Positions 1 to 64,000 of a stretch of DNA of 64,000 nt are shown piece after piece. Within the stretch, counting starts at the first letter, position 1, and each line of letters starts with the position of its first letter. The stretch lies in assembly GCA_027313705.1 (NCBI GenBank), contig DAHVDE010000105.1, forward strand, positions 30,544 to 94,543, written 5' to 3'. The DNA is from Actinomycetota bacterium (GTDB lineage: Bacteria; Actinomycetota; Actinomycetes; Streptosporangiales; Streptosporangiaceae). A program made the position numbers and the translations under genes. Under the pieces are notes generated by a model. The model searched no databases. It was not told the DNA's origin and saw nothing but the letters and a program-made list of their open reading frames with translations.

Positions 1-1647
1 TCGCTCGGCGACCGGCAGCCCCGCGGCGATCAGGCATGCTTCCCGGCCCAGTGCCAGCTCACCGGCCGAGGGCTGCGGGGCACCGGCGGAGGTGCCGTGC
101 CCGCGACGCCTGACCGGGACGGCCAGCAGGCCGCTCGCCTGCCACCTGCGGTCGGGCACGCCTTCCGCCATTCGGCGCACCGGAGTTCCAGGCAGCGTGT
201 CCGCGAACTCCTTGGCCACCCGGTAGCCCATCGCCATCACCACAAGGTCGGCGGGGACGGTCATGGGCCGCCCGTCGTAGACCACCGGGCGACGGTCCGG
301 CCGGTCCTGGCCGGTCGGGGCGAGCACCGCCCGCCTGACCCGGCCGCCTTCTCCCTGCAGCCTGATCAGGGTGGTGAGGAAGCGCACATCAACGCCCTCC
401 GCCCGCGCCTCCGCCAGTTCGTCGGCCCGCACCGCGGCGAAGCGCGGATCCAGCCACTCCACACAGGTCGCCGTCATGCCCATCCGACGGGCCGAGCGTG
501 CCACGTCCATCGCGGTGTTTCCACCGCCGATCACGAGCACGGCGGGGCTGCGCCGGTCCGTCGAGGCAAGTTCAGGGAAGACCTCCGCCCGGTCACCGCC
601 CTCAAGCACTGCCTTGGCGCGCTGCAGGAACGAGGTGGCGTCGGTGACGCCGCCCAGCTCGGCACCGGGAACCGGCAGCCGCAGCGGTTCGGCGGCGCCG
701 ACCGCAAGCAGCACCGCGTCGTATTCGGCCAGCAAGCCAGGCAGGTCGGCCACGTGGACCGCTGACCCCGCGCGCAACTCCGCCCCGGCGTTGGCGAGCT
801 GGGCGAACGGGCGGGCAGCGATGGCGTCTGGCAGCGTGAAGTCGGGAATACCCCAGCTCATCAGACCGCCGGGCCGCTCGTCCCGGTCATAAATTGTCAC
901 GAACGCCCCGGCCCTGACAAGCTCCCAGGCAGCCGCTGCGCCTGCCGGCCCTGCACCGACTACCGCCACAGACAAGCCTTCCCCAGCGAGGCCGGCTTCG
1001 CCGGGGACACGGCCAGGCGACGGCACGGGCGCCTGGTCACAGACGAACCGCTCGAGGGCACCGATCGCCACCGGCGCCGCGCCCGCCAGCGCCCAGCTGC
1101 AGGCACCCTCGCACTGGACCGACTGGTCACATACCCGCGAACATACATCGGGCAGCATGGAAGTACGGGCAAGCACATCATGCGCGCCCGCCAGGTCGCG
1201 GGCGGCGATGGCGGCGATGAAGCCGGGGATGTCGTTGTGCGCGGGGCAGCCGCGCACGCAGGTCGGGTCAGGGCACTGCAGGCAGCGCGCCGCCTCGGCG
1301 AGCGCCTCATCCCAGTCCGACAGTCCCTGCCTGGTTTCCGCCGTGTCGCCGGCCAGGTTCGCCGGGTGCCGGGTGATGGTACCGGCCCGCGCGCCGGCGA
1401 GAGCCGGCCCGGCGACGACGATGGCCGAGAACGGGCAGGTGCGCTCGCACTGCCGGCAGCCCACGCAGGCGGCGTCGGTCACGGTCACCACCCATCCGGC
1501 CTGATCAAGCGCGATCGCCCCGGTCGGGCAGCGGACCAGGCATTCCTGGCAGCCGGCGCAGCGGTCCGTCAGCACAGTGACATGGCAGTCGGACTGCGCT
1601 GGGGCGATCTCGCGGGTATCGCTGGCGACTGAACCTGTCATGGTCAT
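1..1647 (-). CDS. Ferredoxin-fused GltD-like NAD(P)H/FAD oxidoreductase (glutamate synthase small-subunit family); C-terminus lies beyond the left window edge
   Basis: Reverse-strand reading from ATG at 1647 (AGGAGG 7 nt upstream) gives MTMTGSVASDTREIAPAQSDCHVTVLTDRCAGCQECLVRCPTG...ACVGCRQCERTCPF, two CxxCxxCxxxCP 4Fe-4S motifs. It continues with CLQCPDPTCVRGCPAHNDIP and VAVVGAGPAGAAAAWEL (GxGxxG), as in GltD-like flavoproteins. The frame stays open to position 1. Track ORFs 97..765 and 371..892 (+) are antisense shadows. Confidence 0.8.
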   Translation of the reverse strand, partial: MTMTGSVASDTREIAPAQSDCHVTVLTDRCAGCQECLVRCPTGAIALDQAGWVVTVTDAACVGCRQCERTCPFSAIVVAGPALAGARAGTITRHPANLAGDTAETRQGLSDWDEALAEAARCLQCPDPTCVRGCPAHNDIPGFIAAIAARDLAGAHDVLARTSMLPDVCSRVCDQSVQCEGACSWALAGAAPVAIGALERFVCDQAPVPSPGRVPGEAGLAGEGLSVAVVGAGPAGAAAAWELVRAGAFVTIYDRDERPGGLMSWGIPDFTLPDAIAARPFAQLANAGAELRAGSAVHVADLPGLLAEYDAVLLAVGAAEPLRLPVPGAELGGVTDATSFLQRAKAVLEGGDRAEVFPELASTDRRSPAVLVIGGGNTAMDVARSARRMGMTATCVEWLDPRFAAVRADELAEARAEGVDVRFLTTLIRLQGEGGRVRRAVLAPTGQDRPDRRPVVYDGRPMTVPADLVVMAMGYRVAKEFADTLPGTPVRRMAEGVPDRRWQASGLLAVPVRRRGHGTSAGAPQPSAGELALGREACLIAAGLPVAER

Positions 1648-1659
1648 CGGGGAGCCTCC

Positions 1660-3210
1660 TCAGGTGGCCGCGTGCATGATTACGTACAAGATGGCTGCCA
1701 CAGCGCCAAGGCCAAGGGCCAGGCCGCTGGCGGTGATACGGATGGCGGTACCGCCGCGGCTGATCGGGACGAGTTCGCGCCCGGCGATCCGCCAGCTCGA
1801 CCATGCGGCGGCTAGCGCGCCGACGGTGATCACCGCAACTTGTACCGCCACGATCGCCTGGCCAGATAGCAGGCTGGTGGAGTACAGCGGCGAGCTGGTA
1901 CTCCCGGCACCTGCCAGGTGGCCGACCGAGACAAGCACCCTTGGCGAGTAGTCGAGGAACTTCGGTAGCTGGCGGGCGAAGTAGTCGGCGCCGACCACGG
2001 GGATCAGGCCGTAGGCGAGCGGGGCGAAGAACGCCCGGAACCTCGATGCCCGGGTCTGGAAGCTGCCCGGCCGGTCGAAGGTAAGGTCGGCGCGGCCAAA
2101 GGCGCGCGCGATCAGCCAGGCGATGGCGGCCATCACGAGCGTGAACACGGCGATCAGTCCGATGTAGTCGACCGGGTTCGGGTAGTGCGGGAAGGAGACC
2201 ACTGAATTCAGCCAGTTGTCGACGGTGGCGTAGGCGGTGGTCGCGTTCACCTGCTGGTAAAGGACAAGGCCCCACAGCAGCATGACCCCCCAAGCCACGT
2301 CGGCGCGACGCCGGGACGGAGCGATCACGGAGGTCAGCGGCGCCTGGACGTAAAGGCCGACGTTTCCCGACGGGCAGGCCTTGTAACACTCAGAGCACAA
2401 TCCGCAGGCGAGATTGGAGTCCGCGCTGCCCGGCCAGGTGTACCAGGGACAGCCGTATCCGTTCTCACCACCGCGCATGCAGTCCTTGGTCGCGCAGGTC
2501 AGGCACACCTGGCGGTCCCTGGTGCGGAACCCGGCCACGCTGCCCATCGCCCCTACTGTGCCGATCAGCGCGGACAGCGGGCACACGTAGCGGCAGAAGG
2601 TGCGGCGCTCGAACAGCAGGAAGAAGACGAGTGCGGAAGTCACGATTCCCAGCACCATCCACGCTGTGTCGGCCGGGTTGCCAGGACCCGCGATGTTGAA
2701 GAACTCCTCTATGTAGGTCAGCAGCAAGAAGGCGCCCACCGATATCAGGAAGCCGTAGCCGGCCACGGATTCGGGAAGCTTCCAGCCAAGCCCGAGCGCC
2801 CGCTGCGTCCGCCGCCAGAAGGCCAGCCGCTGCACCCACTCGGCGAAGCCGCCGAACGGGCACATCGCGCACCAGCCGCGCCCTATGACCACCATCATCA
2901 CGAAGACCAGGCAGAACCACAGATACCAGGTGATGGCGGTACCGAAATTCAGGCCAGGCACGACGGTGCCGAACAGGCCGATCAGGATGACCGCCCAGAA
3001 GATGATCTGGTTAGGCAGGATCAGCAGGAACTGGAACTTCCTGCTGCCGACCAGCCGGGCGATCCGGGGGTTGCTGGTCAGGTCCGCGCGGCGGTGCGGA
3101 TCGGTCGCCGCGAAGTGGTCTGCGGCAGATCCGAGTTCAGGTGGGCGTAGCCGGATGGCGACGTCGACCGGGTTGCCCGAGGTCGTGCCCCGGTCGCTGG
3201 CGACTGTCAT
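1660..3210 (-). CDS. Polytopic membrane 4Fe-4S polyferredoxin (NapH/MauN-like)
   Basis: 516-aa ORF with many hydrophobic spans and the Cys motifs CAMCPFGG, CRYVCPLS, CLTCATKDC and CGLCSECYKACP. GGAG lies 6 nt before the ATG. The stop is 12 nt upstream of the next gene start, consistent with an operon with 1..1647. Confidence 0.8.
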   Translation of the reverse strand: MTVASDRGTTSGNPVDVAIRLRPPELGSAADHFAATDPHRRADLTSNPRIARLVGSRKFQFLLILPNQIIFWAVILIGLFGTVVPGLNFGTAITWYLWFCLVFVMMVVIGRGWCAMCPFGGFAEWVQRLAFWRRTQRALGLGWKLPESVAGYGFLISVGAFLLLTYIEEFFNIAGPGNPADTAWMVLGIVTSALVFFLLFERRTFCRYVCPLSALIGTVGAMGSVAGFRTRDRQVCLTCATKDCMRGGENGYGCPWYTWPGSADSNLACGLCSECYKACPSGNVGLYVQAPLTSVIAPSRRRADVAWGVMLLWGLVLYQQVNATTAYATVDNWLNSVVSFPHYPNPVDYIGLIAVFTLVMAAIAWLIARAFGRADLTFDRPGSFQTRASRFRAFFAPLAYGLIPVVGADYFARQLPKFLDYSPRVLVSVGHLAGAGSTSSPLYSTSLLSGQAIVAVQVAVITVGALAAAWSSWRIAGRELVPISRGGTAIRITASGLALGLGAVAAILYVIMHAAT

Positions 3211-3302
3211 GTATAGCTCCTAACTACACCTTTAGTTGCTCGCTCAAGTAATACCGTGGCACTTAACATTCACTTCGTCAAGTACGCAACTACACTTGCC
3301 AC
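3211..3302. promoter_or_regulatory. Divergent promoter/operator spacer between the polyferredoxin operon and the Rrf2 gene
   Basis: 92-nt, visibly AT-richer spacer. It holds inverted repeats AACTA-N6-TAGTT (3222-3237) and CAAGT-N10-ACTTG (3279-3298), and the octamer AACTACAC occurs twice (3222-3229, 3288-3295). These are plausible Rrf2 operator sites. Confidence 0.4.
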
Positions 3303-4229
3303 ATGAACGTGACACTGTCGAAGCGCGGCGGCTACGCGGCGCGCGCGGCTATCTGCCTGGCACGCGCCTACGGCACCGGCCGGCCGAAGAAGCTGCGGGA
3401 GATTTCTGCCGAGATGGACATCCCCCGCACGTTCGTCTCCCAGATCCTCGGAGACTTGGTGCGCGCCGGGATCGCGGTGTCCTCGTTCGGACGTGACGGC
3501 GGGCATCAGCTGGCCCGTCCGCCAGAGGAGATCAGCGTGGCCGACGTGATCGAGGCGGCCGAAGGCCCGCTGGTCTCGGCCAGGTGCGCACTCGGGGACG
3601 GGCCATGCCGCTGGCAGGCGGTCTGCCCGATGCACGAGACGATGACGCATGCGACGATGTCGCTGCGTCAGACCCTGGCCGGCACGACGCTGGCCGAACT
3701 GGCGGAGCGGGACCTGGCGATCGAGGCGGGTACCTACCCGGTGCCCGCCGACGCGCACCCCCACCAGCCGGTGACCAAAGTGGCCGACTCAGTTCAAGTC
3801 GAGATGCCCGCCGAGGCGGTGGGCGGGCGGCTGCGGACGGGCAACGGCTGGCTGACCCGCCACGCCGAGGCGTGTGACGAAGACGAGGCCAAGGTCAGGG
3901 TCGGGCCAGGCGGCCCGGACTGGCTGGGCAAGACGGTGGCCGTACACCTAGGTGAGGCGCAGGGCGACGACCAGACCCTGACGATACCGCTGGTCTGGGA
4001 AGCTACCGGCCCGGCCGGACTGTTCCCCAGGTTCGAGGGAGAGCTGCACCTAGCCGGACTCGACTCCGAACGCGCCGAGCTGAGCCTGACCGGGTACTAC
4101 CGGCCGCCGCTTGGGCGGGCCGGCCTAGCCATGGACGAGACGATCCTGACCCGCGTCGCACGCGCCACCATGCGGTCGTTCTTGCGGCGGGTCGCCGGGG
4201 TGCTCGAGGATGAGCACGGGATCGACTGA
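3303..4229 (+). CDS. Rrf2-family transcriptional regulator with a Cys triad and an extra ~160-aa C-terminal domain
   Basis: N-terminus KRGGYAARAAICLARAY...KLREISAEMDIPRTFVSQILGDLVRAGIAVS is an Rrf2 winged HTH. RCALGDGPCRWQAVCPMH gives C-x6-C-x5-C, like Fe-S-binding Rrf2 proteins. Residues ~150-308 have no counterpart in canonical ~150-aa Rrf2 regulators. Confidence 0.8.
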   Translation: MNVTLSKRGGYAARAAICLARAYGTGRPKKLREISAEMDIPRTFVSQILGDLVRAGIAVSSFGRDGGHQLARPPEEISVADVIEAAEGPLVSARCALGDGPCRWQAVCPMHETMTHATMSLRQTLAGTTLAELAERDLAIEAGTYPVPADAHPHQPVTKVADSVQVEMPAEAVGGRLRTGNGWLTRHAEACDEDEAKVRVGPGGPDWLGKTVAVHLGEAQGDDQTLTIPLVWEATGPAGLFPRFEGELHLAGLDSERAELSLTGYYRPPLGRAGLAMDETILTRVARATMRSFLRRVAGVLEDEHGID

Positions 4230-4328
4230 GAACCTGCTCCGTCTCCTGCCCGTCCTTGGCATCCTTGACCCGGTGCGCTTGTGGGAGCCTAGCCATCGTC
4301 GATAACCGGGCCGAAGAGGGCTCGAAGG

Positions 4329-4690
4329 CTACTGCGCCGGGTTAGGGATCTCGTACTGGTGCTGTTTCGGCGGCGTAAGAAACTGAGCGCCCCTGGCACT
4401 CCACGCGGCATACACGGCATGGATGTCCCTGACCCGGATATTGAGGAAGCTGCTTACCCGGTCAGGATCCCGCGGCGTCTCCAGGGTGACCGAGGGCTTG
4501 TCGTCGGTCGGGCCCCCGCCGACGTTGATGATGATCCAGCTATTGGCTAGGGCGACATAGGTCAGTCGCCGGAGAAGACCACCCTGCCGCCGAGTACTTC
4601 GGTGTAAAAGCGCCGGGAGCGTTCGACGTCGTCAGAGACGATGAAGTGGGCGAGCACGATTCCGTCCGGAGGCGGCGGGAGTTCGGTCAT
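4329..4690 (-). pseudogene. VOC/glyoxalase-family gene interrupted by a frameshift
   Basis: ATG at 4690 (GGAGGTG upstream) reads MTELPPPPDGIVLAHFIVSDDVERSRRFYTEVLGGRVVFSGD then TGA (4563-4565). Family-like sequence resumes in another frame: TYVALANSWIIINVGGGPTDDKPSVTLETPRDPDRVSSFLNIRVRDIHAVYAAWSARGAQFLTPPKQHQYEI... to TAG at 4329-4331. This could also be an assembly indel. Confidence 0.55.
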
Positions 4691-4808
4691 CTGGCACCTC
4701 CGATGGATAGATCCCACGCCTGCCGACGTGACGTAGGCGCCATAGTACTAACAGTGATCAGCCAGCGGCACTAGCTCTGGCCGCATGGCGAGTCCGCGCC
4801 GGTCCGCT

Positions 4809-6416
4809 TCAGGGCTGACTGTCGACGAACGCATAGGCACCGAGGCCCGTATTGGCGTAGTCGCGGTATCCGCCGGCGCTGCACCGGTCGGCAGCGGTGC
4901 AGGAGATCGCGGCGGTCGCCGAGTTCTGGCCGTCACTAAGCGGGAGCGGCTTGATGCCCGGTACCTCGATGGTCTTGCCCCAGGTGTCGTTCACCTCGTT
5001 GACGACGAACGGCTGAGTGTAGACGAAACCGTAGTCGTAGGCGACGCTCAGGTATCCGGCGGCGCCGCAGTTTCCAGGCGATGAGCAGGAGATCTGGTTG
5101 AGCCCGGCTTGATCACCCTGGTTGAGCTTCGGTGTTCCTGGCACGGGGATTGCCTTGCCCCAGATGCCGGCGACCTCGGTGACGAGGAATACCGAACTGG
5201 CCAGTGCGTCGCGCTCGACATTGTCGATGCCGCCGGCCACGCAGTTTCCCGCCGACGGGCAGGTGATCGCGGTGATCCAGTCGCCGTCCGGCCCGTTGAA
5301 GCCGGGGATGCTCGTCGTCACCTCGGTCGCCTTGCCCCACTTGCCGTTGATCTCATCGACCACGAACGAGTCGGCGTTTCCCTGGACCTGGGTGTAACTG
5401 CCACCCGCCGCGCAGTTGCCGCGCGACGGGCAGGACATGACGCTGATCGAGTCTTCCAGGCCGGTGTTGAGCGCAGCCAGGCCAGGCGCTGGCAACGGCT
5501 TGCGGAAATTGCCGTCCACCTCGTTCTGGACGTATGCCTGGTTTCCGGCGTTCTGGCTGCCTGGAGTACCGACCTGGTAGGTGCCCGCGAAAGCGCAGTT
5601 GCGCTCGGATGAGCACGAGAGGGTGCCGAATGTGGCTGTCGTGCCAGGGGTCTGACCTGGCAGGCCGGTCGGGAGCGGAAGTGCCGAGGCGGCGTCCCAG
5701 CGACCGCCGATCTGGATCACGAAGAACGGATGGCTAGCTCCTCGGGCATCGGTGTAGTACCCGGCAAGGGTGCAATTCCCGGCGGAGGGACACTTCAGGT
5801 CGGTGATCGACGCGTCCTGGCCGAGGTCAAGTCTTCCGAGCCCGCGCACCCAGGTGATCTTCATCCAGGTCCCGTGTACCTGATTGGCGATGAAAGCCTG
5901 ATGATGCCCGGCCGCGTCGGTATAGGTCCCCGCGATAATGCAATTGCCCAAGGTGTAGCAGGCGATCCCGGCAGCAGAAGATGCTGGCCGGCTGGTGCGG
6001 GCCAGGCTAGGCAGCGCCGCCGGCTTACCCCAGCGACCGCGAACCTCGCTCACCACGAACACCCGGCCGCCATCATAGGATCCGACGGCGCCGCAGTTGC
6101 CAGGCGCGGTGCAGGAGATCGCCGAGATCGAACTGCCGCCAGCTCTCGCCAGGCCGCCGAGCGTCACCGCCTCGCCCCACCCGGTGGCCGTCCGGCCTGA
6201 ACCGGCGGCAGCATGCGCTCCTTCAGCACCGAAGCCACTAGCTGCCAGCAGCCCCGCCACCGCAATGACACTCAGGATCCACGGCCTAATGCTTCCCGCC
6301 ACCCGGCACCTCCCGCGCTTGGATATATCAGCCTTCTCCTGACCGACGCGCGGGGCGCCAAGCCGGTTTACGGCGGTCGTTCCTCGTGTGCGCTGCCGGA
6401 GGAGGCGCCGAAGCAA
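4809..6416 (-). CDS. Secreted protein built from eight ~55-60-aa repeats, each with a C-x3-G-N-C Cys pair (propeller-like)
   Basis: 535-aa ORF with a hydrophobic signal-like segment (ILSVIAVAGLLAASGFGAEGAHA). Eight repeats are centred on SCTAPGNCGAVGSY, ACYTLGNCIIAGTY, KCPSAGNCTLAGYY, SCSSERNCAFAGTY, SCPSRGNCAAGGSY, TCPSAGNCVAGG, SCSSPGNCGAAGY and SCTAADRCSAGGY. The start is uncertain; an internal GTG at ...RVAGSIRPW is possible. Confidence 0.75.
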   Translation of the reverse strand: MLRRLLRQRTRGTTAVNRLGAPRVGQEKADISKRGRCRVAGSIRPWILSVIAVAGLLAASGFGAEGAHAAAGSGRTATGWGEAVTLGGLARAGGSSISAISCTAPGNCGAVGSYDGGRVFVVSEVRGRWGKPAALPSLARTSRPASSAAGIACYTLGNCIIAGTYTDAAGHHQAFIANQVHGTWMKITWVRGLGRLDLGQDASITDLKCPSAGNCTLAGYYTDARGASHPFFVIQIGGRWDAASALPLPTGLPGQTPGTTATFGTLSCSSERNCAFAGTYQVGTPGSQNAGNQAYVQNEVDGNFRKPLPAPGLAALNTGLEDSISVMSCPSRGNCAAGGSYTQVQGNADSFVVDEINGKWGKATEVTTSIPGFNGPDGDWITAITCPSAGNCVAGGIDNVERDALASSVFLVTEVAGIWGKAIPVPGTPKLNQGDQAGLNQISCSSPGNCGAAGYLSVAYDYGFVYTQPFVVNEVNDTWGKTIEVPGIKPLPLSDGQNSATAAISCTAADRCSAGGYRDYANTGLGAYAFVDSQP

Positions 6417-6483
6417 GAGGAGTCTTGGGATGAGGCGGGCGGATCCACCCGGTCATCACATCAAGGAGAGGACGCCGTGGCCG

Positions 6484-6843
6484 TCAGGCCGACTGCCCGG
6501 GGTCGGGGTCGGGGTCGGGGGCGAGCAGCCATGTCACGGCCTGGGCGGCTGACCAGCCCTGTGGATGGTCCTGGAGCATTGCGCGCACGCCGTCGAGGTT
6601 GGATCCGAGCGTGACCAGCGGGTCCTCGGTGTAGCCGGTGGCGCGGCGGGTCTGGCCGAGGCCGGCGCTTGCCAGCAGCGCGTTGCACAGGCATGTCCGG
6701 TTCTCTGTGTCCGCGGCTTCGCCGCCCTTGCGGAGGTACATGTGGACGGGGCGCAGTTCAGCGTTAACCAAGGTCACTGCGCTCATCCGGTCACCGCGCC
6801 CGCAGTCGCGGCACTGGCCGTGGTGGCAAGCACCCTCTCGCAC
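6484..6843 (-). pseudogene. Probable C-terminal remnant of a nitronate monooxygenase/2-nitropropane dioxygenase-like flavoprotein
   Basis: Only ~90 aa (…MYLRKGGEAADTENRTCLCNALLASAGLGQTRRATGYTEDPLVTLGSNLDGVRAML…) resemble, from memory, the C-terminal segment of long NMO-family proteins. No upstream TIM-barrel part is present. The ORF ends in a PDPDPDPG tail encoded by a (GACCCN) repeat. The family assignment is tentative. Confidence 0.35.
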
Positions 6844-6975
6844 AGCGTCGCGGCGAACAGGTGAATGGCGACATTGCGCGGCAGCCGGAGCCCGGCCAGT
6901 TCGGCCATGCGCACCGCGGGAACGCGCACTAGCCAGATTCTGCCCGGCACGCCTTGCTGCACATGGTGCGGATAG

Positions 6976-7497
6976 TGCATTACCGGTGACGTCAGCGCCA
7001 ATTGCTCACCGAAGGCCGCCGATGACGCCCAGAAATCCGAGACTCGCAGCGGCTCAAAGTCTACTGAGCCATCCGAGAAATGCAGAGCTATCTCGTCCAG
7101 GAACCAGCAGCGAGATCGGCTGGATCTCGCGGTAGTTGACCGAACCGCTAACCAGTGCGTCGGGGAGGCGGTACTCAACGACTGGGACGCCGGAAATAGC
7201 AGTTGCAGCTTCCGCATCCTCCTCGGGTCGATGGGACGTGACCGCGGATTCGGCACTGAGTCGGTACGGCTGATCGTCGGATATGGCTTTGAACAACTGC
7301 GCTTGCACCGAATCTCGCTTGAGGTGTACGCCTTCAACCCTCGGGCCAGGCACGTGTACGACAAGACCGGCTTCGTGGCGGAGGGTGTCCTGCGCCACGC
7401 ACTCCGCTGGGACGACCGGTGGATCGACGCCACCGTGATGTCGATCCTCGCCCCTGAGTGGAGCCGCCACCAAGGCTATCCGGAGGGGTACAACTAG
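6976..7497 (+). pseudogene. GNAT (RimJ/RimL-like) N-acetyltransferase with a degraded N-terminus
   Basis: One frame reads ...RLDLAVVDRTANQCVGEAVLNDWDAGNSSCSFRILLGSMGRDRGFGTESVRLIVGYGFEQLRLHRISLEVYAFNPRARHVYDKTGFVAEGVLRHALRWDDRWIDATVMSIL (GNAT core). There is no ATG/GTG/TTG in frame between the stop at 6973-6975 and ATG 7231. N-terminal-like pieces (MVRIVHYR, PVTSAPIAH, PEIRDSQRL) lie in other frames. Confidence 0.5.
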
Positions 7498-7604
7498 CAG
7501 GTACGTATGGTGAGGGCTTACGACGGCCTTGCCGCCGCAGCCTCCTGCCGCCCTGCCGCCCTGTTCATCTGGCTGCGCTATGGCCGCAGGGTACCGTTCT
7601 TATC

Positions 7605-8114
7605 ATGCAGACCTGGGAAGCCATCACATCCCGACGCAACGTCCGGTCGTATAGCGGCCAGCCGATCGCGACCGCCGATCTCGATCAGATTCTCGAGGCC
7701 GGGCGACGGGCGCCGTCATCACAGAACTGGCAGCCATGGGCCTTCATCGTGGTCACGGAACCAGGCAAACTTGGCGAACTGGCGAAGGTCTGGCGCGGTG
7801 CCGGTCATGTGGCCGGATCAGCGGCGACGATCGTCGTACTCGCTCCTACTAGCGACAATACATATCAGCGGGCGCAATTTGACCTCGGTCAGGCAGTCAT
7901 GGCCATGGCCATTGCCGCCGCCGATCTCGGTATCGGGAGCTGCCATTCAGGCGTGCAGGACATAGAACTGGCGCGCCAACTGCTCGGCTTTCCTGACGAC
8001 CGCGACTGGGCCTTCCTGCTTTCACTCGGCTATCCGGCCGGCCGGCCGCTGGCCACCATCAAGAACCCAGATCGCCGCCCCTTCGAAGAAGTGGTGCACC
8101 GCGAGCACTGGTAA
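7605..8114 (+). CDS. Nitroreductase-family protein
   Basis: ATG 7605 gives MQTWEAITSRRNVRSYSGQPIATADLDQILEAGRRAPSSQNWQPWAFIVV..., the classic nitroreductase N-terminus. The ORF-track start at 7458 adds an implausible Pro/Arg-rich leader. Confidence 0.85.
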   Translation: MQTWEAITSRRNVRSYSGQPIATADLDQILEAGRRAPSSQNWQPWAFIVVTEPGKLGELAKVWRGAGHVAGSAATIVVLAPTSDNTYQRAQFDLGQAVMAMAIAAADLGIGSCHSGVQDIELARQLLGFPDDRDWAFLLSLGYPAGRPLATIKNPDRRPFEEVVHREHW

Positions 8115-8252
8115 CCCCCACGAACCCACAACGTGCGCACCCCAACACCCACACCGCCACAACGTGCGGCCCCAACACCCACACCGCCACAACGTGGGCT
8201 CTGGCCTGCGGGGGGCGGGGGCGGGAGCCGGAGCGGGTGGGCGGGGCGGGGG
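8115..8252. repeat. Dispersed intergenic repeat, locus A (CCACAACGTG core x3 plus a G-run tail)
   Basis: Core copies lie at 8125-8135, 8156-8166 and 8186-8198. A 27-nt unit, ccccaacacccacaccgccacaacgtg, is duplicated exactly at 8140-8166 and 8170-8196 (period 30). It is followed by G-runs ending ...gggcggggcgggggttaggggg. The same core and tail recur at 29971-30302 and 62017-62145. Confidence 0.75.
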
Positions 8253-9209
8253 TTAGGGGGTGGGGCGGGCTTGGAGGAGGTGCCAGACGAGCAGGAGCTG
8301 GGTGATCGCGAGGGGTTCGCTCCTGGTTCCGTCTGCGAGCCTGCCGAGCGTCTCAGGCATCGGCGTGCCGTGCCCGGAAGGCAACTGCTCCCAGATCACC
8401 TTCTCGACCATCCGTGCGTCTTCGCGCGGCGCGTACCCGTGCACGTGCAGTGCGTCGACCGGCCTGCTGTCCGCATCCCTGATCAGCTTGAGATGGACGG
8501 TACGCCGGTCGTCGTCGGTCAGCGTCGTCGACAGGTCCGGGTGCGAGATCGTCGGCCTCAGCAGGAGTTCGGCGGACAGCGGCGTGCCAGGCTCGACCTC
8601 CTTGCCGGGAATGGGCGCGAAACGCACGCAGATGTCCGCCCACTGGCGCTGCGGCCTGATGAAGGCCGCGGACTCGGGCTCCCTGCGCTCAAGCTCAGCC
8701 AGCACCTGCTCGGCGGTGTAACCGCGTTCCGCGGTGTCGCGCCGCAGCTTCCACCCGTGCCTGATTTCCTCTGGCGGGTCCAGGTAGACGGTCACGTCAA
8801 AGCAGGCGCGCAACACCTTGCTGTGCAACGGGAGCAGGCCTTCGACCAGCACGAATTCTCCTGGCTCGATCAGCACTGGCCGGGCGAGCAAGCCGGTGGA
8901 GTGGTCATAGACCGGCTTGAGCACGGGCTTGCCAAGCGCGAGCAACTGGAGGTGCTGCTCCATCACCTCGATGTAGTTGCACGCCGGGTTAAGTACGGTG
9001 TAGGGCACTTGCTTCCGCTCAGCCCTGTCGTATCTGTGGTAGTCGTCCACGCAGATGACGCTCGTGCGGTCCTGACCGAGCGCGGCTGCGATGCCCCTGG
9101 TCAGGGTCGTCTTTCCGGCGGCGCTGTCGCCCGCGATCGCGAGCATGACCGGCCGCGAGGCGCGCACAGGATCAGTGCGCGCAAGCCTGACCGCCTTGTG
9201 CGGGCTCAT
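8253..9209 (-). CDS. cbbP: Phosphoribulokinase
   Basis: 318-aa ORF with P-loop IAGDSAAGKTTLTRGIA and a PRK/uridine-kinase-like body (VICVDDYHRYDR...VLVEGLLPL...). It is the last gene of the cbbLSX operon. GGAGGTGG precedes the ATG. Confidence 0.9.
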   Translation of the reverse strand: MSPHKAVRLARTDPVRASRPVMLAIAGDSAAGKTTLTRGIAAALGQDRTSVICVDDYHRYDRAERKQVPYTVLNPACNYIEVMEQHLQLLALGKPVLKPVYDHSTGLLARPVLIEPGEFVLVEGLLPLHSKVLRACFDVTVYLDPPEEIRHGWKLRRDTAERGYTAEQVLAELERREPESAAFIRPQRQWADICVRFAPIPGKEVEPGTPLSAELLLRPTISHPDLSTTLTDDDRRTVHLKLIRDADSRPVDALHVHGYAPREDARMVEKVIWEQLPSGHGTPMPETLGRLADGTRSEPLAITQLLLVWHLLQARPTP

Positions 9210-9257
9210 GAGATCACCACCTCCCGTACCTGTGAATAACGGTACGCACCGGCCGGT

Positions 9258-10262
9258 TCATCGTGCTTGCCTTGGTCCGGTATTCGTGACTGGCTCGGCA
9301 AAGACGCGGCTGCCTCTGATGTCTTCCGCAGTGATCAGCATCAGGTCATCACGGCCGACGGTGCCCTGGACCGCGAGCAGCCGGCCGGCCTGGCGCAGCC
9401 TGGCCCGCTCAAGTGCATTGCGGACGCTCCGGGCATTGGCGAACCTTGGCTGCGTCATTCTCCGGTCCAGGTACTCGGAGAAAGCATCCCGCGCAGTTTC
9501 GGAAAAGCGATAGTTGTCATGCTCAAGAATAATCTGAGCGATCTGCGATAGTTCCGGCTTAGTGTAGTCATCGAACCGCAGGTGATGCGCGACTCGTGAG
9601 CTGAGGCCCGGGTTCGAGGCGAAGAAGGTCTCCATCCGGTCCGGATAGCCGGCGAAGATCACCGCCAGCGAGGCGCGGGCAGACTCCATCTCCTGAAGCA
9701 GGATTTCGATGGCTTCCTGCCCGTAGTCCCGCTCGTTCTCGGGCCGGTAGAGGTAATAGGCCTCGTCAATGAAGAGCACTCCGCCCGCCGCCTTGGCCAG
9801 GGCTTCCTTGGTCTTAGGCGCGGTGTGGCCGATGAACTGACCGACCAGGTCCTCGCGGGTGACCGCGTGCACCCGAGGCACCCGCAGGTAACCAAGCGCG
9901 TGCAAGATCTCAGCCATCCGCATGGCGACCGTGGTCTTGCCCGTGCCAGGGCTTCCAGTGAAGCTCATGTGCAGCGACGGCTTGCTGGCCGACAGGCCGA
10001 ACCTGGCTCGTGCCCGGTCCACCGTCAGCATCGCGGCGATCTCCTTGATCCGCAGCTTCACCGCGGCCAGTCCGACGAGTTCGGCGTCAAGCGCGGCGAG
10101 CACCGCCCTGACCCGTGCGGTCGCCTCGTCGGCGTGCAAGTCGACAAGGTCACCTGGTTCGAGCACCTGCGGCGCGGGCGGTTCTGCGGCCGCGGTGCCG
10201 TGAGCCGGCCTGGCGCCGTTGCTGATACCAGGCCGGTCCATCGAGAACTGAGCCGTCATCAT
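9258..10262 (-). CDS. cbbX: CbbX, AAA+ red-type RuBisCO activase
   Basis: Walker [14 protein letters not shown], Walker [33 protein letters not shown], then AGY..RM..F...NPGLSSR. Its ATG overlaps the cbbS stop (ATGA at 10259-10262). Confidence 0.9.
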
Positions 10263-10696
10263 GGCTCACCCGCATCGCTGCGATAGCGCTCCCCGGCTGG
10301 CGCCTGCGCCGCATAGGCCCGCACGCTGTATTGCTGGACCCGGCCACCGCGCTCGGCACGGTCAAGCTGGAACCCCGGCTCGTGCGGCGGCCGCTGCACG
10401 AGGAAGCTGAGCGCCACGGTCTGCCTGTGCAGGCTCGCGTCGTAGGCGAGCACCCGCACGTAGTGATCGGGGAAAGCGGCCCGGCAGGCGTTGATCTCGG
10501 CAAGCACGCCATCAGGCTGGTGCAAGTCGAACATGGGCAAACCCCAGATCTCCCAGTACACATTGCGCGGATGCGGATCGTCGGTGTACTCGACGGAGAC
10601 CGGCCAGCCATTGAGCAGTGCATAGCGCACCTGCGCCGCGATTTCATCGTCGGTCAGGTCAGGCAGGAAAGAGAAGGCTCCGTGTCGCAGGATCAT
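10259..10696 (-). CDS. cbbS: RuBisCO small subunit (red-type, with C-terminal extension)
   Basis: ATG 10696 gives [58 protein letters not shown]... It starts 13 nt after the cbbL stop. The ORF-track start at 10771 overlaps cbbL and is rejected. Confidence 0.9.
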
Positions 10697-10709
10697 TTCA
10701 GTGCTCCGG

Positions 10710-12308
<1,599 letters not shown>

Positions 12309-13199
12309 GTGACTCCTGGCAGGCTGGAGACCTTCCTCGCCGTCGTCGACGCCGGGTCGGCGCGAGCCGCCGCTCAGCGGCTGTCGGTGACCGAGTCCGC
12401 GGTGTCGGCGTCGCTGGCCGCGCTGCATCGCGAGGTGGGCGTGCTCCTGCTCGAACGGCACGGGCGCGGTCTTGCGCTCACTGAGGCGGGCCGGGTGTTC
12501 GCCGACTATGCCAGGCGGATTCTCGGCCTGATCGACGAAGGCGTCGCGGCCGCGCGGGCCGGCGTCAGCGCGGAGAGCGGCCTGATCAGGCTAGGGACGG
12601 TGGCGACCGCGGGCGAGTACCTGGTGCCCGGCCTGCTCGCCTCGTTCAGAAGGCACCACCCGCTGGTCGAGGTGACACTCGATGTCGGCGTCAGGGACAA
12701 GGTGCTCGCGCTGCTCGCCGATCACCGCCTCGACGTCGTGATCGCCGGAAGACCGCTGCCCGGTCGCGGGCTGGTGAGCCGCGCCACCCGCGCCAACCGC
12801 CTCATCGTGGTGGCCGCTGCCGGGCCGCGGCCCGACCTGGCGACCGCGACCTGGCTGTTGCGTGAGCCAGGTTCTGGCACCAGGGACACCACGCTCGCGC
12901 TGATCGAGTCGCTCCAGCTCGATCCGCCGGTCCTCGCTCTTGGCTCACACGGAGCGGTCGTAGCATCGGCGGCACTCGGTCTCGGCGTCACCCTGGTCTC
13001 AGCCGATGCGGTAGCTGCCCAGCTTGACCGCGGCGAGCTCGCACCGGTGCCTGCTTCTGGCACTCCGCTTGACCGGCCCTGGCACGCGACTACCGGCCCG
13101 GCGCCTACGGCCACCGCCAGGCTCTTCCTGCGCCATCTCACTGACCGCGACAGCTCAGGTCAGCTCGCCTTCGCGGGCGGCGAATTCGCCGGCCAATGA
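12309..13199 (+). CDS. cbbR: LysR-family regulator of the cbb operon
   Basis: VTPGRLETFLAVVDAGSARAAAQRLSVTESAVSASLAALHREVGVLLLERHGRGLALTEAG is a LysR HTH, and the gene is divergent from cbbL. I prefer the GTG 12309 start (TTG 12291 also possible) over the track start at 12243. Confidence 0.8.
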   Translation: MTPGRLETFLAVVDAGSARAAAQRLSVTESAVSASLAALHREVGVLLLERHGRGLALTEAGRVFADYARRILGLIDEGVAAARAGVSAESGLIRLGTVATAGEYLVPGLLASFRRHHPLVEVTLDVGVRDKVLALLADHRLDVVIAGRPLPGRGLVSRATRANRLIVVAAAGPRPDLATATWLLREPGSGTRDTTLALIESLQLDPPVLALGSHGAVVASAALGLGVTLVSADAVAAQLDRGELAPVPASGTPLDRPWHATTGPAPTATARLFLRHLTDRDSSGQLAFAGGEFAGQ

Positions 13200-13201
13200 A
13201 A

Positions 13202-13232
13202 GTGCGCCCGTCCGGATTAGGGACGGGCGCAC
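13202..13232 (+). terminator. Perfect 12-bp hairpin 3 nt after the cbbR stop
   Basis: gtgcgcccgtcc (13202-13213), loop ggattag, ggacgggcgcac (13221-13232). There is no U-tract, the I-shaped type common in high-GC genomes. Confidence 0.6.
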
Positions 13233-13280
13233 GGTCTCGCATCTAGACTGTCCTTATTGCCAATTGGCGGTGTGCTGGTG

Positions 13281-13315
13281 CACGGGAGTCGCTGGCTTCC
13301 GACCCCGCTCCCGTG
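13281..13315 (-). terminator. Hairpin immediately after the small-peptide ORF
   Basis: cacgggag (13281-13288) pairs with ctcccgtg (13308-13315). It abuts the TAA of the 22-codon ORF on the minus strand. Confidence 0.45.
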
Positions 13316-13384
13316 TTACCACACACGCCAGGCGACCAGGGAAAGCACGGTGGTCAGCAAGATCACGATGCCGTGGGGTTCCAT
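13316..13384 (-). CDS. 22-aa hydrophobic peptide (MEPHGIVILLTTVLSLVAWRVW)
   Basis: Below the ORF-track length cutoff. ATG at 13384 is preceded by GAAGGAGGTG with a 7-nt spacer. It encodes a single TM-like span, ends at TAA 13316-13318, and is bracketed by hairpins on both sides. Confidence 0.4.
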   Translation of the reverse strand: MEPHGIVILLTTVLSLVAWRVW

Positions 13385-13472
13385 TACGTACACCTCCTTC
13401 GCGATCCCTTGGTTGGCGCGGATGAGATTCCTTCGTGCCATTTCAGGGTCGCGTCTGGCCTAATCGATCTCC

Positions 13473-13516
13473 ATACGTAACGGCCCACGTAACAACCCAC
13501 AGGAAACCCACGTAAA
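13473..13516 (-). promoter_or_regulatory. Three phased direct repeats (TTACGTGGG/TTACGTATGG on the minus strand) upstream of the small-peptide ORF
   Basis: ACGTAA cores start at 13475, 13487 and 13510 (spacings of 12 and 23 nt, about one and two helical turns). They lie 90-130 nt upstream of the 13384 start and just downstream of the NB-ARC gene stop. Confidence 0.3.
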
Positions 13517-13526
13517 TGGCGGGATG

Positions 13527-15803
13527 CTACCTGCCGGCCGCTGCGGTCTCGATGGCCTGCGAAACGCGATCGGCGCCTGCCGAGCCGAGTCGCTGATAGA
13601 TCTCGAGTGCCTGGCGCAGGTAGGTAAGGCCGAGACTGGCGTCGCCGGTGTCCAGGTAGTACTCACCGACACCCTCCGCCGCGCGGGCTTTCTCCGGCAG
13701 CGACCCGATCGCGGTGGCAATCTCGAGCGAGCGCTCGAACCAGGCACGCGCCCCTATAAGGTCGCCGCGCACCCGAGCTAGGTGCCCGAGGTGATTAATG
13801 GTCCTGGCTTCTCCGGCCGTATTGCCGAGCTCGCGGAACAACTTCAGTGCCCGGTCATAGTGACGCGCCGCGGCCAGATGATCACCGGTTGCCTGGGCCA
13901 CCGCGCCCAGGCCGCGGTGCGCGTTCGCCTCGCCGAGTTTATTGTCCAGTTCCCTGTGCAGTTCAAGCGCGCCGAGGTAGTTGGCAAGCGCTGCCTGATA
14001 GTCGTAAGTGAGCCGGCACGCGTCGGCCAGGTGGCTGAGCGCATTTGCCTCGCCGACCTTGTTGCCGAGCCTGCGGTGCACCTCAAGTGCCCGCTCATGA
14101 CTGGTAGCGGCGGCGGCGGCATCACCGGTGTCGAGCTGCAAGGTGCCCAGGTCGGTCAGTGCGCCCGCCTCGGCGAGTTCATCGCCCGCTGCCCTGGCCG
14201 CCTCGAGTGCCGCCTTATGCAATACCCGGGCCGAAGTCCAGTGACCCTGGTTACGCAGGAAGCCATGCATGGCAGCGGCGATCGAGGCCGAGTAGCCAGG
14301 CAGGCCGGCGACGGCCGCGTAACCGACTGCCGCCTCCAGATTGTGCCGCTCGGCTTCCATCCAGGCCACGGCCTCCTCGCGGCTGGCCAGCTCCCGCGCT
14401 TGCGCGGGCGGAAGCAAGTCAGCGGTGAAGGCCTGCGCCGACGCGCGCCTGGCGAGGAAACGGTCGGCCGAGCGCGCCTGGTACAGGTAATAGCTAAGCA
14501 GCCTGGCCATGGCGACGCTTTGCTGGCCCGGCGGATCTTGCACTGCCAGCGCCCTGGCGCGTTCTCTGAGCAGGTCATGTAGCTGGTATCGGCCAGCGGC
14601 CGGTTCCATCAGCAGGTAATGATCGTAGAGGCTGTGCAGTTGCGCCCTGGCGGGCACGTAGCCGGTACCTGCCAGTGCTGACGCCGAGTAAGCGTCGACA
14701 TCGGTGCCGGGGTGAGCGCCGATGAGCCTGAACAGCCGTTGCTCGGCGGCGCTGACGTCGCGGTAGGACAGGTCGAAGGCGGCCGTGACCGAGGCGTCCT
14801 CAGCTCGCATCAGGTCAAGCCGGTCCCTGGCCGCCGCAAGATCTTCCGCCAGGCCAGCCGCCGTCCAGGTCGGGTGGTGATGCAGTTGCCTGGCCAGCAT
14901 GCCGATGGCGAGCGGCAGGTAGCCACACAGCCTGGTGATCTTCGCCACGGCGGTATCGCCGGCTTCCAGGCCAGGGCGGCCGGCCAGCCTGGTGAGCAGC
15001 GCTCCCGCCTCGGCGGGCGGCAAGGTGCCCAGGCTGATCAGCGCGGCATCGTCGAGCGCGGTCAGGTGCCTGCGGCTGGTGACTATTACCAGGCAGCCGC
15101 CGCTTCCCGGCAGCAGCGGCTGGACCTGATCGTGACCGGCGGCGTCGTCAAGCACGAGCAGCATCCGCTTGCCAGCGAGATAGCCACGCCACATCTGGGC
15201 GCTGGCTTCCAGGCTCGACGGGATCCGCGCCGCGACCACCCCAGCTACCTGAAGCAGGCTGGCCAGCGCCTCACCAGGCTCGACGGGATCCTGGCCGGGT
15301 GTATGCGCGTGCAGCCTGATGAAGATCTGGCCGTCAGGGAACGCGCCGGCCAGCCGGTGCGCCGCGTGGATGGCGAAGGTGGTCTTGCCCACGCCCGCCA
15401 TGCCGCCGATGACCAAGATCTCCGTTCCTGACCTGGCCAGCAGGTCGGTTACCTGCCCAAGCTCGGCGTCCCTGCCGGTGAACGCGGTGTTGTCACGCGG
15501 CAGCGCCCGCGGGCCTGGCCAGAAAGGGCCGGAGAAAACGCCAGGCGACATCACGTCCGCCCCGGCAGGCTTGCCGCGCGCGGCGGCCTCGAAGGCCGTG
15601 CGAGCTGACCCGCGCAGGCCAAGGCCATCGGCAAGCAGTTGCGCGGTATCTTTGCGCGCGGTCTGGTTGACCCCGCGTTCCAGGTCGCTGATGGACCTGA
15701 CGGCCACGCCAGAGGCGTCAGCCAGTTCCTCCTGCGTCAACCCGGCGGCCAGCCGAAGCTGCCGCAAGGTCCCAGCGAAAGCCACCAGCTGAGCATGGCT
15801 CAT
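13527..15803 (-). CDS. STAND NTPase: XRE-type HTH / NB-ARC / TPR repeats
   Basis: 758 aa. It has an N-terminal HTH (LRQLRLAAGLTQEELADASGVAVRSISDLERG), a P-loop (GGMAGVGKTTFAIHAAHRL), Walker B (MLLVLDDA), CLVIVTSR, and then a long series of TPR-like repeats. The start is 18 nt after the stop of the upstream giant ORF. Confidence 0.85.
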   Translation of the reverse strand: MSHAQLVAFAGTLRQLRLAAGLTQEELADASGVAVRSISDLERGVNQTARKDTAQLLADGLGLRGSARTAFEAAARGKPAGADVMSPGVFSGPFWPGPRALPRDNTAFTGRDAELGQVTDLLARSGTEILVIGGMAGVGKTTFAIHAAHRLAGAFPDGQIFIRLHAHTPGQDPVEPGEALASLLQVAGVVAARIPSSLEASAQMWRGYLAGKRMLLVLDDAAGHDQVQPLLPGSGGCLVIVTSRRHLTALDDAALISLGTLPPAEAGALLTRLAGRPGLEAGDTAVAKITRLCGYLPLAIGMLARQLHHHPTWTAAGLAEDLAAARDRLDLMRAEDASVTAAFDLSYRDVSAAEQRLFRLIGAHPGTDVDAYSASALAGTGYVPARAQLHSLYDHYLLMEPAAGRYQLHDLLRERARALAVQDPPGQQSVAMARLLSYYLYQARSADRFLARRASAQAFTADLLPPAQARELASREEAVAWMEAERHNLEAAVGYAAVAGLPGYSASIAAAMHGFLRNQGHWTSARVLHKAALEAARAAGDELAEAGALTDLGTLQLDTGDAAAAATSHERALEVHRRLGNKVGEANALSHLADACRLTYDYQAALANYLGALELHRELDNKLGEANAHRGLGAVAQATGDHLAAARHYDRALKLFRELGNTAGEARTINHLGHLARVRGDLIGARAWFERSLEIATAIGSLPEKARAAEGVGEYYLDTGDASLGLTYLRQALEIYQRLGSAGADRVSQAIETAAAGR

Positions 15804-15821
15804 CCGGGCGGCAATGCGCCA

Positions 15822-18800
15822 CTATCTCCCGGCTGAGCCTGGATTCTCACCAGTTAGGTAACCGCGAACCAAGGCACCTGCCCGCTGTTCGGCAAGGTAT
15901 TTAAGTTCTTCATATTCGCAAATAACCTCCAGGCTAAGGTCAGGCTCGGCGAGCCGGTCGGCCAGCCAGCCTGCGATGCGAGCCGCCGTACGTGCTGGCT
16001 CCGTTTCGTCAGCCGCCCACAGCATCGTGGCGTTCCTCGCCACTCGCGCGAGCCGCGCATCAGCCGAGCCCGATCCGAGCGCTTCGGCCGCTGGCCGCCA
16101 GTCGCCGAGGTAGGCCAGCCCGGTCAGCCGCCCGATCGGCACGCTCGGGTGCACCCCTGTCTGGTCGGTCTCGCCGAGCAGCCGGCGCGCCGCGCGGGCC
16201 AGCTCGTCGCCAGGGGAAAGCAATCTGGCCAGGTAGCCGATCGCCGCAAGTGCCTCGGCGGCAGGCGCGATCTCGGTCAGGCCGTAACCGGGCAACGCCA
16301 CTATTAGCCCGGTCCTTGCCTCAAGGCCGGCCAGCGCGGCGCCGAGTCCGCCATGGCGGGCGGCGATCACCCGCAGCGCCCCTGGCAGCGCCAGCGCGGC
16401 GGCGGCGGCGAGGAACGTGGGCAGCTCGCATTGCTGCCCTGCCGCATACTGGGCAAGCAGCCGGTCACCGGCCTCGGCGCCGGCCTCGTATCCGGGTCCG
16501 GCGTCGCCGGTCAGCAAGAAGGCGGCCGAGGCAAGCGCGTCGATCGCGCAGCGCACGTCGGTCTCGTCAGCTGACTTCAGCATGGCCGCCAGCTCGCCGC
16601 GTGGCTGGCCGAACCGGCTCATCACCACCGGCCACGGCCAGCGGAGGCGCTCCGCGACGTCGTGACCGGCCAGGAAACGGTGCGCCCGCCAGGCTTCCCG
16701 CACACCGCTGGCCAGATCACGGGAGGAAATCGCGCCGACCAGGGCACCAAGGCAGTCAAGGCCGGGCCGATCAGGCCGGCCCGGCCCGGCGAAAGCGGGC
16801 AGCAGGGCGCGGAAGTATCTGGTGACCTCGGCAAGGTCCACGCTGCGCTGCCTGGCCAGTGCCGCCGCGATCAGCACCAGGTCCGCGCGCTGCCCGGCCC
16901 AGGCCGCGGCTGCGGCGAACGCACCGGGAGCGAGATCTGGCCTGCCGCCAAGCAGCCGGTGCGCGGCGGCGGCGGCGGCCAGCGGGTCAGGTCCGGCGAT
17001 CACGGTGAGCAGGCGCTCGGCAGGCAGGTCGGAGCCGAACAAGATGGCACGCCAGGCAGCTTCTCCGCCTTCGTCGCGGCCGCGCTCCGCGGCGACCGCG
17101 GCGTCGATCAGCTCACGAACCGGACCGTCGCCGATCTCGAACGCGAACCGGCGCTTGAGCAGCTCGCTAAGCCGATCTGGACCGCTCAGGCCGCGAAGCA
17201 GCTCGTAACGTTCCTCTTGCAACTGCCGCGCCTGCGCGGCCGAGATCGCGGCGGGCAACTCGCCTTCGACCTCGGTCAGCCGCACAGCGGCGGCCCGCCG
17301 GTAGGCGCCGGCGAGCCTGCCTGGCAGCCGCTCGCCCAGGCTCCTGAGCGCCAGCCAGGCTTCATGGCGCACCGGCCATGGCGTCTCGCCGCCAACCTGC
17401 TCGGCAATCAGCGCGACGATTCCGTGCAGCTTCAGGTCGCCGATGATCCGCGTGGCCGCCGCCCGCACGCTGGCAGGAACCCCGCTGCCGGTAATCAGGC
17501 TGGCCGCCTGCCTGATCAAAGAGCCGGCCAGCAAGCTGCGCGGCTGTCCGGGGCGGGCCGCACGGCAGGCATCGGCCAGTGCGGTAAGGCAGAACTCGCG
17601 CCAGACAGGATCGGCGCCGCTGTCGGCGATCACCGCGAGCAGGCCAGCGTAAGCGGGCCGCCGCCCGCCGCTGTAGCCAAGCTCCGCGCAGGTGCCGAGG
17701 TCGGCTAGCGCCAGCGCGGCTCGCTCCCGTGCGAGCCTGCTCGCGCGGGAGTCCTTCAGCGTGCGTTCTTGTGCCTGCACGAACCAGCCGGCCAGACTGG
17801 CCGGCGGCCCGTCCGCCGACAGGAGCAACGCCGCCGCGTAGCGCGGGTCGGCGTCCGCCACCGTCCGCACCAGGTCGCCAAGCAGGTCAGGGGTGGTCGT
17901 ACTGAACGAGGCGAACATCTTGAATGCATCGCGCCAGGCGAACCTGAGCAGCAGCAGAACCAGCCCGCGCGGATCGGCGCCTGCCGTCGCCCGCAGCACC
18001 CTGGCGGCGAAGTAGTCCTGGTAAACCCGCACCGTGAAGTGACAGGCCCCGCCATCCCGCACCACGATGCCAAGGCAGGCAAGCCCTTCGTCGGCTCGCT
18101 CCTCGCCGTGGTCACCGTTAAGCTGCCGCACGGCCAGCCGCTCCGCGTGGTCGATCCACGAACCGGGCGGCACAGCGGCCACGTACCGGTCGAGCAGGTC
18201 TCCGGCCGTCCGCGCCTGGCCGGCGTCCTGAACCTGGGCAAGCATGGAAAGCAGCAGCGGGTTACGAGCAAGTTCGGCCAGCGCCTGGTCGGGCGAGCGG
18301 CCGAGCACGCGATCGGCGATGGCGGCCGCACCAGGCGACGGGTGCCTGGCGAGGTACTGCCCGATGCACGCCGGATCGGGCTCGTGCAGCGCGATCGCGC
18401 GCCAGCCGGCTAGCTCGGCGGGCGCATGTGTACCCCGACAGCAGATAGTCAGCAAAGCGCGCGGGAACCGCTGCCTGACCTGCGTAAGCCAGCCGGTCAC
18501 GCTCGGCAGGTCGGCTGCGGCGAGCCGATCGAAATCGTCGACTAGCAGGTGGATCACGCCGACGGCGAGCAGGGGGCGCACCGGCCCCGCACCGCGCAAT
18601 GTCTGGTCCAAGAACTCCCAGACCGCGTCGCCTCCGTGCCGCAGTGACCTTTGCAGCTCAGCCGCCCGCACCCGGACAGGAAGGTGCGGGACCTCCGTTT
18701 CTGCTGGCCAGCGGGTCAGGTAACCGGACGGCCGCAGCCAGCGGCGCTCAAGTTCTTCGAGCAAGCTGGTCTTGCCCGACCCGGTGCCGCCGAGCACGAT

Positions 18801-20750
18801 GACCCTCCTGGCCCTAAGCGCAAGCTCGACGGCACTTTCGGCCAGCGGCGAAGGACGGCCGGCTGCGAGCGGGAACTCGGCCGCGTCGTCGTCCGACGCG
18901 GCTCCCCTGATCGGGCCGAGATCGACTGCGGGCAGGTCGATGTAAAGGTCGCGGACGCCACCAGGCCATGGCCGGTCAGCCGCCATCGCCTTGACCGCTC
19001 CGGCCGTGATCCTGCGCAGTTCAGCACCAAGCACCGGGGCCGAGGGCGCCGTGGTGAGGTTGATGCCGCCGACCAGGCTGGCCAAGAGCGCCAGGCCGGC
19101 CGGCGTGGCGGGAATCAGCGGGGCGACCGCGGCGGCGGGCGCGTCCAGGTCAGCCTCTTGCCAAAGGCGCCAAGGGCCGTCCTCGTCGGCAAGCTGCTCG
19201 GTGGCGACGCTCGCGGCGGCGACCTGAGCCCGCCAGGTGCCTTGGGTCTGCAGTTCGTCTTTCCACTTGAAGACGTGGTGCGCGGCGAACAGCACCTGGG
19301 TGTGGTACTCGCGCCACCACGGGCGCACGCCTGGCTTCTCTTCTGGGTAGATGGTCCTGGCATGGCCCCTAATGACGGAGAGCACGCTCAGCGGGCCGGC
19401 CAGCTTGCGGTACTGGTCGCCGCTCCGGTCGCCCAGGCCGGCCAGGAGCGCATCGTCGACCTGGCTGCGGTCGAAAGGCCCGAGCAGTGCCGCTACCCTG
19501 TCGCCGAGCGCGAGCAGCCGCTCCAGCCTGACCAGCTCGGCGGCGGAGAGCAGCTCGGAAAATGGGTGGCGCAGCAGATTGAGTTCCAGCCAGGCGAGAT
19601 CAGACTGGATCGGCCGGTCCTTTCTCGGACTGGCATAGTCGATCAGGAACGGCCGGTCGCCGGCCACGAGCACGTTGCTCGGGTTGAAGTCGCCGTGGAC
19701 GCTTGACGTGACCAGGCCGGCCTGCTGGTCCATCAGGGCGCGGCGCAGCACGCCGAACGGATGGGCGATCGGCACGCCGTCAAGTTCCGTGCCGCCTTCG
19801 GCCACCGCCAGCTCGGGCAGTGCCTGACTTACCCGCTGCCAGGTGAGCGCCGACCGCCAGGACGCGACCCTCCCGCGCAGGGTGAAGCTCTGGCCGCCAG
19901 GCCGATCCGGTGGCAGCATCGCCTCTTCGACTTTGACGGTGACATTGTCCCGCCCGGCGAACCGCGGGCCGAACTCGCGCGCGGGCCAGAAGCCGCGCAG
20001 CATCACCTCGGTGCCAGGGGCGAGCGATCTGGTGCCGCCAGGCTCACCGGCGCCTTCGAGCGCGAGCGCCATCCGGAGCACCTGGTCAGGCAGCAACTGC
20101 CTGACGTCATCGGACCCTGGCCGCGCCGAGGTCGTGCCGCGGTCCCTGGTCGCCCGCGCCGCGGTGAGCTCAAGGTCAGCGCCGAGCAGCGGGTTGAGCG
20201 CCTCCCAGCTACCGAGGTCGGCCACCCGGTTGTCACGGTAGAAGACCAGATTGGCGAGCTTAAGCAGGGCGCCGATTAGCTCGCGCGCCGTTCGCACCTG
20301 CGTCTCGCCGCCAGCGACCGCGGCGCGGATCACCCGCTCTAGTTCGACGGGCTCGGCTCCGCCGAACTCCTGCACGTCGGAGTAGACGACGGCCTCGTCT
20401 TCACCGAGTCGCAGATTCTGGTCAAGTACCCCCGCGCTGACCGCCTCGATCGGCGGGCAGAGCGCACTCGGCGCGTTCTTGATGATTCGCTGGTATGCCG
20501 CCCATTCGGTAGCGACGTTTACCCCGACCTTCGCGATCTGCGTTCTGCGGTAGTTGTCGCGTACTACTTCGATCCTGAGCACGAGCGCGCCGGTGCGGCC
20601 GCCGGTGAGCTTGCTCTTGACCTCGATCCGGTCAGGTGCCTGCCACCGGCCAGGTCCGTCGCCGACCGCGACGCGGTTTAGCGCGGCTTTGATTCTCGCT
20701 TGCTCGTCCTCGTCAAGGTACTCGCTAAAGAGAACATTGAGCGCGGCCAT
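15822..20750 (-). CDS. Giant STAND protein: protein-kinase/APH-like fold / NACHT NTPase / HEAT-ARM-like repeats
   Basis: 1642 aa.
- Kinase-like motifs: KLTGGRTGALV, IAKVG, HGDFNPSNVLV (aa 352-362) and FLIDYA.
- NACHT motifs: VIVLGGTGSGKT (aa ~651-661), IHLLVDDFDRL, LTICCRG, NPLLLSMLA and YQDYFAA.
- The C-terminal ~650 aa are Ala/Leu/Arg-rich helical repeats. Confidence 0.85.
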   Translation of the reverse strand: MAALNVLFSEYLDEDEQARIKAALNRVAVGDGPGRWQAPDRIEVKSKLTGGRTGALVLRIEVVRDNYRRTQIAKVGVNVATEWAAYQRIIKNAPSALCPPIEAVSAGVLDQNLRLGEDEAVVYSDVQEFGGAEPVELERVIRAAVAGGETQVRTARELIGALLKLANLVFYRDNRVADLGSWEALNPLLGADLELTAARATRDRGTTSARPGSDDVRQLLPDQVLRMALALEGAGEPGGTRSLAPGTEVMLRGFWPAREFGPRFAGRDNVTVKVEEAMLPPDRPGGQSFTLRGRVASWRSALTWQRVSQALPELAVAEGGTELDGVPIAHPFGVLRRALMDQQAGLVTSSVHGDFNPSNVLVAGDRPFLIDYASPRKDRPIQSDLAWLELNLLRHPFSELLSAAELVRLERLLALGDRVAALLGPFDRSQVDDALLAGLGDRSGDQYRKLAGPLSVLSVIRGHARTIYPEEKPGVRPWWREYHTQVLFAAHHVFKWKDELQTQGTWRAQVAAASVATEQLADEDGPWRLWQEADLDAPAAAVAPLIPATPAGLALLASLVGGINLTTAPSAPVLGAELRRITAGAVKAMAADRPWPGGVRDLYIDLPAVDLGPIRGAASDDDAAEFPLAAGRPSPLAESAVELALRARRVIVLGGTGSGKTSLLEELERRWLRPSGYLTRWPAETEVPHLPVRVRAAELQRSLRHGGDAVWEFLDQTLRGAGPVRPLLAVGVIHLLVDDFDRLAAADLPSVTGWLTQVRQRFPRALLTICCRGTHAPAELAGWRAIALHEPDPACIGQYLARHPSPGAAAIADRVLGRSPDQALAELARNPLLLSMLAQVQDAGQARTAGDLLDRYVAAVPPGSWIDHAERLAVRQLNGDHGEERADEGLACLGIVVRDGGACHFTVRVYQDYFAARVLRATAGADPRGLVLLLLRFAWRDAFKMFASFSTTTPDLLGDLVRTVADADPRYAAALLLSADGPPASLAGWFVQAQERTLKDSRASRLARERAALALADLGTCAELGYSGGRRPAYAGLLAVIADSGADPVWREFCLTALADACRAARPGQPRSLLAGSLIRQAASLITGSGVPASVRAAATRIIGDLKLHGIVALIAEQVGGETPWPVRHEAWLALRSLGERLPGRLAGAYRRAAAVRLTEVEGELPAAISAAQARQLQEERYELLRGLSGPDRLSELLKRRFAFEIGDGPVRELIDAAVAAERGRDEGGEAAWRAILFGSDLPAERLLTVIAGPDPLAAAAAAHRLLGGRPDLAPGAFAAAAAWAGQRADLVLIAAALARQRSVDLAEVTRYFRALLPAFAGPGRPDRPGLDCLGALVGAISSRDLASGVREAWRAHRFLAGHDVAERLRWPWPVVMSRFGQPRGELAAMLKSADETDVRCAIDALASAAFLLTGDAGPGYEAGAEAGDRLLAQYAAGQQCELPTFLAAAAALALPGALRVIAARHGGLGAALAGLEARTGLIVALPGYGLTEIAPAAEALAAIGYLARLLSPGDELARAARRLLGETDQTGVHPSVPIGRLTGLAYLGDWRPAAEALGSGSADARLARVARNATMLWAADETEPARTAARIAGWLADRLAEPDLSLEVICEYEELKYLAEQRAGALVRGYLTGENPGSAGR

Positions 20751-20786
20751 CTAACGCCCACGGCCGCTGCGGCGCAAACTGGCCAC
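20751..20786 (-). promoter_or_regulatory. 11-codon leader uORF (VASLRRSGRGR) whose TAG abuts the ATG of the giant ORF
   Basis: On the minus strand: GAAGGAGG, 6 nt, GTG GCC AGT TTG CGC CGC AGC GGC CGT GGG CGT TAG ATG. The giant ORF has no SD of its own. The uORF stop (20751-20753) is directly adjacent to ATG 20750-20748. Confidence 0.3.
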
Positions 20787-20876
20787 TTCATGCCTCCTTC
20801 GGGGAACGGCAGCAAATCCACGGTCTACAGTAGTATCGCGGCAACTGGCACGATATAGCGAGGGTCGGCAGCGAGA

Positions 20877-21266
20877 ATGGTCCCTGAGCGCGCGATTGAC
20901 GGCCTGACCCTGGCGCGGTGGCGCTCACTGTGCGAGCGGTTTATCGCGATCAAACTCGGCGCCTTCCGCAACGATCTCGCGGCCGACTGGCACACGCTGG
21001 CGAGGATCGAGCCAGGCACGCCTGGCCTGCTCGACGAGTGGGAGCTACTCGAGGAGCGGATAGCCGAGCTTGACGACTTCGGCGACACCATAGTGGTCAG
21101 GCACTGGCCGGACGGCGGGGACGAGGAAGAAGAAGAAGATTGGGCCGGGGAGGAAACCGAGTACCTCTGCCCGGCGAACCGGTGTGACCGGAGAGTCAGC
21201 GCCGGCACGGGCACCGTGCCGCGCTGCGACCTCTACGACCGCCCGATGAGGCTGCCAGAAAGCTGA
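20877..21266 (+). CDS. Hypothetical acidic protein with a Cys-containing C-terminal tail
   Basis: 129-aa ORF divergent from the giant STAND gene, with GC-rich third positions. It has an acidic run (DGGDEEEEEDWAGEETEY) followed by LCPANRCDRRVSAGTGTVPRCD. I recognise no family. Confidence 0.55.
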   Translation: MVPERAIDGLTLARWRSLCERFIAIKLGAFRNDLAADWHTLARIEPGTPGLLDEWELLEERIAELDDFGDTIVVRHWPDGGDEEEEEDWAGEETEYLCPANRCDRRVSAGTGTVPRCDLYDRPMRLPES

Positions 21267-21360
21267 CACCTCAGCCATAACGTGCCGGCCGAGATAGCGC
21301 TTGGCCGTCATTTCGACAATGCGTCATACTGGCGCCATGGTGGCCTGGGATGCCAAATAG

Positions 21361-22362
21361 ATGACATCGAACGAAGATGGAGTGCCAGCGGCGCTCATTG
21401 CCGTGGAGATCAAGGCGCTGCGCAAGGGCCGCGGCATCCGCTCGAGTGACCTCGATCACAGACTTGGCGATTATCTGCGCGAACTGACCGGCGGAGCGGC
21501 AGGAGGCGCGGCCGGCCCTCGCCAGGTGCTGGCGGAAGAACTTGCCGCCCTGGCGGTGAAACTCCCCGACGACTTGCGCCTCGCGGTGCTTGCCAGCATC
21601 GGACAGGCTGCCGAGACCAAGCAGATGACCAGGTTCGGCGACCGGGTGAGCTGGCTAGCGCAGCAAGCGGGGCGCACCGACCGCACCATTCTGCGGCGGA
21701 TCGGATCGGCCGAGCAACTACTGGCCGAGGAAGTGGCCGGGGAGCTGCGGCGGCGGCGTAGCTCCCCGGTAAGCGGGTCGACGGGCTGGTACCTGGACGA
21801 GTTCCGCACGGTACTTCGCCTGGACACGCCAACCCCTGAGTTTCACGAACGACGCCGAATCGTCGCGACTCGCCCTGGCCTGGATCAGGTCAGGGCCTGG
21901 TGGGACGTGCCGAGGGACGCGGGAGAGCCACGGGCGGCATTGACTGCCGAGGTGCTTTATGGCGGGCGCCTGGTAAAGCGGCTCGACAGCAAGGGCAATG
22001 CCTTCGAGTTCGTCATCGAACTGCCGACCGCGCTCGAGCAGGGCGACGAGCATGAGTACGCGCTGATCCTGCGGATGCCCAGAGGCGACCTGAAGCGGCA
22101 GCACTACATATTTACGCCGGAATACCAGTGCAACGCGTTCGACCTGACCGTGCGTTTCGACCTCGACAGCCCGCCGGCCTGGGTACGCGAGGTTCGCGGC
22201 GAGACGGTTCGCACCTTCGACCCGCCGAAACCAGGCAAGGAGAACCTCGAGCCTGATGGTGCCGGGGAGGTCCATGTCCGCTTCGATCACCCTGTCATGT
22301 ACCTGGGTTACGGCCTCCAGTGGGACCTGCCAGATAGGGCAGACGAGGCGCCGTATCGCTAG
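21361..22362 (+). CDS. Hypothetical protein, possible N-terminal HTH plus an unknown ~200-aa C-terminal domain
   Basis: 333-aa ORF with coding-like composition. The segment GRTDRTILRRIGSAEQLLAEEV looks HTH-like. The C-terminal part (WYLDEFRTVLRLD...EYALILRMPRGDLKRQHYIFTPEYQCNAFDLTVRFDL...) is unassigned. Confidence 0.6.
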   Translation: MTSNEDGVPAALIAVEIKALRKGRGIRSSDLDHRLGDYLRELTGGAAGGAAGPRQVLAEELAALAVKLPDDLRLAVLASIGQAAETKQMTRFGDRVSWLAQQAGRTDRTILRRIGSAEQLLAEEVAGELRRRRSSPVSGSTGWYLDEFRTVLRLDTPTPEFHERRRIVATRPGLDQVRAWWDVPRDAGEPRAALTAEVLYGGRLVKRLDSKGNAFEFVIELPTALEQGDEHEYALILRMPRGDLKRQHYIFTPEYQCNAFDLTVRFDLDSPPAWVREVRGETVRTFDPPKPGKENLEPDGAGEVHVRFDHPVMYLGYGLQWDLPDRADEAPYR

Positions 22363-22456
22363 ATCGGTGCATGCTGAGCACGAGCTTCTGATTGAAACCT
22401 GGCCAGGTCTGAAACGATGATGGCGAGGTAGGTTACGCCTTGGCGAGGGAGATCCG

Positions 22457-24196
22457 TTGGCAGCGCAGACCGGACAGCAGCACGGCACCTCGCGCAGCGC
22501 CTCCTGGTTCGCCGCGCAGGGGCGGCCAGGGATGATCTACCGGTCCTGGCTGCGGGCCGAGGGTTTCCCTCCTGAGGTGTTTGATGGCAGACCTGTCATC
22601 GGGATCGCCAACAGCTGGTCCGAGCTGACGCCGTGCAATGCACACTTGCGCGGCCTGGCCGAGGCGGTCAAGCGCGGCGTGTGGCAGGCAGGCGGGTGGC
22701 CGCTTGAGTTCCCCACGATGTCTCTTGGCGAGACGCTGATGCGGCCGACCGCCATGTTGTTCAGGAACCTCATGTCGATGGAGGTCGAAGAACTGCTGCG
22801 GGCCAATCCGATCGACGGTGTCGTGTTGCTCTCCGGGTGCGACAAGACGACCCCGGCGATGCTGATGGCGGCGGCGAGCGCGGACCTGCCCGCGATCATG
22901 GTCACCGGCGGGCCCATGCTTAACGGCAAATTCCGCGGCGAGGATGTCGGTTCAGGCACGCACGTGTGGAAATTCGAGGCGGAGCTTGCCGCCGACCGGA
23001 TGACCCAGGCCGAGTGCGTGCTCGCGGAAAGCGGGATGGCCAGGTCGTGCGGGCACTGCATGACGATGGGCACCGCGTCGACGATGGCCTGCCTGGCCGA
23101 GACCCTCGGCATGCAGCTTCCTGGCTCGGCGGCCTGGCCGGCCGCAGACTCGCGGCGGGTGCTCACTGCGCAGCAGGCCGGGCAGCGAATCGTGGCACTT
23201 GCCCGCGACCAGGTACGGCCTTCGGCGATCTTGACTCCGAAGGCGTTCGAGAACGCGATAAGGGTCAATGCGGCTATCGGCGGGTCGACAAACGCCGTGA
23301 TCCACCTGCTCGCCATAGCCGGGCGGGCCGGCGTGCCGCTGCGGCTGGCTGACTTCGACGAACTGGCGAAGGACGTGCCCACGCTGGTGAACCTGATGCC
23401 TTCTGGCCGGTACCTGATGGAGGACTTCTGCTACGCGGGAGGCGTACCTGCCGTGATGGCCGAACTCGGGGACTTCCTGCACACCGACCACGTCACCGTC
23501 ACAGGAAAGACGCTCGCCGAGAACATCGCGGACGCGAAGTGCTGGAACCGGGACGTGATCAGGTCACTGTCCGAGCCATTCGCGCCGGCGGGAACTGGGA
23601 CGGCTGTCCTGCGCGGCAACCTCTGCCCTGACGGTGCCGTGATCAAGCAGTCGGCGGCGTCGCCGCACCTGCTCAAGCACCGCGGTCAGGCCCTGGTGTT
23701 CGACTCGATCGAGGAATACCACGAAGCGGCCGTGCGCCCTGACCTGGAGGCGGATGAGTCGACCGTGCTGATCGTGCGCGGAGCAGGCCCGCGCGGGTAC
23801 CCCGGCATGCCGGAGATCGGCAACTTCGTACTGCCGACCAAGCTGCTCAAACGCGGGGTCACCGACATGGTGCGGATTTCCGACGCCAGGATGAGCGGCA
23901 CGGGCTACGGCACCGTGGTACTGCACGTAGCGCCGGAGGCGGCCGCGGGCGGACCGCTCGCGCTGGTCCGCACTGGCGACTGGGTTAGCTTGGATGTGCC
24001 GGCTCGCGGTCTCAGCTTCGAGGTGACCGACGAGGAGTTGCGCCGCAGAAGAGCCGAGTGGCAACCAGCGCATTCCGTACCCGGCCGCGGCTACGCCCGG
24101 CTGTACACCGAGCATGTACTGCAAGCCGATCAGGGCGCTGACCTGGACTTCCTGATCGGCTCCAGCGGATGCGCCGTCCCCAGGCACAACCATTAA
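22457..24196 (+). CDS. IlvD/Edd-family dehydratase (sugar-acid/dihydroxy-acid dehydratase)
   Basis: 579 aa with GRPVIGIANSWSELTPCNAHL, LLSGCDKTTPAMLMAAA, GHCMTMGTASTM and ISDARMSGTGYGTVVLHVAPEAAAGGPLALV. TTG start with GAGGGAG upstream. Confidence 0.9.
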   Translation: MAAQTGQQHGTSRSASWFAAQGRPGMIYRSWLRAEGFPPEVFDGRPVIGIANSWSELTPCNAHLRGLAEAVKRGVWQAGGWPLEFPTMSLGETLMRPTAMLFRNLMSMEVEELLRANPIDGVVLLSGCDKTTPAMLMAAASADLPAIMVTGGPMLNGKFRGEDVGSGTHVWKFEAELAADRMTQAECVLAESGMARSCGHCMTMGTASTMACLAETLGMQLPGSAAWPAADSRRVLTAQQAGQRIVALARDQVRPSAILTPKAFENAIRVNAAIGGSTNAVIHLLAIAGRAGVPLRLADFDELAKDVPTLVNLMPSGRYLMEDFCYAGGVPAVMAELGDFLHTDHVTVTGKTLAENIADAKCWNRDVIRSLSEPFAPAGTGTAVLRGNLCPDGAVIKQSAASPHLLKHRGQALVFDSIEEYHEAAVRPDLEADESTVLIVRGAGPRGYPGMPEIGNFVLPTKLLKRGVTDMVRISDARMSGTGYGTVVLHVAPEAAAGGPLALVRTGDWVSLDVPARGLSFEVTDEELRRRRAEWQPAHSVPGRGYARLYTEHVLQADQGADLDFLIGSSGCAVPRHNH

Positions 24197-24221
24197 CAGT
24201 GATTTGACATTGATAGTCGCT

Positions 24222-24248
24222 GGCCGTCATCCATGGTTAACGACGGCC
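24222..24248 (+). terminator. Hairpin after the dehydratase gene
   Basis: GGCCGTC (24222-24228) pairs with GACGGCC (24242-24248) around a 13-nt loop. It lies 26 nt after the stop at 24196 and inside the ORF-track N-terminal extension of the next gene, which supports a later start for that gene. Confidence 0.35.
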
Positions 24249-24263
24249 GGCGATCTTTGGTCG

Positions 24264-25469
24264 ATGGACGCCTCTGAAGCTGAGTTGTCTTCACCCATCT
24301 GCCGTCAGATGCTCGAGGGTGCCGGAGGTGCCGGGTTCCTGGCCGCCACCGCTTCGATCCGCGCCAAGTCGTCCTCGCTTGAGCCTGCGTCCGCACACGA
24401 GGACGGCACCCCTGGACAGGTTCACCTGACCTGGGGAGATGACCCGGCGACCTCGATGGTCATCTCCTGGGTCTCGCCAGGTCAGGCGGCGGGCGCGCGG
24501 GTACTGCTTACCAAGGGCGATGGCTGGACCAGGACGATCATGGCGGAGCAGCGCAGTCATGCCGACGAGATCAGGGGCCAGAACGGCTGGGCGTATCACG
24601 CCGAGCTCAGGTGGCTCGCCCCGGACACCACGTATTCCTACCTGGTGACCGCCGACAACGACGGCTCGGCCGCCCCCGTCTCCTGCCGGTTCCGCACCGC
24701 GCCTGCTGGCCGGGCAGCCTTCCGCTTCACCAGTTCAGGCGACCTGGGTACCGGTGACCTGGCCTGGCCGGCCGGGCGCCGGCAGAGCGCGCATGCGGTC
24801 TGCGTCATCAAGTCGTTCCAGCCCTTGTTCCATCTGCTCAACGGCGAATTGTGCTACCCGGGAGATGACCTAGCCGAACGGCCAGGTGGCTGGCGTGACT
24901 TCCGGAACGAGGGGACCGGCGTTCGCGGGCGCTTGCATTCGTTCAGGGTCGGCTCGGCGCTCTTCGTCTCGCTCGACTCCTGCGACGTCAGCTACCAGAC
25001 CGCCTGGCTCGACCGCACGCTCGCGGCCGCGCGGGCCGATAGCGGCGTCGACTGGATCATCGTGCTGGCCGATCGGGCCTCCTGCTCGCCTCCGGTCCAG
25101 CGTGACGACTCTAGCCAGGGCATCAGGCAGGAGTGGCGGCCGCTGTTCGACCGCTACGAGGTCGACCTCTTGCTGGGCGGCCACGACGTGGCCAGCCCGC
25201 AGTCGTCCCTCGTCCGCAGCCTTGACTGGCAGGCAGTGCAGACCCTGTACCCGGACCCGGACCCCGACCCGGACCCGGGCACGGACGGGTACGGCATCGC
25301 CGTGTTCGACCTTGATCCAGGCAAGACACCGGGCGGGAATACCAGCATCACCGTCAGGTACTTTCGCGCGAGCCGAGCGGATGCGACCGATGCGACCGCG
25401 CGCCACGCCCAGCTCGACGTCTTCACCTTGACCAGGCCCCGCTCAGATGGCGCGGTGCGCCTGCGCTGA
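24264..25469 (+). CDS. Degenerate purple-acid-phosphatase-like metallophosphoesterase (likely inactive or a pseudogene)
   Basis: The PAP N-terminal Ig-like part is intact (VHLTWGDDPATSMVISW...YSYLVTADNDG...RFRTAP) and motif I (SSGDLG) is present. Other motifs are damaged.
- Motif II reads NGELCY (D to E).
- No GNHE motif is present.
- WIIVLADRAS replaces the ..H.. motif.
- GGHDVAS replaces GHxHxYE.
- A PDPDPDPDPG tract sits where ~100 aa seem to be missing.
The start is uncertain. Confidence 0.55.
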   Translation: MDASEAELSSPICRQMLEGAGGAGFLAATASIRAKSSSLEPASAHEDGTPGQVHLTWGDDPATSMVISWVSPGQAAGARVLLTKGDGWTRTIMAEQRSHADEIRGQNGWAYHAELRWLAPDTTYSYLVTADNDGSAAPVSCRFRTAPAGRAAFRFTSSGDLGTGDLAWPAGRRQSAHAVCVIKSFQPLFHLLNGELCYPGDDLAERPGGWRDFRNEGTGVRGRLHSFRVGSALFVSLDSCDVSYQTAWLDRTLAAARADSGVDWIIVLADRASCSPPVQRDDSSQGIRQEWRPLFDRYEVDLLLGGHDVASPQSSLVRSLDWQAVQTLYPDPDPDPDPGTDGYGIAVFDLDPGKTPGGNTSITVRYFRASRADATDATARHAQLDVFTLTRPRSDGAVRLR

Positions 25470-25488
25470 TTGCCGCCTGGCGGCAGCA

Positions 25489-27150
25489 CTACCTTCCGGC
25501 ATGCACGAATCCGGCCCAGGTAAGTGGCAGGTCGGTCGACCCGTCGTCGCGCAGCCGGCGAACAGCTGCATGCAGAGCCGCGGCCAGCGAAAGACGTCGT
25601 CCGCCGCACGGGACCAATCGCTTGCGTACGGCCGCCGAGCTATCGCCGGCTTCCCACAAGGTGCCGGTCACCTGGGCGAATCCGGCGAGTTGCATTGCCG
25701 AAGTGAGGTGGAGCGGCTCGGGGCTCTCCGGCAACATCGCCAGCAGCCTGCCTGCCTCGCCGTCAGGCTCGATCACGTTGGCGGCCGAGCCGGTACTTGC
25801 CCGTGCCTGGCCGAGCGCGTGCACGGTAGGCGTGTAAGAAGACACCACCCGGTCGAGCAGCGTACGGCCGCCCCTTTCCCTGTGGTGGCCCGCGGCGTGC
25901 AGCGGCAGGCGGCAGAGTGCCCCGGTAGGCATCCACCAGATCCTGGTCAGGCTCGCGGGATCTGCTGTCACGTCGGCGCAGCCGAGCTGATCGAGCACGG
26001 GCCAGGCGATGGTGTCCCACAGCCATTCCAGAATCCCCGACAGGTCGCTGTTCGGCCCGGAGGGCTCGCTCAGCCATCCGCCAGCCTTGGCCCGCGAAAG
26101 GGACCTGTCGAGCAGCGCGGCCTGGCCCGCCAGGCTGGCCTGGTTCAGTCCTGGCAGCGGAACGCAGGTTACCGTCCCTCGGGCGAGCAAGAGCGCATCG
26201 CCTCGGTAACGGCTCACGCTGATGGCCGCCACCGGACCGGAGCCGACCCATGAACTGAAGTCAGCTAGGGCGGGAACCGCGCGGTACCCGGGCCGCCCAA
26301 GGCCCAGCGAGTGCCAGAGCAAGCTGCCACGACCGGCCTCGAGCAGGCCGAACGCCAGTTCAGCTCGCTCGGACTCGGTCTTACCTGGTCGGTCATCGAG
26401 CAACGCGAGCGACGCCGCTGCGGTCGCGAGCCCGGCGAACGAGCGCAGGCCCTGCTTGCCCTGCGCCGAATTGAGGCGGTCAGGCGCCAGCCCGGCCAGG
26501 CCGGCGACCGCGCGTTCCGCCAACTCAGCGGCGGCCGACACTTGCCCGGCCGTGACGAGAGCGCCCGTCACTTCGCGGCTCGTGCTCACCGCTTCGGTCA
26601 GGTCCGCCGTATCGCCGTAACTGTCAAAGCGCTCCATCAGCGTCGTGCACAAGCCGTAACCAACGCGCGCAGCCTGCGGACTGCCACCTGGCGCCGCGCC
26701 AGCAGCGCGCCGGAAGGCGACGACGGCGGCGTCAAGATCACGCTTGCCGAGCGTCGCGCCTTCCCTGTCAAACCGCAATTTGAGCGCCCCGGCGAGATTG
26801 GCCAAGATCGTGAACTGGTCGGGGTCGCCGTCGGGGACGAGGTCGGCACCCCGCCTGCCGACTTCCACCGCTTCATCGATATCGGCCATGGCGCCGTGTC
26901 GCCTGAACCGGTGCGCAAGCGCCATTCCGAGCATGCCAAGCGTCTTCGACCTGCGTTCATTGTCGTCCTGCGGTGTCGCGGCGAGCGCGCGCCGACACCT
27001 GGCGACCGCGTTTGACAGCAGGGCATCATCGCCCGAGGCGATCGCCTGCCTGAGCGTCGAAGCGGCTAAGGCGAACCCCTCGGCGGGACCGGGCAGCCGA
27101 GGATCAGATATTGGCCCGCTGCCAGCAGCCGCGCCCATCCAAACCCCCAT
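25489..27150 (-). CDS. TPR-like / CHAT-domain protein apparently lacking the catalytic His-Cys segment
   Basis: 553 aa. The N-terminal helical-repeat region is present, and the CHAT entry motif (IWWMPTGALCRLPLHAAGHH...SYTPTVHAL) and exit motif (LHLTSAMQLAGFAQVTGTLWEAGD...LTWAGFVHAGR) are recognisable. Only ~40 aa separate them. No H..HG or SAC.T motif is present. An alternative start is ATG 27138. Confidence 0.7.
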   Translation of the reverse strand: MGVWMGAAAGSGPISDPRLPGPAEGFALAASTLRQAIASGDDALLSNAVARCRRALAATPQDDNERRSKTLGMLGMALAHRFRRHGAMADIDEAVEVGRRGADLVPDGDPDQFTILANLAGALKLRFDREGATLGKRDLDAAVVAFRRAAGAAPGGSPQAARVGYGLCTTLMERFDSYGDTADLTEAVSTSREVTGALVTAGQVSAAAELAERAVAGLAGLAPDRLNSAQGKQGLRSFAGLATAAASLALLDDRPGKTESERAELAFGLLEAGRGSLLWHSLGLGRPGYRAVPALADFSSWVGSGPVAAISVSRYRGDALLLARGTVTCVPLPGLNQASLAGQAALLDRSLSRAKAGGWLSEPSGPNSDLSGILEWLWDTIAWPVLDQLGCADVTADPASLTRIWWMPTGALCRLPLHAAGHHRERGGRTLLDRVVSSYTPTVHALGQARASTGSAANVIEPDGEAGRLLAMLPESPEPLHLTSAMQLAGFAQVTGTLWEAGDSSAAVRKRLVPCGGRRLSLAAALHAAVRRLRDDGSTDLPLTWAGFVHAGR

Positions 27151-27299
27151 TTTAAAAATATGCCGAGCGACGCTTCCCTCTTAATGAAATCACCAATACG
27201 CCCAGTAGTCGCCCGACCAAGCGGAACTGTCAACTTTCTGTCAGTTTTTCATAAATATGTCCCTGCAAATATATGTTGACATATTAAAAGGCTATCATC

Positions 27300-27616
27300 C
27301 TGGCCGGCAGTGATGGTAAACCTAGGGGCAGATACCTAGTCGGTCGCGAACTCCAGGGGGACAGGGAAATGCCGAATAGCAAGGTCAGGGGGGCGAGGTG
27401 CGGAGCTGGTGCCAGCCCACGGCACTCGCAGCTGGGCCTTGCTCAGGGCATTCATGGCACCCAGGAGAACGAGACCGGCGAGGGGGGGGATAAGCGAATA
27501 TTCGAGGGCAGTTCGCAGTCGGAAATCTCGAATGCTCGCGGCAGGCCAGGCTCTTACCCTGGCATTGGTCTGCTGCGGACGGGAACGGCAAAAGCCGTTC
27601 CCGTCCGCGCCATTTT
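27300..27616 (+). ncRNA. Candidate structured RNA (family not recognised)
   Basis: Non-coding-looking ~300 nt with nested helices:
- 27322-27326 with 27335-27339
- GGTGCC 27408-27413 with GGCACC 27456-27461, enclosing GCCCA 27415-27419 with TGGGC 27433-27437
- ATTCGAG 27500-27506 with CTCGAAT 27527-27533
- GCCAGG 27545-27550 with CCTGGC 27558-27563
It ends in a 15-bp hairpin plus U-tract oriented for the plus strand. The 5' end is unknown. Confidence 0.3.
27575..27616 (+). terminator. Canonical intrinsic terminator (15-bp perfect stem, AAAA loop, then GCCATTTT)
   Basis: gcggacgggaacggc (27575-27589), loop aaaa, gccgttcccgtccgc (27594-27608), then gccattttgg. The T-run is only on the plus strand. 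The hairpin also lies 16 nt downstream of the minus-strand VWA gene stop and could serve it as a U-less terminator. Confidence 0.65.
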
Positions 27617-27624
27617 GGCAGTGA

Positions 27625-29076
27625 CTACCTCACGGTGAGCGCCAGCGACTGGACGAAATCAGCGATCTGACGAAGCGTGCGGCATTCCCTGACCGAAGCA
27701 CACCAGGGGGCATACTGGCTGATCACCGAATCGCCCTGATCCCAGTACCTGCGAGGCTCAGGGTTCAGCCAGTACACCTGGCCCGCCCGCTCCTGGATCT
27801 GGGCGAACGAGGCCTGCGCGGGGTCGAGGTAGTTAGTGCGCGCGTCACCGACCATGAGAACCACCGAGCGCCTGGTCAGCTGGGGAGCGCAGGACGAGGC
27901 GAATTCCCGCAGCACGGACCCGTAGTCCGAACTGCCGCTTAGCCTGATCGCCGCGGCGGCGGCCTCACGGGCGCCAAGCTGCCGGCCACTGGCCCGCGCC
28001 TCTCGCACCAACTGGGTGATGTCCGCCAGCCCGTCGACGAAGGAGAACACCCGCAGCCGGTTCAGCCGGCTGTCAAGGGCAGCCAGCAAGTCTAGCGTGA
28101 ACCGCGAGAACGCCGATACCGAGCCGGACATGTCACAGAGCACCACGATCTCCGGTTTAGGTGGCCTGGCTGGCTCGGTGGCCAACCGGAAAGGCACGCC
28201 CCCTGTGCCCATCGCCAGATGCAGGGTCTTGCGGATGGACAGCCTGCGCTTGCGGTGCAGGGCGAGCTGAGCGAGTACGTGGGTCAGCCGCTGTGCAAGC
28301 GGGCCGATCGCGGCGGCCATGGCGGCAAGCTCGGCAGCCGAGGCGGTGACGATGTCGATGTCCTGCGCCAGGCCTACCCGCATCGTGGTGCGAACGGCGC
28401 GGGCACCGCGGTCGGCCACCAGCGCCCGCCTGATCGCGGACCGCAAGTCGGCACGGAATTCCTCGACCGCCCGGTCGGCTTCCGCCTCGATCAGCCGGTA
28501 CCTGAACCCGCCACCCGTGCCACCAGACCCGCCCCCCTGCCCGCCGCCACCGCCCTCGCCGCCCGCACCCGGCAGGCCCTCGGCCCGCACGCCCTCGGCC
28601 TGGCCGCCCTCGGCCTGGCCGGCCTCGGCCTGGCCGGCGACGAGCTCGGCCCGCAGGCCGTCAAGCCCCGCAGCCTCGTCGACGGCGATCGCGGCGAACA
28701 CCCCGGCCACCGCACTGCCCGGCTCAAGGCCGCCGAACCGGCGCACGAACTCGTCCGCGAGCAGCCGCTTGAGCAGGGCGTCTGTTGTGCCGATGGCCGA
28801 CCGCAATGTGACGCACAGCTCTTCGTCGGTCATGGCCTCGATAAGGTCCGCGCCTGGCTGCCTGGCGCCCGTCGTGTACAGATCGAAGATCAGGTCGAAG
28901 GCGTCGAGCTGTTCCGAGCGCTTCACCAGGGCACAGCGCAACGTCGCACGCAAGACTTCTTTATCCTGCAAAGAAATCAGGCTGGCCGCCCTGGCGGCGT
29001 CCAGGTGCTCACCCACAGAGACCTCGATCCCGACGCTCCGCAGCTCGTCGACGAGCGCCGCCAGCATGAGTTGCAT
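27625..29076 (-). CDS. VWA domain protein, CoxE-like
   Basis: 483 aa. The C-terminal VWA has a MIDAS-like motif (VVLCDMSGSVSAFS...) and ...VVLMVGDARTNY.... An internal low-complexity insert reads GQAEAGQAEGGQAEGVRAEG...GGEGGGGGQGGGSGGTGGG. The start is 4 nt after the MoxR stop. Confidence 0.85.
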   Translation of the reverse strand: MQLMLAALVDELRSVGIEVSVGEHLDAARAASLISLQDKEVLRATLRCALVKRSEQLDAFDLIFDLYTTGARQPGADLIEAMTDEELCVTLRSAIGTTDALLKRLLADEFVRRFGGLEPGSAVAGVFAAIAVDEAAGLDGLRAELVAGQAEAGQAEGGQAEGVRAEGLPGAGGEGGGGGQGGGSGGTGGGFRYRLIEAEADRAVEEFRADLRSAIRRALVADRGARAVRTTMRVGLAQDIDIVTASAAELAAMAAAIGPLAQRLTHVLAQLALHRKRRLSIRKTLHLAMGTGGVPFRLATEPARPPKPEIVVLCDMSGSVSAFSRFTLDLLAALDSRLNRLRVFSFVDGLADITQLVREARASGRQLGAREAAAAAIRLSGSSDYGSVLREFASSCAPQLTRRSVVLMVGDARTNYLDPAQASFAQIQERAGQVYWLNPEPRRYWDQGDSVISQYAPWCASVRECRTLRQIADFVQSLALTVR

Positions 29077-29079
29077 AAG

Positions 29080-29940
29080 CTAGATCCGCAGTTCGGTGTG
29101 CGCGGTGTCGATGTCCCTTTCGTATTTGAGCAGCACAGACAGTGTCTGCCTGATCAGGTCTTCGGAAAGATCGGAAGCACCGAGAGTGAGCAAGGTACGC
29201 GCCCAGTCCAGCGACTCGGCTATCGACGGCGGTTTCTTCAGATCGGCCTTGCGCAGCACCGCGATCAACTCGGCGATCTCACGAGCCAGGTGCCCGGCCA
29301 ATGCTGGCACGTGCAACTGCACGATCTCCGCCTCGCGGTCCACGCTCGGGTAGCCGAGGTGCAAGAACAGGCAGCGCCGCTTCAGTGCCTCAGAAAGGTC
29401 CCTGCTGTTGTTCGAGGTGAGAAAGACCTGCGGAATGTGCCTGGCGGTCACGGTGCCGAGTTCTGGAATCGACACCTGATACTCGGAAAGCACCTCAAGC
29501 AGCAAGGCTTCACTCTCGATGTCAAGACGATCGACCTCGTCGATGAGCAGTACCGCCGGATCCTCCGAGCGGATCGCGGCTAGCAGCGGACGGGAAAGGA
29601 GGAACTCCTCGCTGAAGATGCCAGCGGTGTCCAGGTCCTTGGTCCCGCTGCTCTGGTGCAGCTGAAGCTGGAGCAACTGACGGCGGTAATCCCACTCGTA
29701 GATCGCCTTGGATTCATCAAGGCCCTCGTAGCACTGCAACCTGATCAGGCGCTTGCCCGCCGCCAGGGCGACGCTCTTGGCTAGCTGGGTCTTGCCAGTG
29801 CCAGCCGGCCCTTCGATCAGCACCGGCTTGCCAAGCTCGGCTGCCAGGTAGACAACCGTCGCGATGGTGGTGTCAGCGAGGTAACCCGCGCCGCGCAGGC
29901 CCGCCAGCACTTGGTCAACTGGGGATGAACTCGGCTCCAT
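29080..29940 (-). CDS. MoxR-family AAA+ ATPase, CoxD-like
   Basis: 286 aa with LIEGPAGTGKTQLAKSVA (Walker A), VLLIDEVDRL (Walker B), and QCYEGLDESKAIYEWDYRRQLLQLQL, typical of the CoxD/MoxR subgroup. Confidence 0.9.
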   Translation of the reverse strand: MEPSSSPVDQVLAGLRGAGYLADTTIATVVYLAAELGKPVLIEGPAGTGKTQLAKSVALAAGKRLIRLQCYEGLDESKAIYEWDYRRQLLQLQLHQSSGTKDLDTAGIFSEEFLLSRPLLAAIRSEDPAVLLIDEVDRLDIESEALLLEVLSEYQVSIPELGTVTARHIPQVFLTSNNSRDLSEALKRRCLFLHLGYPSVDREAEIVQLHVPALAGHLAREIAELIAVLRKADLKKPPSIAESLDWARTLLTLGASDLSEDLIRQTLSVLLKYERDIDTAHTELRI

Positions 29941-29970
29941 GACCCTAAGTATCCGGATAGCCGACTACTA

Positions 29971-30302
29971 CCACCACCGGCCGGAACCCCCGCAACGCCA
30001 CAACGCAGGCACGCGGCACGCCCGGCCACCGGCCGGAACCCCCACAACGCCACAACGTGGGCACCAGGACCCCCGCAACGCCACAACGCAGGCACGCGGC
30101 ACGCCCGGCCACCGGCCGGAACCCCCACAACGCCACAACGTGGGCACGCGGCACGCGCGGCCAGTGGGCGGAACGCCCGCAACACCACAACGTGGGCACC
30201 AGGACCCCCGCAACGCCACAACGTGGGCACGCGGCACGCGCGGCCAGTGGGCGGAACGCCCGCAACACTACGACGTGGGCGCGGGGGGCGGGGGGCGGGG
30301 GG
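29971..30302. repeat. Tandem array of the CCACAACG(T/C)(G/A)GG element, locus B, with higher-order 32/51-52-nt units and a G6-C-G6-C-G6-TTAGGGG tail
   Basis: At least 7 units begin gga(a)c(c/g)ccc(g/a)caac(g/a)c(c/t)ac(a/g)acg(t/c)(g/a)gg. Long units (51-52 nt) carry ...cacgcggcacgc(c/g)cggcca(cc/gt)gg(c)c, and short units (32 nt) end ...gggcacca. The pattern is long-short-long-long-short-long-short. The array sits between the quinone-oxidoreductase stop (30303) and the moxR start (29940). Confidence 0.85.
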
Positions 30303-31217
30303 TTAGGGGACGAGGACGATTTTGCCTAGGACGTGGCCTTGAGCTAGCCGGCGGTAGGCCGCCCTGACCTGGGCGAGCGGAAAGACTTCCGCCACGGGTA
30401 GTTCGAGGCGTCCGGCCGCGATCAGCGCCGCAAGTTCTTCGAGGACGGTGGCGCTGGCGCCGGCCGCGCTGCCGTCCGCTTTGACGCCGTACTGCTCTAC
30501 GGCCGCGAAGTTGGCGATGGTGTCGATCCGGTCTGGCTGGACGCCGAGGTCGAGCGCCACCTTGACGTAGTCTCCGCCGAAGGTGTCGATGAAGGCGTCG
30601 ATTCTGGCAGCTTCCCGCATGATTCGATTGGTTATGTCCTGACCGTAGGTGACCGGAATCACCTCGTGGTCAACCAGCCATTGCCGATTCGCCGGGCTGG
30701 CCACGCCGATCACGGTGGCGTCGGCAAGCTTGGCGAGCTGAACAGCGAGACAGCCAACACCGCCGGTGGCTCCCGCGACCACTACCGTGTCACCGGCCGC
30801 CAGTTCGACGGCGCGCACGGCGGCATAAGCCGTGCAGCCGGCGACGTAGAGGGCGCCGGCGACTTCCCACGGCACCCCGGCCGGATGATGCGTGAGGTTC
30901 CTGACGTCGACAATGACGTATTCCGCCTGGCTAGCCCGATCGTCCGTATAGCCGATGACCTCGTCACCCACGTTGACGCCAACGACGCCCGGCCCGGTCT
31001 GCGCGACTATCCCGGCCAGGTCACTGCCCTGGCCGGAGGGAAATGTCGCCGGCCACACGGAATGGAGCAGGCCCTCGCGGATCTTGGCCTCGCCCGGGTT
31101 GATGCCCGCCGCCTTAACCTGCACGAGAACCTGCCCCGCGTCAGGTTCTGGCTGCGGCACCTCAACGACGTTGAGCACATCGACATCGCCGTATTCGGCG
31201 AATCGCACCGCTCTCAC
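30303..31217 (-). CDS. NADPH:quinone oxidoreductase / zinc-type alcohol dehydrogenase superfamily (MDR)
   Basis: 304 aa with MRAVRFAEYGDVDVLNVVEVPQPEPDAGQVLVQVKAAGINPGE... and the cofactor motif VVVAGATGGVGCLAVQLAK. Confidence 0.9.
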   Translation of the reverse strand: MRAVRFAEYGDVDVLNVVEVPQPEPDAGQVLVQVKAAGINPGEAKIREGLLHSVWPATFPSGQGSDLAGIVAQTGPGVVGVNVGDEVIGYTDDRASQAEYVIVDVRNLTHHPAGVPWEVAGALYVAGCTAYAAVRAVELAAGDTVVVAGATGGVGCLAVQLAKLADATVIGVASPANRQWLVDHEVIPVTYGQDITNRIMREAARIDAFIDTFGGDYVKVALDLGVQPDRIDTIANFAAVEQYGVKADGSAAGASATVLEELAALIAAGRLELPVAEVFPLAQVRAAYRRLAQGHVLGKIVLVP

Positions 31218-31228
31218 TGGTCATCCCC

Positions 31229-33268
31229 CTAACTCAGCCTCTCCCACAAGAATTCGAACACCAGCGCCGATTTCAGCGCACGCTGCTCGTTGTCAGCGGC
31301 CGCCCCGTGCCCTCCCTCGATGTTCTCGTAATAGCTGACATCATGACCTTGCTCGGCAAGGCGGGCCACCATCTTGCGTGCATGCCCAGGGTGTACCCGG
31401 TCATCCCTGGTGGAGGTAATGAACAATGCCGGCGGGTATTCAAGATCTGCTCTGGCGTTCTGATATGGGGAGTAACTACGCAGATACTCCTGTTCCGCCG
31501 GGATTCGCGGGTCACCGTACTCGGCGATCCAGGACGCTCCCGCCAGCAACTCGTGATACCTGAGCATGTCGAGCAGCGGAACCTGCGCGACGACCGCGCC
31601 GAAATACTGCGGGTACCTGGTCAGCATGACCCCCATCAGCAGCCCGCCGTTGCTGCCGCCCTCGATGCCAAGCTGGCGAGGAGTAGTGATACCGCGCCTC
31701 GCCAGGTCGGCGGCCACGGCCGCGAAGTCCTCGTAGACCAGGTGCCGGTTTTCCTTAACCGCCGACATGTGCCAGTCTGGCCCGTACTCGCCTCCGCCAC
31801 GCAGGTTGGCGACGACGTACGTACCGCCCCTGGCCAGCCAGCCGCGTCCGACGACTCCGCTGTAGGAAGGAGTCAGCGGGATCTCGAATCCGCCATAGCC
31901 GGTCAGAAGCGTCGGGCCCGGATCGCCGTCATGATCGCTGACCACGAAGTAAGGCACCTGGGTGCCGTCCGCCGACGTCGCGAACTCCTGCCTGACCGTC
32001 AGGCCAGAAGAGTCGAAGAAGGCGGGAGCCTGCTTGATCGACTCGGCTTCGCCGTCTACCTGCCCGTAAACCAAGGTGCCCGGCTGAGTGAAGCCGCTGC
32101 ACGCCAGCATGTACTCGTCGCTGTCGTCGGGATCGGTCATCACGACATCTGTCTGCGCGAACTTCGGCACCCCCGGCAGTTCACCGTGGGTCCAGGCGGC
32201 ACCGGGCTCGGCCGCCGGAGTCAGAACCGCCAGTTCGCTGCGCACGTCGTGCAGTTTGTTCAGGATCAGATGGTTCCTGGTCCAGGCGTAATAGCTGAGG
32301 GACGTGTGCGGATCGGGCTCGAACAGCACCGTCAGGTCGCGCTCGCCGCGAACGAACGCATCGAACTGGCTGGCGATGAGCGTCCCCGCCTGGTAGGTGG
32401 TTCCCGCGACATCCCACGGCGACCTGGTTGTGATCAGCAGCCACTCGCGGTGCACGTCGACGTTAGCGTCCGGTGGTACCCCGATCTTGACGAGCTCGCC
32501 GCCCGGGCGGCGCAAGTACCAGTAGGAGTTGTAGAAGTCGATGCTGCGTACGATGAAGTCGCGCTCGTAACCCTGCGTCGGATCGTGGAAGCCGTGCACG
32601 GCCACATCTTCCGGCTTGCCTTCGAAGACGGTCACGGCGTCCGTCAGCGGGGTGCCGCGCCGCCATTGCTTCACAATCCGCGGATAGCCAGACGTGGTAA
32701 GTGAGCCAGGACCATAGTCGGTGCCCACATAGATGTTGTCGGCGTCGATCCAGGCCTCGGACGTCTTCGCCTCAGGCAGAAAGAACCCGCCTGCCATGAA
32801 CCGGCGTTCAGCCAGGTCGAACTCCCTGACTACCGCAGCGTCCGCCCCGCCGCGTGACAGTTCGATCAGCGCAAGCCGGTGCTCGGGCCGCAAGGTGCGC
32901 GCACCCTGCCAGACCCAGTTCTCTCCCTCGCGCTCGGCCAGTTCGTCCACGTCGAGCAGGACGTCCCACTCCGGCTTCTGCCTGCGATACTCGTCCAGGG
33001 TGGTGCGGCGCCATAGCCCTCTCGGATTGACGGCGTCTTGCCAGAAGTTGTACAGGTACTCCCGGCGCCTGCTGACGTAAGGTATCCGGTCGTCGGCGTC
33101 AAGCACTTCGCGAATCTCGTCGCGCAGCGCGGCGAACCTGGGACGGCTTTCCGCCATGTCAAGCGTTGCCGCGTTACGGTCCCTGACCCAGTCAAGAGCC
33201 CGCTGGCCAGTGACGTCCTCAAGCCACGCGAACGGATCGGCGTTCGCCGCCTGGTTTTCTTCGCTCAT
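31229..33268 (-). CDS. Prolyl oligopeptidase-family serine peptidase (S9)
   Basis: 679 aa. The N-terminus (DPFAWLEDVTGQRALDWVRDRNAAT) and the catalytic region (LGIEGGSNGGLLMG, GxSxGG) are present, along with ...SYSPYQN...PPALFITSTRDDRVHPGHARKM. Confidence 0.9.
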   Translation of the reverse strand: MSEENQAANADPFAWLEDVTGQRALDWVRDRNAATLDMAESRPRFAALRDEIREVLDADDRIPYVSRRREYLYNFWQDAVNPRGLWRRTTLDEYRRQKPEWDVLLDVDELAEREGENWVWQGARTLRPEHRLALIELSRGGADAAVVREFDLAERRFMAGGFFLPEAKTSEAWIDADNIYVGTDYGPGSLTTSGYPRIVKQWRRGTPLTDAVTVFEGKPEDVAVHGFHDPTQGYERDFIVRSIDFYNSYWYLRRPGGELVKIGVPPDANVDVHREWLLITTRSPWDVAGTTYQAGTLIASQFDAFVRGERDLTVLFEPDPHTSLSYYAWTRNHLILNKLHDVRSELAVLTPAAEPGAAWTHGELPGVPKFAQTDVVMTDPDDSDEYMLACSGFTQPGTLVYGQVDGEAESIKQAPAFFDSSGLTVRQEFATSADGTQVPYFVVSDHDGDPGPTLLTGYGGFEIPLTPSYSGVVGRGWLARGGTYVVANLRGGGEYGPDWHMSAVKENRHLVYEDFAAVAADLARRGITTPRQLGIEGGSNGGLLMGVMLTRYPQYFGAVVAQVPLLDMLRYHELLAGASWIAEYGDPRIPAEQEYLRSYSPYQNARADLEYPPALFITSTRDDRVHPGHARKMVARLAEQGHDVSYYENIEGGHGAAADNEQRALKSALVFEFLWERLS

Positions 33269-33470
33269 CCCGCAAGTGTGGCACCCAGGACGGGGGAACA
33301 GCGCGCAAGAACTCTGCCGGCGCCCGGTACCGCGAGTAGGTCACATCCGGCGGGTAGGAACTCGGCTAGGTCCAAGGCGGGCAGGCCCGCGGGCTAGTTC
33401 GGTCCGCCGGCGTTGCCAGCACTAGCCTTAAGACAGCTTCTCGTGTTCCTCGCGAGTGAAAGGAGACTTG

Positions 33471-34331
33471 ATGAGCGAGCCAGTCAGCGCTGCCTCGGCC
33501 GGCCAGATCGACGTCGGCGGTGATCTGACCGTGAGCCGGATGGGGTTCGGCGCGATGCGGGTCACCGGCGACGGCATCTGGGGTGACCCGCCCGACGAGC
33601 AGCAGGCCATAGCGACTCTGCGGCGGGTGGTTGAACTCGGGGTCAGCTTCATCGACACCGCCGACTCCTACGGGCCAGGGGTGAGCGAGGACCTGATCGC
33701 CAGGGCGCTGCACCCGTATCCAGACAACCTGGTCATCGCGACCAAAGGCGGCCTGCTGCGGCCTGGCCCCGGCCGCTGGACACCTGACGGGCGGCCCGAG
33801 CACCTGCGCGAGGCCTGCGAGGGCAGCCTGCGCAGGCTGAAGCTCGATCAGATACCGCTCTACCAGTTCCACCGGGTCGACCCTAAGGTGCCGATCGAGG
33901 AGTCTGTTGGCGCGCTGGCCGAGCTGAAAAACGAGGGAAAGATCCGCCATATCGGGCTGTCGAACGTGACCGAGCACCAGCTTCGTGAAGCGCAGCGCAT
34001 AGTGCCGGTCGTATCCGTGCAGAACCGCTATAACTCGGGCGACCGCACCTCCGAGTCGATGGTCGACCTGTGCGAGCAAGAGCAGCTGGCGTTCCTGCCC
34101 TGGGCACCGCTTCAGGACACGGCACCTGGCGGTGCGATCAGCGCGGCCGCGAAACGACTGCGAGCGAGCGAGCGCCAGATCGCGCTTGCCTGGCTGCTCG
34201 CCAGGTCGCCGGCGATCTTGCCGATTCCCGGTACCGGATCACCCGAGCACGCAGAGTCGAACATCGCGGCCGCCGGCCTGAAGCTAAGCCCGGAGGAGAT
34301 AGCAGAGATCAGCGGCACAACGGGGGGCTAG
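33471..34331 (+). CDS. Aldo/keto reductase
   Basis: ATG 33471 with AAAGGAG upstream. Motifs include VSRMGFGAMRVTG, FIDTADSYGPGVSEDLIARAL, IATKGG, IRHIGLSNV and VQNRYN. Confidence 0.9.
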   Translation: MSEPVSAASAGQIDVGGDLTVSRMGFGAMRVTGDGIWGDPPDEQQAIATLRRVVELGVSFIDTADSYGPGVSEDLIARALHPYPDNLVIATKGGLLRPGPGRWTPDGRPEHLREACEGSLRRLKLDQIPLYQFHRVDPKVPIEESVGALAELKNEGKIRHIGLSNVTEHQLREAQRIVPVVSVQNRYNSGDRTSESMVDLCEQEQLAFLPWAPLQDTAPGGAISAAAKRLRASERQIALAWLLARSPAILPIPGTGSPEHAESNIAAAGLKLSPEEIAEISGTTGG

Positions 34332-34334
34332 CCA

Positions 34335-34778
34335 ATGAACGCGCAAACCGGAGAACCGCAGGAGAGCGAACTCGGGCCGGAGTCTGGCCTGGAGGACGAT
34401 GGCGTGCTCGACGCGTCCGACACCCTGGAAGGCGACCCTGGCGATGATCCGCTCGACACGGGCATCGTGCCAGCCGACCGCTGGTCGGCCGGCGAGCGGT
34501 TCGGCACCACGGCGGCCGAGGAAGAGGCGGGTGAATCCCTCGATCAGCTACTGGCGGAAGAAGAGCCTGACATCGATCCCTACGCGGACGGCGCAGCCGG
34601 GTCAGAATCTGAGCCCGACCCTCGGGCCGGGCGCCTGGTGGACACCGGCGAGGGCGAGTATGCCGACGACGAGCCCGACCTGGTTGCCCGTGACGTAGGC
34701 ATCGACGCGGGCGCCGCCTCGGCCGAGGAAGCCGCCGTGCACCGGCTCGACTCAGGTTCGGAAGACGCCGAGGAGTAG
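34335..34778 (+). CDS. Highly acidic conserved hypothetical protein (DUF5709-like)
   Basis: 147 aa, Asp/Glu-rich, with GIVPADRWSAGERFGTTAAEEEAGESLDQLLAEEEPD. It starts 3 nt after the AKR stop. The family name is recalled from memory, not searched. Confidence 0.65.
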   Translation: MNAQTGEPQESELGPESGLEDDGVLDASDTLEGDPGDDPLDTGIVPADRWSAGERFGTTAAEEEAGESLDQLLAEEEPDIDPYADGAAGSESEPDPRAGRLVDTGEGEYADDEPDLVARDVGIDAGAASAEEAAVHRLDSGSEDAEE

Positions 34779-34790
34779 CAGGCCGCAGCG

Positions 34791-34823
34791 GGCTAGTCCC
34801 TGGCTAGTCCCTGGCTAGTCCGC
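34791..34823. repeat. Three tandem copies of an 11-mer (ggctagtccct, ggctagtccct, ggctagtccgc)
   Basis: Direct reading gives 34791-34801, 34802-34812 and 34813-34823. The third copy contains the pgm stop codon (cta 34815-34817 on the plus strand). Confidence 0.8.
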
Positions 34824-36461
34824 GCCTGATCGCAGCGCTCCGGCCAGGATGGCCTTGGCTTCCTCTTGGATCGCGGCGAGGTGGTCGGGGCCTTCGAAGG
34901 ACTCGGCGTAGAGCTTGCAGACGTCTTCAGTGCCTGAAGGCCGCGCGGCGAACCAGCCGGACCGCGCCACTACCTTGAGCCCGCCGACCGCCGCGCCGTT
35001 GCCTGGCGCGGTGGTCAGCATCGCGGCGATCTGCTCCCCGGCAAGCTCACCCGCGGTCACCTGCTCGGGTGAGAGCCTGGCCAGGGCGGCCTTCTGCGCG
35101 GGGGTCGCCGGAGTGTCGGTCCTCGCGTAGACGGGAGCGCCGAACCTGGCTGTCAGGCCGGCGTAAAGCTCGGAAGGCGTGCGGCCCGTCGCGGCCGTGA
35201 TCTCCGAGGCGAGCAAGGCGAGGATGATGCCGTCCTTGTCGGTCGTCCAGACCTGGCCGTCTGAGCGCAGGAAGGAGGCGCCGGCGCTCTCCTCGCCGCC
35301 GAACCCGATCGTGCCGTCGAGCAGGCCGGGAACGAACCACTTGAATCCGACCGGCACCTCGTAAAGCCGGCGACCTAGGCTTTCGGTCACGCGGTCGATC
35401 ATGGACGAACTGACCAGCGTCTTGCCGACGGCAGCGGTAGCTGGCCAGCCAGTACGGTGGCTGAACAGGTACTCGATAGCCACCGCGAGGTAATGATTGG
35501 GGTTCAGGAGGCCTCCGTCGCTGGTGACGATGCCGTGCCTGTCAGCGTCCGTGTCGTTGCCTGTCGCGATCTTGAACTCATGCTGCCTGGCGATCAGGCC
35601 GGCCATCGCGTAAGGAGACGAGCAGTCCATGCGGATCTTGCCGTCGAAGTCCCGGGTCATGAACCTGAAGGTCTGATCCACGGCGGTGTTGACGACGGTG
35701 AGGTCGAGCCGGAAGCGATCGGCGATCTCGCCCCAGTACCCGACGCTGGCGCCGCCGAGCGGATCGGCGCCGATCCGCAGCCCGGCCGCCCTGATCAGGT
35801 CCAGATCGACGACCTGCGGCAGCGCCGCGACGTAGCCGTCGAGGAAGTCGAACTGGCCGGTAATGTCTGCCGCCAGCGCCTGGCTAAGACTGACCCGCCG
35901 CACCCCAGCCAGCCCTTCGGCCAGCAGGGAGTTCGCGCGGTCCTGGATCAGCCTGGTGATCTCGGTGCCGGCCGGCCCGCCGTCTGCCGGGTTGTACTTG
36001 AATCCGCCGTCCGCCGGCGGATTGTGCGAAGGCGTTACCACGATGCCGTCGGCCCGCGCGCCCCCCGACGCGTTGTGAGCCAGGATCGCCCTGGACACCG
36101 CGGGCGTCGGCGTATACCCGTCACGCGCGTCAAGCAAGACGGCAACGCCGTTCGCGGCGAGTACTTCGAGCGCCGTTGCCCTGGCAGGCTCGGAGAGCGC
36201 ATGCGTGTCCACCCCGAGATACAGCGGACCCTCGATGCCGGCACCGGACCGGTAGTCGCAGATCGCCTGAGTCGCGGCGAGAATGTGATCTTCATTGAAG
36301 CTGGCCGTCAGGGCCGAGCCGCGATGGCCTGAGGTGCCGAACGTTACTCGCTGCGCGGGATCGCCTGAATCTGGACGGGTCTCGTAATAGGCCGTTACCA
36401 GCTTCGCCACGTCGACCAAGTCCTGCTGGCCGGCCGGCTGTCCCGCTTGCGGACTTACCAT
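34815..36461 (-). CDS. pgm: Phosphoglucomutase, alpha-D-glucose phosphate-specific
   Basis: [10 protein letters not shown] (active-site Ser loop), [31 protein letters not shown] and [11 protein letters not shown] prefer the start at ATG 36461 ([15 protein letters not shown]...) over 36482. Confidence 0.9.
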
Positions 36462-36616
36462 GGCGCCATCCTGACACGGCACGTACTATGCGCGACAAGA
36501 GCACTGGCCGTGGCGTGAGGAATGCTTCAGCATCTGTTCAGCAGGCTTTCAGGTCGGCTTCCTAAGCTCAGCCTGAGCAAGGCCAGATAGTCGGGTGGGT
36601 CAGGGAGGCTGCAACC

Positions 36617-37849
36617 GTGCGTGAGGGCGTGACCATCTCACACCGAGGATCGGTGTATGAGATCGGGCGTGGACGTGGCTTCTACGGGATCTGGATCGCG
36701 GCGGCACCGCAGCCAGCGCCCGTCGAGTGGTGGCCAGAGACCCAGGACGGCTGGTTTGACGCGTGGTCGAGGTTCACCGCCGTCGAGGCACCGGGCGCTA
36801 TCGTCGCGGTGAGTCAGGCTGGCCAGGGCGACGTGGCCATGACCGGCGCCAGCGCGCGAGAGCATTATGCATTGCGGCTGGCGGGAGCGGCGCTGATCGC
36901 GGCAGGCGTGATCTTCGGGATCATCGGCCTCTTCCCCGGCTACACCGAGGGCGCGAGCCTAGCCAGCCAGACCCCTGAGGTCGTGCCGCACGCGATCTAC
37001 CTGGCCACCTGGGCGATCAGCGCGGTACTGCTGCTGCGCGGCGGCAGCGGGTCACGAACCGGAGCGCTGATCGCGGCAGGAACGAGCGCGGTCACCTTCG
37101 GCCTCTTCTTCGCCGACCTCGGCATCGTCATCGCCGGCGGGACAAGGCTCGGCGGGGCTGGCCTGACCTTGAGCCTGGTCGGCTGGCTGGCTTGCGCGGC
37201 AGGCGCCGTGCTCGGGCTGCTTTCCAGGCGAGACGGACTGACGGCCAGGCCAAACGGCCGTGAAGCCTGGCTGGCGACGGTGCTTTGCGTGATCGCAGGT
37301 CTCGGCGCGGCGCTGGCCTTCGCGCCGCCCTGGGACAGCTATGTCCTGGTTACTCCGTCGGGAATCCTTGGCTCAGGGACCGCGGGCAACGCGTTCAAGA
37401 ACCCTGGCCCGGTAATACTCGGCAACGTGGCTGTGATGGTAGTCCTGGTGGCGATCGTGATCATCGCCGCCTTGTGGCGCCCGGTCAGGCAGGGCGCGGC
37501 GCTGCTCGCCGGAGCCACCATTCCGCTTGCCGCCCAGGCCATCTCGGCTCTGGTCCAGGTCAGTGAGAAGACGCCGCCTCAGCTTTTCGGCCTCACCCCT
37601 GGCGAGGCTGCCCGGATCGGGCTGACTATCAACGCCGGGCTCACGGCCGCATTCTGGGTTTTCACCGCGTTCGTGATCGCACTGATCCTCCTCAGCCTGA
37701 GAATGGCGACCACACCCGCCGCGCCTGGCGCGGCTGCCGCCGTCGCGGCCCAGCCGCCGGAAGAACCACAGACGGCCGCAGACGATGCGGCGCCTGCCCG
37801 CCTCGGTGTCACCCAGCCAGGTCCCGACTGGCCGGCCAGCCAGCTCTAG
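36617..37849 (+). CDS. Integral membrane protein of unknown function
   Basis: 410 aa. GTG start with GGGAGG 8 nt upstream. A soluble N-terminal ~70 aa (SVYEIGRGRGFYGIWIAAAPQPAPVEWW...) is followed by about 8 hydrophobic spans and a Pro/Ala-rich tail. Confidence 0.7.
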   Translation: MREGVTISHRGSVYEIGRGRGFYGIWIAAAPQPAPVEWWPETQDGWFDAWSRFTAVEAPGAIVAVSQAGQGDVAMTGASAREHYALRLAGAALIAAGVIFGIIGLFPGYTEGASLASQTPEVVPHAIYLATWAISAVLLLRGGSGSRTGALIAAGTSAVTFGLFFADLGIVIAGGTRLGGAGLTLSLVGWLACAAGAVLGLLSRRDGLTARPNGREAWLATVLCVIAGLGAALAFAPPWDSYVLVTPSGILGSGTAGNAFKNPGPVILGNVAVMVVLVAIVIIAALWRPVRQGAALLAGATIPLAAQAISALVQVSEKTPPQLFGLTPGEAARIGLTINAGLTAAFWVFTAFVIALILLSLRMATTPAAPGAAAAVAAQPPEEPQTAADDAAPARLGVTQPGPDWPASQL

Positions 37850-38406
37850 CCGTGCTTGCGGTGCCCGGGCACCCTGACGGCGTAGAACGCCGTCGGCCGC
37901 CAGTACCGGCCATAGCGGATCAGGCTGACTACGGTCCCGAAGTCGTGGGCACCGTAGGTGTAACCCCACTTGCGGAACAGTTCCACATGCCCGGTGCCGT
38001 AGAAGGCCAGGTCACCGATTTTCGGGATCCTGACCCTGATCAGCAGCGGGCTCGTCAGCATGCCGTACGTGGACCTCGGCAGATGGATGCCGGCGTGCCG
38101 GTATGCCATCATGACCAGGCCTGAGCAGTCGTAGCCTGGCCCGGTACCACCCCAGACGTAGGGATGGCCCTTCTGGCTGAGCGCCCAGTAGTAGGCCTTC
38201 AGCCGGATGGGCAGCGGGGGCTTGGACGGAGAACCGTGCGGTCCGGCTGCATCCGGCTGACTGGCGAAGGCGAGCGGCTGCCCGGCGGCTAGCTGCACGG
38301 CCGGCGCCGCTCCTGATGTCCCCTGGAACGCAAAAGCCGCGGCAATCCCGAAGGGGACAGCTGCGGCCGTCAATCTGCCAATTGCTCGCGGTTTCAGTAC
38401 GAACAT
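37846..38406 (-). CDS. NlpC/P60 (C40) cell-wall peptidase, secreted
   Basis: 186 aa with a signal-like N-terminus. GHPYVWGGTGPGYDCSGLVMMAYRHAGIHLPRSTY holds the catalytic Cys context, and ...GDLAFYGTGHVELF holds the His. Confidence 0.85.
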   Translation of the reverse strand: MFVLKPRAIGRLTAAAVPFGIAAAFAFQGTSGAAPAVQLAAGQPLAFASQPDAAGPHGSPSKPPLPIRLKAYYWALSQKGHPYVWGGTGPGYDCSGLVMMAYRHAGIHLPRSTYGMLTSPLLIRVRIPKIGDLAFYGTGHVELFRKWGYTYGAHDFGTVVSLIRYGRYWRPTAFYAVRVPGHRKHG

Positions 38407-38826
38407 GCATTTCCGATCACGCGGCGGGCGCGCACACTCCGCGGGGAAAGGCGGCTATGCCGACCTAACGCGCCGACCTGACATGGCGGAGTTGCGCCTG
38501 GTAATTCGGTACGGTAGCTGTTCGAGCGGCTGCTGTCCGACAAAACACCAAAGAAATGCCCAGCCGGCGTGTCGTAAAACAGCATCATCATGCTCTGTGC
38601 CACCGCCTGGTTACAGAAATAGATTTTTCGGCTATCACAAAAGGTACAGAACCTAGGTAAGATAGCAACAAATCTGTTATGAAGCCGTAATCGGATTTAT
38701 TCGAGAAGTTAATCTTGGGCAGACCTGTTAAGATAGCCATACTTTATAGAGTTGTAACCGTCACATCCTTATATTTAGGACAAACCCGACAAGATTCAGG
38801 CTCTCCTGACTGGGCAGACGACAGCC

Positions 38827-40659
38827 ATGGACGACATCGCCGAGCTCGCGCAGCAGCTGCGAGTCGACTCAATCCGGTGCAGCACCTCGGCTGGTTCTGG
38901 CCATCCGACCTCGAGCATGTCCGCAGCCGATCTGATGGCCGTGCTGATGACCAGGCACTTCAGGTATGACTGGCAGCACGAGAAAGACCCGGCCAACGAT
39001 CACCTGATCTTTTCCAAGGGCCACGCCTCACCACTGCTCTACTCGATGTTCAAGGCGGCGGGGGTTATTACGGACGAGCAGTTGATGACCCGCTACCGCC
39101 GGTTTGGTTCCCGGCTCGAAGGTCACCCGACGCCGGCCTTGCCCTGGGTCGACGTCGCCACGGGTTCGCTCGGCCAGGGTCTGCCCGACGGTGTCGGCAT
39201 CGCCCTGGCCGGGCGCTATCTCGACGAACTCCCCTACCACGTCTGGGTACTCTGCGGCGACAGCGAAATGGCCGAGGGTTCCATGTGGGAGGCGTTCGAC
39301 AAGGCGGCGCACTACCGCCTCAGCAATCTGACCGCCATCGTCGACGTAAACCGCCTCGGCCAGCGAGGCCCGACCGAGCTTGGCTGGGACCTGGAGACCT
39401 ACGCCAGCCGGATCAGCGGCTTCGGCTGCCACCCGGTCATGATCGACGGTCATGACCTCGCCCAGATCGACCAGGCGCTCGCTGCGGCCGCAGAAGCCTG
39501 GCAGCCGACGGTGATCCTGGCGAGGACGCGCAAGGGCCGCGGCTTCGCGGAGATCGAGGATGCCGAAGGCTGGCACGGCAAGCCGCTTCCCGCGCAGATG
39601 GCGGAGCGGGCGATCATCGAGCTTGGCGGGGAACGGCACCGCACGGTGACCGGCCAGCCGCCCCGGCCGGGGTCACCCCGCCTCAGGTCAGGCGGCGAGG
39701 TGCGGCTGCCCACCTATCAGCCTGGCGCCAAGGTCGCCACCCGGCTGGCGTTCGGGCAGGCCCTGGCGGCACTCGGCGCCCGCCCTGAGGTGGTGGCGCT
39801 CGACGGCGAGGTCGGAAACTCCACCTGCGCTGAGGAATTTGCCAAGGCCCACCCTGAGCGCTACTTCGAGATCTTCATCGCCGAGCAGCAACTGGTCGCG
39901 GCCGCCGTCGGCCTGTCGGTGCGGGGTTACATACCCTTTGCCGCCACTTTCGCCGCGTTCTTCAGCCGTGCCTATGATTTCATCAGGATGGCGGCGATCT
40001 CGGCGGCCGATTTGAGGCTGTGCGGCTCGCACGCCGGCGTGGAGATCGGTGCCGACGGGCCGTCTCAGATGGCGCTCGAGGACCTGGCGATGATGCGCGC
40101 GGTGCACGGCTCGACCGTGCTTTACCCAAGCGACGCGACAAGCACGGCCTGCCTGACCCGCGAGATGGCCGGCCAGAGCGGGATCGTCTACCTGCGTACC
40201 ACGCGCGGCGCCTACCCGGTGCTCTACGGGCAGCGGGAGACCTTCCCCGTCGGCGGCTCCAAGCTGACCAGGTCGAGCGCCGACGATCAGGTGACGCTGA
40301 TCGGCGCGGGCGTTACCCTGCATAACTGCCTTGAAGCCGCAAGTAAGCTCGCGGGCGATGGCATCGCCGCCAGGGTCATCGACCTGTACTCGGTGAAACC
40401 CGTTGACGCGCGGACTCTGGTCGAAGCCGCCGACGCCACAGGGGGCAGGATCGTGGTGGCAGAAGACCACTACCCGGCGGGCGGGATAGGCGAGGCCGTG
40501 CTCAGCGCACTCAACACGGCCGGTCATCCGGTCAGGATCGTCCACCTCGCGGTGCGTGACCTGCCAGGCTCGGGCACACCGCAAGAGCTCATGGCGGCTG
40601 CGGGCATCTGCGCCAGCCACATTGCCCAGGCGGCCCGCGACCTCGTCACGTCGTCATGA
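38827..40659 (+). CDS. tkt: Transketolase (single-chain ~610-aa type)
   Basis: STSAGSGHPTSSMSAADLMAVL, IFSKGHASPLLYS, GSLGQGLPDGVGIA, VLCGDSEMAEGSMWEA (ThDP motif GD..(x)..N region) and FIAEQQLVAAAVG. Confidence 0.9.
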   Translation: MDDIAELAQQLRVDSIRCSTSAGSGHPTSSMSAADLMAVLMTRHFRYDWQHEKDPANDHLIFSKGHASPLLYSMFKAAGVITDEQLMTRYRRFGSRLEGHPTPALPWVDVATGSLGQGLPDGVGIALAGRYLDELPYHVWVLCGDSEMAEGSMWEAFDKAAHYRLSNLTAIVDVNRLGQRGPTELGWDLETYASRISGFGCHPVMIDGHDLAQIDQALAAAAEAWQPTVILARTRKGRGFAEIEDAEGWHGKPLPAQMAERAIIELGGERHRTVTGQPPRPGSPRLRSGGEVRLPTYQPGAKVATRLAFGQALAALGARPEVVALDGEVGNSTCAEEFAKAHPERYFEIFIAEQQLVAAAVGLSVRGYIPFAATFAAFFSRAYDFIRMAAISAADLRLCGSHAGVEIGADGPSQMALEDLAMMRAVHGSTVLYPSDATSTACLTREMAGQSGIVYLRTTRGAYPVLYGQRETFPVGGSKLTRSSADDQVTLIGAGVTLHNCLEAASKLAGDGIAARVIDLYSVKPVDARTLVEAADATGGRIVVAEDHYPAGGIGEAVLSALNTAGHPVRIVHLAVRDLPGSGTPQELMAAAGICASHIAQAARDLVTSS

Positions 40660-41323
40660 CACCAGCAGGCCAGAACCGGGTGACCAACTCGAACGGCCTT
40701 GGCCCCTCGGCGGCCACGGCAGCGTGAAAGCCGGGCGGCACCTGCACGTCCTCGACCCGGTAGGACCAGCCATGACCGCCGGCTGCCGTGACGCCGGGGG
40801 ATCGCACTCCGAGCCGCAACCCGGAGAGCAGCAGCCCGCCGCGAACCTTGACGCAGGCTTCCTTCCTGGTCCACAGCCACATGAACCGGCCCACTTGCCC
40901 GGCCTGATCACCCTGCGCCACGTACCTGGCCTCGTCCGGCGGGTAAAAGCGCTGCGCCATCCGAACGACGTCGATTCCTGGCTCGTCCCGCTGGATATCC
41001 ACGCCGACCAGGCGCGTGCTCGCGAGCGCGAGCGCGGCGAACTCGCCTGAACGTGACATGCTTACCTGCGGGCCGGGCACGAGCGCGGGCTTGCCGTGCT
41101 CTCCCCGCTGCCACTTCACCGACTCAGGCGCGATGCCAAGCTCGCCCCCGACGATCAGCCTCGTCGCCCCGTGCGCGGTGATGAACCGGCGCCGTAGCTC
41201 GGCCCGCGAGAAGGCCGCGGCCCGCTCCCGCTCTTCCTGGTCGAGCAGCCCTTCCAGCCGGGCGGCGGCGGAATCGGAGAGATCGGTGCCGATGACCCAC
41301 ACCTGAACGACTTCCTCGCCCAC
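40646..41323 (-). CDS. 4'-phosphopantetheinyl transferase (Sfp-type)
   Basis: VWVIGTDL...EERERAAAFSRAELRRRFITAHGATRLIVG...GKPAL...VSMSRSGEFAALALA..VGVDIQ...LWTRKEACVKV. I prefer the GTG 41323 start. The track start at 41653 would overlap the dipeptidase gene start. Confidence 0.75.
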   Translation of the reverse strand: MGEEVVQVWVIGTDLSDSAAARLEGLLDQEERERAAAFSRAELRRRFITAHGATRLIVGGELGIAPESVKWQRGEHGKPALVPGPQVSMSRSGEFAALALASTRLVGVDIQRDEPGIDVVRMAQRFYPPDEARYVAQGDQAGQVGRFMWLWTRKEACVKVRGGLLLSGLRLGVRSPGVTAAGGHGWSYRVEDVQVPPGFHAAVAAEGPRPFELVTRFWPAGVMTT

Positions 41324-41395
41324 AGCTCGGATGCTACCGGGCGGACTGGATAGATTTGCCCTGGTACGGTCCGCGCCAAGGGGAAGCGAGCGACG

Positions 41396-42613
41396 ATGAC
41401 AGACGGGGCAGGCAACCGAACCGCCGCCTACAATGCCTATTCCTACCTGGCGGAAGGCGAGATCCAAGGCTTCGACCTCGCACCTGAGTTCGGCCGGGTA
41501 CCGCCATATGAGGCCAAGCTGAACGCGGAAGACGCCGGCCGGGCGGCCAGGCTGCTCGGCGAGAGCCTGGTGATCAGCCTGCATGACCATCCGGTCAGGT
41601 TCCCGCGCAGGATGGAAGAGACCCCCGAGTACAACAGGACGGGTCGCCAGCACACGGCCTACGCCGGCCTGGCCGCCTCAGGCATGACCGTGGTGTTCGA
41701 CAACATGATGGACGGCACGGCGTGCGTGACCGGCAACGCACCCTGGCGCTGGAACGACATCATCACTGATCTCGGGATGCGCCAGGCCGATCTGGCTCAT
41801 CAGGACGGCGTCATGGTCGTCCGCACCATCGCCGACATCGATACCGCGCACCGTACGGGGAAAGTTGGCCTGGTGTTCGGGCTCGAGGCGGCGACTCCGA
41901 TAGAGAACGAACTCGACCGCCTTGACGTGCTCTACGGCCTCGGCCTGCGCCAGATAGGCATCGCCTATTCCGACGCGAACTCGCTGGGCAGCGGTTTGTC
42001 GGAGCCCGTAGACGGCGGCCTGACCGCGTTCGGCCACCGGGCAGTGACAAGGATGAACCAGCTCGGGCTCGCCATCGACCTGTCGCACTCATCGGACCGC
42101 ACTGCGCTTGACGTCTGCGCGCATAGCAGCAAGCCGGTCTTCATGACCCATGCCGGCGCTCGCGCGATCTGGGATATCGCCAGGATGAAGCCGGATGACG
42201 TGCTCAAGGCCGTGGCCAGGACTGGCGGAGTCATCGGGATGTCCGCAGCACCGCACACGACGCTTTCGCATGCGCATCCGAGGCACAACATCGAGTCGGT
42301 CATGGACCACTTCACGTACTGCGCCGACCTCGTGGGCATCGAGCATGTGGCCTTCGGCCCCGACACCTTGTACGGGGATCACGTCGCGCTGCACCGGATC
42401 TTCGCCCGCCTGCTGAGCATGAGCGCCATGCGGGGACCCGCGTTCGAGCCGGTCGATTACGTCGACGGGCTGGAGAACCCGACAGAGAACTTCGCCAACA
42501 TCTGCGGCTGGCTGGTCAAGCACGGCTACCGCGACGACGAGATCAGGGCGGTGCTCGGCGGGAACATCTACCGTGCGCTTAAGGCGATCTGGGTCAGCCC
42601 CTTCAGCGACTGA
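41396..42613 (+). CDS. Membrane-dipeptidase family (M19) metallopeptidase
   Basis: 405 aa with LVISLHDHPV, VVFDNMMDG, GLEAATPIEN, IGIAYSDANSLGSG, AIDLSHSSDRTALDV and HVAFGPDTLYGDH. Confidence 0.85.
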   Translation: MTDGAGNRTAAYNAYSYLAEGEIQGFDLAPEFGRVPPYEAKLNAEDAGRAARLLGESLVISLHDHPVRFPRRMEETPEYNRTGRQHTAYAGLAASGMTVVFDNMMDGTACVTGNAPWRWNDIITDLGMRQADLAHQDGVMVVRTIADIDTAHRTGKVGLVFGLEAATPIENELDRLDVLYGLGLRQIGIAYSDANSLGSGLSEPVDGGLTAFGHRAVTRMNQLGLAIDLSHSSDRTALDVCAHSSKPVFMTHAGARAIWDIARMKPDDVLKAVARTGGVIGMSAAPHTTLSHAHPRHNIESVMDHFTYCADLVGIEHVAFGPDTLYGDHVALHRIFARLLSMSAMRGPAFEPVDYVDGLENPTENFANICGWLVKHGYRDDEIRAVLGGNIYRALKAIWVSPFSD

Positions 42614-42631
42614 CCCAGATCGCTCAGGGAA

Positions 42632-43516
42632 TTAGCTGCTGCGCTTCCAGCTGACGCTGAACCCGTTGCCGCTGCCGTTCAGCGAGCCTGGCTGAGCCTT
42701 CACGCTGCCCGATGAGTCGACCATCGTAATCTCATCGTCGGGGAACGTCGAGATGACGCCTGAGCCGGTGTTAGCCGAAACGGTGGCGCCTGAGGCGGTC
42801 CAGGTGCCGAAGTCGGTCAGCGGGTAAACGCCACTCGAACCGCTCGGTGCTTCCGCGATCCACTCGGCGCTCGAGTTGGCGCAACCCGAGCAGGACTCGG
42901 TCTTGGTGAAGCTGTCGCCCGACCGGCTCGAGTCCGTCACCTTCAGGGTGTAGGTGGAGCCGCTCCGCACCACTGAGGCGCTGATGTGGTCGCCTGGGCG
43001 CAGGGTGTCGCCGACCACCTGAATGGCGTTCGTCGGGTACATCTCCCACCAGGTGAAGTAGTAGGCCGATCCGAAGTAGCACTCGATGAGCGTGCCGTCC
43101 TGCTCCACCGAGCCGCTGCTGTACCCGTCGATTCCGACCCAGAAAGCGGCCAGCGAAGTGGTGAACCCCGAGCAGGAGCCGCTCGGCTCTGTCCAGCTAG
43201 CGGCGACCGAGGAGTAAGTGTGGCCACCGGAATTGTTGTCCGCGTAACCTGACCAGTTGGTGCTTTGCACCTGGCTCAGGCCGGAGATAGCCGGCCTGAG
43301 CACGCCGACCGAGTGGTTAGCGGCGTGCTGACCGACCTTCAGGTGCCGTAGGAAGTCCCTGGCCAGCATAAGGGCGTGGGTACGGGCACTTGCCGAATGA
43401 CTGGCGGGCCTGGCCAGGTTAGCCGCGTTCGCCGCCGGGATTGCCGCGGCGATGAGGCCGGCCACCGGCAGGCAGGCCATGATAGAAAAGGTGAGTAACC
43501 GGGAACGACGGTTCAT
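42632..43516 (-). CDS. Peptidase G1 (eqolisin / A4-type glutamic peptidase), secreted
   Basis: ATG 43516 gives MNRRSRLLTFSIMACLPVAGLIAAAIPAANA (signal). It continues STNWSGYA, FWVGIDGYSSGSVEQDGT and SAEWIAEAP, matching the Gln/Glu catalytic contexts of the family. Confidence 0.75.
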   Translation of the reverse strand: MNRRSRLLTFSIMACLPVAGLIAAAIPAANAANLARPASHSASARTHALMLARDFLRHLKVGQHAANHSVGVLRPAISGLSQVQSTNWSGYADNNSGGHTYSSVAASWTEPSGSCSGFTTSLAAFWVGIDGYSSGSVEQDGTLIECYFGSAYYFTWWEMYPTNAIQVVGDTLRPGDHISASVVRSGSTYTLKVTDSSRSGDSFTKTESCSGCANSSAEWIAEAPSGSSGVYPLTDFGTWTASGATVSANTGSGVISTFPDDEITMVDSSGSVKAQPGSLNGSGNGFSVSWKRSS

Positions 43517-43593
43517 AGCGAAAATACCTCTCGCTCGTGACGGGCCTTGTCTAGGCCATTCTTTACTTAGCCTAACTTTCGGTCTGGCGAGCA

Positions 43594-44502
43594 TCAATTG
43601 CCAGTGACAACATTGCTGAGAGGTTCCCCCGCCAGGTGCCTGGCCACTTGATCGGCCACGAAGACGGGCGCGCGGCGAGCGAAGTCGTAAGTGTCACCCC
43701 CGATGTGCGGGGTGATCAGCATGCCGGGCAGCAGCCACTCGGGCCGGCTGGCAGGCAGCGGTTCTACGTCGATCACGTCGAGTGCCGCCCTGAGCCTGCC
43801 GCTGGCGACTTCGGCGGTCAGCGCCGGCTGGTCGATGACCGCGCCCCTCGCCACATTGACCACCAGGGCGCTGTCTGGGAGTGCGGCGAGCACGCCGGCG
43901 TCGACCAGGTGGCGGGTATGCGCGGAAAGCGCGATGCAGATCACCAGGATGTCGGCACTTGCCGCCAGCGTGACGAGGTCGTCAAGGCCGTGCACGCCTG
44001 CCCTGGCGGTACGAGAGACCAGGCTGATCTCGGCGCCGAACGGCCTGAGCCGCTGCTCGATGCTCACCCCGATCAGTCCGTGCCCGACGAGGAGTACCCG
44101 CTTGCCGCGCACCGACTCGGTCCTGATGTGCGACCAGGACCGCGCCGCCTGCGCGGCGGCGAATCCGGGCAGCTGCCGCAGGCTGGCAAGGATCAGCGTG
44201 ACCGCGAGGTCGGCGGTTCCTTCCTCGTGGCCAAGCCCTCGGCCGTTGCAAAGCGTCACGCCGCGCGGCACGGCGCCTGCCACCTCGTCGATGCCGCTCG
44301 ACAGGCTCTGGATCACGGCAAGGGAGGGCAGCCTGCCGATCAGCGCGATGCTCTCCTGGTCACCCATGTAGGGCAGGCAGTAAAAGGTGACTTCATCAAG
44401 TTCGGCCCGGCCGGCGTCCTGGTACTCGATCACGGTGGCCAGGCCGAACTGGCCGGCGACATACTCGGCGACCCCGTCGGCGGATGGCAGCAGCAACGTC
44501 AT
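43594..44502 (-). CDS. D-isomer-specific 2-hydroxyacid dehydrogenase
   Basis: 302 aa with VLLVGHGLIGVSIEQRL (GxGxxG), NVARGAVIDQPAL and ITPHIGGDT. Confidence 0.85.
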   Translation of the reverse strand: MTLLLPSADGVAEYVAGQFGLATVIEYQDAGRAELDEVTFYCLPYMGDQESIALIGRLPSLAVIQSLSSGIDEVAGAVPRGVTLCNGRGLGHEEGTADLAVTLILASLRQLPGFAAAQAARSWSHIRTESVRGKRVLLVGHGLIGVSIEQRLRPFGAEISLVSRTARAGVHGLDDLVTLAASADILVICIALSAHTRHLVDAGVLAALPDSALVVNVARGAVIDQPALTAEVASGRLRAALDVIDVEPLPASRPEWLLPGMLITPHIGGDTYDFARRAPVFVADQVARHLAGEPLSNVVTGN

Positions 44503-44692
44503 GAACCAACAAGGTAACGCCCGCCCGGCCGCGGTCTATACCTTTACCTTCTGACCGCTCCGTGAACTGCGCGGCCGACGGGCCAGCGAGGAGGTATTGT
44601 CACCGGCTCTCGGCGGTGACTGGGAGTTCCGTGGCATAAGACCGCCGATGAAGTCGTGACCGAGGAGTCATGACCGAGCCAAGGGAGGCATC

Positions 44693-46054
44693 GTGGACCT
44701 TCGCCGCTGGCTGAGCCTTGCCGTCGATTCCGTCGAGGACTGGCAGTCCAGTTACCCGCCCTTCGCGCCACACCCCTGTCTTGAAGTGAGCGAAGCGAAC
44801 TTCAAGGCCGCCTTCGAGACGTTCGCCGGCCGGATGCGCGGTAACTACCCGTACTTTCATCCTTCCTATGCGGGGCAGATGCTTAAGCCGCCGCACCCGG
44901 CGGCGGTGGCCGGCTATGTCGCGGCCATGCTGGTCAACCCCAACAATCACGCACTCGACGGCGGCAAGATCACCTCAGAACTCGAGAAGGAGGTGGTGGC
45001 GGAACTCGCGTCGATGTTCGGCTTCCTTACTCACCTCGGCCACTTGACGACCAGCGGCACGATCGCCAACCTCGAAGCGCTCTACGTCGCAAGGGAGCTG
45101 CACCCAGGTCTCGGCGTCGCCTTCAGCGCCGAGGCGCATTACACGCACGAAAGGATGTGCGGCTTGCTCGGGGTGCCAGCGACCGCCATCCGCACCGATG
45201 ATCGCGGCCGCCTTGACCTTGACGCGCTCGACGAGACCCTGGCCACCGGGCAGATCGGCACCGTCGTTGCCACGGCGGGCACGACCGGGCTTGGCGCGAT
45301 CGACCCAGTGCATGATGTTCTCGCCGTGGCGCGCAAGCATGGGGTGCGGGTGCATGTCGACGCGGCATACGGCGGATTTTTCACGCTGCTGGCCGGCGGC
45401 GAAGGCAGCGCCGGCCTCGACCCGCTCCCGTGGCGAGCGATCGCTGACTGCGATTCAGTGGTCGTCGACCCGCATAAGCACGGGCTTCAGCCCTACGGCT
45501 GCGGTGCGGTACTGTTCAGCGACCCTGCCGTCGGCCGGTTCTACGCACACGACTCCCCTTATACCTACTTCACCTCAGGCGACCTGCACCTAGGCGAGAT
45601 CAGCCTGGAGTGCTCAAGGGCCGGAGCCGCGGCCGCCGCCCTCTGGCTGACCTTCAAGGTGCTTCCGCCGACCAGGGAAGGCCTCGGTCAGGTACTCGCC
45701 GCCGGGCGGAACGCGGCACTTGACTGGTGGAGCCTGCTCGCCAAGTCCGATGTACTCAAGGGTTACCAGCCGCCCGACCTCGACATCGTGAGCTATTACC
45801 CGGTTACCGAGCCCGCCAGTCTCGCGGCGATAGGCCAGAGCGCCGACCGCATTCTCGTCAGCGGCATGACTGACCCGCAGCGGCCCGTATTCGTAAGCAC
45901 GCTGACCGTTACGGCCGATGAGTTCCGCCGCCGCCATCCGCGAGTCATCATGGACCGCGAGCACACCAAGATCCTGCGCAGCGTCCTGATGAAGCCCGAG
46001 TCTGCGACCTATGTCAGATGGCTGCACACGCGCCTCGAAGAACTCGCCGGATGA
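44693..46054 (+). CDS. PLP-dependent group II decarboxylase-like enzyme
   Basis: 453 aa with HLTTSGTIANLEALYVAREL, VHVDAAYGGFF and DSVVVDPHKHGLQPYGCGAVLF (PLP Lys). GTG start with AAGGGAGG upstream. Confidence 0.85.
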   Translation: MDLRRWLSLAVDSVEDWQSSYPPFAPHPCLEVSEANFKAAFETFAGRMRGNYPYFHPSYAGQMLKPPHPAAVAGYVAAMLVNPNNHALDGGKITSELEKEVVAELASMFGFLTHLGHLTTSGTIANLEALYVARELHPGLGVAFSAEAHYTHERMCGLLGVPATAIRTDDRGRLDLDALDETLATGQIGTVVATAGTTGLGAIDPVHDVLAVARKHGVRVHVDAAYGGFFTLLAGGEGSAGLDPLPWRAIADCDSVVVDPHKHGLQPYGCGAVLFSDPAVGRFYAHDSPYTYFTSGDLHLGEISLECSRAGAAAAALWLTFKVLPPTREGLGQVLAAGRNAALDWWSLLAKSDVLKGYQPPDLDIVSYYPVTEPASLAAIGQSADRILVSGMTDPQRPVFVSTLTVTADEFRRRHPRVIMDREHTKILRSVLMKPESATYVRWLHTRLEELAG

Positions 46055-46224
46055 GCGATGTCCGGTCGGACAATTAGTACATATTGTGCAACAGGCCTAT
46101 CCTTGACGCCACAGTTTCCTATTCGGTCATCCCGTTGGCGATCCATTGACATTTGCCGCCTCTCGCCTCAACCTAACCATTAAGTGTCCGACTCGGACTC
46201 CGGTTATTCGGGAGGGAGGCTCAG

Positions 46225-46257
46225 ATGCGGGACGACGACCTGAAGCTCGAGGCCTAA
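46225..46257 (+). CDS. 10-codon mini-ORF (MRDDDLKLEA) with a very strong SD
   Basis: GGAGGGAGG (46211-46219), 5 nt, ATG 46225, and TAA at 46255-46257. It is followed 11 nt later by a 14-bp perfect hairpin. It lies in a convergent intergenic region, so it is not a leader for either neighbour. Confidence 0.2.
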   Translation: MRDDDLKLEA

Positions 46258-46268
46258 CACCTACCTCG

Positions 46269-46316
46269 GATCTCCCAGGCCCGGCCGCTCGCACCGGGCC
46301 AAGGGCCTGGGAGATC
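46269..46316. terminator. 14-bp perfect hairpin between convergent genes
   Basis: gatctcccaggccc (46269-46282) pairs with gggcctgggagatc (46303-46316). The inner segment cccgg...ccggg can extend the pairing. It could terminate either convergent transcript. Confidence 0.5.
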
Positions 46317-46380
46317 AACCGACGGGGAGGCAGGAGGCGGCGCCCGTCGGGGCGTCGCCGCACCGGAACCCGGTTAGCTA

Positions 46381-47079
46381 TCAGGAAAGGTCAGTCAGCT
46401 GGTGGGCCGACTTCGCCATCCTGAGCGCGGTCGCGACGAGGGCGTCGGCGCGGGCACTGGCAGCCGGCTCTTCCCTGATGGTCGCGGCGAGGAACTCCTC
46501 AGGATCTTCGCCCGCCTGTTCGACCTCGGCCCGGCCGCCGGCGTCTAGCCAGAGCTTGAGCTGCGCGCCGTCGACTTCCGGGTGGAACTGGACGGCTAGG
46601 TGACGGCCGATGGAGAATGCCTGCACCCCGATCTCGCTGGTGGCCAAGATCCTCGCCTCTTGCGGCGGCAGGCAGCGGTCGCTGTGGAACTCAAGCCATG
46701 GGCCGGTTGGCACCAGGTCCTCATCGGCGGTCTCGACCAGGCGCCAGCCAACCTCCTTTCGCTGCGCTAGCTCAACCGCGCCGCCGAACGCGACACACAT
46801 GGCCTGCGCGCCAAAGCAGATCCCGAGTAGCGGCAGGCCGGCCGCATCGACCTCGCGCAGCCAGGCGATCTCTTGCTCGATCCAGGGGGCATGATCTCCT
46901 TCGTCGTTGACGGAAGGAGCAGCACCGAGTACCACCACGTGATCTACGCCTTCGAGTCGCGGAAGAACGCCGCCGCCAGGGAACAAATAGGTGCTGACGC
47001 TCGCACCACGGTCGGCGAACGCCTGGCCGATGAATCCGGCCGAGTCCTCCTTGTGGTGCCTGATCACGATCACGCGCAT
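46381..47079 (-). CDS. Class I glutamine amidotransferase-like protein
   Basis: 232 aa with MRVIVIRHHKEDSAGFIGQAF..., LLGICFGAQAM (nucleophile Cys elbow) and AVQFHPEV. Confidence 0.85.
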   Translation of the reverse strand: MRVIVIRHHKEDSAGFIGQAFADRGASVSTYLFPGGGVLPRLEGVDHVVVLGAAPSVNDEGDHAPWIEQEIAWLREVDAAGLPLLGICFGAQAMCVAFGGAVELAQRKEVGWRLVETADEDLVPTGPWLEFHSDRCLPPQEARILATSEIGVQAFSIGRHLAVQFHPEVDGAQLKLWLDAGGRAEVEQAGEDPEEFLAATIREEPAASARADALVATALRMAKSAHQLTDLS

Positions 47080-47139
47080 GGCGGCTGCCTTTCATTGCCG
47101 TACATCTCGTTTGGTGCCAAACCAGCTAAGCTGCTACTC

Positions 47140-47244
47140 GCGGTCGATTTCACCGACCTCGACATGTGGGTACGTGGTGTTCCCTACCGGGAGTTTGCCC
47201 GGCTTAGGAGCAACACGCCAGTGGCCTGGTTCAACGAAGCCGGA
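47140..47244 (+). pseudogene. N-terminal remnant (~35 codons) of a CYP125/CYP142-like cytochrome P450
   Basis: AVDFTDLDMWVRGVPYREFARLRSNTPVAWFNEAG matches the characteristic start of steroid-type actinobacterial P450s (..DFTDP..Y....P..EFAELR..AP.WWN.). Similarity stops abruptly afterwards, and third-codon positions are unusually AT-rich. Confidence 0.4.
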
Positions 47245-47606
47245 GTAACAGCGGGGAAACTTCGCTCTGCCGAGACGAGAAGAACTCGGTATGACGCTCC
47301 ATCAGGTAGCAGCACTTCACCGTGTGACATAGAGTCGCTGAGGTGGCATAAGTCGATTCAGTGTGCGACTAGCGTACATCACCCGCTCTCTTGTGACGCT
47401 AGGCGATTCGCGCAAGTAGCGACTTGGCTTCGATCAGGGCGTCATGGGCGCGCCCAAAGGGAAGGGTGGGGGGCGTGCCTTCGGGTATGCGTACGCGTGC
47501 CGACGAAAACCATGCGCTAGCGCTGCCCGCGCAGACTGGCGGCAAGGAGACCAGGAAGGCAAGCAAGCGCCGCGCGCAGTGGGGTCATGACCGGCGCACC
47601 GAGCCG

Positions 47607-50045
47607 ATGCCTGTCGTTCCGAGACCGGTCAGCGACCGCAGGATAGCCATGACCAGGCTAGCTATCGTCGTGACGGTAACCGCCTGGCTTGCTTACGCCG
47701 TCGACTGGCTGATCTTCGACTTTCTCAACCCGTTGTACTCCAGCACCCAGTCGCGGGCCGAGTCGATCATCTACCTGCTGATCGTGACGATGCTGACCGC
47801 GTCGGCCCTTGCCTACCTGCTGAGCAGGCTCGGCTTCTGCTACCGCACCCGCAGTCATCACCGGGCCAACCGCGCGATGCTCGATCACTTCTTTGACGAC
47901 CGGGCTCCGACGCTGACGGCCATCATTCCTTCCTATCAGGAAGAAGAGCACGTCATCAGGAACACCCTGCTGTCGGCCGCGCTGCAGGAATACCCGCACA
48001 AGAGAATCGTGCTTCTCGTCGACGACCCGCCGGTGCCCAAGAACAAGCGAGCCCGTGACCAGCTACTGGCGGCGAGGGCGCTGCCTGCCAAGATCGAGGA
48101 ACTGCTGGCCGCACCGAAGATCAGGTTCGTGGCAGCGGCGGCCAGCTTTGAGGCCAGGTACGCCAGCATGCCCTGGCCAGACCTGCCCGCGATGTTTGGC
48201 GTGGCCGCGCAGTACGACGCCGCCGTCGCCTGGCTGAGGGAGTTCGCCGCCAGCCTCGAGGTGACCGACCACACAGACTCTTTCTTCCGCAACGAGGTGG
48301 CCGACCGCCTGGCCGGTGACCTTCAGTCGATCGCCTGGGCGCTGCGCGACGCGGCCGGCGAGGGCGTGGTACTCGACCACGCCCACCTGCGCCGGCTGTA
48401 CCGCCGCCTGATCTGGATCTTCAGGGCTGAGGTGACGAGCTTCGAGCGAAAGCAGTACCAGTCGCTTTCGCACGAGCCCAACAAGGCCATGAACCTGAAC
48501 AGCTATATCGGGCTCATGGGCGGCAGCTACCGGCAGGTCCGCACGGTCACCGGGGTCGTGCTCGTCCCCGCCGAGCCTTCCGAGGCCGACTTCGTCGTCC
48601 CTGATACCGACTACGTGCTCACCCTCGACGCCGACAGCGTGCTGTTGCCCGAGTACTGCCTGCGCCTCGTGCACCTGCTAGAGCAGAGCGAGCACCGCAA
48701 TACCGCGATCGCGCAGACACCGTACAGCGCCTTTCCCGGCTCGGCGACCAGGCTGGAGCGGATCGCGGGCGCCACCACGGACCTGCAGCACATCGTGCAC
48801 CAGGGGCTCACCTACTACGACTCGACCTTCTGGGTCGGCGCGAACGCGATCATCCGCAAGCGGGCACTGGACGTAATCGCGGAACGCTCTTACATCGGCG
48901 ACTGGGAGATCAAGCACTACATCAAGGACCGGACGGTCATCGAGGACACCGAGTCCACGATCGACATGGGCATCCACGGCTGGCGGTTGTTCAACTACCC
49001 GGAACGGCTCAGTTACAGCGCGACCCCGCCCGACTTCGGCTCGCTGTGCATCCAGCGCCAGCGCTGGGCGAACGGAGGGCTGCTTATCCTGCCCAAGCTG
49101 TACCGGCAGCGGCGGGCGAGGCGCCAGCGTGGTGACCGGACCAGGTTCGGCGAGTACTTCCTGCGCTGGAACTACATGGCATCCATCTGCTGGAGCTCAT
49201 TCAGCCTGCTTATCTTGCTCGCCTTCCCGTTCAGCGCCGCGCTCATCAGCCCGCTGCTCGGCCTCGTCGCGCTGCCTTACTTCGCGGCCATAGCCAGCGA
49301 CCTGCGCTACTGCGGCTATAAGCGGATCGACGTGGCCAGGATCTATGGCTTTAACCTGATCCTGCTGCCGGTCAATCTCGCGGGCACCGTATCGTCGCTC
49401 GTCCAGGGCATCACCGCGTCCAAGTCGGCATTCGCCAGGACGCCGAAGGTCAAGGACCGTACGGTCGCGCCGCCCTTCTTCGTCATCGCGCCGTACCTGA
49501 TGATCGCGCTGGCCGGCATCACGTTCTACTCTGCCTACCGGCATGACCGGGTCGAGAACATGGCCTACGCGTCGCTCAACATCCTGCTTGCCTGCTACGC
49601 GGTGGTCGCCTTCATCGGCATCCGCAACTCGATCGTGGATGCCTGGATCCATTTCACCTCATTGCTCTACAAGCCGGCCAGGCCAAGAAGCCGAGCGATC
49701 CGGCGGGCAGGCAAGAACGCGCCGCCCGCCGCTCCAGCCGACTGGCGCTCGGTGCTGCAGGTTGGCGGGATCGACGCCGGGCACTGGAAGGTCAGCCAGG
49801 CACCACGCCAGCAGCCAGTGCCGCCGGCACCGCAGCTTTCCGCACCCGGTAACGGCAACAACGGAAGGCACCGTGCCGTCGGCCGGCTGCGGCCTGAGAT
49901 CGAGTCGGCCGCGGCGTACCGTCCCGTGGTCGAGTTCGGCTCTGGCAACGTCATCGCCTACGAGGCGGTGCCGAGGCTGCCCGACGCCGGGCAGGACGCG
50001 GGCCGGGCAGGACGCGGTTTCTACCAGGACCGCCCGGAGCCTTAA
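47607..50045 (+). CDS. Membrane-embedded processive GT2 glycan synthase (BcsA/CslA/NodC/HAS-type)
   Basis: TLTAIIPSYQEEEHV, IVLLVDDPP, VLTLDADSVLLP, FWVGANAIIRKRAL, VIEDTESTIDM and QRQRWANGGL (QxxRW). There are two N-terminal and several C-terminal hydrophobic spans. The start may be ATG 47607 or 47649; the track start at 47424 is unlikely. Confidence 0.85.
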   Translation: MPVVPRPVSDRRIAMTRLAIVVTVTAWLAYAVDWLIFDFLNPLYSSTQSRAESIIYLLIVTMLTASALAYLLSRLGFCYRTRSHHRANRAMLDHFFDDRAPTLTAIIPSYQEEEHVIRNTLLSAALQEYPHKRIVLLVDDPPVPKNKRARDQLLAARALPAKIEELLAAPKIRFVAAAASFEARYASMPWPDLPAMFGVAAQYDAAVAWLREFAASLEVTDHTDSFFRNEVADRLAGDLQSIAWALRDAAGEGVVLDHAHLRRLYRRLIWIFRAEVTSFERKQYQSLSHEPNKAMNLNSYIGLMGGSYRQVRTVTGVVLVPAEPSEADFVVPDTDYVLTLDADSVLLPEYCLRLVHLLEQSEHRNTAIAQTPYSAFPGSATRLERIAGATTDLQHIVHQGLTYYDSTFWVGANAIIRKRALDVIAERSYIGDWEIKHYIKDRTVIEDTESTIDMGIHGWRLFNYPERLSYSATPPDFGSLCIQRQRWANGGLLILPKLYRQRRARRQRGDRTRFGEYFLRWNYMASICWSSFSLLILLAFPFSAALISPLLGLVALPYFAAIASDLRYCGYKRIDVARIYGFNLILLPVNLAGTVSSLVQGITASKSAFARTPKVKDRTVAPPFFVIAPYLMIALAGITFYSAYRHDRVENMAYASLNILLACYAVVAFIGIRNSIVDAWIHFTSLLYKPARPRSRAIRRAGKNAPPAAPADWRSVLQVGGIDAGHWKVSQAPRQQPVPPAPQLSAPGNGNNGRHRAVGRLRPEIESAAAYRPVVEFGSGNVIAYEAVPRLPDAGQDAGRAGRGFYQDRPEP

Positions 50046-50048
50046 GCA

Positions 50049-51641
50049 ATGGCACAGGAACTGAGCGGCAGGGCTACCGCACCCATCGAGGACACCTGGA
50101 TCGGCGAGGCCGAGCCGAGACGCCGGCTTTCGCTGTTCCGGGTGCTGCTCGCACTTATCGTCCTCGCGGGCGTCGGTTACGGCGGTTATGTGGTCATCAG
50201 GTCCAAGCTGGTGCCTGCCGCACCGGTCAAGGAAACCTGGTTCGCACCCTACGTCGACGTGACCTTGACGCCGGTTTATCAGTTTCAGAGCACCTCGGAC
50301 GACCCGGCACGCCAGACCGTGCTCGGCTTCGTCGTGGACTCCCCCAACCCCAACCAGCCCTGCCAGCCAAGCTGGGGCGCGGCCTACTCACTGCGCGGCG
50401 CCGACCAGTCGCTGACCGTCGGCTCGCGGATCGCCCAGATGCAGCAGGACGGCGCCGAGCCGATCGTGTCGTTCGGCGGCCATGCGCACACCAGCCTCGA
50501 CGTGAGCTGCACCAGCGTCCCTGCGCTTGTCAAGGCCTATCAATCGGTGATCACCAGGTATCACCTGAACACCATCGACCTCGACATCGAGGGCACCGCT
50601 CTGGACAACGTCGGAGCGACCCAGCGGCGGGCACAGGCCGTCGCCGAACTGGAGCGGACCGCGCGGGAGACCGGCCAGCGCCTCGCCGTCTGGCTCACTC
50701 TCCCGGTGGAAGCCAACGGCCTGCAGGACAACGCGCTCTCTGTCGTCTCCGCGATGCTCGCGCAGCGCGTGTCCATCGCCGGGATCAACATCATGGCGAT
50801 GGACTTCAGCACGCCGCCTGGCGGCGGCGACACCATGCTCGGACTCACCGAGAACGCGCTCTACGCCACCCATTCCCAGCTCATGACCTTGTACCAGCGT
50901 TACGGCGAGCATCCCACCTCCGCGCAGGTCTGGCAGCAGACCGGGGCCACGGTCATGATCGGCCAGAACAACGTCAGGGGCGAGAACTTCACCACAAGCG
51001 ACGCGAGCGGGCTGGCCGGTTTCGCCAAGAAGATCGGCCTGGGCAGGATCTCCATGTGGTCGCTGAACCGCGACAGCCAGTGCGGCAGCTCGTTCCCCGA
51101 GATCGGGCTGATGTCCAACAACTGCAGCGGCACGGCACAGTCCGGCCTGCAGTTCGCGAGCATCTTCAACCGCCTCCCAGGCCAGGCCATCGCCTACGAC
51201 AACGTCACGGCCGCCCCGACCCCGCCGGCGCCTAACACCAATCCGCTCGACGCTCCTTATCCGCTCTGGTCGGCGACCGAGCAGTACCCGCAGGGTTACA
51301 AGGTCGTCGAGCACGGCGAGATCTACCAGGCCAAGTGGTACAACTCGGGCGACGATCCGTCCGCTGTCGTGGCGTACTCCTACGAGACGCCCTGGGAGCT
51401 GATCGGCCCCGTGCTGCCTGGCGACCACGCCCCCGTCATTCCGCAACTGCCGGCCGGCACCTATCCCCATTGGAAGCTCGCCACCAGCTACACGGCGGGG
51501 GACAAGGTGCTCTATAAGGGCCTCGGCTACGCCGCCAAGTGGAGCAACCAGGGAGTCTCGCCTTCGACAGCCGCGAACGACCCGACCGGTAGTCCCTGGC
51601 GTGCCCTCTACGCGATTCCTGGCGAGCCGGCCACGGGCTGA
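50049..51641 (+). CDS. Membrane-anchored GH18 chitinase-like hydrolase with two CBM5/12 modules
   Basis: N-terminal anchor LSLFRVLLALIVLAGVGYGGYVVI. GH18 motif NTIDLDIEG (DxDxE). Two C-terminal modules read WSATEQYPQGYKVVEHGEIYQAKWYNSGDDP and WKLATSYTAGDKVLYKGLGYAAKWSNQGVSP. The ATG is 3 nt after the GT2 stop. Confidence 0.9.
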   Translation: MAQELSGRATAPIEDTWIGEAEPRRRLSLFRVLLALIVLAGVGYGGYVVIRSKLVPAAPVKETWFAPYVDVTLTPVYQFQSTSDDPARQTVLGFVVDSPNPNQPCQPSWGAAYSLRGADQSLTVGSRIAQMQQDGAEPIVSFGGHAHTSLDVSCTSVPALVKAYQSVITRYHLNTIDLDIEGTALDNVGATQRRAQAVAELERTARETGQRLAVWLTLPVEANGLQDNALSVVSAMLAQRVSIAGINIMAMDFSTPPGGGDTMLGLTENALYATHSQLMTLYQRYGEHPTSAQVWQQTGATVMIGQNNVRGENFTTSDASGLAGFAKKIGLGRISMWSLNRDSQCGSSFPEIGLMSNNCSGTAQSGLQFASIFNRLPGQAIAYDNVTAAPTPPAPNTNPLDAPYPLWSATEQYPQGYKVVEHGEIYQAKWYNSGDDPSAVVAYSYETPWELIGPVLPGDHAPVIPQLPAGTYPHWKLATSYTAGDKVLYKGLGYAAKWSNQGVSPSTAANDPTGSPWRALYAIPGEPATG

Positions 51642-51679
51642 TCACTCGGCGAGCCGGGCGGGCGGGTAGGTTGCATGAC

Positions 51680-52417
51680 ATGCGCATCGCGCTGTTCGCT
51701 ACCTGCCTGGCCGACACCTTGTATCCGCGGGTGGCCAAGGCGACCGTGCGGCTGCTTGAGCGGCTTGGCCACGAGGTGGTGTTCCCTGCCGCTTCGACGT
51801 GCTGCGGCCAGATGCACGTCAATACCGGCTACCAGCGTGCCGCCCTGCCGCTGATCAGGCACTACGTTGATACGTTCGCCGGGTTCGAGGCGATAGTCGT
51901 GCCGTCAGGTTCTTGCACGGGATCGATCAGGTACCAGCACGCGATGGTAGCGGGACGGCTTGGCGATTCCCGGCTGGCGGTGCGGGCGACGAAAGTCGCG
52001 GCGCGGACGCACGAGCTTTCCGAGTTGCTCGTCGACGTGCTCGGCGTCACCGACGTCGGCGCTTATTTTCCGCACCGCGTCACCTATCATCCGACCTGCC
52101 ATTCACTCAGGCTGCTTCAGGTCGGCGACCGGCCGCTGACGTTGCTGCGTCACGTCGCGGGCATCGAGCTGGTGCCGCTGCCTGACGCCGAGTCCTGCTG
52201 CGGGTTTGGCGGCACTTTCGCGGTCAAGAATTCCGATGTGTCCACCGCGATTCTGGCCGACAAGATGCGCAACGTGCTCGCCACCGGCGCCGAGTTCTGC
52301 ACGGCGGGCGACAGCTCGTGCTTGATGCACATCGGCGGCGGGCTGTCCAGGCTGCGCACAGGAACCCGGACCGTGCACCTGGCCGAGATCCTCGCATCAA
52401 CCCCGGCGGACCGGTGA
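51680..52417 (+). CDS. lutA: Lactate utilisation protein A, (Fe-S) oxidoreductase with CCG domains
   Basis: MRIALFATCLADTLYPRVAKATVRLLERLGHEVVFPAASTCCGQ...YHPTCHSLR...ESCCGFGGTF. ATG 51680 is preferred to TTG 51671. Confidence 0.85.
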   Translation: MRIALFATCLADTLYPRVAKATVRLLERLGHEVVFPAASTCCGQMHVNTGYQRAALPLIRHYVDTFAGFEAIVVPSGSCTGSIRYQHAMVAGRLGDSRLAVRATKVAARTHELSELLVDVLGVTDVGAYFPHRVTYHPTCHSLRLLQVGDRPLTLLRHVAGIELVPLPDAESCCGFGGTFAVKNSDVSTAILADKMRNVLATGAEFCTAGDSSCLMHIGGGLSRLRTGTRTVHLAEILASTPADR

Positions 52418-53865
52418 GTACGTTTCTCGGCCTGCCCACGGCTCCGGCCGGAGTCGGGCACTTGCGCGGGAGCGAGCCGTTCCCTGTCGCGGCGCGTAGG
52501 GCGCTTGCTGACACCCAGCTAAGGCGGAACCTGGCCAAGGCCACCAGCACGATCCGGGCCAAGCGGGCTCGGGTCGTGGCCGAACTGCCCGACTGGGAAG
52601 AACTGCGCGAGGCCGGCCGGGCCATCAAGGCGCACACCCTGGCGCACCTCGATACCTACCTGGAACAGCTTGAGAGCCAGGTCACCGCGCGCGGCGGCAC
52701 CGTGCACTGGGCACGGGACGCGCCCGAGGCCAACCGGATCGTCACCGGCCTGGTGCGATCGGCCATGGCCACCGAGGTTGTCAAGGTCAAGTCGATCACC
52801 ACCGATGAGATCGGGCTCAACGACGCGCTCGCCGCCGCCGGGATCAGCGCGGTGGAAACCGACCTGGCCGAGCTGATTGTGCAACTTGACCATGACCGGC
52901 CGTCGCACATCCTGGTGCCCGCGATCCACAAGAACAGGTCGGAGATCAGGGAGATTTTCCTGCGCGAGATGGCAGACGTCGATCCCGGCCTGACCGACGT
53001 GCCCGCCGCGCTGACCCAGGCCGCCAGGCAGCACTTGCGGCGCAAGTTCCTTTCGGCCAAGGTGGGCATCAGCGGCGCGAATTTCGCGGTTGCCGAGACG
53101 GGCACCTTGTGCGTGGTCGAGTCCGAGGGCAACGGCCGGATGTGCCTCACGCTGCCAGACACCCTGATCACCGTGATGGGTATCGAGAAGGTCATACCCC
53201 GCTGGGCCGATCTCGGGGTGTTCCTGCAACTGCTGCCCAGATCCGCTACCGGCGAGCGGATGAATCCTTACACGTCCATGTGGACCGGGGTGACCCCGGG
53301 CGACGGACCACAGGACTTCCACCTGGTGCTGCTCGACAACGGCAGGACGGCGGCACTCGCCGACCCGGATGGACGGCCCGCCTTGTCTTGCATCAGGTGC
53401 TCAGCCTGCCTGAACGTCTGCCCGGTTTACGAGCGGGTTGGCGGCCACGCCTACGGCTCTGTTTATCCTGGCCCGATCGGCGCGATCTTGTCGCCCCTGC
53501 TCACCGGCATTGAAGACAACGCGTCGCTGCCTTACGCGTCGTCGCTGTGCGGCGCCTGCTACGAGGCCTGCCCGGTCAAGATCGACATTCCGTCGATCCT
53601 GGTCGAGCAACGGGCCAGGCACGTGGAGGCGACTCACGGCCGCTCGGCAGAGGCGATCACGATGGCGGCAGCCGCCTGGGCAATGTCTGACCCAGCCAGG
53701 TTCGCCGCCGCGCAGCGCGGTGGCCAGCTAGGCAGGCTCCTGGCCAGGCACGGCGTGATCAGGCGGCTGCCATCACCGCTCAGCGGCTGGACAGCGGCGC
53801 GAGACGCGCCCGCGCCGCCGCGCGAGACGTTCAGGCAATGGTGGCGGCGCACGGGGCGGCCATGA
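52414..53865 (+). CDS. lutB: Lactate utilisation protein B, 4Fe-4S protein
   Basis: GTG 52414 overlaps the lutA stop (GTGA). Motifs are CIRCSACLNVCPVY and SLCGACYEACPVKIDIP, plus the LUD domain (ISGANFAVAETGTLCVVESEGNGR). Confidence 0.9.
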   Translation: MSTFLGLPTAPAGVGHLRGSEPFPVAARRALADTQLRRNLAKATSTIRAKRARVVAELPDWEELREAGRAIKAHTLAHLDTYLEQLESQVTARGGTVHWARDAPEANRIVTGLVRSAMATEVVKVKSITTDEIGLNDALAAAGISAVETDLAELIVQLDHDRPSHILVPAIHKNRSEIREIFLREMADVDPGLTDVPAALTQAARQHLRRKFLSAKVGISGANFAVAETGTLCVVESEGNGRMCLTLPDTLITVMGIEKVIPRWADLGVFLQLLPRSATGERMNPYTSMWTGVTPGDGPQDFHLVLLDNGRTAALADPDGRPALSCIRCSACLNVCPVYERVGGHAYGSVYPGPIGAILSPLLTGIEDNASLPYASSLCGACYEACPVKIDIPSILVEQRARHVEATHGRSAEAITMAAAAWAMSDPARFAAAQRGGQLGRLLARHGVIRRLPSPLSGWTAARDAPAPPRETFRQWWRRTGRP

Positions 53866-54548
53866 ACGCACGCGAGGAGGTCCTCGGCCGGATCAGGCGC
53901 GCTGCGGGTAACGGCCCTGCGCCGGCGACAGGCGCGGTACCGCGCGCCTACCGGTCGCGCGGCGACCTGCGCGGGTCACAGTTGCTTGACCTGCTCGCCG
54001 CCCGGCTGACCGACTACAAGTGCTCGGTAAGGCGCTGCTGGCCAGGCGAACTTGCCTCGGCCATCGCGGCCGCGATCCTTGACCGGGGGGCGAGGTCAAT
54101 CGTGCTGCCACCTGGCCTTGGCCTGCCGCTGCCCGACCCGGCCACGACTGGCGCGGACTTGACTCTGGTGGTCGACGACGGCTTCAGCGCGGAACATCTC
54201 GACAGATTCGACGGCGTGATCACGACGGCGACCGTCGCGATCGCGGAAACCGGGACGATCGCGCTCGACGGTTCCTCCGGCCAGGGCAGGCGCGCGCTCA
54301 CCCTCATCCCCGACTATCACCTGTGCGTAGTCTACGAGCATCAGATCGTCTGCCTGGTGCCTGAGGCCGTGGCCGCCCTGACGCCAGAGCGCCCGCTGAC
54401 CTGGATCAGCGGGCCTTCGGCGACCAGCGACATCGAACTCGACCGGGTCGAAGGCGTGCACGGGCCAAGGACACTCGAGATCATCCTGGTGGCGGCCGAC
54501 GGGCCAGCCCACGCGACGGAACGGGGCGAGCTATGCCAGTCGACATGA
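53862..54548 (+). CDS. lutC: Lactate utilisation protein C (LUD domain)
   Basis: ATG 53862 overlaps the lutB stop (ATGA). MNAREEVLGRIRRA...VAIAETGTIALDGSSGQGRRALTLIPDYHLCVV. Confidence 0.85.
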   Translation: MNAREEVLGRIRRAAGNGPAPATGAVPRAYRSRGDLRGSQLLDLLAARLTDYKCSVRRCWPGELASAIAAAILDRGARSIVLPPGLGLPLPDPATTGADLTLVVDDGFSAEHLDRFDGVITTATVAIAETGTIALDGSSGQGRRALTLIPDYHLCVVYEHQIVCLVPEAVAALTPERPLTWISGPSATSDIELDRVEGVHGPRTLEIILVAADGPAHATERGELCQST

Positions 54549-55351
54549 GCGAACTGCTCGGCGACCTCGCGGCGGAGACCGCTGATCTCAGCGATCTGGT
54601 GGCCGGACTCGACGCGGAAGGCTGGCTGACGCCGACGCCCGCTCCGGGCTGGACCATCGGGGATCAGGTCAGTCACCTCGCGTTCTTCGACGACGCGGCA
54701 GTGACTGCGGCACTCGAGCCAGAGCGGTTCACGACGGAACTCGCGGCCAGGTTCCTCGACGGCACGCTGACCACCGACGGCATCGCCGCCGAGCACAGAG
54801 ATGAGCCAGGCGCCCGGCTGCTCGCCTGGTTCGGCCGGTCGCGAAGCCGCCTGATCGAGGTCTTCGGCCAGCTTGACCAGGCCGTCAGGCTGCCGTGGTT
54901 CGGCCCGCCCATGAGCGCGCCTTCTGCCGTGACCGCGCGCATCATGGAGACCTGGGCACACGGCCAGGACATCGCCGATGGCCTTGGCGTTGCCAGGGTG
55001 CCGACTAACCGGCTGCGGCACGTCGCCCACCTGGCCGTGCGTGCCCTGCCTTATAGCTTCATGGTGCGCGGCCTGCCGGTGCCTGCCGAGCCGGTCAGGG
55101 TCGAGCTGACCTTGCCTGACGGCGAACTGGCCAGCTGGGGACCCGCGGCCGCCGAGAACCTGGTGACCGGCCACGCACTCGGCTTCTGCCTGCTTGCTGC
55201 CCGCCGCAGGCACCGGGCCGACACCGCCGTCACCGCCGCAGGACCAGTCGCCGCTAGCTGGCTTGAAATCGTCCAGGCTTTCGCCGGGCCGCCTGGCGAG
55301 GGCCGTCAGCCGGCCGGCGTCACCGGGCAGAACCCTGCGCCGGCTCGCTGA
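54533..55351 (+). CDS. Mycothiol-dependent maleylpyruvate-isomerase-like (DinB/TIGR03084-type) protein
   Basis: LLGDLAAETADLSDLVAGLDAEGWLTPTPAPGWTIGDQVSHLAFFD is the DinB-like N-terminal signature. 272 aa. The family name is recalled from memory. Confidence 0.7.
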   Translation: MPVDMSELLGDLAAETADLSDLVAGLDAEGWLTPTPAPGWTIGDQVSHLAFFDDAAVTAALEPERFTTELAARFLDGTLTTDGIAAEHRDEPGARLLAWFGRSRSRLIEVFGQLDQAVRLPWFGPPMSAPSAVTARIMETWAHGQDIADGLGVARVPTNRLRHVAHLAVRALPYSFMVRGLPVPAEPVRVELTLPDGELASWGPAAAENLVTGHALGFCLLAARRRHRADTAVTAAGPVAASWLEIVQAFAGPPGEGRQPAGVTGQNPAPAR

Positions 55352-55406
55352 CTCGCGGGATGTGACCTGATGGCAGGCTTACCGCAGCGGGCGGCGTTCG
55401 GGTGCG

Positions 55407-55547
55407 CTAGGCCGGCTTCACCCGCGCGCGCCGCCGGTGCTTCCAGCCTTCAGGCAGCAGCGTCTTCGGCAGCACCCGGTGGCGCCAATGGCTGGCGGGT
55501 GACCAGAGAACGCCGAGCGCTACCGCCTGATCGGACTGAACCTTCAT
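55407..55547 (-). CDS. Possible 46-aa basic small protein
   Basis: Below the track cutoff. GGGAGG lies 7 nt before ATG 55547. It reads MKVQSDQAVALGVLWSPASHWRHRVLPKTLLPEGWKHRRRARVKPA and ends at TAG 55407-55409. Third positions are GC-rich. I recognise no family. Confidence 0.25.
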   Translation of the reverse strand: MKVQSDQAVALGVLWSPASHWRHRVLPKTLLPEGWKHRRRARVKPA

Positions 55548-55759
55548 CTCGATGCCTCCCAGCTCGTCTGGTCTTCTTAACCGAATGACGAGAAAGTCAC
55601 CTCCTCATGACGCGAAAGGAGGCAAGATCTTTATTTATTTCATCAGACTGGACTCGCTGGCGGTGTTGATAGACAATGAAGACACCATTCAAGCCCAATG
55701 GCATAAATAGTGATCGTTCACTGGGTGAAGCGGCAGAAAGACACCAGCATAGGATAATA

Positions 55760-57394
55760 ATGGCAGACAATGACGCCGAGCTGATCAGGCGGGCCAGGCG
55801 CGGTGACGCGGCTGCCTACGGCGTGCTCTACCAGCGGCACGTCGATGCCGCCAGCCGGCTGGCCAGGCAATTGGCCAGTAACCGCGCGGACGCCGACGAC
55901 GTCGTGGCCGAGACCTTCGCGCGGGTGCTTAACGCGATGAGGAACGGCAACGGTCCTGACGAGGCGTTCAGGCCTTACCTGCTCACCGCCTTGCGCCGGA
56001 CGGTCATCGACCAGGTCCGCAGTCAGCACAGGCTGATTCCGACCGACGACTCGCACCTGCCAGACCCGGGCGAGACGTTCCCCGATCCGGTGATCGCCGA
56101 GCTTGACCGGTCGCTGATCGCGCAGGCGTTCAGGTCGCTGCCCGAGCGCTGGTCGGCGGTGCTCTGGCATACCGAGGTAGAGCAGGCCACCCCGGCCGAG
56201 GTGGCCCTGCTGCTCGGCATATCGGCGAACAGCGTCGCCGCGCTCCGCTACCGCGCCCGGGAAGGCCTGCGGCAGGCATACCTGCAGCTTCACCTTTCCG
56301 GCCGGGCGAAGGCCGGCTGCGAGCCGGTCGCGGCGAAGCTGGGCAGCTACGTCCGCGGCAAGGTTTCCCGGCGGCAGGCCCGCGAGCTCGAAGCTCATCT
56401 CCGGCGCTGCGCGGACTGCGCGGCGGCGTGCGCGGACCTTGCCGCGATCAACGCCGGGCTGCGCGGCGTGCTCGCCCCGGCGATCCTCGGCGCCGCGGCT
56501 GCGGGCTACCTGGCCAGCGCCGGGCCGGCGGTCGCAGCAGCGGCCAAGTCGGCAGCCGGCGGCCTGCACTCAGTCCTGGTCAACGTTCGCCAGGCGGCCG
56601 TCAGGGCGGCTAACCTCTTCGCGCACCGTCCGGCCGCCGGAATCACCGCGGCGGCGGCCGCCGCCTCGCTGGCCATTCCTGTGCTGACGCTGGTGCATCC
56701 GCCGCACAGGCACTTGGGCACGGTGCCGCCACTGCGGATCGCCCGCACCAGGGAAACGACTCCGACGCAGGGATCGCCACGCTCGCCGCACGCGGCAGGC
56801 GGCGGGAACCTGGCGTCAGCGCCCCGGCCGGCACCGTCCAAGATCCCGTCGCCCGCGCCGTCCAGGACCGGCCGGCCGCCGTCAAGCTCACCGACGCCCG
56901 GCCCGACCGCGAGCGCGACACCGACCGGTTCTCCGTCTGCGTCGAGTTCGCCAGGCCCGTCGGGTTCGCCAGGTCCGTCGGGCTCACCGACGCCTTCTGA
57001 CTCGCCGACGCCGAGAGGCACGGTCAAGGCAACGGCGAGACTCAAAGTCCGGGTCGCTCTGAGCGGAGTGCTTGACCTCGGCGTCACCGTCATGGTCAAG
57101 GTGGACGTCTCCGATCAGGGCAACGCGGGTACCGGGCCGCTGACCGCGAAGGTGACCTTACCCGCCGGAGTCGCGCTGCTCAGCCTGGCTACGTCGGCCT
57201 GGTCCTGTGGCACAGGCACGCCGATGACGTGCACGCACCAGGCGGTCGCCGCAGGCGCCGACGCGAATCTGTCGTTCAGCGTGCTCGTCGTCAACCTGTC
57301 CGGCTGCGGTGACTCCGTGGTCGCGACAGTCTCCAGCGGAAACCTGGCCGCGACCGGAACGTCAGGAAGGCAGGTTGCCTGCCCGCTGCTGTGA
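55760..57394 (+). CDS. ECF sigma factor fused to a zf-HC2 anti-sigma module, TM segment, Pro/Ser-rich linker and Ig-like C-terminal domain
   Basis: ATG 55760 gives MADNDAELIRRARRGDAAAYGVLYQRHVDAASRLARQL (sigma region 2), followed by region 4 (PERWSAVLWHTEVEQATPAEVALLLGISANSVAALRYRAREGLR). Next come HLRRCADCAAAC (H-x3-C-x2-C), the hydrophobic LAPAILGAAAAGYLA, and a linker with PSP/GSP repeats. The tail is beta-rich and contains Cys residues. Confidence 0.85.
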   Translation: MADNDAELIRRARRGDAAAYGVLYQRHVDAASRLARQLASNRADADDVVAETFARVLNAMRNGNGPDEAFRPYLLTALRRTVIDQVRSQHRLIPTDDSHLPDPGETFPDPVIAELDRSLIAQAFRSLPERWSAVLWHTEVEQATPAEVALLLGISANSVAALRYRAREGLRQAYLQLHLSGRAKAGCEPVAAKLGSYVRGKVSRRQARELEAHLRRCADCAAACADLAAINAGLRGVLAPAILGAAAAGYLASAGPAVAAAAKSAAGGLHSVLVNVRQAAVRAANLFAHRPAAGITAAAAAASLAIPVLTLVHPPHRHLGTVPPLRIARTRETTPTQGSPRSPHAAGGGNLASAPRPAPSKIPSPAPSRTGRPPSSSPTPGPTASATPTGSPSASSSPGPSGSPGPSGSPTPSDSPTPRGTVKATARLKVRVALSGVLDLGVTVMVKVDVSDQGNAGTGPLTAKVTLPAGVALLSLATSAWSCGTGTPMTCTHQAVAAGADANLSFSVLVVNLSGCGDSVVATVSSGNLAATGTSGRQVACPLL

Positions 57395-57396
57395 AG

Positions 57397-60300
57397 CTAC
57401 TTGATCTTGTACTCATAGGGGATGGCCACTAGCTGGTCGCCTGCGGCCTGACCGAATGGCGGCACGGCAGGCACATAGTCGTCCACGTACAAGTCGCCGC
57501 GTACCACAGTGCCTGCCGCTCCGTGCGGCCTGATCGTCACGGTGATGACTCCTGACCTGCCCGGCTGGATCGTGACCGGCTCGAACGGCGTCACCGGCGT
57601 GATGCTGTTCAGCCAGAGATCGCCGGTGCTGGCCGTCGCCGACTGGTCGAAGGGCTTGCCGATAGCGGTCAGGGTGAGGTCAACGTAGGCGCTAGGCGCA
57701 CCATGCGGGTATGGCCCGATCTGGTCGGGACCAGCCACCCAGTAGCCTGGCTGGACGTCCCCGCCCGGCTCGAAGGTGCTGGCGGCCCGGTCATTGGCCA
57801 TGGGCGCGCCGAACAAGTCGGGATCGCCCTGGCCTGGACCCCAGTCGAACTCGACGGGGACGGTTCCCTTGGCCCGCAGCGATACCTTCGATACCTGGGT
57901 CGGTATATACCATTCTGGCTGCACCTCGATCGGCAGCAGGAAGGTCGATCCCGTCTCCGGCCATACCTTGATCGGCTTGGACCCGGCCAGCCTCGGGTCG
58001 AGGAAATAGTCCTCAGGTGCCGCGCCGGTATTGGTGATCTTCACCTTGAACGTGACAGGGACCCGCGGCCTGAGCAGCAGGGACGAACTGTCCGGCAAGC
58101 CGGGGGCGGTGGCCTTGGCCGCATCAAGCCTGATGTCGCCGCTGAACGGCTGCGCGACCACGTCACCGGTGATCTGCCCGCTGAAGTCGACTTCCAGGGT
58201 CCAGGTCCCGGGCGCCGGGTCGAGCGCGTAAGCGGTGAGGGAGAGCCCGTTGCGGTTGGCTGCGGTGTTCTGGCCGAAGCCTTGCACCTGGCCGTCTGGC
58301 GCGATGAGGTAAGAGCCAACCTGCTCGGACTTGTCACGGCTCAGCGTGACGTTGGCCATGATGCTCCGGTGCCCGCGGCCGACCTGAAATTCGAAGTATG
58401 CCGCCTGGCCGATGCCAGGCGGCCTGCCGTTACCTCCCGTCAGCACCCCGCCGAAGGTCCCTCCGTCCGCCAGGTCAACCATTGACCGCAAGGTGACGGG
58501 AATCGACTGGCTCTCGGGCCCGGCATACCGGTCGGTGCCGCCGGCGCTTGACCGCACGACGACGGCCCCGGCCACGTCGCCCGCCCTGGCCGGTGCGCGC
58601 TCGGTGACGTCGAGCACTCTGGTGCTTCCTGGCGGAAGGAAAAAGGCGCGTGGAGTGACCGTGCCGAAACCGGTAAACCGCTGCGTCGCGACCCGCCAGG
58701 GAATGATGCCGTTCGTCCCGTATCCGGCCGCGGTAATGCCGAACACCACGCCGGTCCAGGTACCAGGGGCAGGCGCGCGCACGTCCACGTTGCCGTAATT
58801 GCTGGCCCCTTGCGGCAATGAGGCGGCCGCGAACCGGCCATGCGGATCGATCAGCGTCAGCCAGACCACCCCGTAGGGATCGAAGCCCACGGGACTGCGA
58901 TAGGCGATGGAGGCGTCGAGCCGGTTCGCGCCAGGACGCACGGTGAAATGGAAGGTCGCGTAATTCTCCGGATAGCCGGCTGCGTCGGTGAACTCCGGGC
59001 TCTTGCCGTCCTCGAGCTTGACCGTGCCGGTCTGCACGTGCTCGTCTGGGCCGAAGGTCCGCCCGGCCGCGGTCACGTACTGGGTGGCCGATCCGGTATT
59101 CAATACCTTTATCCGCCAGTTTTTCCTGGCGCCGGCCGGAGCCGTCGCGCTTAGCTCGCTGCGCGAGAACAGCAGGCTGTTGCCGACCGGTGCGGGCGCG
59201 CCTGCCGCCGTCTTGACCGACTCGGCCGCAAGCACGGCCTTGTAGGAGTTGAGCAGGCCCGCGCCTTGCTCGTCGGCGGGCAGGCCGAGGTCGGTGGCCG
59301 TGCTGGTCAGGATCTGCTTGACCAGCGCAGGCGCAGGCGTGGCTCCGGCGTGTGTCTTCCGGTAAGCCTGGATGACCAGCGCGGCGGCACCCGCCGTGAG
59401 CGGCGCCGACTCGCTCGTGCCACCACTAAGCTCGACCGGTGATGAGTGGCCGGTGAGGTTGACGCAGCCGGTGTAGATGGCCGCGTCCTTGCTGCACGAG
59501 GCGTAGCCCAGGTCGCCAGGCGCCACCAGGCTCACCGTACCGCCCTGCGCGGTGAAGCCCGCGGAACTTATCGCGCTCACGTTGTCGTCCAGCCAGCCGC
59601 TGGTCGCGAAGTAGCGCGCTGCCGCGAAGTTGGTCTGGGCGTAAAAGCCGAACGCAGTCGACGCGCCTACCGAGATGACGTTCGGGTCGCTGGCAGGCGA
59701 GGCGATCGTGTTGGTGCTGCCTGAGTCGCCCGCGGACACCGTGACGGTGGTGCCCGCCGCGACCGCGGCGTTGTTGAACTGGTCGAGCACGTCGAGCGAG
59801 GGATGGTCGGGCACCGGGTAGGCGCCGAAGGACTCGTTGAGCACATTGGCGTGATCGGTGAGCACCGCGTAGCTGATCGCCTCAAGGAAATTGGACTCAA
59901 GAGTCAGCTCGAAGGTACCGAAGACGTCAAGGCCGATCAGCGCGGCTCCGGGCGCCATGCCCCCGATCGTGATGTCACATGCTGACGGGGTGGCCTGAGC
60001 GGAGAAGTGACGCAGGCTGTAGACGTGACGCCCCTGGCCGGCGATCGAGTTCGCGTCAAGGAAGGCCTCGGCGCCGACGGTTTGCTGACCGGGTCCGTCG
60101 CCTGAGAAGTCCTGGTAGTCGCCGCCGAACGAGCGGTTGAACACCGACCGGCCATCTGGCCTGATGAAGTTCACGTTGCGCGGGTCGAGACCGTCAGCCA
60201 GGAACGCCACCCTGACCCCGGCGCCGGTGATGCCGAGCGACCTGGCCGTTTGCGCCCCGGGCTCGGCGGAGGCCGGGTTAGTGGTCAGCAACGCCTCAGG

Positions 60301-60795
60301 CTCCATCATGACCTTGCCGTTAGCCGGACAGGCGTGCGGTATCACGTGGGCCTTGAGGCCGTGATAGCGACCTGCCTGCGGTCGTGGCCCTGGCACAGGG
60401 GCGGGCAGCGGCGTGGCTGGCTGCCCGATTTCGACATCGGGCACCACCTCGGCGACCTGCGGACTGGCGAGCAGGCTCGCTTCCTGGGCTGAGGTGACCC
60501 TGGCGGCGAAGGCATTCACCAGACGGTAGGTCCTGATGTCAGCGGCACCGCCAGCCCTGAGCGCTTCGAGCAGTGGTGCCTGCAGGCCGGCGATCTTCGC
60601 CGACCTGGCCGCCGCGGCGGCCGAGCCAGGACGCCGCGGCGCTGGCTGGGTTCTCAGCACCACGATGACACGGTCGACGGCCTTCCCCGCGCTCGCTGCC
60701 CTGGCCACCGGCCACGGGCCAGCCAGCAGGGCGGCGACCAGCGCCAGCGCCGCCAGAGTGGACACAACCTTGCTTCGCGCGACGCCGCTCGCCAT
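57397..60795 (-). CDS. Secreted S8 (subtilisin-family) serine peptidase with large C-terminal beta-rich domains
   Basis: 1132 aa. It has a signal-like N-terminus, a propeptide-like segment (DRVIVVLRTQ), the Asp context GAGVRVAFLADGLDP, and the Ser context LSGGTSESAPLTAGAAALV. The stop is 2 nt from the convergent sigma gene stop. Confidence 0.9.
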   Translation of the reverse strand: MASGVARSKVVSTLAALALVAALLAGPWPVARAASAGKAVDRVIVVLRTQPAPRRPGSAAAAARSAKIAGLQAPLLEALRAGGAADIRTYRLVNAFAARVTSAQEASLLASPQVAEVVPDVEIGQPATPLPAPVPGPRPQAGRYHGLKAHVIPHACPANGKVMMEPEALLTTNPASAEPGAQTARSLGITGAGVRVAFLADGLDPRNVNFIRPDGRSVFNRSFGGDYQDFSGDGPGQQTVGAEAFLDANSIAGQGRHVYSLRHFSAQATPSACDITIGGMAPGAALIGLDVFGTFELTLESNFLEAISYAVLTDHANVLNESFGAYPVPDHPSLDVLDQFNNAAVAAGTTVTVSAGDSGSTNTIASPASDPNVISVGASTAFGFYAQTNFAAARYFATSGWLDDNVSAISSAGFTAQGGTVSLVAPGDLGYASCSKDAAIYTGCVNLTGHSSPVELSGGTSESAPLTAGAAALVIQAYRKTHAGATPAPALVKQILTSTATDLGLPADEQGAGLLNSYKAVLAAESVKTAAGAPAPVGNSLLFSRSELSATAPAGARKNWRIKVLNTGSATQYVTAAGRTFGPDEHVQTGTVKLEDGKSPEFTDAAGYPENYATFHFTVRPGANRLDASIAYRSPVGFDPYGVVWLTLIDPHGRFAAASLPQGASNYGNVDVRAPAPGTWTGVVFGITAAGYGTNGIIPWRVATQRFTGFGTVTPRAFFLPPGSTRVLDVTERAPARAGDVAGAVVVRSSAGGTDRYAGPESQSIPVTLRSMVDLADGGTFGGVLTGGNGRPPGIGQAAYFEFQVGRGHRSIMANVTLSRDKSEQVGSYLIAPDGQVQGFGQNTAANRNGLSLTAYALDPAPGTWTLEVDFSGQITGDVVAQPFSGDIRLDAAKATAPGLPDSSSLLLRPRVPVTFKVKITNTGAAPEDYFLDPRLAGSKPIKVWPETGSTFLLPIEVQPEWYIPTQVSKVSLRAKGTVPVEFDWGPGQGDPDLFGAPMANDRAASTFEPGGDVQPGYWVAGPDQIGPYPHGAPSAYVDLTLTAIGKPFDQSATASTGDLWLNSITPVTPFEPVTIQPGRSGVITVTIRPHGAAGTVVRGDLYVDDYVPAVPPFGQAAGDQLVAIPYEYKIK

Positions 60796-60864
60796 ACCGC
60801 CTCGCCATCGAATCGCCTTGCTTGCGAATTCAGCCTCGCACAGTAACGGCCGGACGTGAACCTG

Positions 60865-61287
60865 TCATTCTTCGGTCGAGCGGCGGAGTCGCTTGACCTT
60901 CGCGCGCCGCTGCTTGCTGGCAAGCCTCCGCTCGACCGACGCCTTTGTCGGCTTGGTCGGGCGCCTGCGGGGCGGCGGTGCCGCCGTCACCTGGGTCAGC
61001 AGCGCCGACAGCCTGGCTGCCGCAGCTTCCCTGTTCCGAAGCTGCGACCGGTATTCGGACGCCGTCACCGTTATCGCGCCGCCAGCAAGCCGGCTAGCAA
61101 GTCCGCTCAGCGCCCTTTCCTTCAGCGTCCAGGGCAGCGCATCGGAACCCGCAAGGTCATAGCTGAGCTCTACCCGCGTGTCCGCGGTGTTGACCGACTG
61201 CCCGCCAGGACCAGGCGACCGGGAGAAACGCCAGCTCAGCTCGTCGGGCGGGATGGTCGTGCCCCGAACGGTGACCTCAAGGCTCAT
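60865..61287 (-). CDS. arfB: Alternative ribosome-rescue factor ArfB (GGQ peptidyl-tRNA hydrolase)
   Basis: 140 aa with RSPGPGGQSVNTADTRVEL (GGQ motif) and a basic C-terminal tail (PPPRRRPTKPTKASVERRLASKQRRAKVKRLR). Confidence 0.85.
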   Translation of the reverse strand: MSLEVTVRGTTIPPDELSWRFSRSPGPGGQSVNTADTRVELSYDLAGSDALPWTLKERALSGLASRLAGGAITVTASEYRSQLRNREAAAARLSALLTQVTAAPPPRRRPTKPTKASVERRLASKQRRAKVKRLRRSTEE

Positions 61288-61578
61288 CGGAGGGCTTCCT
61301 CAGTTCTGCCGGGGCCGTCTGGCCTGCCGCTCTTTGGCCGTGCCCGGCCTGGCGCCGTCCCGGCCGGGGCGCGACACGCGGCGGACTAGGCTCGCCCCGC
61401 CGCAGTGCTTGCCGCGATTATTATTTCATGGCAGGCAGCCGGCCTTCGGCCGGCGCGAAACCGGTGCTTGACGACAAACCTCCCCGTCGATGGCATTGGC
61501 TGGCCTGTCATTGGGCATGACGCCTGGGACGTGGTGTGACTTCGCCGTCACACATGGTGATAGGGGGGGTGCACCCAC

Positions 61579-62016
61579 ATGCCGGGAACGCTGCAGTCAG
61601 AAAAGATCGGGCCGGTCGACGTGGCGGTCATCGCATTCAAAGGCCACGATCTCGACGCGAGCGTCGCTCCTGCTCTGAACGACCTTCAGTCAAGCGGGAC
61701 CGTGCAGGTCATCGACCTGGCCTTTGTGCGCAAGGACGCCGACGGCACTACATCGATCATGGAACTAGCGGACGACGGCGTGGCGTCCGACTTCGACCAG
61801 ATCATCGACTCACAGTTCGATCTGCTGAGCGAAGCCGACCTCACCGACATCGCGAACGGTCTCGAGCCGGCCTCCGCCGCGATGGTCGTGGTATGGGAGA
61901 ACAGCTGGGCGGCCAAATTCGCCTCCGCGATCGCCGAATGCCAGGGCCGGGTCGCCATGCTCGAACGGATTCCGCGCGAAAACGTAGAACGCGCCATCAC
62001 CGCCCTCGAGGACTAA
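61579..62016 (+). CDS. Conserved actinobacterial hypothetical protein (DUF6325-like)
   Basis: 145 aa with IGPVDVAVIAFKGHDLDASVAPALNDLQSSGTVQVIDLAFVRKDADGT... A G-rich SD precedes the ATG, and a 7-bp hairpin (GTGTGAC/GTCACAC) lies in the 5' leader. The family name is recalled from memory. Confidence 0.65.
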   Translation: MPGTLQSEKIGPVDVAVIAFKGHDLDASVAPALNDLQSSGTVQVIDLAFVRKDADGTTSIMELADDGVASDFDQIIDSQFDLLSEADLTDIANGLEPASAAMVVVWENSWAAKFASAIAECQGRVAMLERIPRENVERAITALED

Positions 62017-62145
62017 CCCCACCCAGCCCCCACAAGGCAGCTACCCCCCACGGGGCCACAACGTGGGCGCCATAGCACCCACTCCGCCACATCGTGGGAC
62101 CCAGCCACCCGGCAGCGGCGGTGGGCAAAGGGGTTAGCTGGGGGT
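62017..62145. repeat. Dispersed intergenic repeat, locus C
   Basis: gccacaacgtggg (62055-62067) and the variant gccacatcgtggg (62086-62098) sit in a C-rich left context (ccccacccagccccc...). They are followed by the G-rich tail ...ggcggtgggcaaaggggttagctggggg, paralleling loci A and B. Confidence 0.6.
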
Positions 62146-62171
62146 TCTGACTGGTATGCCAGAATGCTCCC

Positions 62172-63206
62172 ATGAGTGACCGGCACCAGTGGATCGAAGA
62201 GGGCGCGCACGAGGTAGCACCGGGTGTTTACCGGATACCTTTGCCGCTGCCCATGGACGGGCTGCGCGCGGTGAACGCCTACGCGATCGAGTCGGATGGC
62301 GGGCTCGTCATGATCGACTCTGGCTGGATGCTTGACGAGACCAAGGAGCAGCTAGCGCGTTCGCTGGCCAAGATCGGCGCCGGCTTCGGCGACATCCGCA
62401 GGTTCCTGATCACCCACATCCACCGCGACCATTACACGCAGGCGATCGCGCTGCGCAAGGTGTTCGGCATGAAGGTGGCGCTCGGCGAAGACGAGCGGGC
62501 GTCACTTAACGTGATGCTCGGACGCGACACCGGCCTGTTCGCCGCCAGGGGCGCCAAGCTGGCGATGGCCGGAGCGCAGGCGCTGATCGCGAAGATGGTC
62601 GAGGCGGGTATGCAGCGGCCTTCTGGCGATGACGGCTACGAAGAACCGGATGAGTGGATCGCGGCAGGCCAGAAATACGAGCTTGGCACGCGCACCCTCG
62701 AGGCCATACCTACCCCGGGGCATACCCATGGTCATGTGGTCTTTGCCGACTTCGCGGCCGGGCTGCTGTTCGCCGGCGACCATGTGCTACCGCACATCAC
62801 GCCATCGATCAGCCTCGAGGCGGTGCCGCAGGAGTTGCCGCTCGGCGACTTCCTTGACTCGCTGCGCCTGGTGCGCGGCCTGCCCGACCTGACCTTGCTG
62901 CCTGCCCACGGCCCGGTCGCTCCGAGCGTCCACGCCAGGGTCGACGAATTGCTTGATCACCACGATCGCCGGCTGCGCATCATGGCCGCCGAGCTTGCCG
63001 AAGGCGCGCGCACCGCGTACCAGGTAGCGACCGCGATCCGGTGGACCTCACGCTCGGTCGAGCTTACCGACCTGGACCTGATCAACCAGACGCTCGCCGT
63101 CGGCGAGACCGAGGCGCACCTGGACCTGCTGGTAGCGAGGGGGCAGGCGCGCGGCTACCTGGTCGAGGGAATCAGGTACTACGAGCCGGCTGCCCCGGCC
63201 GCGTAA
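62172..63206 (+). CDS. MBL-fold metallo-hydrolase
   Basis: 344 aa with LITHIHRDHYTQA (HxHxDH), TPGHTHGH and LPAHGP. A C-terminal winged-helix-like extension follows. Confidence 0.85.
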   Translation: MSDRHQWIEEGAHEVAPGVYRIPLPLPMDGLRAVNAYAIESDGGLVMIDSGWMLDETKEQLARSLAKIGAGFGDIRRFLITHIHRDHYTQAIALRKVFGMKVALGEDERASLNVMLGRDTGLFAARGAKLAMAGAQALIAKMVEAGMQRPSGDDGYEEPDEWIAAGQKYELGTRTLEAIPTPGHTHGHVVFADFAAGLLFAGDHVLPHITPSISLEAVPQELPLGDFLDSLRLVRGLPDLTLLPAHGPVAPSVHARVDELLDHHDRRLRIMAAELAEGARTAYQVATAIRWTSRSVELTDLDLINQTLAVGETEAHLDLLVARGQARGYLVEGIRYYEPAAPAA

Positions 63207-64000
63207 GCGACGGCAACCTCGGCGGCCAGCCCGGCATTGCCGACGATCAGCGCCCGGTTCACCTCGACGCTGCGGCCACCGCTCAGCTCCTCGATCAAGG
63301 CAAGCACCGCAGGCGTGACCGCCTGTCCGGTCACCCCGGCATCCTTGACCTGGCGCACCGCATCCGCGATCAGGTACTCAAGGTCGAGCCCTTCGTCAGG
63401 AGGGCGGCCGAGCAGCAGCCCGCCTTCAGGGTTCACCGCCCAGTGCGCGCGCGCGACCCGCGCCACCTCTTCGCCTGTGCTCACGACGGCGGAGACCTGC
63501 GGGCCGCCCGTTGCGGTATAGAACAGCGGTAGCGTCGGCGTCCGCCAGCCGAGCACCGGCACGGCGAGGGTCTCGAGCATTTCGCTGGTCGCCGGCACGT
63601 CAAGTATGGACTTCGCGCCGGAACTGACTACCAGCGCCGGCGTCCGCGCGAGCTGAAGCAGGTCGGCCGAGATATCCAGGATCTCCGCGAACCCGCGGTG
63701 CACTCCGCCGATGCCGCCGGTCGCCAGGAAGGAGATTCCCGCGATCCGGCAGACCGCGAGCGTGCCGCCAACCGTGGTTGAGCCGAGAGCACCTTGCACC
63801 ACACAGGCCGCGAGGTCTCTGGCTCCCACCTTGCGGGCGGTCAGGCCGGCCTCGGCAACCCGTTCGAGGTCGAAGTCGGACAACCCGACCCTGATCGCTC
63901 CGTCGAGAACTCCGATCGTGGCCGGCGCCGCACCCGCCGCACGCACCCGGTCCTGCGACTCCCTGGCGACGGCCAGGCCGGCACCACCTGTAAACCCGTG
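63179..64000 (-). CDS. psuG: Pseudouridine-5'-phosphate glycosidase; N-terminus beyond the right window edge
   Basis: PATIGVLDGAIRVGLSDFDLERVA...GSTTVGGTLAVCRIAGISFLATGGIGGVHRGFAEILDISADLLQLARTPALVVSSGAKSILDVPATSEMLETLAVPVLGW is the PsuG core. The frame is open to position 64000. Its 3' end overlaps the convergent MBL gene by 28 nt. Confidence 0.85.
   Translation of the reverse strand, partial: HGFTGGAGLAVARESQDRVRAAGAAPATIGVLDGAIRVGLSDFDLERVAEAGLTARKVGARDLAACVVQGALGSTTVGGTLAVCRIAGISFLATGGIGGVHRGFAEILDISADLLQLARTPALVVSSGAKSILDVPATSEMLETLAVPVLGWRTPTLPLFYTATGGPQVSAVVSTGEEVARVARAHWAVNPEGGLLLGRPPDEGLDLEYLIADAVRQVKDAGVTGQAVTPAVLALIEELSGGRSVEVNRALIVGNAGLAAEVAVAYAAGAAGS

Follow-up and report, generated by a model that had tools for sequence, protein, structure and literature searches.

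The locus described here raises the question of what two adjacent STAND genes, one encoding an enzymatic head and the other a DNA-binding head, do in an actinobacterial genome. An initial annotation of the 64,000-nucleotide stretch analysed (the window) saw in this pair the logic of NACHT/Avs-type immunity or of an AfsR-like switch. The two open reading frames lie as annotated (Table 1), 18 nt apart, and every motif then quoted is found at the residue given for it. Furthermore, the flanks are indeed unrelated housekeeping genes, with LysR and RbcL/RbcS/CbbX to one side and an IlvD/Edd-family dehydratase to the other. The locus has neither an integrase nor a toxin or other defence gene as a direct neighbour, and in the window it is bordered by no biosynthetic cluster and by no RiPP or radical-SAM genes.

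Table 1. Features of the locus, in window coordinates.
Feature	Coordinates	Strand	Description
Giant STAND gene	15822-20750	-	1642 aa: TCAD9 kinase-like head, divergent NACHT NTPase, conserved C-terminal region
TCAD9 domain	19266-20630	-	aa 41-495, APH/Rio-like kinase fold
Beta-rich insert in kinase fold	19851-20237	-	~aa 172-300, low model confidence, variable length
NACHT-type STAND NTPase module	17751-18833	-	~aa 640-1000
Conserved C-terminal region	15825-17750	-	aa 1001-1642; Ala/Leu/Gly/Arg-rich
XRE-HTH/NB-ARC/TPR STAND gene	13527-15803	-	758 aa, downstream of giant
XRE-type helix-turn-helix	15597-15782	-	aa 8-69; Pfam HTH_3 and HTH_31, PHROG transcriptional regulators
NB-ARC NTPase	14868-15482	-	aa 108-312; Walker A GMAGVGKT 134-141, Walker B LLVLDDA 215-221
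TPR region	13584-14252	-	~aa 518-740; Pfam TPR_12, TPR_10, TPR_8; PADLOC TPR model
Giant/small-partner intergenic region	20751-20876		126 bp
Small cysteine-rich partner gene	20877-21266	+	129 aa, divergent from giant
333-aa protein gene	21361-22362	+	Downstream of small partner, fold unassigned
TPR and CHAT (caspase-like) gene	25489-27150	-	553 aa; Pfam CHAT 3.5e-13

The head of the giant, annotated as an intact kinase- or APH-like fold, proves to be the Pfam domain TCAD9 (PF19974; E 1.3e-81, 275.4 bits against a cut-off of 40), with residues 41-495 covering model positions 2-429 of 429. Its motifs comprise a glycine-rich loop at 47-57, K74, E82, HGD at 352-354, N359 and D371. Across 17 sequences, with identities down to 27%, K74, E82, H352, G353, D354, N356, N359 and D371 are invariant, and G51 and G54 of the glycine-rich loop are nearly so. 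The head therefore possesses the catalytic residues that mark the protein-kinase-like (PKL) fold, and is predicted to be competent. The catalytic loop has the form HGDxNxxN, and there is no activation segment. These residues also align in profile comparison, where the HGDLNxxNVL..IDY segment of a family profile falls on Rio2 kinase (E 6e-5) and, over the same segment, on a MAPKK-like protein, corramycin phosphotransferase, TTK and hygromycin kinase.

An AlphaFold model of the N-terminal part of the giant, reaching residue 560, has a pLDDT of 78 and a pTM of 0.82. Its top Foldseek matches are exclusively kinases (25-hydroxysteroid kinase, APH(3')-Ia, Rv3168, KSR1 and SYK, all at E >= 0.05), and the top 50 matches in the PDB all belong to the kinase superfamily, as kinases or pseudokinases, with probabilities of at most 0.94, a best E-value of 0.05 and TM-scores of 0.14-0.48. 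The insert and additional helices depress these scores. The insert itself, first placed at residues ~190-330 with a length of ~150 aa, lies close to that position, at about residues 172-300, where the alignment columns are gappy and variable and the model is beta-rich with low pLDDT.

The middle of the giant carries a Walker A motif (GGTGSGKT, 654-661, including K660), a Walker B motif (LLVDDFDRL, 735-743), and the further NACHT-module motifs NPLLLSMLA (830-838) and YQDYFAA (910-916). The window protein itself reaches only 20-23.6 bits against Pfam NACHT, under the cut-off of 26.7; 13 of 18 relatives match this model at E<=0.01, the best at 4.9e-7. Positions 41-334 of the family profile align with residues 169-471 of NLRC4 (~300 residues, E 4e-4), and the profile also matches NOD2 and, over later segments, NLRP9, NLRP1 and NAIP5. 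Judged from these alignments, the similarity to NLRs extends past the P-loop into the helical/winged-helix part. The annotated NACHT module thus stands at the level of the family profile, though the window protein falls short of the Pfam threshold, and the middle of the giant is best described as a predicted, divergent NACHT-type STAND NTPase. The NACHT Walker B signature is D[GAS]hDE (Kibby et al., 10.1101/2022.07.19.500537), from which VDDFDR in the window departs; relatives have VDGVDEV, LDGLDEV and VDDLDEV. In P0003, a close relative from locus L003, both Walker motifs are lost and the kinase residues are kept, and the Walker A lysine is missing in L016 and L020. From these losses it appears that NTP switching may not be essential.

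The order of the domains was correctly annotated as kinase-like, NACHT and C-terminal region, but the ~650 aa of HEAT/ARM-like repeats proposed for the last of these were not recovered. The region matched neither the Pfam repeat families (HEAT_2 in 1 of 15 relatives, at E 0.034) nor any PDB entry, and segment-to-segment profile comparison found no internal repeat, no probability exceeding 5%. These C-terminal ~640 aa are presumed to be a sensor or scaffold.

A word-indexed search returned 11 full-length relatives of the giant, and 134 representatives were collected at E<=1e-30, mostly of 1400-2000 aa and colinear with the query. The family forms ~100 clusters at 50% identity, found mostly in soil actinobacteria and labelled 'hypothetical' throughout. 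This family of NLR-like proteins from actinobacteria is rare and uncharacterised. In PADLOC-DB 2.0 it obtains only P-loop-level matches (E 0.01) and no system model. The earlier remark that this exact architecture and pairing could not be assigned to a named system accordingly holds for PADLOC, but not for the head domain, which already bears a Pfam name.

The neighbourhoods of about 45 related loci were surveyed. It is the small divergent gene at 20877-21266, and not the second STAND gene, that accompanies the giant most consistently: it adjoins the giant in ~20 distinct loci and diverges as rapidly as the giant does, the pairwise identities of the two running in parallel (r 0.93). All 47 homologues of the small partner are 'hypothetical' and lack a Pfam domain. 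C98, C103 and C117 are invariant and C19 nearly so, and the model consists of three helices, an acidic low-confidence linker and a C-terminal beta-hairpin, which may be a zinc ribbon. The intergenic region between the two genes presumably carries the promoters of both; no inverted repeat and no promoter-like site was detected in its 126 bp. The initial annotation had proposed testing whether the segment 20877-22362 co-occurs with the pair. The small partner does accompany the giant, but the 333-aa protein is kept only in the window subclade (67-76% identity in L002, L003/L030 and L011); the latter has zero matches in Pfam, NCBIfam, PADLOC, PHROGs and the PDB. PADLOC-DB 2.0 likewise gave no match for the small partner or the CHAT gene.

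Elsewhere in the family, CHAT proteases lie directly downstream of the giant (L004/5, L007, L009, L027) or adjacent to it (L008, L013, L016, L024). A SMODS-associated NUDIX gene and a conserved partner gene occur in ~15 loci, L024 has a CAP12/PCTIR TIR-like gene, and a VMAP gene adjoins the giant in distant relatives only (L020, L033, L046). The NUDIX and TIR-like genes match PADLOC defence models, and these caspase-like, TIR-like and NUDIX companions are typical of anti-phage or cell-suicide systems. The window locus is without the NUDIX and TIR-like genes, and its sole CHAT gene lies 4.7 kb from the giant, with two metabolic genes between them. The CHAT domain is 35-41% identical to those of giant-adjacent CHAT proteins in other loci, and no counterpart of the gene was found near L002; it is a possible member of the system.

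The second STAND protein was correctly annotated as XRE-HTH/NB-ARC/TPR, with matches to HTH_3 (1.2e-11), NB-ARC (6.5e-11; 42.4 bits, above the cut-off of 23.5, with both Walker motifs present) and TPR_12 (6e-27). In PADLOC-DB 2.0 it matches generic TPR and HTH models only. Its best NCBIfam matches are AfsR and HaaT, both far under their cut-offs. It is not AfsR, for which it scores 293 bits against a cut-off of 1430 over the NB-ARC/TPR part alone, its head being XRE HTH_3 and not SARP; nor is it HaaT, the cyclophane RiPP TPR protein (545 bits against 1125). Neither protein of the pair has a close homologue that is characterised as a pathway regulator, and the second belongs to a very large family of actinobacterial paralogues. 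An orthologue follows the giant in the window, L002, L003/L012, L011, L023 and L028/L029. The pairing is conserved in 5-6 lineages with at least three sets of flanking genes, but within one subclade only. CHAT proteases follow the orthologue in three paired loci, TPR/CHAT proteins among them in L011 and L028/L029.

Comparison with the syntenic locus L002 reveals how fast the genes diverge. The identities are 96% for RbcL, 88% for RbcS, 86% for both CbbX and LysR, 77% for the HTH/NB-ARC/TPR protein, 76% for the 333-aa protein, 62% for the small partner and 52% for the giant. The modules of the giant diverge at about equal rates, with 56% for the C-terminal region and 50-51% for the others. The C-terminal region is its most conserved module, by a small margin, which is not what a hypervariable antigen sensor would show. 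Relative to their neighbours, the giant and the small partner change much more rapidly, as is often seen for immune genes, though relaxed constraint may also account for this.

Bacterial NACHT proteins that carry N-terminal effectors defend their hosts against phage, and this defence depends on the lysine of Walker A (Kibby et al., 10.1101/2022.07.19.500537). The giant resembles these bNACHT and the Avs proteins in its layout of putative N-terminal enzymatic effector, central STAND NTPase and long C-terminal region, in its actinobacterial enrichment and, among its relatives, in the Walker B signature DGhDE. Pkinase is listed in the domain key for NACHT proteins (Kibby et al., 10.1101/2022.07.19.500537); the head of the giant is TCAD9 (APH/Rio-like), however, and not a nuclease, protease, TIR or Hanks kinase. 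Further differences are the divergently encoded small cysteine-rich partner, the sub-threshold NACHT module with DDFDR as Walker B, the lack of a matching PADLOC model, and a C-terminal region that is not the fastest-evolving part.

TCAD9 is associated with the vWA-MoxR-VMAP ternary conflict systems (PMC10910872), after which the head family is named, and an active APH-like 'small-molecule kinase', which we infer to be TCAD9, is described among their effectors (Kaur, Burroughs, Iyer, Aravind 2020/2021; PMC7159879, PMC8195603). The VMAP gene beside distant giant relatives (L020, L033, L046), the caspase-like, TIR-like and NUDIX companions and the actinobacterial bias are further similarities. 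Yet the window locus lacks the adjacent MoxR, vWA and VMAP genes of such a system: a Pfam scan found no VMAP domain among the window genes between 9258 and 27150, and the only MoxR-like and vWA genes of the window, at 27625-29940, are 7-9 kb away and sub-threshold MadB/MadC-like. Operons of AP-ATPase(NB-ARC)/TPR and caspase (CHAT) genes form an apoptosome-like theme (Aravind and co-workers, cited in PMC8195603), to which the TPR/CHAT proteins after the second-gene orthologue in L011 and L028/L029 correspond. In the window, by contrast, the CHAT gene is non-adjacent, 4.7 kb away on the other side, and the HTH head of the NB-ARC protein points to binding of DNA and not to recruitment of a protease. 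Neither a TCAD9-NACHT fusion with a small partner nor its XRE/NB-ARC/TPR companion is described in the main texts of the conflict-system literature searched.

Taken together, these observations somewhat favour placing the locus, as a variant, among the NTP-dependent STAND conflict systems (anti-phage or regulated cell death), a group in which multicellular bacteria are rich. The immunity half of the original proposal fits NACHT-type conflict systems, and not the housekeeping neighbours; its AfsR-like half is weakened by the sub-threshold AfsR score and the XRE head. The conserved core would consist of the NLR-like giant, with effector head, NACHT switch and C-terminal sensor or scaffold, and the divergent 129-aa cysteine-rich protein. 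A trigger, probably phage-derived, would be sensed by the C-terminal region or via the small partner. NTP bound at the NACHT module (K660) would then lead to oligomerisation, which would activate or cluster the TCAD9 head (K74, D354, N359, D371), and the head would phosphorylate a small molecule or protein, causing growth arrest or an onward signal. The second STAND protein, encoded downstream of the giant in the window subclade and between giant and CHAT proteases in sister loci, would most likely regulate transcription of the locus in an NTP-gated manner, or else may be an adaptor of AP-ATPase type, such as usually accompanies caspase-like proteases. In the window lineage, the CHAT and NUDIX modules next to the giant would have been lost.

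Were the giant to phosphorylate the HTH/NB-ARC/TPR protein and so control transcription, the locus would be an AfsK/AfsR-like switch serving development, stress or secondary metabolism instead of immunity. In Streptomyces, AfsK/AfsR likewise place a kinase-type protein beside a transcription-factor-like NB-ARC/TPR protein. The orthologous pair persists across differing flanks, the second protein is similar to AfsR in its NB-ARC/TPR part and has a DNA-binding head, it is more conserved than the giant (77% vs 52%), as expected for a regulator, and the death-type effectors of relatives are lost in the window lineage. However, AfsK is a Hanks-type kinase, and the HGDxNxxN loop without an activation segment marks the giant's head as an atypical kinase of APH/Rio type, itself fused to NACHT; the DNA-binding domain is XRE and not SARP, the AfsR and HaaT scores are far under their cut-offs, no biosynthetic cluster adjoins, and most giants have CHAT, NUDIX, TIR-like or VMAP genes in place of the second gene. 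Such a switch is unlikely. The same evidence allows a combination in which the small partner, as a co-receptor, guards or gates the giant and, after triggering of the giant, its kinase head phosphorylates the XRE/NB-ARC/TPR protein, giving a transcriptional output instead of, or before, death. This two-tier STAND cascade, which would place AfsK-to-AfsR logic within an immune module and whose relay would also license the CHAT proteases of sister loci, we regard as very unlikely.

It is quite unlikely, too, that the two genes are independent neighbours, the second being a paralogue from an expanded family that became fixed beside the giant in one lineage with no functional link. That family does occupy 391 matching places in 209 plasmid records (up to 26 per record), the linkage persists despite four ORFs (2 kb) inserted in L012 and despite spacings of ~400 nt in L023 and L028/L029, the two genes differ in evolutionary rate, and the pairing is missing from most of the giant family. 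Yet it is always the same orthologue (62-77% identical, against at most 40% for the plasmid paralogues), co-oriented and immediately downstream, 18 nt away in the window; it is kept with giants diverged to 40% identity in at least three flanking contexts, and in L013 a different STAND/TPR protein occupies its position. Lastly, the head might be an antibiotic or metabolite phosphotransferase for resistance or metabolism, with the STAND part as a regulatory appendage. APH(3')-Ia, hygromycin kinase, corramycin phosphotransferase and steroid kinase are among its closest matches, but these are weak (E 4e-4 to 0.4) and confined to the catalytic core, and relatives are surrounded by genes of conflict type instead of biosynthetic or resistance genes. 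To our knowledge, no resistance enzyme is built as a 1600-aa NACHT fusion, and we consider this reading highly improbable.

If it is a STAND conflict system, the locus is an unnamed variant, to which no PADLOC model corresponds; the giant family is missing from PADLOC and could enter it as a candidate system. The effectors emphasised in the literature consulted on bacterial NLR-like defence are nucleases, proteases and NAD-consuming enzymes. If the head is the effector, an intact atypical kinase would add a new output, the phosphorylation of a metabolite or protein. The giant and its small cysteine-rich partner may furthermore offer a simple two-protein model for co-factor gating of a STAND switch. 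In the window subclade, the death-type effectors (CHAT, NUDIX, TIR-like) would appear to have been exchanged for a DNA-binding STAND protein, which would make this subclade a natural case in which to study changes of output in immune modules.

The initial annotation had placed two STAND ORFs 18 nt apart with cbb genes on one flank, and this arrangement was borne out: the ORF for the 1642-residue protein (hereafter the giant) is followed at that distance by the co-oriented second gene, every motif that had been quoted lies at its stated residue, and genes for RbcL, RbcS and CbbX are found together with a LysR-type gene (see table). The 3′ end of the STAND pair borders directly on this cbb/LysR block, an arrangement common to L002, the locus syntenic with the window. 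The giant gene has a G+C content of 70-74% versus 64-68% in the neighbouring genes. Promoter and terminator scans remained at chance level, and no operator-like inverted repeats were found in the intergenic regions. Over window positions 8113-30197 (~22 kb), the sequence is 99.65% identical to contig DAHUZW010000124.1 (L001) of the metagenome-assembled genome GCA_027314965.1, with 41 mismatches and 16 gap openings, and differs from the public record. Among the changes are R742W and E1426D in the giant; the 333-aa protein has one change and the CHAT protein two. Between the dehydratase and CHAT genes lies a 421-aa ORF, in which only an N-terminal purple-acid-phosphatase domain was detected and which had no NCBIfam match.

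Features of the locus in window coordinates, with identity to the corresponding proteins of the syntenic locus L002
Feature	Position	Strand	Identity to L002	Remarks
cbb operon	9258-13199 region	minus		
CbbX	9258-10262	minus	86%	
RbcS	10259-10771	minus	88%	
RbcL	10710-12200	minus	96%	
LysR-type (CbbR-like) gene	12243-13199	divergent from cbb operon	86%	
Second STAND ORF (HTH/NB-ARC/TPR)	13527-15803	minus	77%	758 aa, co-oriented with giant
Giant ORF	15822-20750	minus	52% (whole)	1642 aa; head 50%, NACHT 51%, tail 56%
Small partner	20877-21266	plus	62%	129 aa, cysteine-rich
333-aa protein	21361-22362	plus	76%	
421-aa ORF	24204-25469	plus		
TPR + CHAT protease	25489-27150	minus		
vWA protein	27625-29076	minus		MadC/CoxE-like, below cut-off
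MoxR-like AAA ATPase	29080-29940	minus		MadB-like, 313 bits, below cut-off

Residues 41-495 of the giant form a TCAD9 head. TCAD9 is a domain associated with vWA-MoxR-VMAP conflict systems (PMC10910872), and the KINtaro set counts it among the protein-kinase-like families (10.64898/2026.09.18.752743); its definition was not found in the accessible part of the text of the PMC7159879 supplement. In an alignment of 17 family members, with identities down to 27%, residues K74, E82, H352, G353, D354, N356, N359 and D371 are invariant, with G51 and G54 of the Gly-rich loop almost invariant as well. Through a profile of this alignment, the segment HGDLNxxNVL..IDY could be matched to the loops for catalysis and metal binding in Rio2 kinase (E 6e-5), a MAPKK-like protein, the corramycin phosphotransferase, TTK and the hygromycin kinase. 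An AlphaFold model of residues 1-560, built from an 11-sequence alignment (pLDDT 78, pTM 0.82), displays a beta-rich N-lobe, a C-lobe made of helices and an additional helical extension, with a beta-rich insert of low confidence at ~172-300. Its top Foldseek matches in the PDB, none of them below E 0.05, all belong to the kinase superfamily (25-hydroxysteroid kinase, APH(3')-Ia, Rv3168, KSR1, SYK and EGFR). We regard the kinase-like fold and the intact catalytic apparatus proposed for this region as established. Because of its HGDxNxxN loop and absent activation segment, we place the head with the atypical or small-molecule kinases rather than with the Hanks kinases.

The NACHT module claimed for the middle of the giant (~residues 640-1000) stands at the level of the family, but the window protein itself scores below the Pfam NACHT threshold. 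A NACHT match was obtained for 13 of 18 relatives, and the family profile aligns ~300 residues to NLRC4 and also matches NOD2, NLRP9, NLRP1 and NAIP5. The NACHT Walker B signature D[GAS]hDE, described by Kibby et al. (10.1101/2022.07.19.500537), occurs in more distant members of the family; the corresponding VDDFDR of the window's giant is non-canonical. In P0003, a close relative encoded at L003 10001-14905, Walker A (GEMDLAEA) and Walker B (LLVGRFDE) are both lost and all kinase residues are kept, and the giants of L016 and L020 are without the Walker A lysine. The last 640 residues form a conserved tail rich in Ala, Leu, Gly and Arg. This tail had been read as HEAT/ARM-like repeats, a description that was not confirmed: by sequence, no repeat family, known fold, solved relative or internal periodicity was detected.

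A word-indexed search of 5.8 billion proteins yielded 11 full-length relatives of the giant, and when 1.84 billion 50%-identity representatives were searched exhaustively with a profile, 134 were obtained at E≤1e-30, most of which are 1400-2000 aa in length and colinear over the head and NACHT regions. The family is real, but small and very diverse. Its host genomes include Amycolatopsis, Actinomadura, Dactylosporangium, Sphaerisporangium and Streptomyces, as well as a Streptosporangiaceae MAG and one Longimicrobium MAG, and PGAP labels giant-type proteins 'hypothetical'. The search for plasmid carriage gave only three weak matches, on Streptomyces plasmids, and that for phage carriage no PHROG match. 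One relative, P0010 (L010 3238-7200), has 1320 aa, ~320 fewer than the window's giant; it possesses a Pfam TIR_2 domain besides TCAD9, and its upstream region showed no small-partner gene.

The small-partner genes encode proteins of 124-150 aa and lie ~100 nt upstream of the giant, divergently transcribed. They are present in ~20 distinct loci, where they accompany giants down to ~28% identity, and every core actinobacterial family locus having upstream sequence carries one; the most distant branch (L020, L033, L035, L036 and L039-L050) yielded none. The 333-aa gene is kept only in the window, L002, L003 and L011. All 47 small-partner homologues are unannotated. Residues W38, W55, R75, C98, C103, R105, P115 and C117 are invariant; C19 is almost invariant. 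The model (pLDDT 80) comprises three helices, an acidic low-confidence linker and a small C-terminal beta-hairpin, which may be a zinc ribbon. Foldseek searches of the PDB and of viral models gave nothing below E 0.1; the weak PDB matches, S27e and zinc ribbons of RNA polymerase, are no more than suggestive. Because no Ser, Thr or Tyr is invariant, the protein is no obvious conserved phospho-acceptor.

Between the window and L002, the two proteins that have evolved fast are the giant and the small partner, and the tail of the giant evolves no faster than the rest. Across 15 loci (105 pairs), pairwise identities of the two proteins correlate with r 0.93 and their mean divergence is equal, a pattern that fits co-inheritance and similar rates but does not of itself prove contact.

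The order of XRE-HTH, NB-ARC and TPR domains described for the second gene was confirmed by Pfam matches to HTH_3 (aa 13-63), NB-ARC (aa 113-312, above threshold) and TPR_12/TPR_10. The nearest NCBIfam models are HaaT (545 bits, cut-off 1125) and AfsR (293 bits, cut-off 1430), and membership of either was rejected since both scores lie under the cut-offs. A tblastn search of plasmids matched 391 places in 209 records, none above 40% identity; their annotations read 'tetratricopeptide repeat protein', HaaT or BTAD regulator. The protein belongs, as one of many copies, to a very large actinobacterial paralogue family and has no characterised close homologue. Its pairing with the giant is conserved in part: an orthologue (62-77% identity) follows the giant in the window, L002, L003/L012, L011, L023 and L028/L029, but most of the family has other companions. 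The paired giants form one part of the giant tree; identity among them falls to 40%, and at least three different flank contexts are represented. TPR/CHAT genes come after the HTH/NB-ARC/TPR gene in L011 and L028/L029, four small ORFs are inserted before it in L012, and in L013 an unrelated STAND/TPR protein holds its position. The four small unannotated insert ORFs between P0003 and the HTH/NB-ARC/TPR gene encode 197, 126, 75 and 101 aa.

In a neighbourhood survey of ~45 loci, the companions of the giant in most of the family were large TPR/CHAT proteases, whose genes often overlap its stop codon, a SMODS-associated NUDIX gene with a gene for a ~365-aa partner and, once (L024), a CAP12/PCTIR TIR-like gene. 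The NUDIX gene and its partner form a conserved pair in ~15 loci (e.g. L004 22895-24681 and L024 11427-13045) and are absent from the window; a VMAP protein follows the giant in L020, L033 and L046. The NUDIX and TIR-like companions match PADLOC defence models. An N-terminal region is common to the ~365-aa partner and a 386-aa protein of L024 whose C-terminal end bears the TIR-like domain, suggesting one N-terminal module combined with C-terminal effectors that vary. The 333-aa protein was unrelated to either on comparison, and searches of Pfam, NCBIfam, PADLOC, PHROGs and the PDB left it unmatched. The L023 9817-17683 neighbourhood, with DUF4407, a radical-SAM protein, a double-AAA protein and a faint DO-GTPase2 match, may be a further conflict-type gene set. 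Within the window, three co-oriented minus-strand genes (25489-29940), 4.7-9 kb from the giant, recall a MoxR/vWA/caspase conflict module. The MoxR-like and vWA genes (27625-29940) were not adopted as ternary partners of TCAD9, because their MadB/MadC-like matches are sub-threshold, the distance is 7-9 kb and the other subclade loci lack them.

The reading we favour makes the locus a variant both of the bacterial NLR-related defence proteins (10.1101/2022.07.19.500537) and of the NTP-dependent STAND conflict systems that multicellular bacteria carry (PMC7159879, PMC8195603). Against this reading stand the lack of any PADLOC match, the housekeeping setting of the locus in this genome, the non-canonical Walker B of the window's giant, the loss of both Walker motifs in P0003, and that of the Walker A lysine in L016 and L020. 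An AfsK/AfsR-like regulatory switch is unlikely. It is less likely still that the giant and the second gene are two functionally independent neighbours, and that the head is a resistance-type phosphotransferase is highly improbable.

The domains themselves, and the general layout of effector, STAND module and long C-terminal region, are already known, and TCAD9 with NACHT is already a precomputed Pfam combination on database proteins; the literature searched held no description of the giant family, the small partner or the XRE/NB-ARC/TPR subclade. AP-ATPase-type adaptors usually have caspase-like proteases as partners. Most simply, the second STAND protein would be a regulator of the locus or an adaptor of this type. 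Under the conflict-system reading, the core is best seen as an NLR-like protein whose effector is kinase-like and whose small partner is obligate; the window subclade has added to it a DNA-binding AP-ATPase/TPR protein and lost the CHAT/NUDIX module. From this architecture and knowledge of the family, sensing would lead to NACHT-driven oligomerisation and then to activation of the kinase, with growth arrest or signalling as the outcome.
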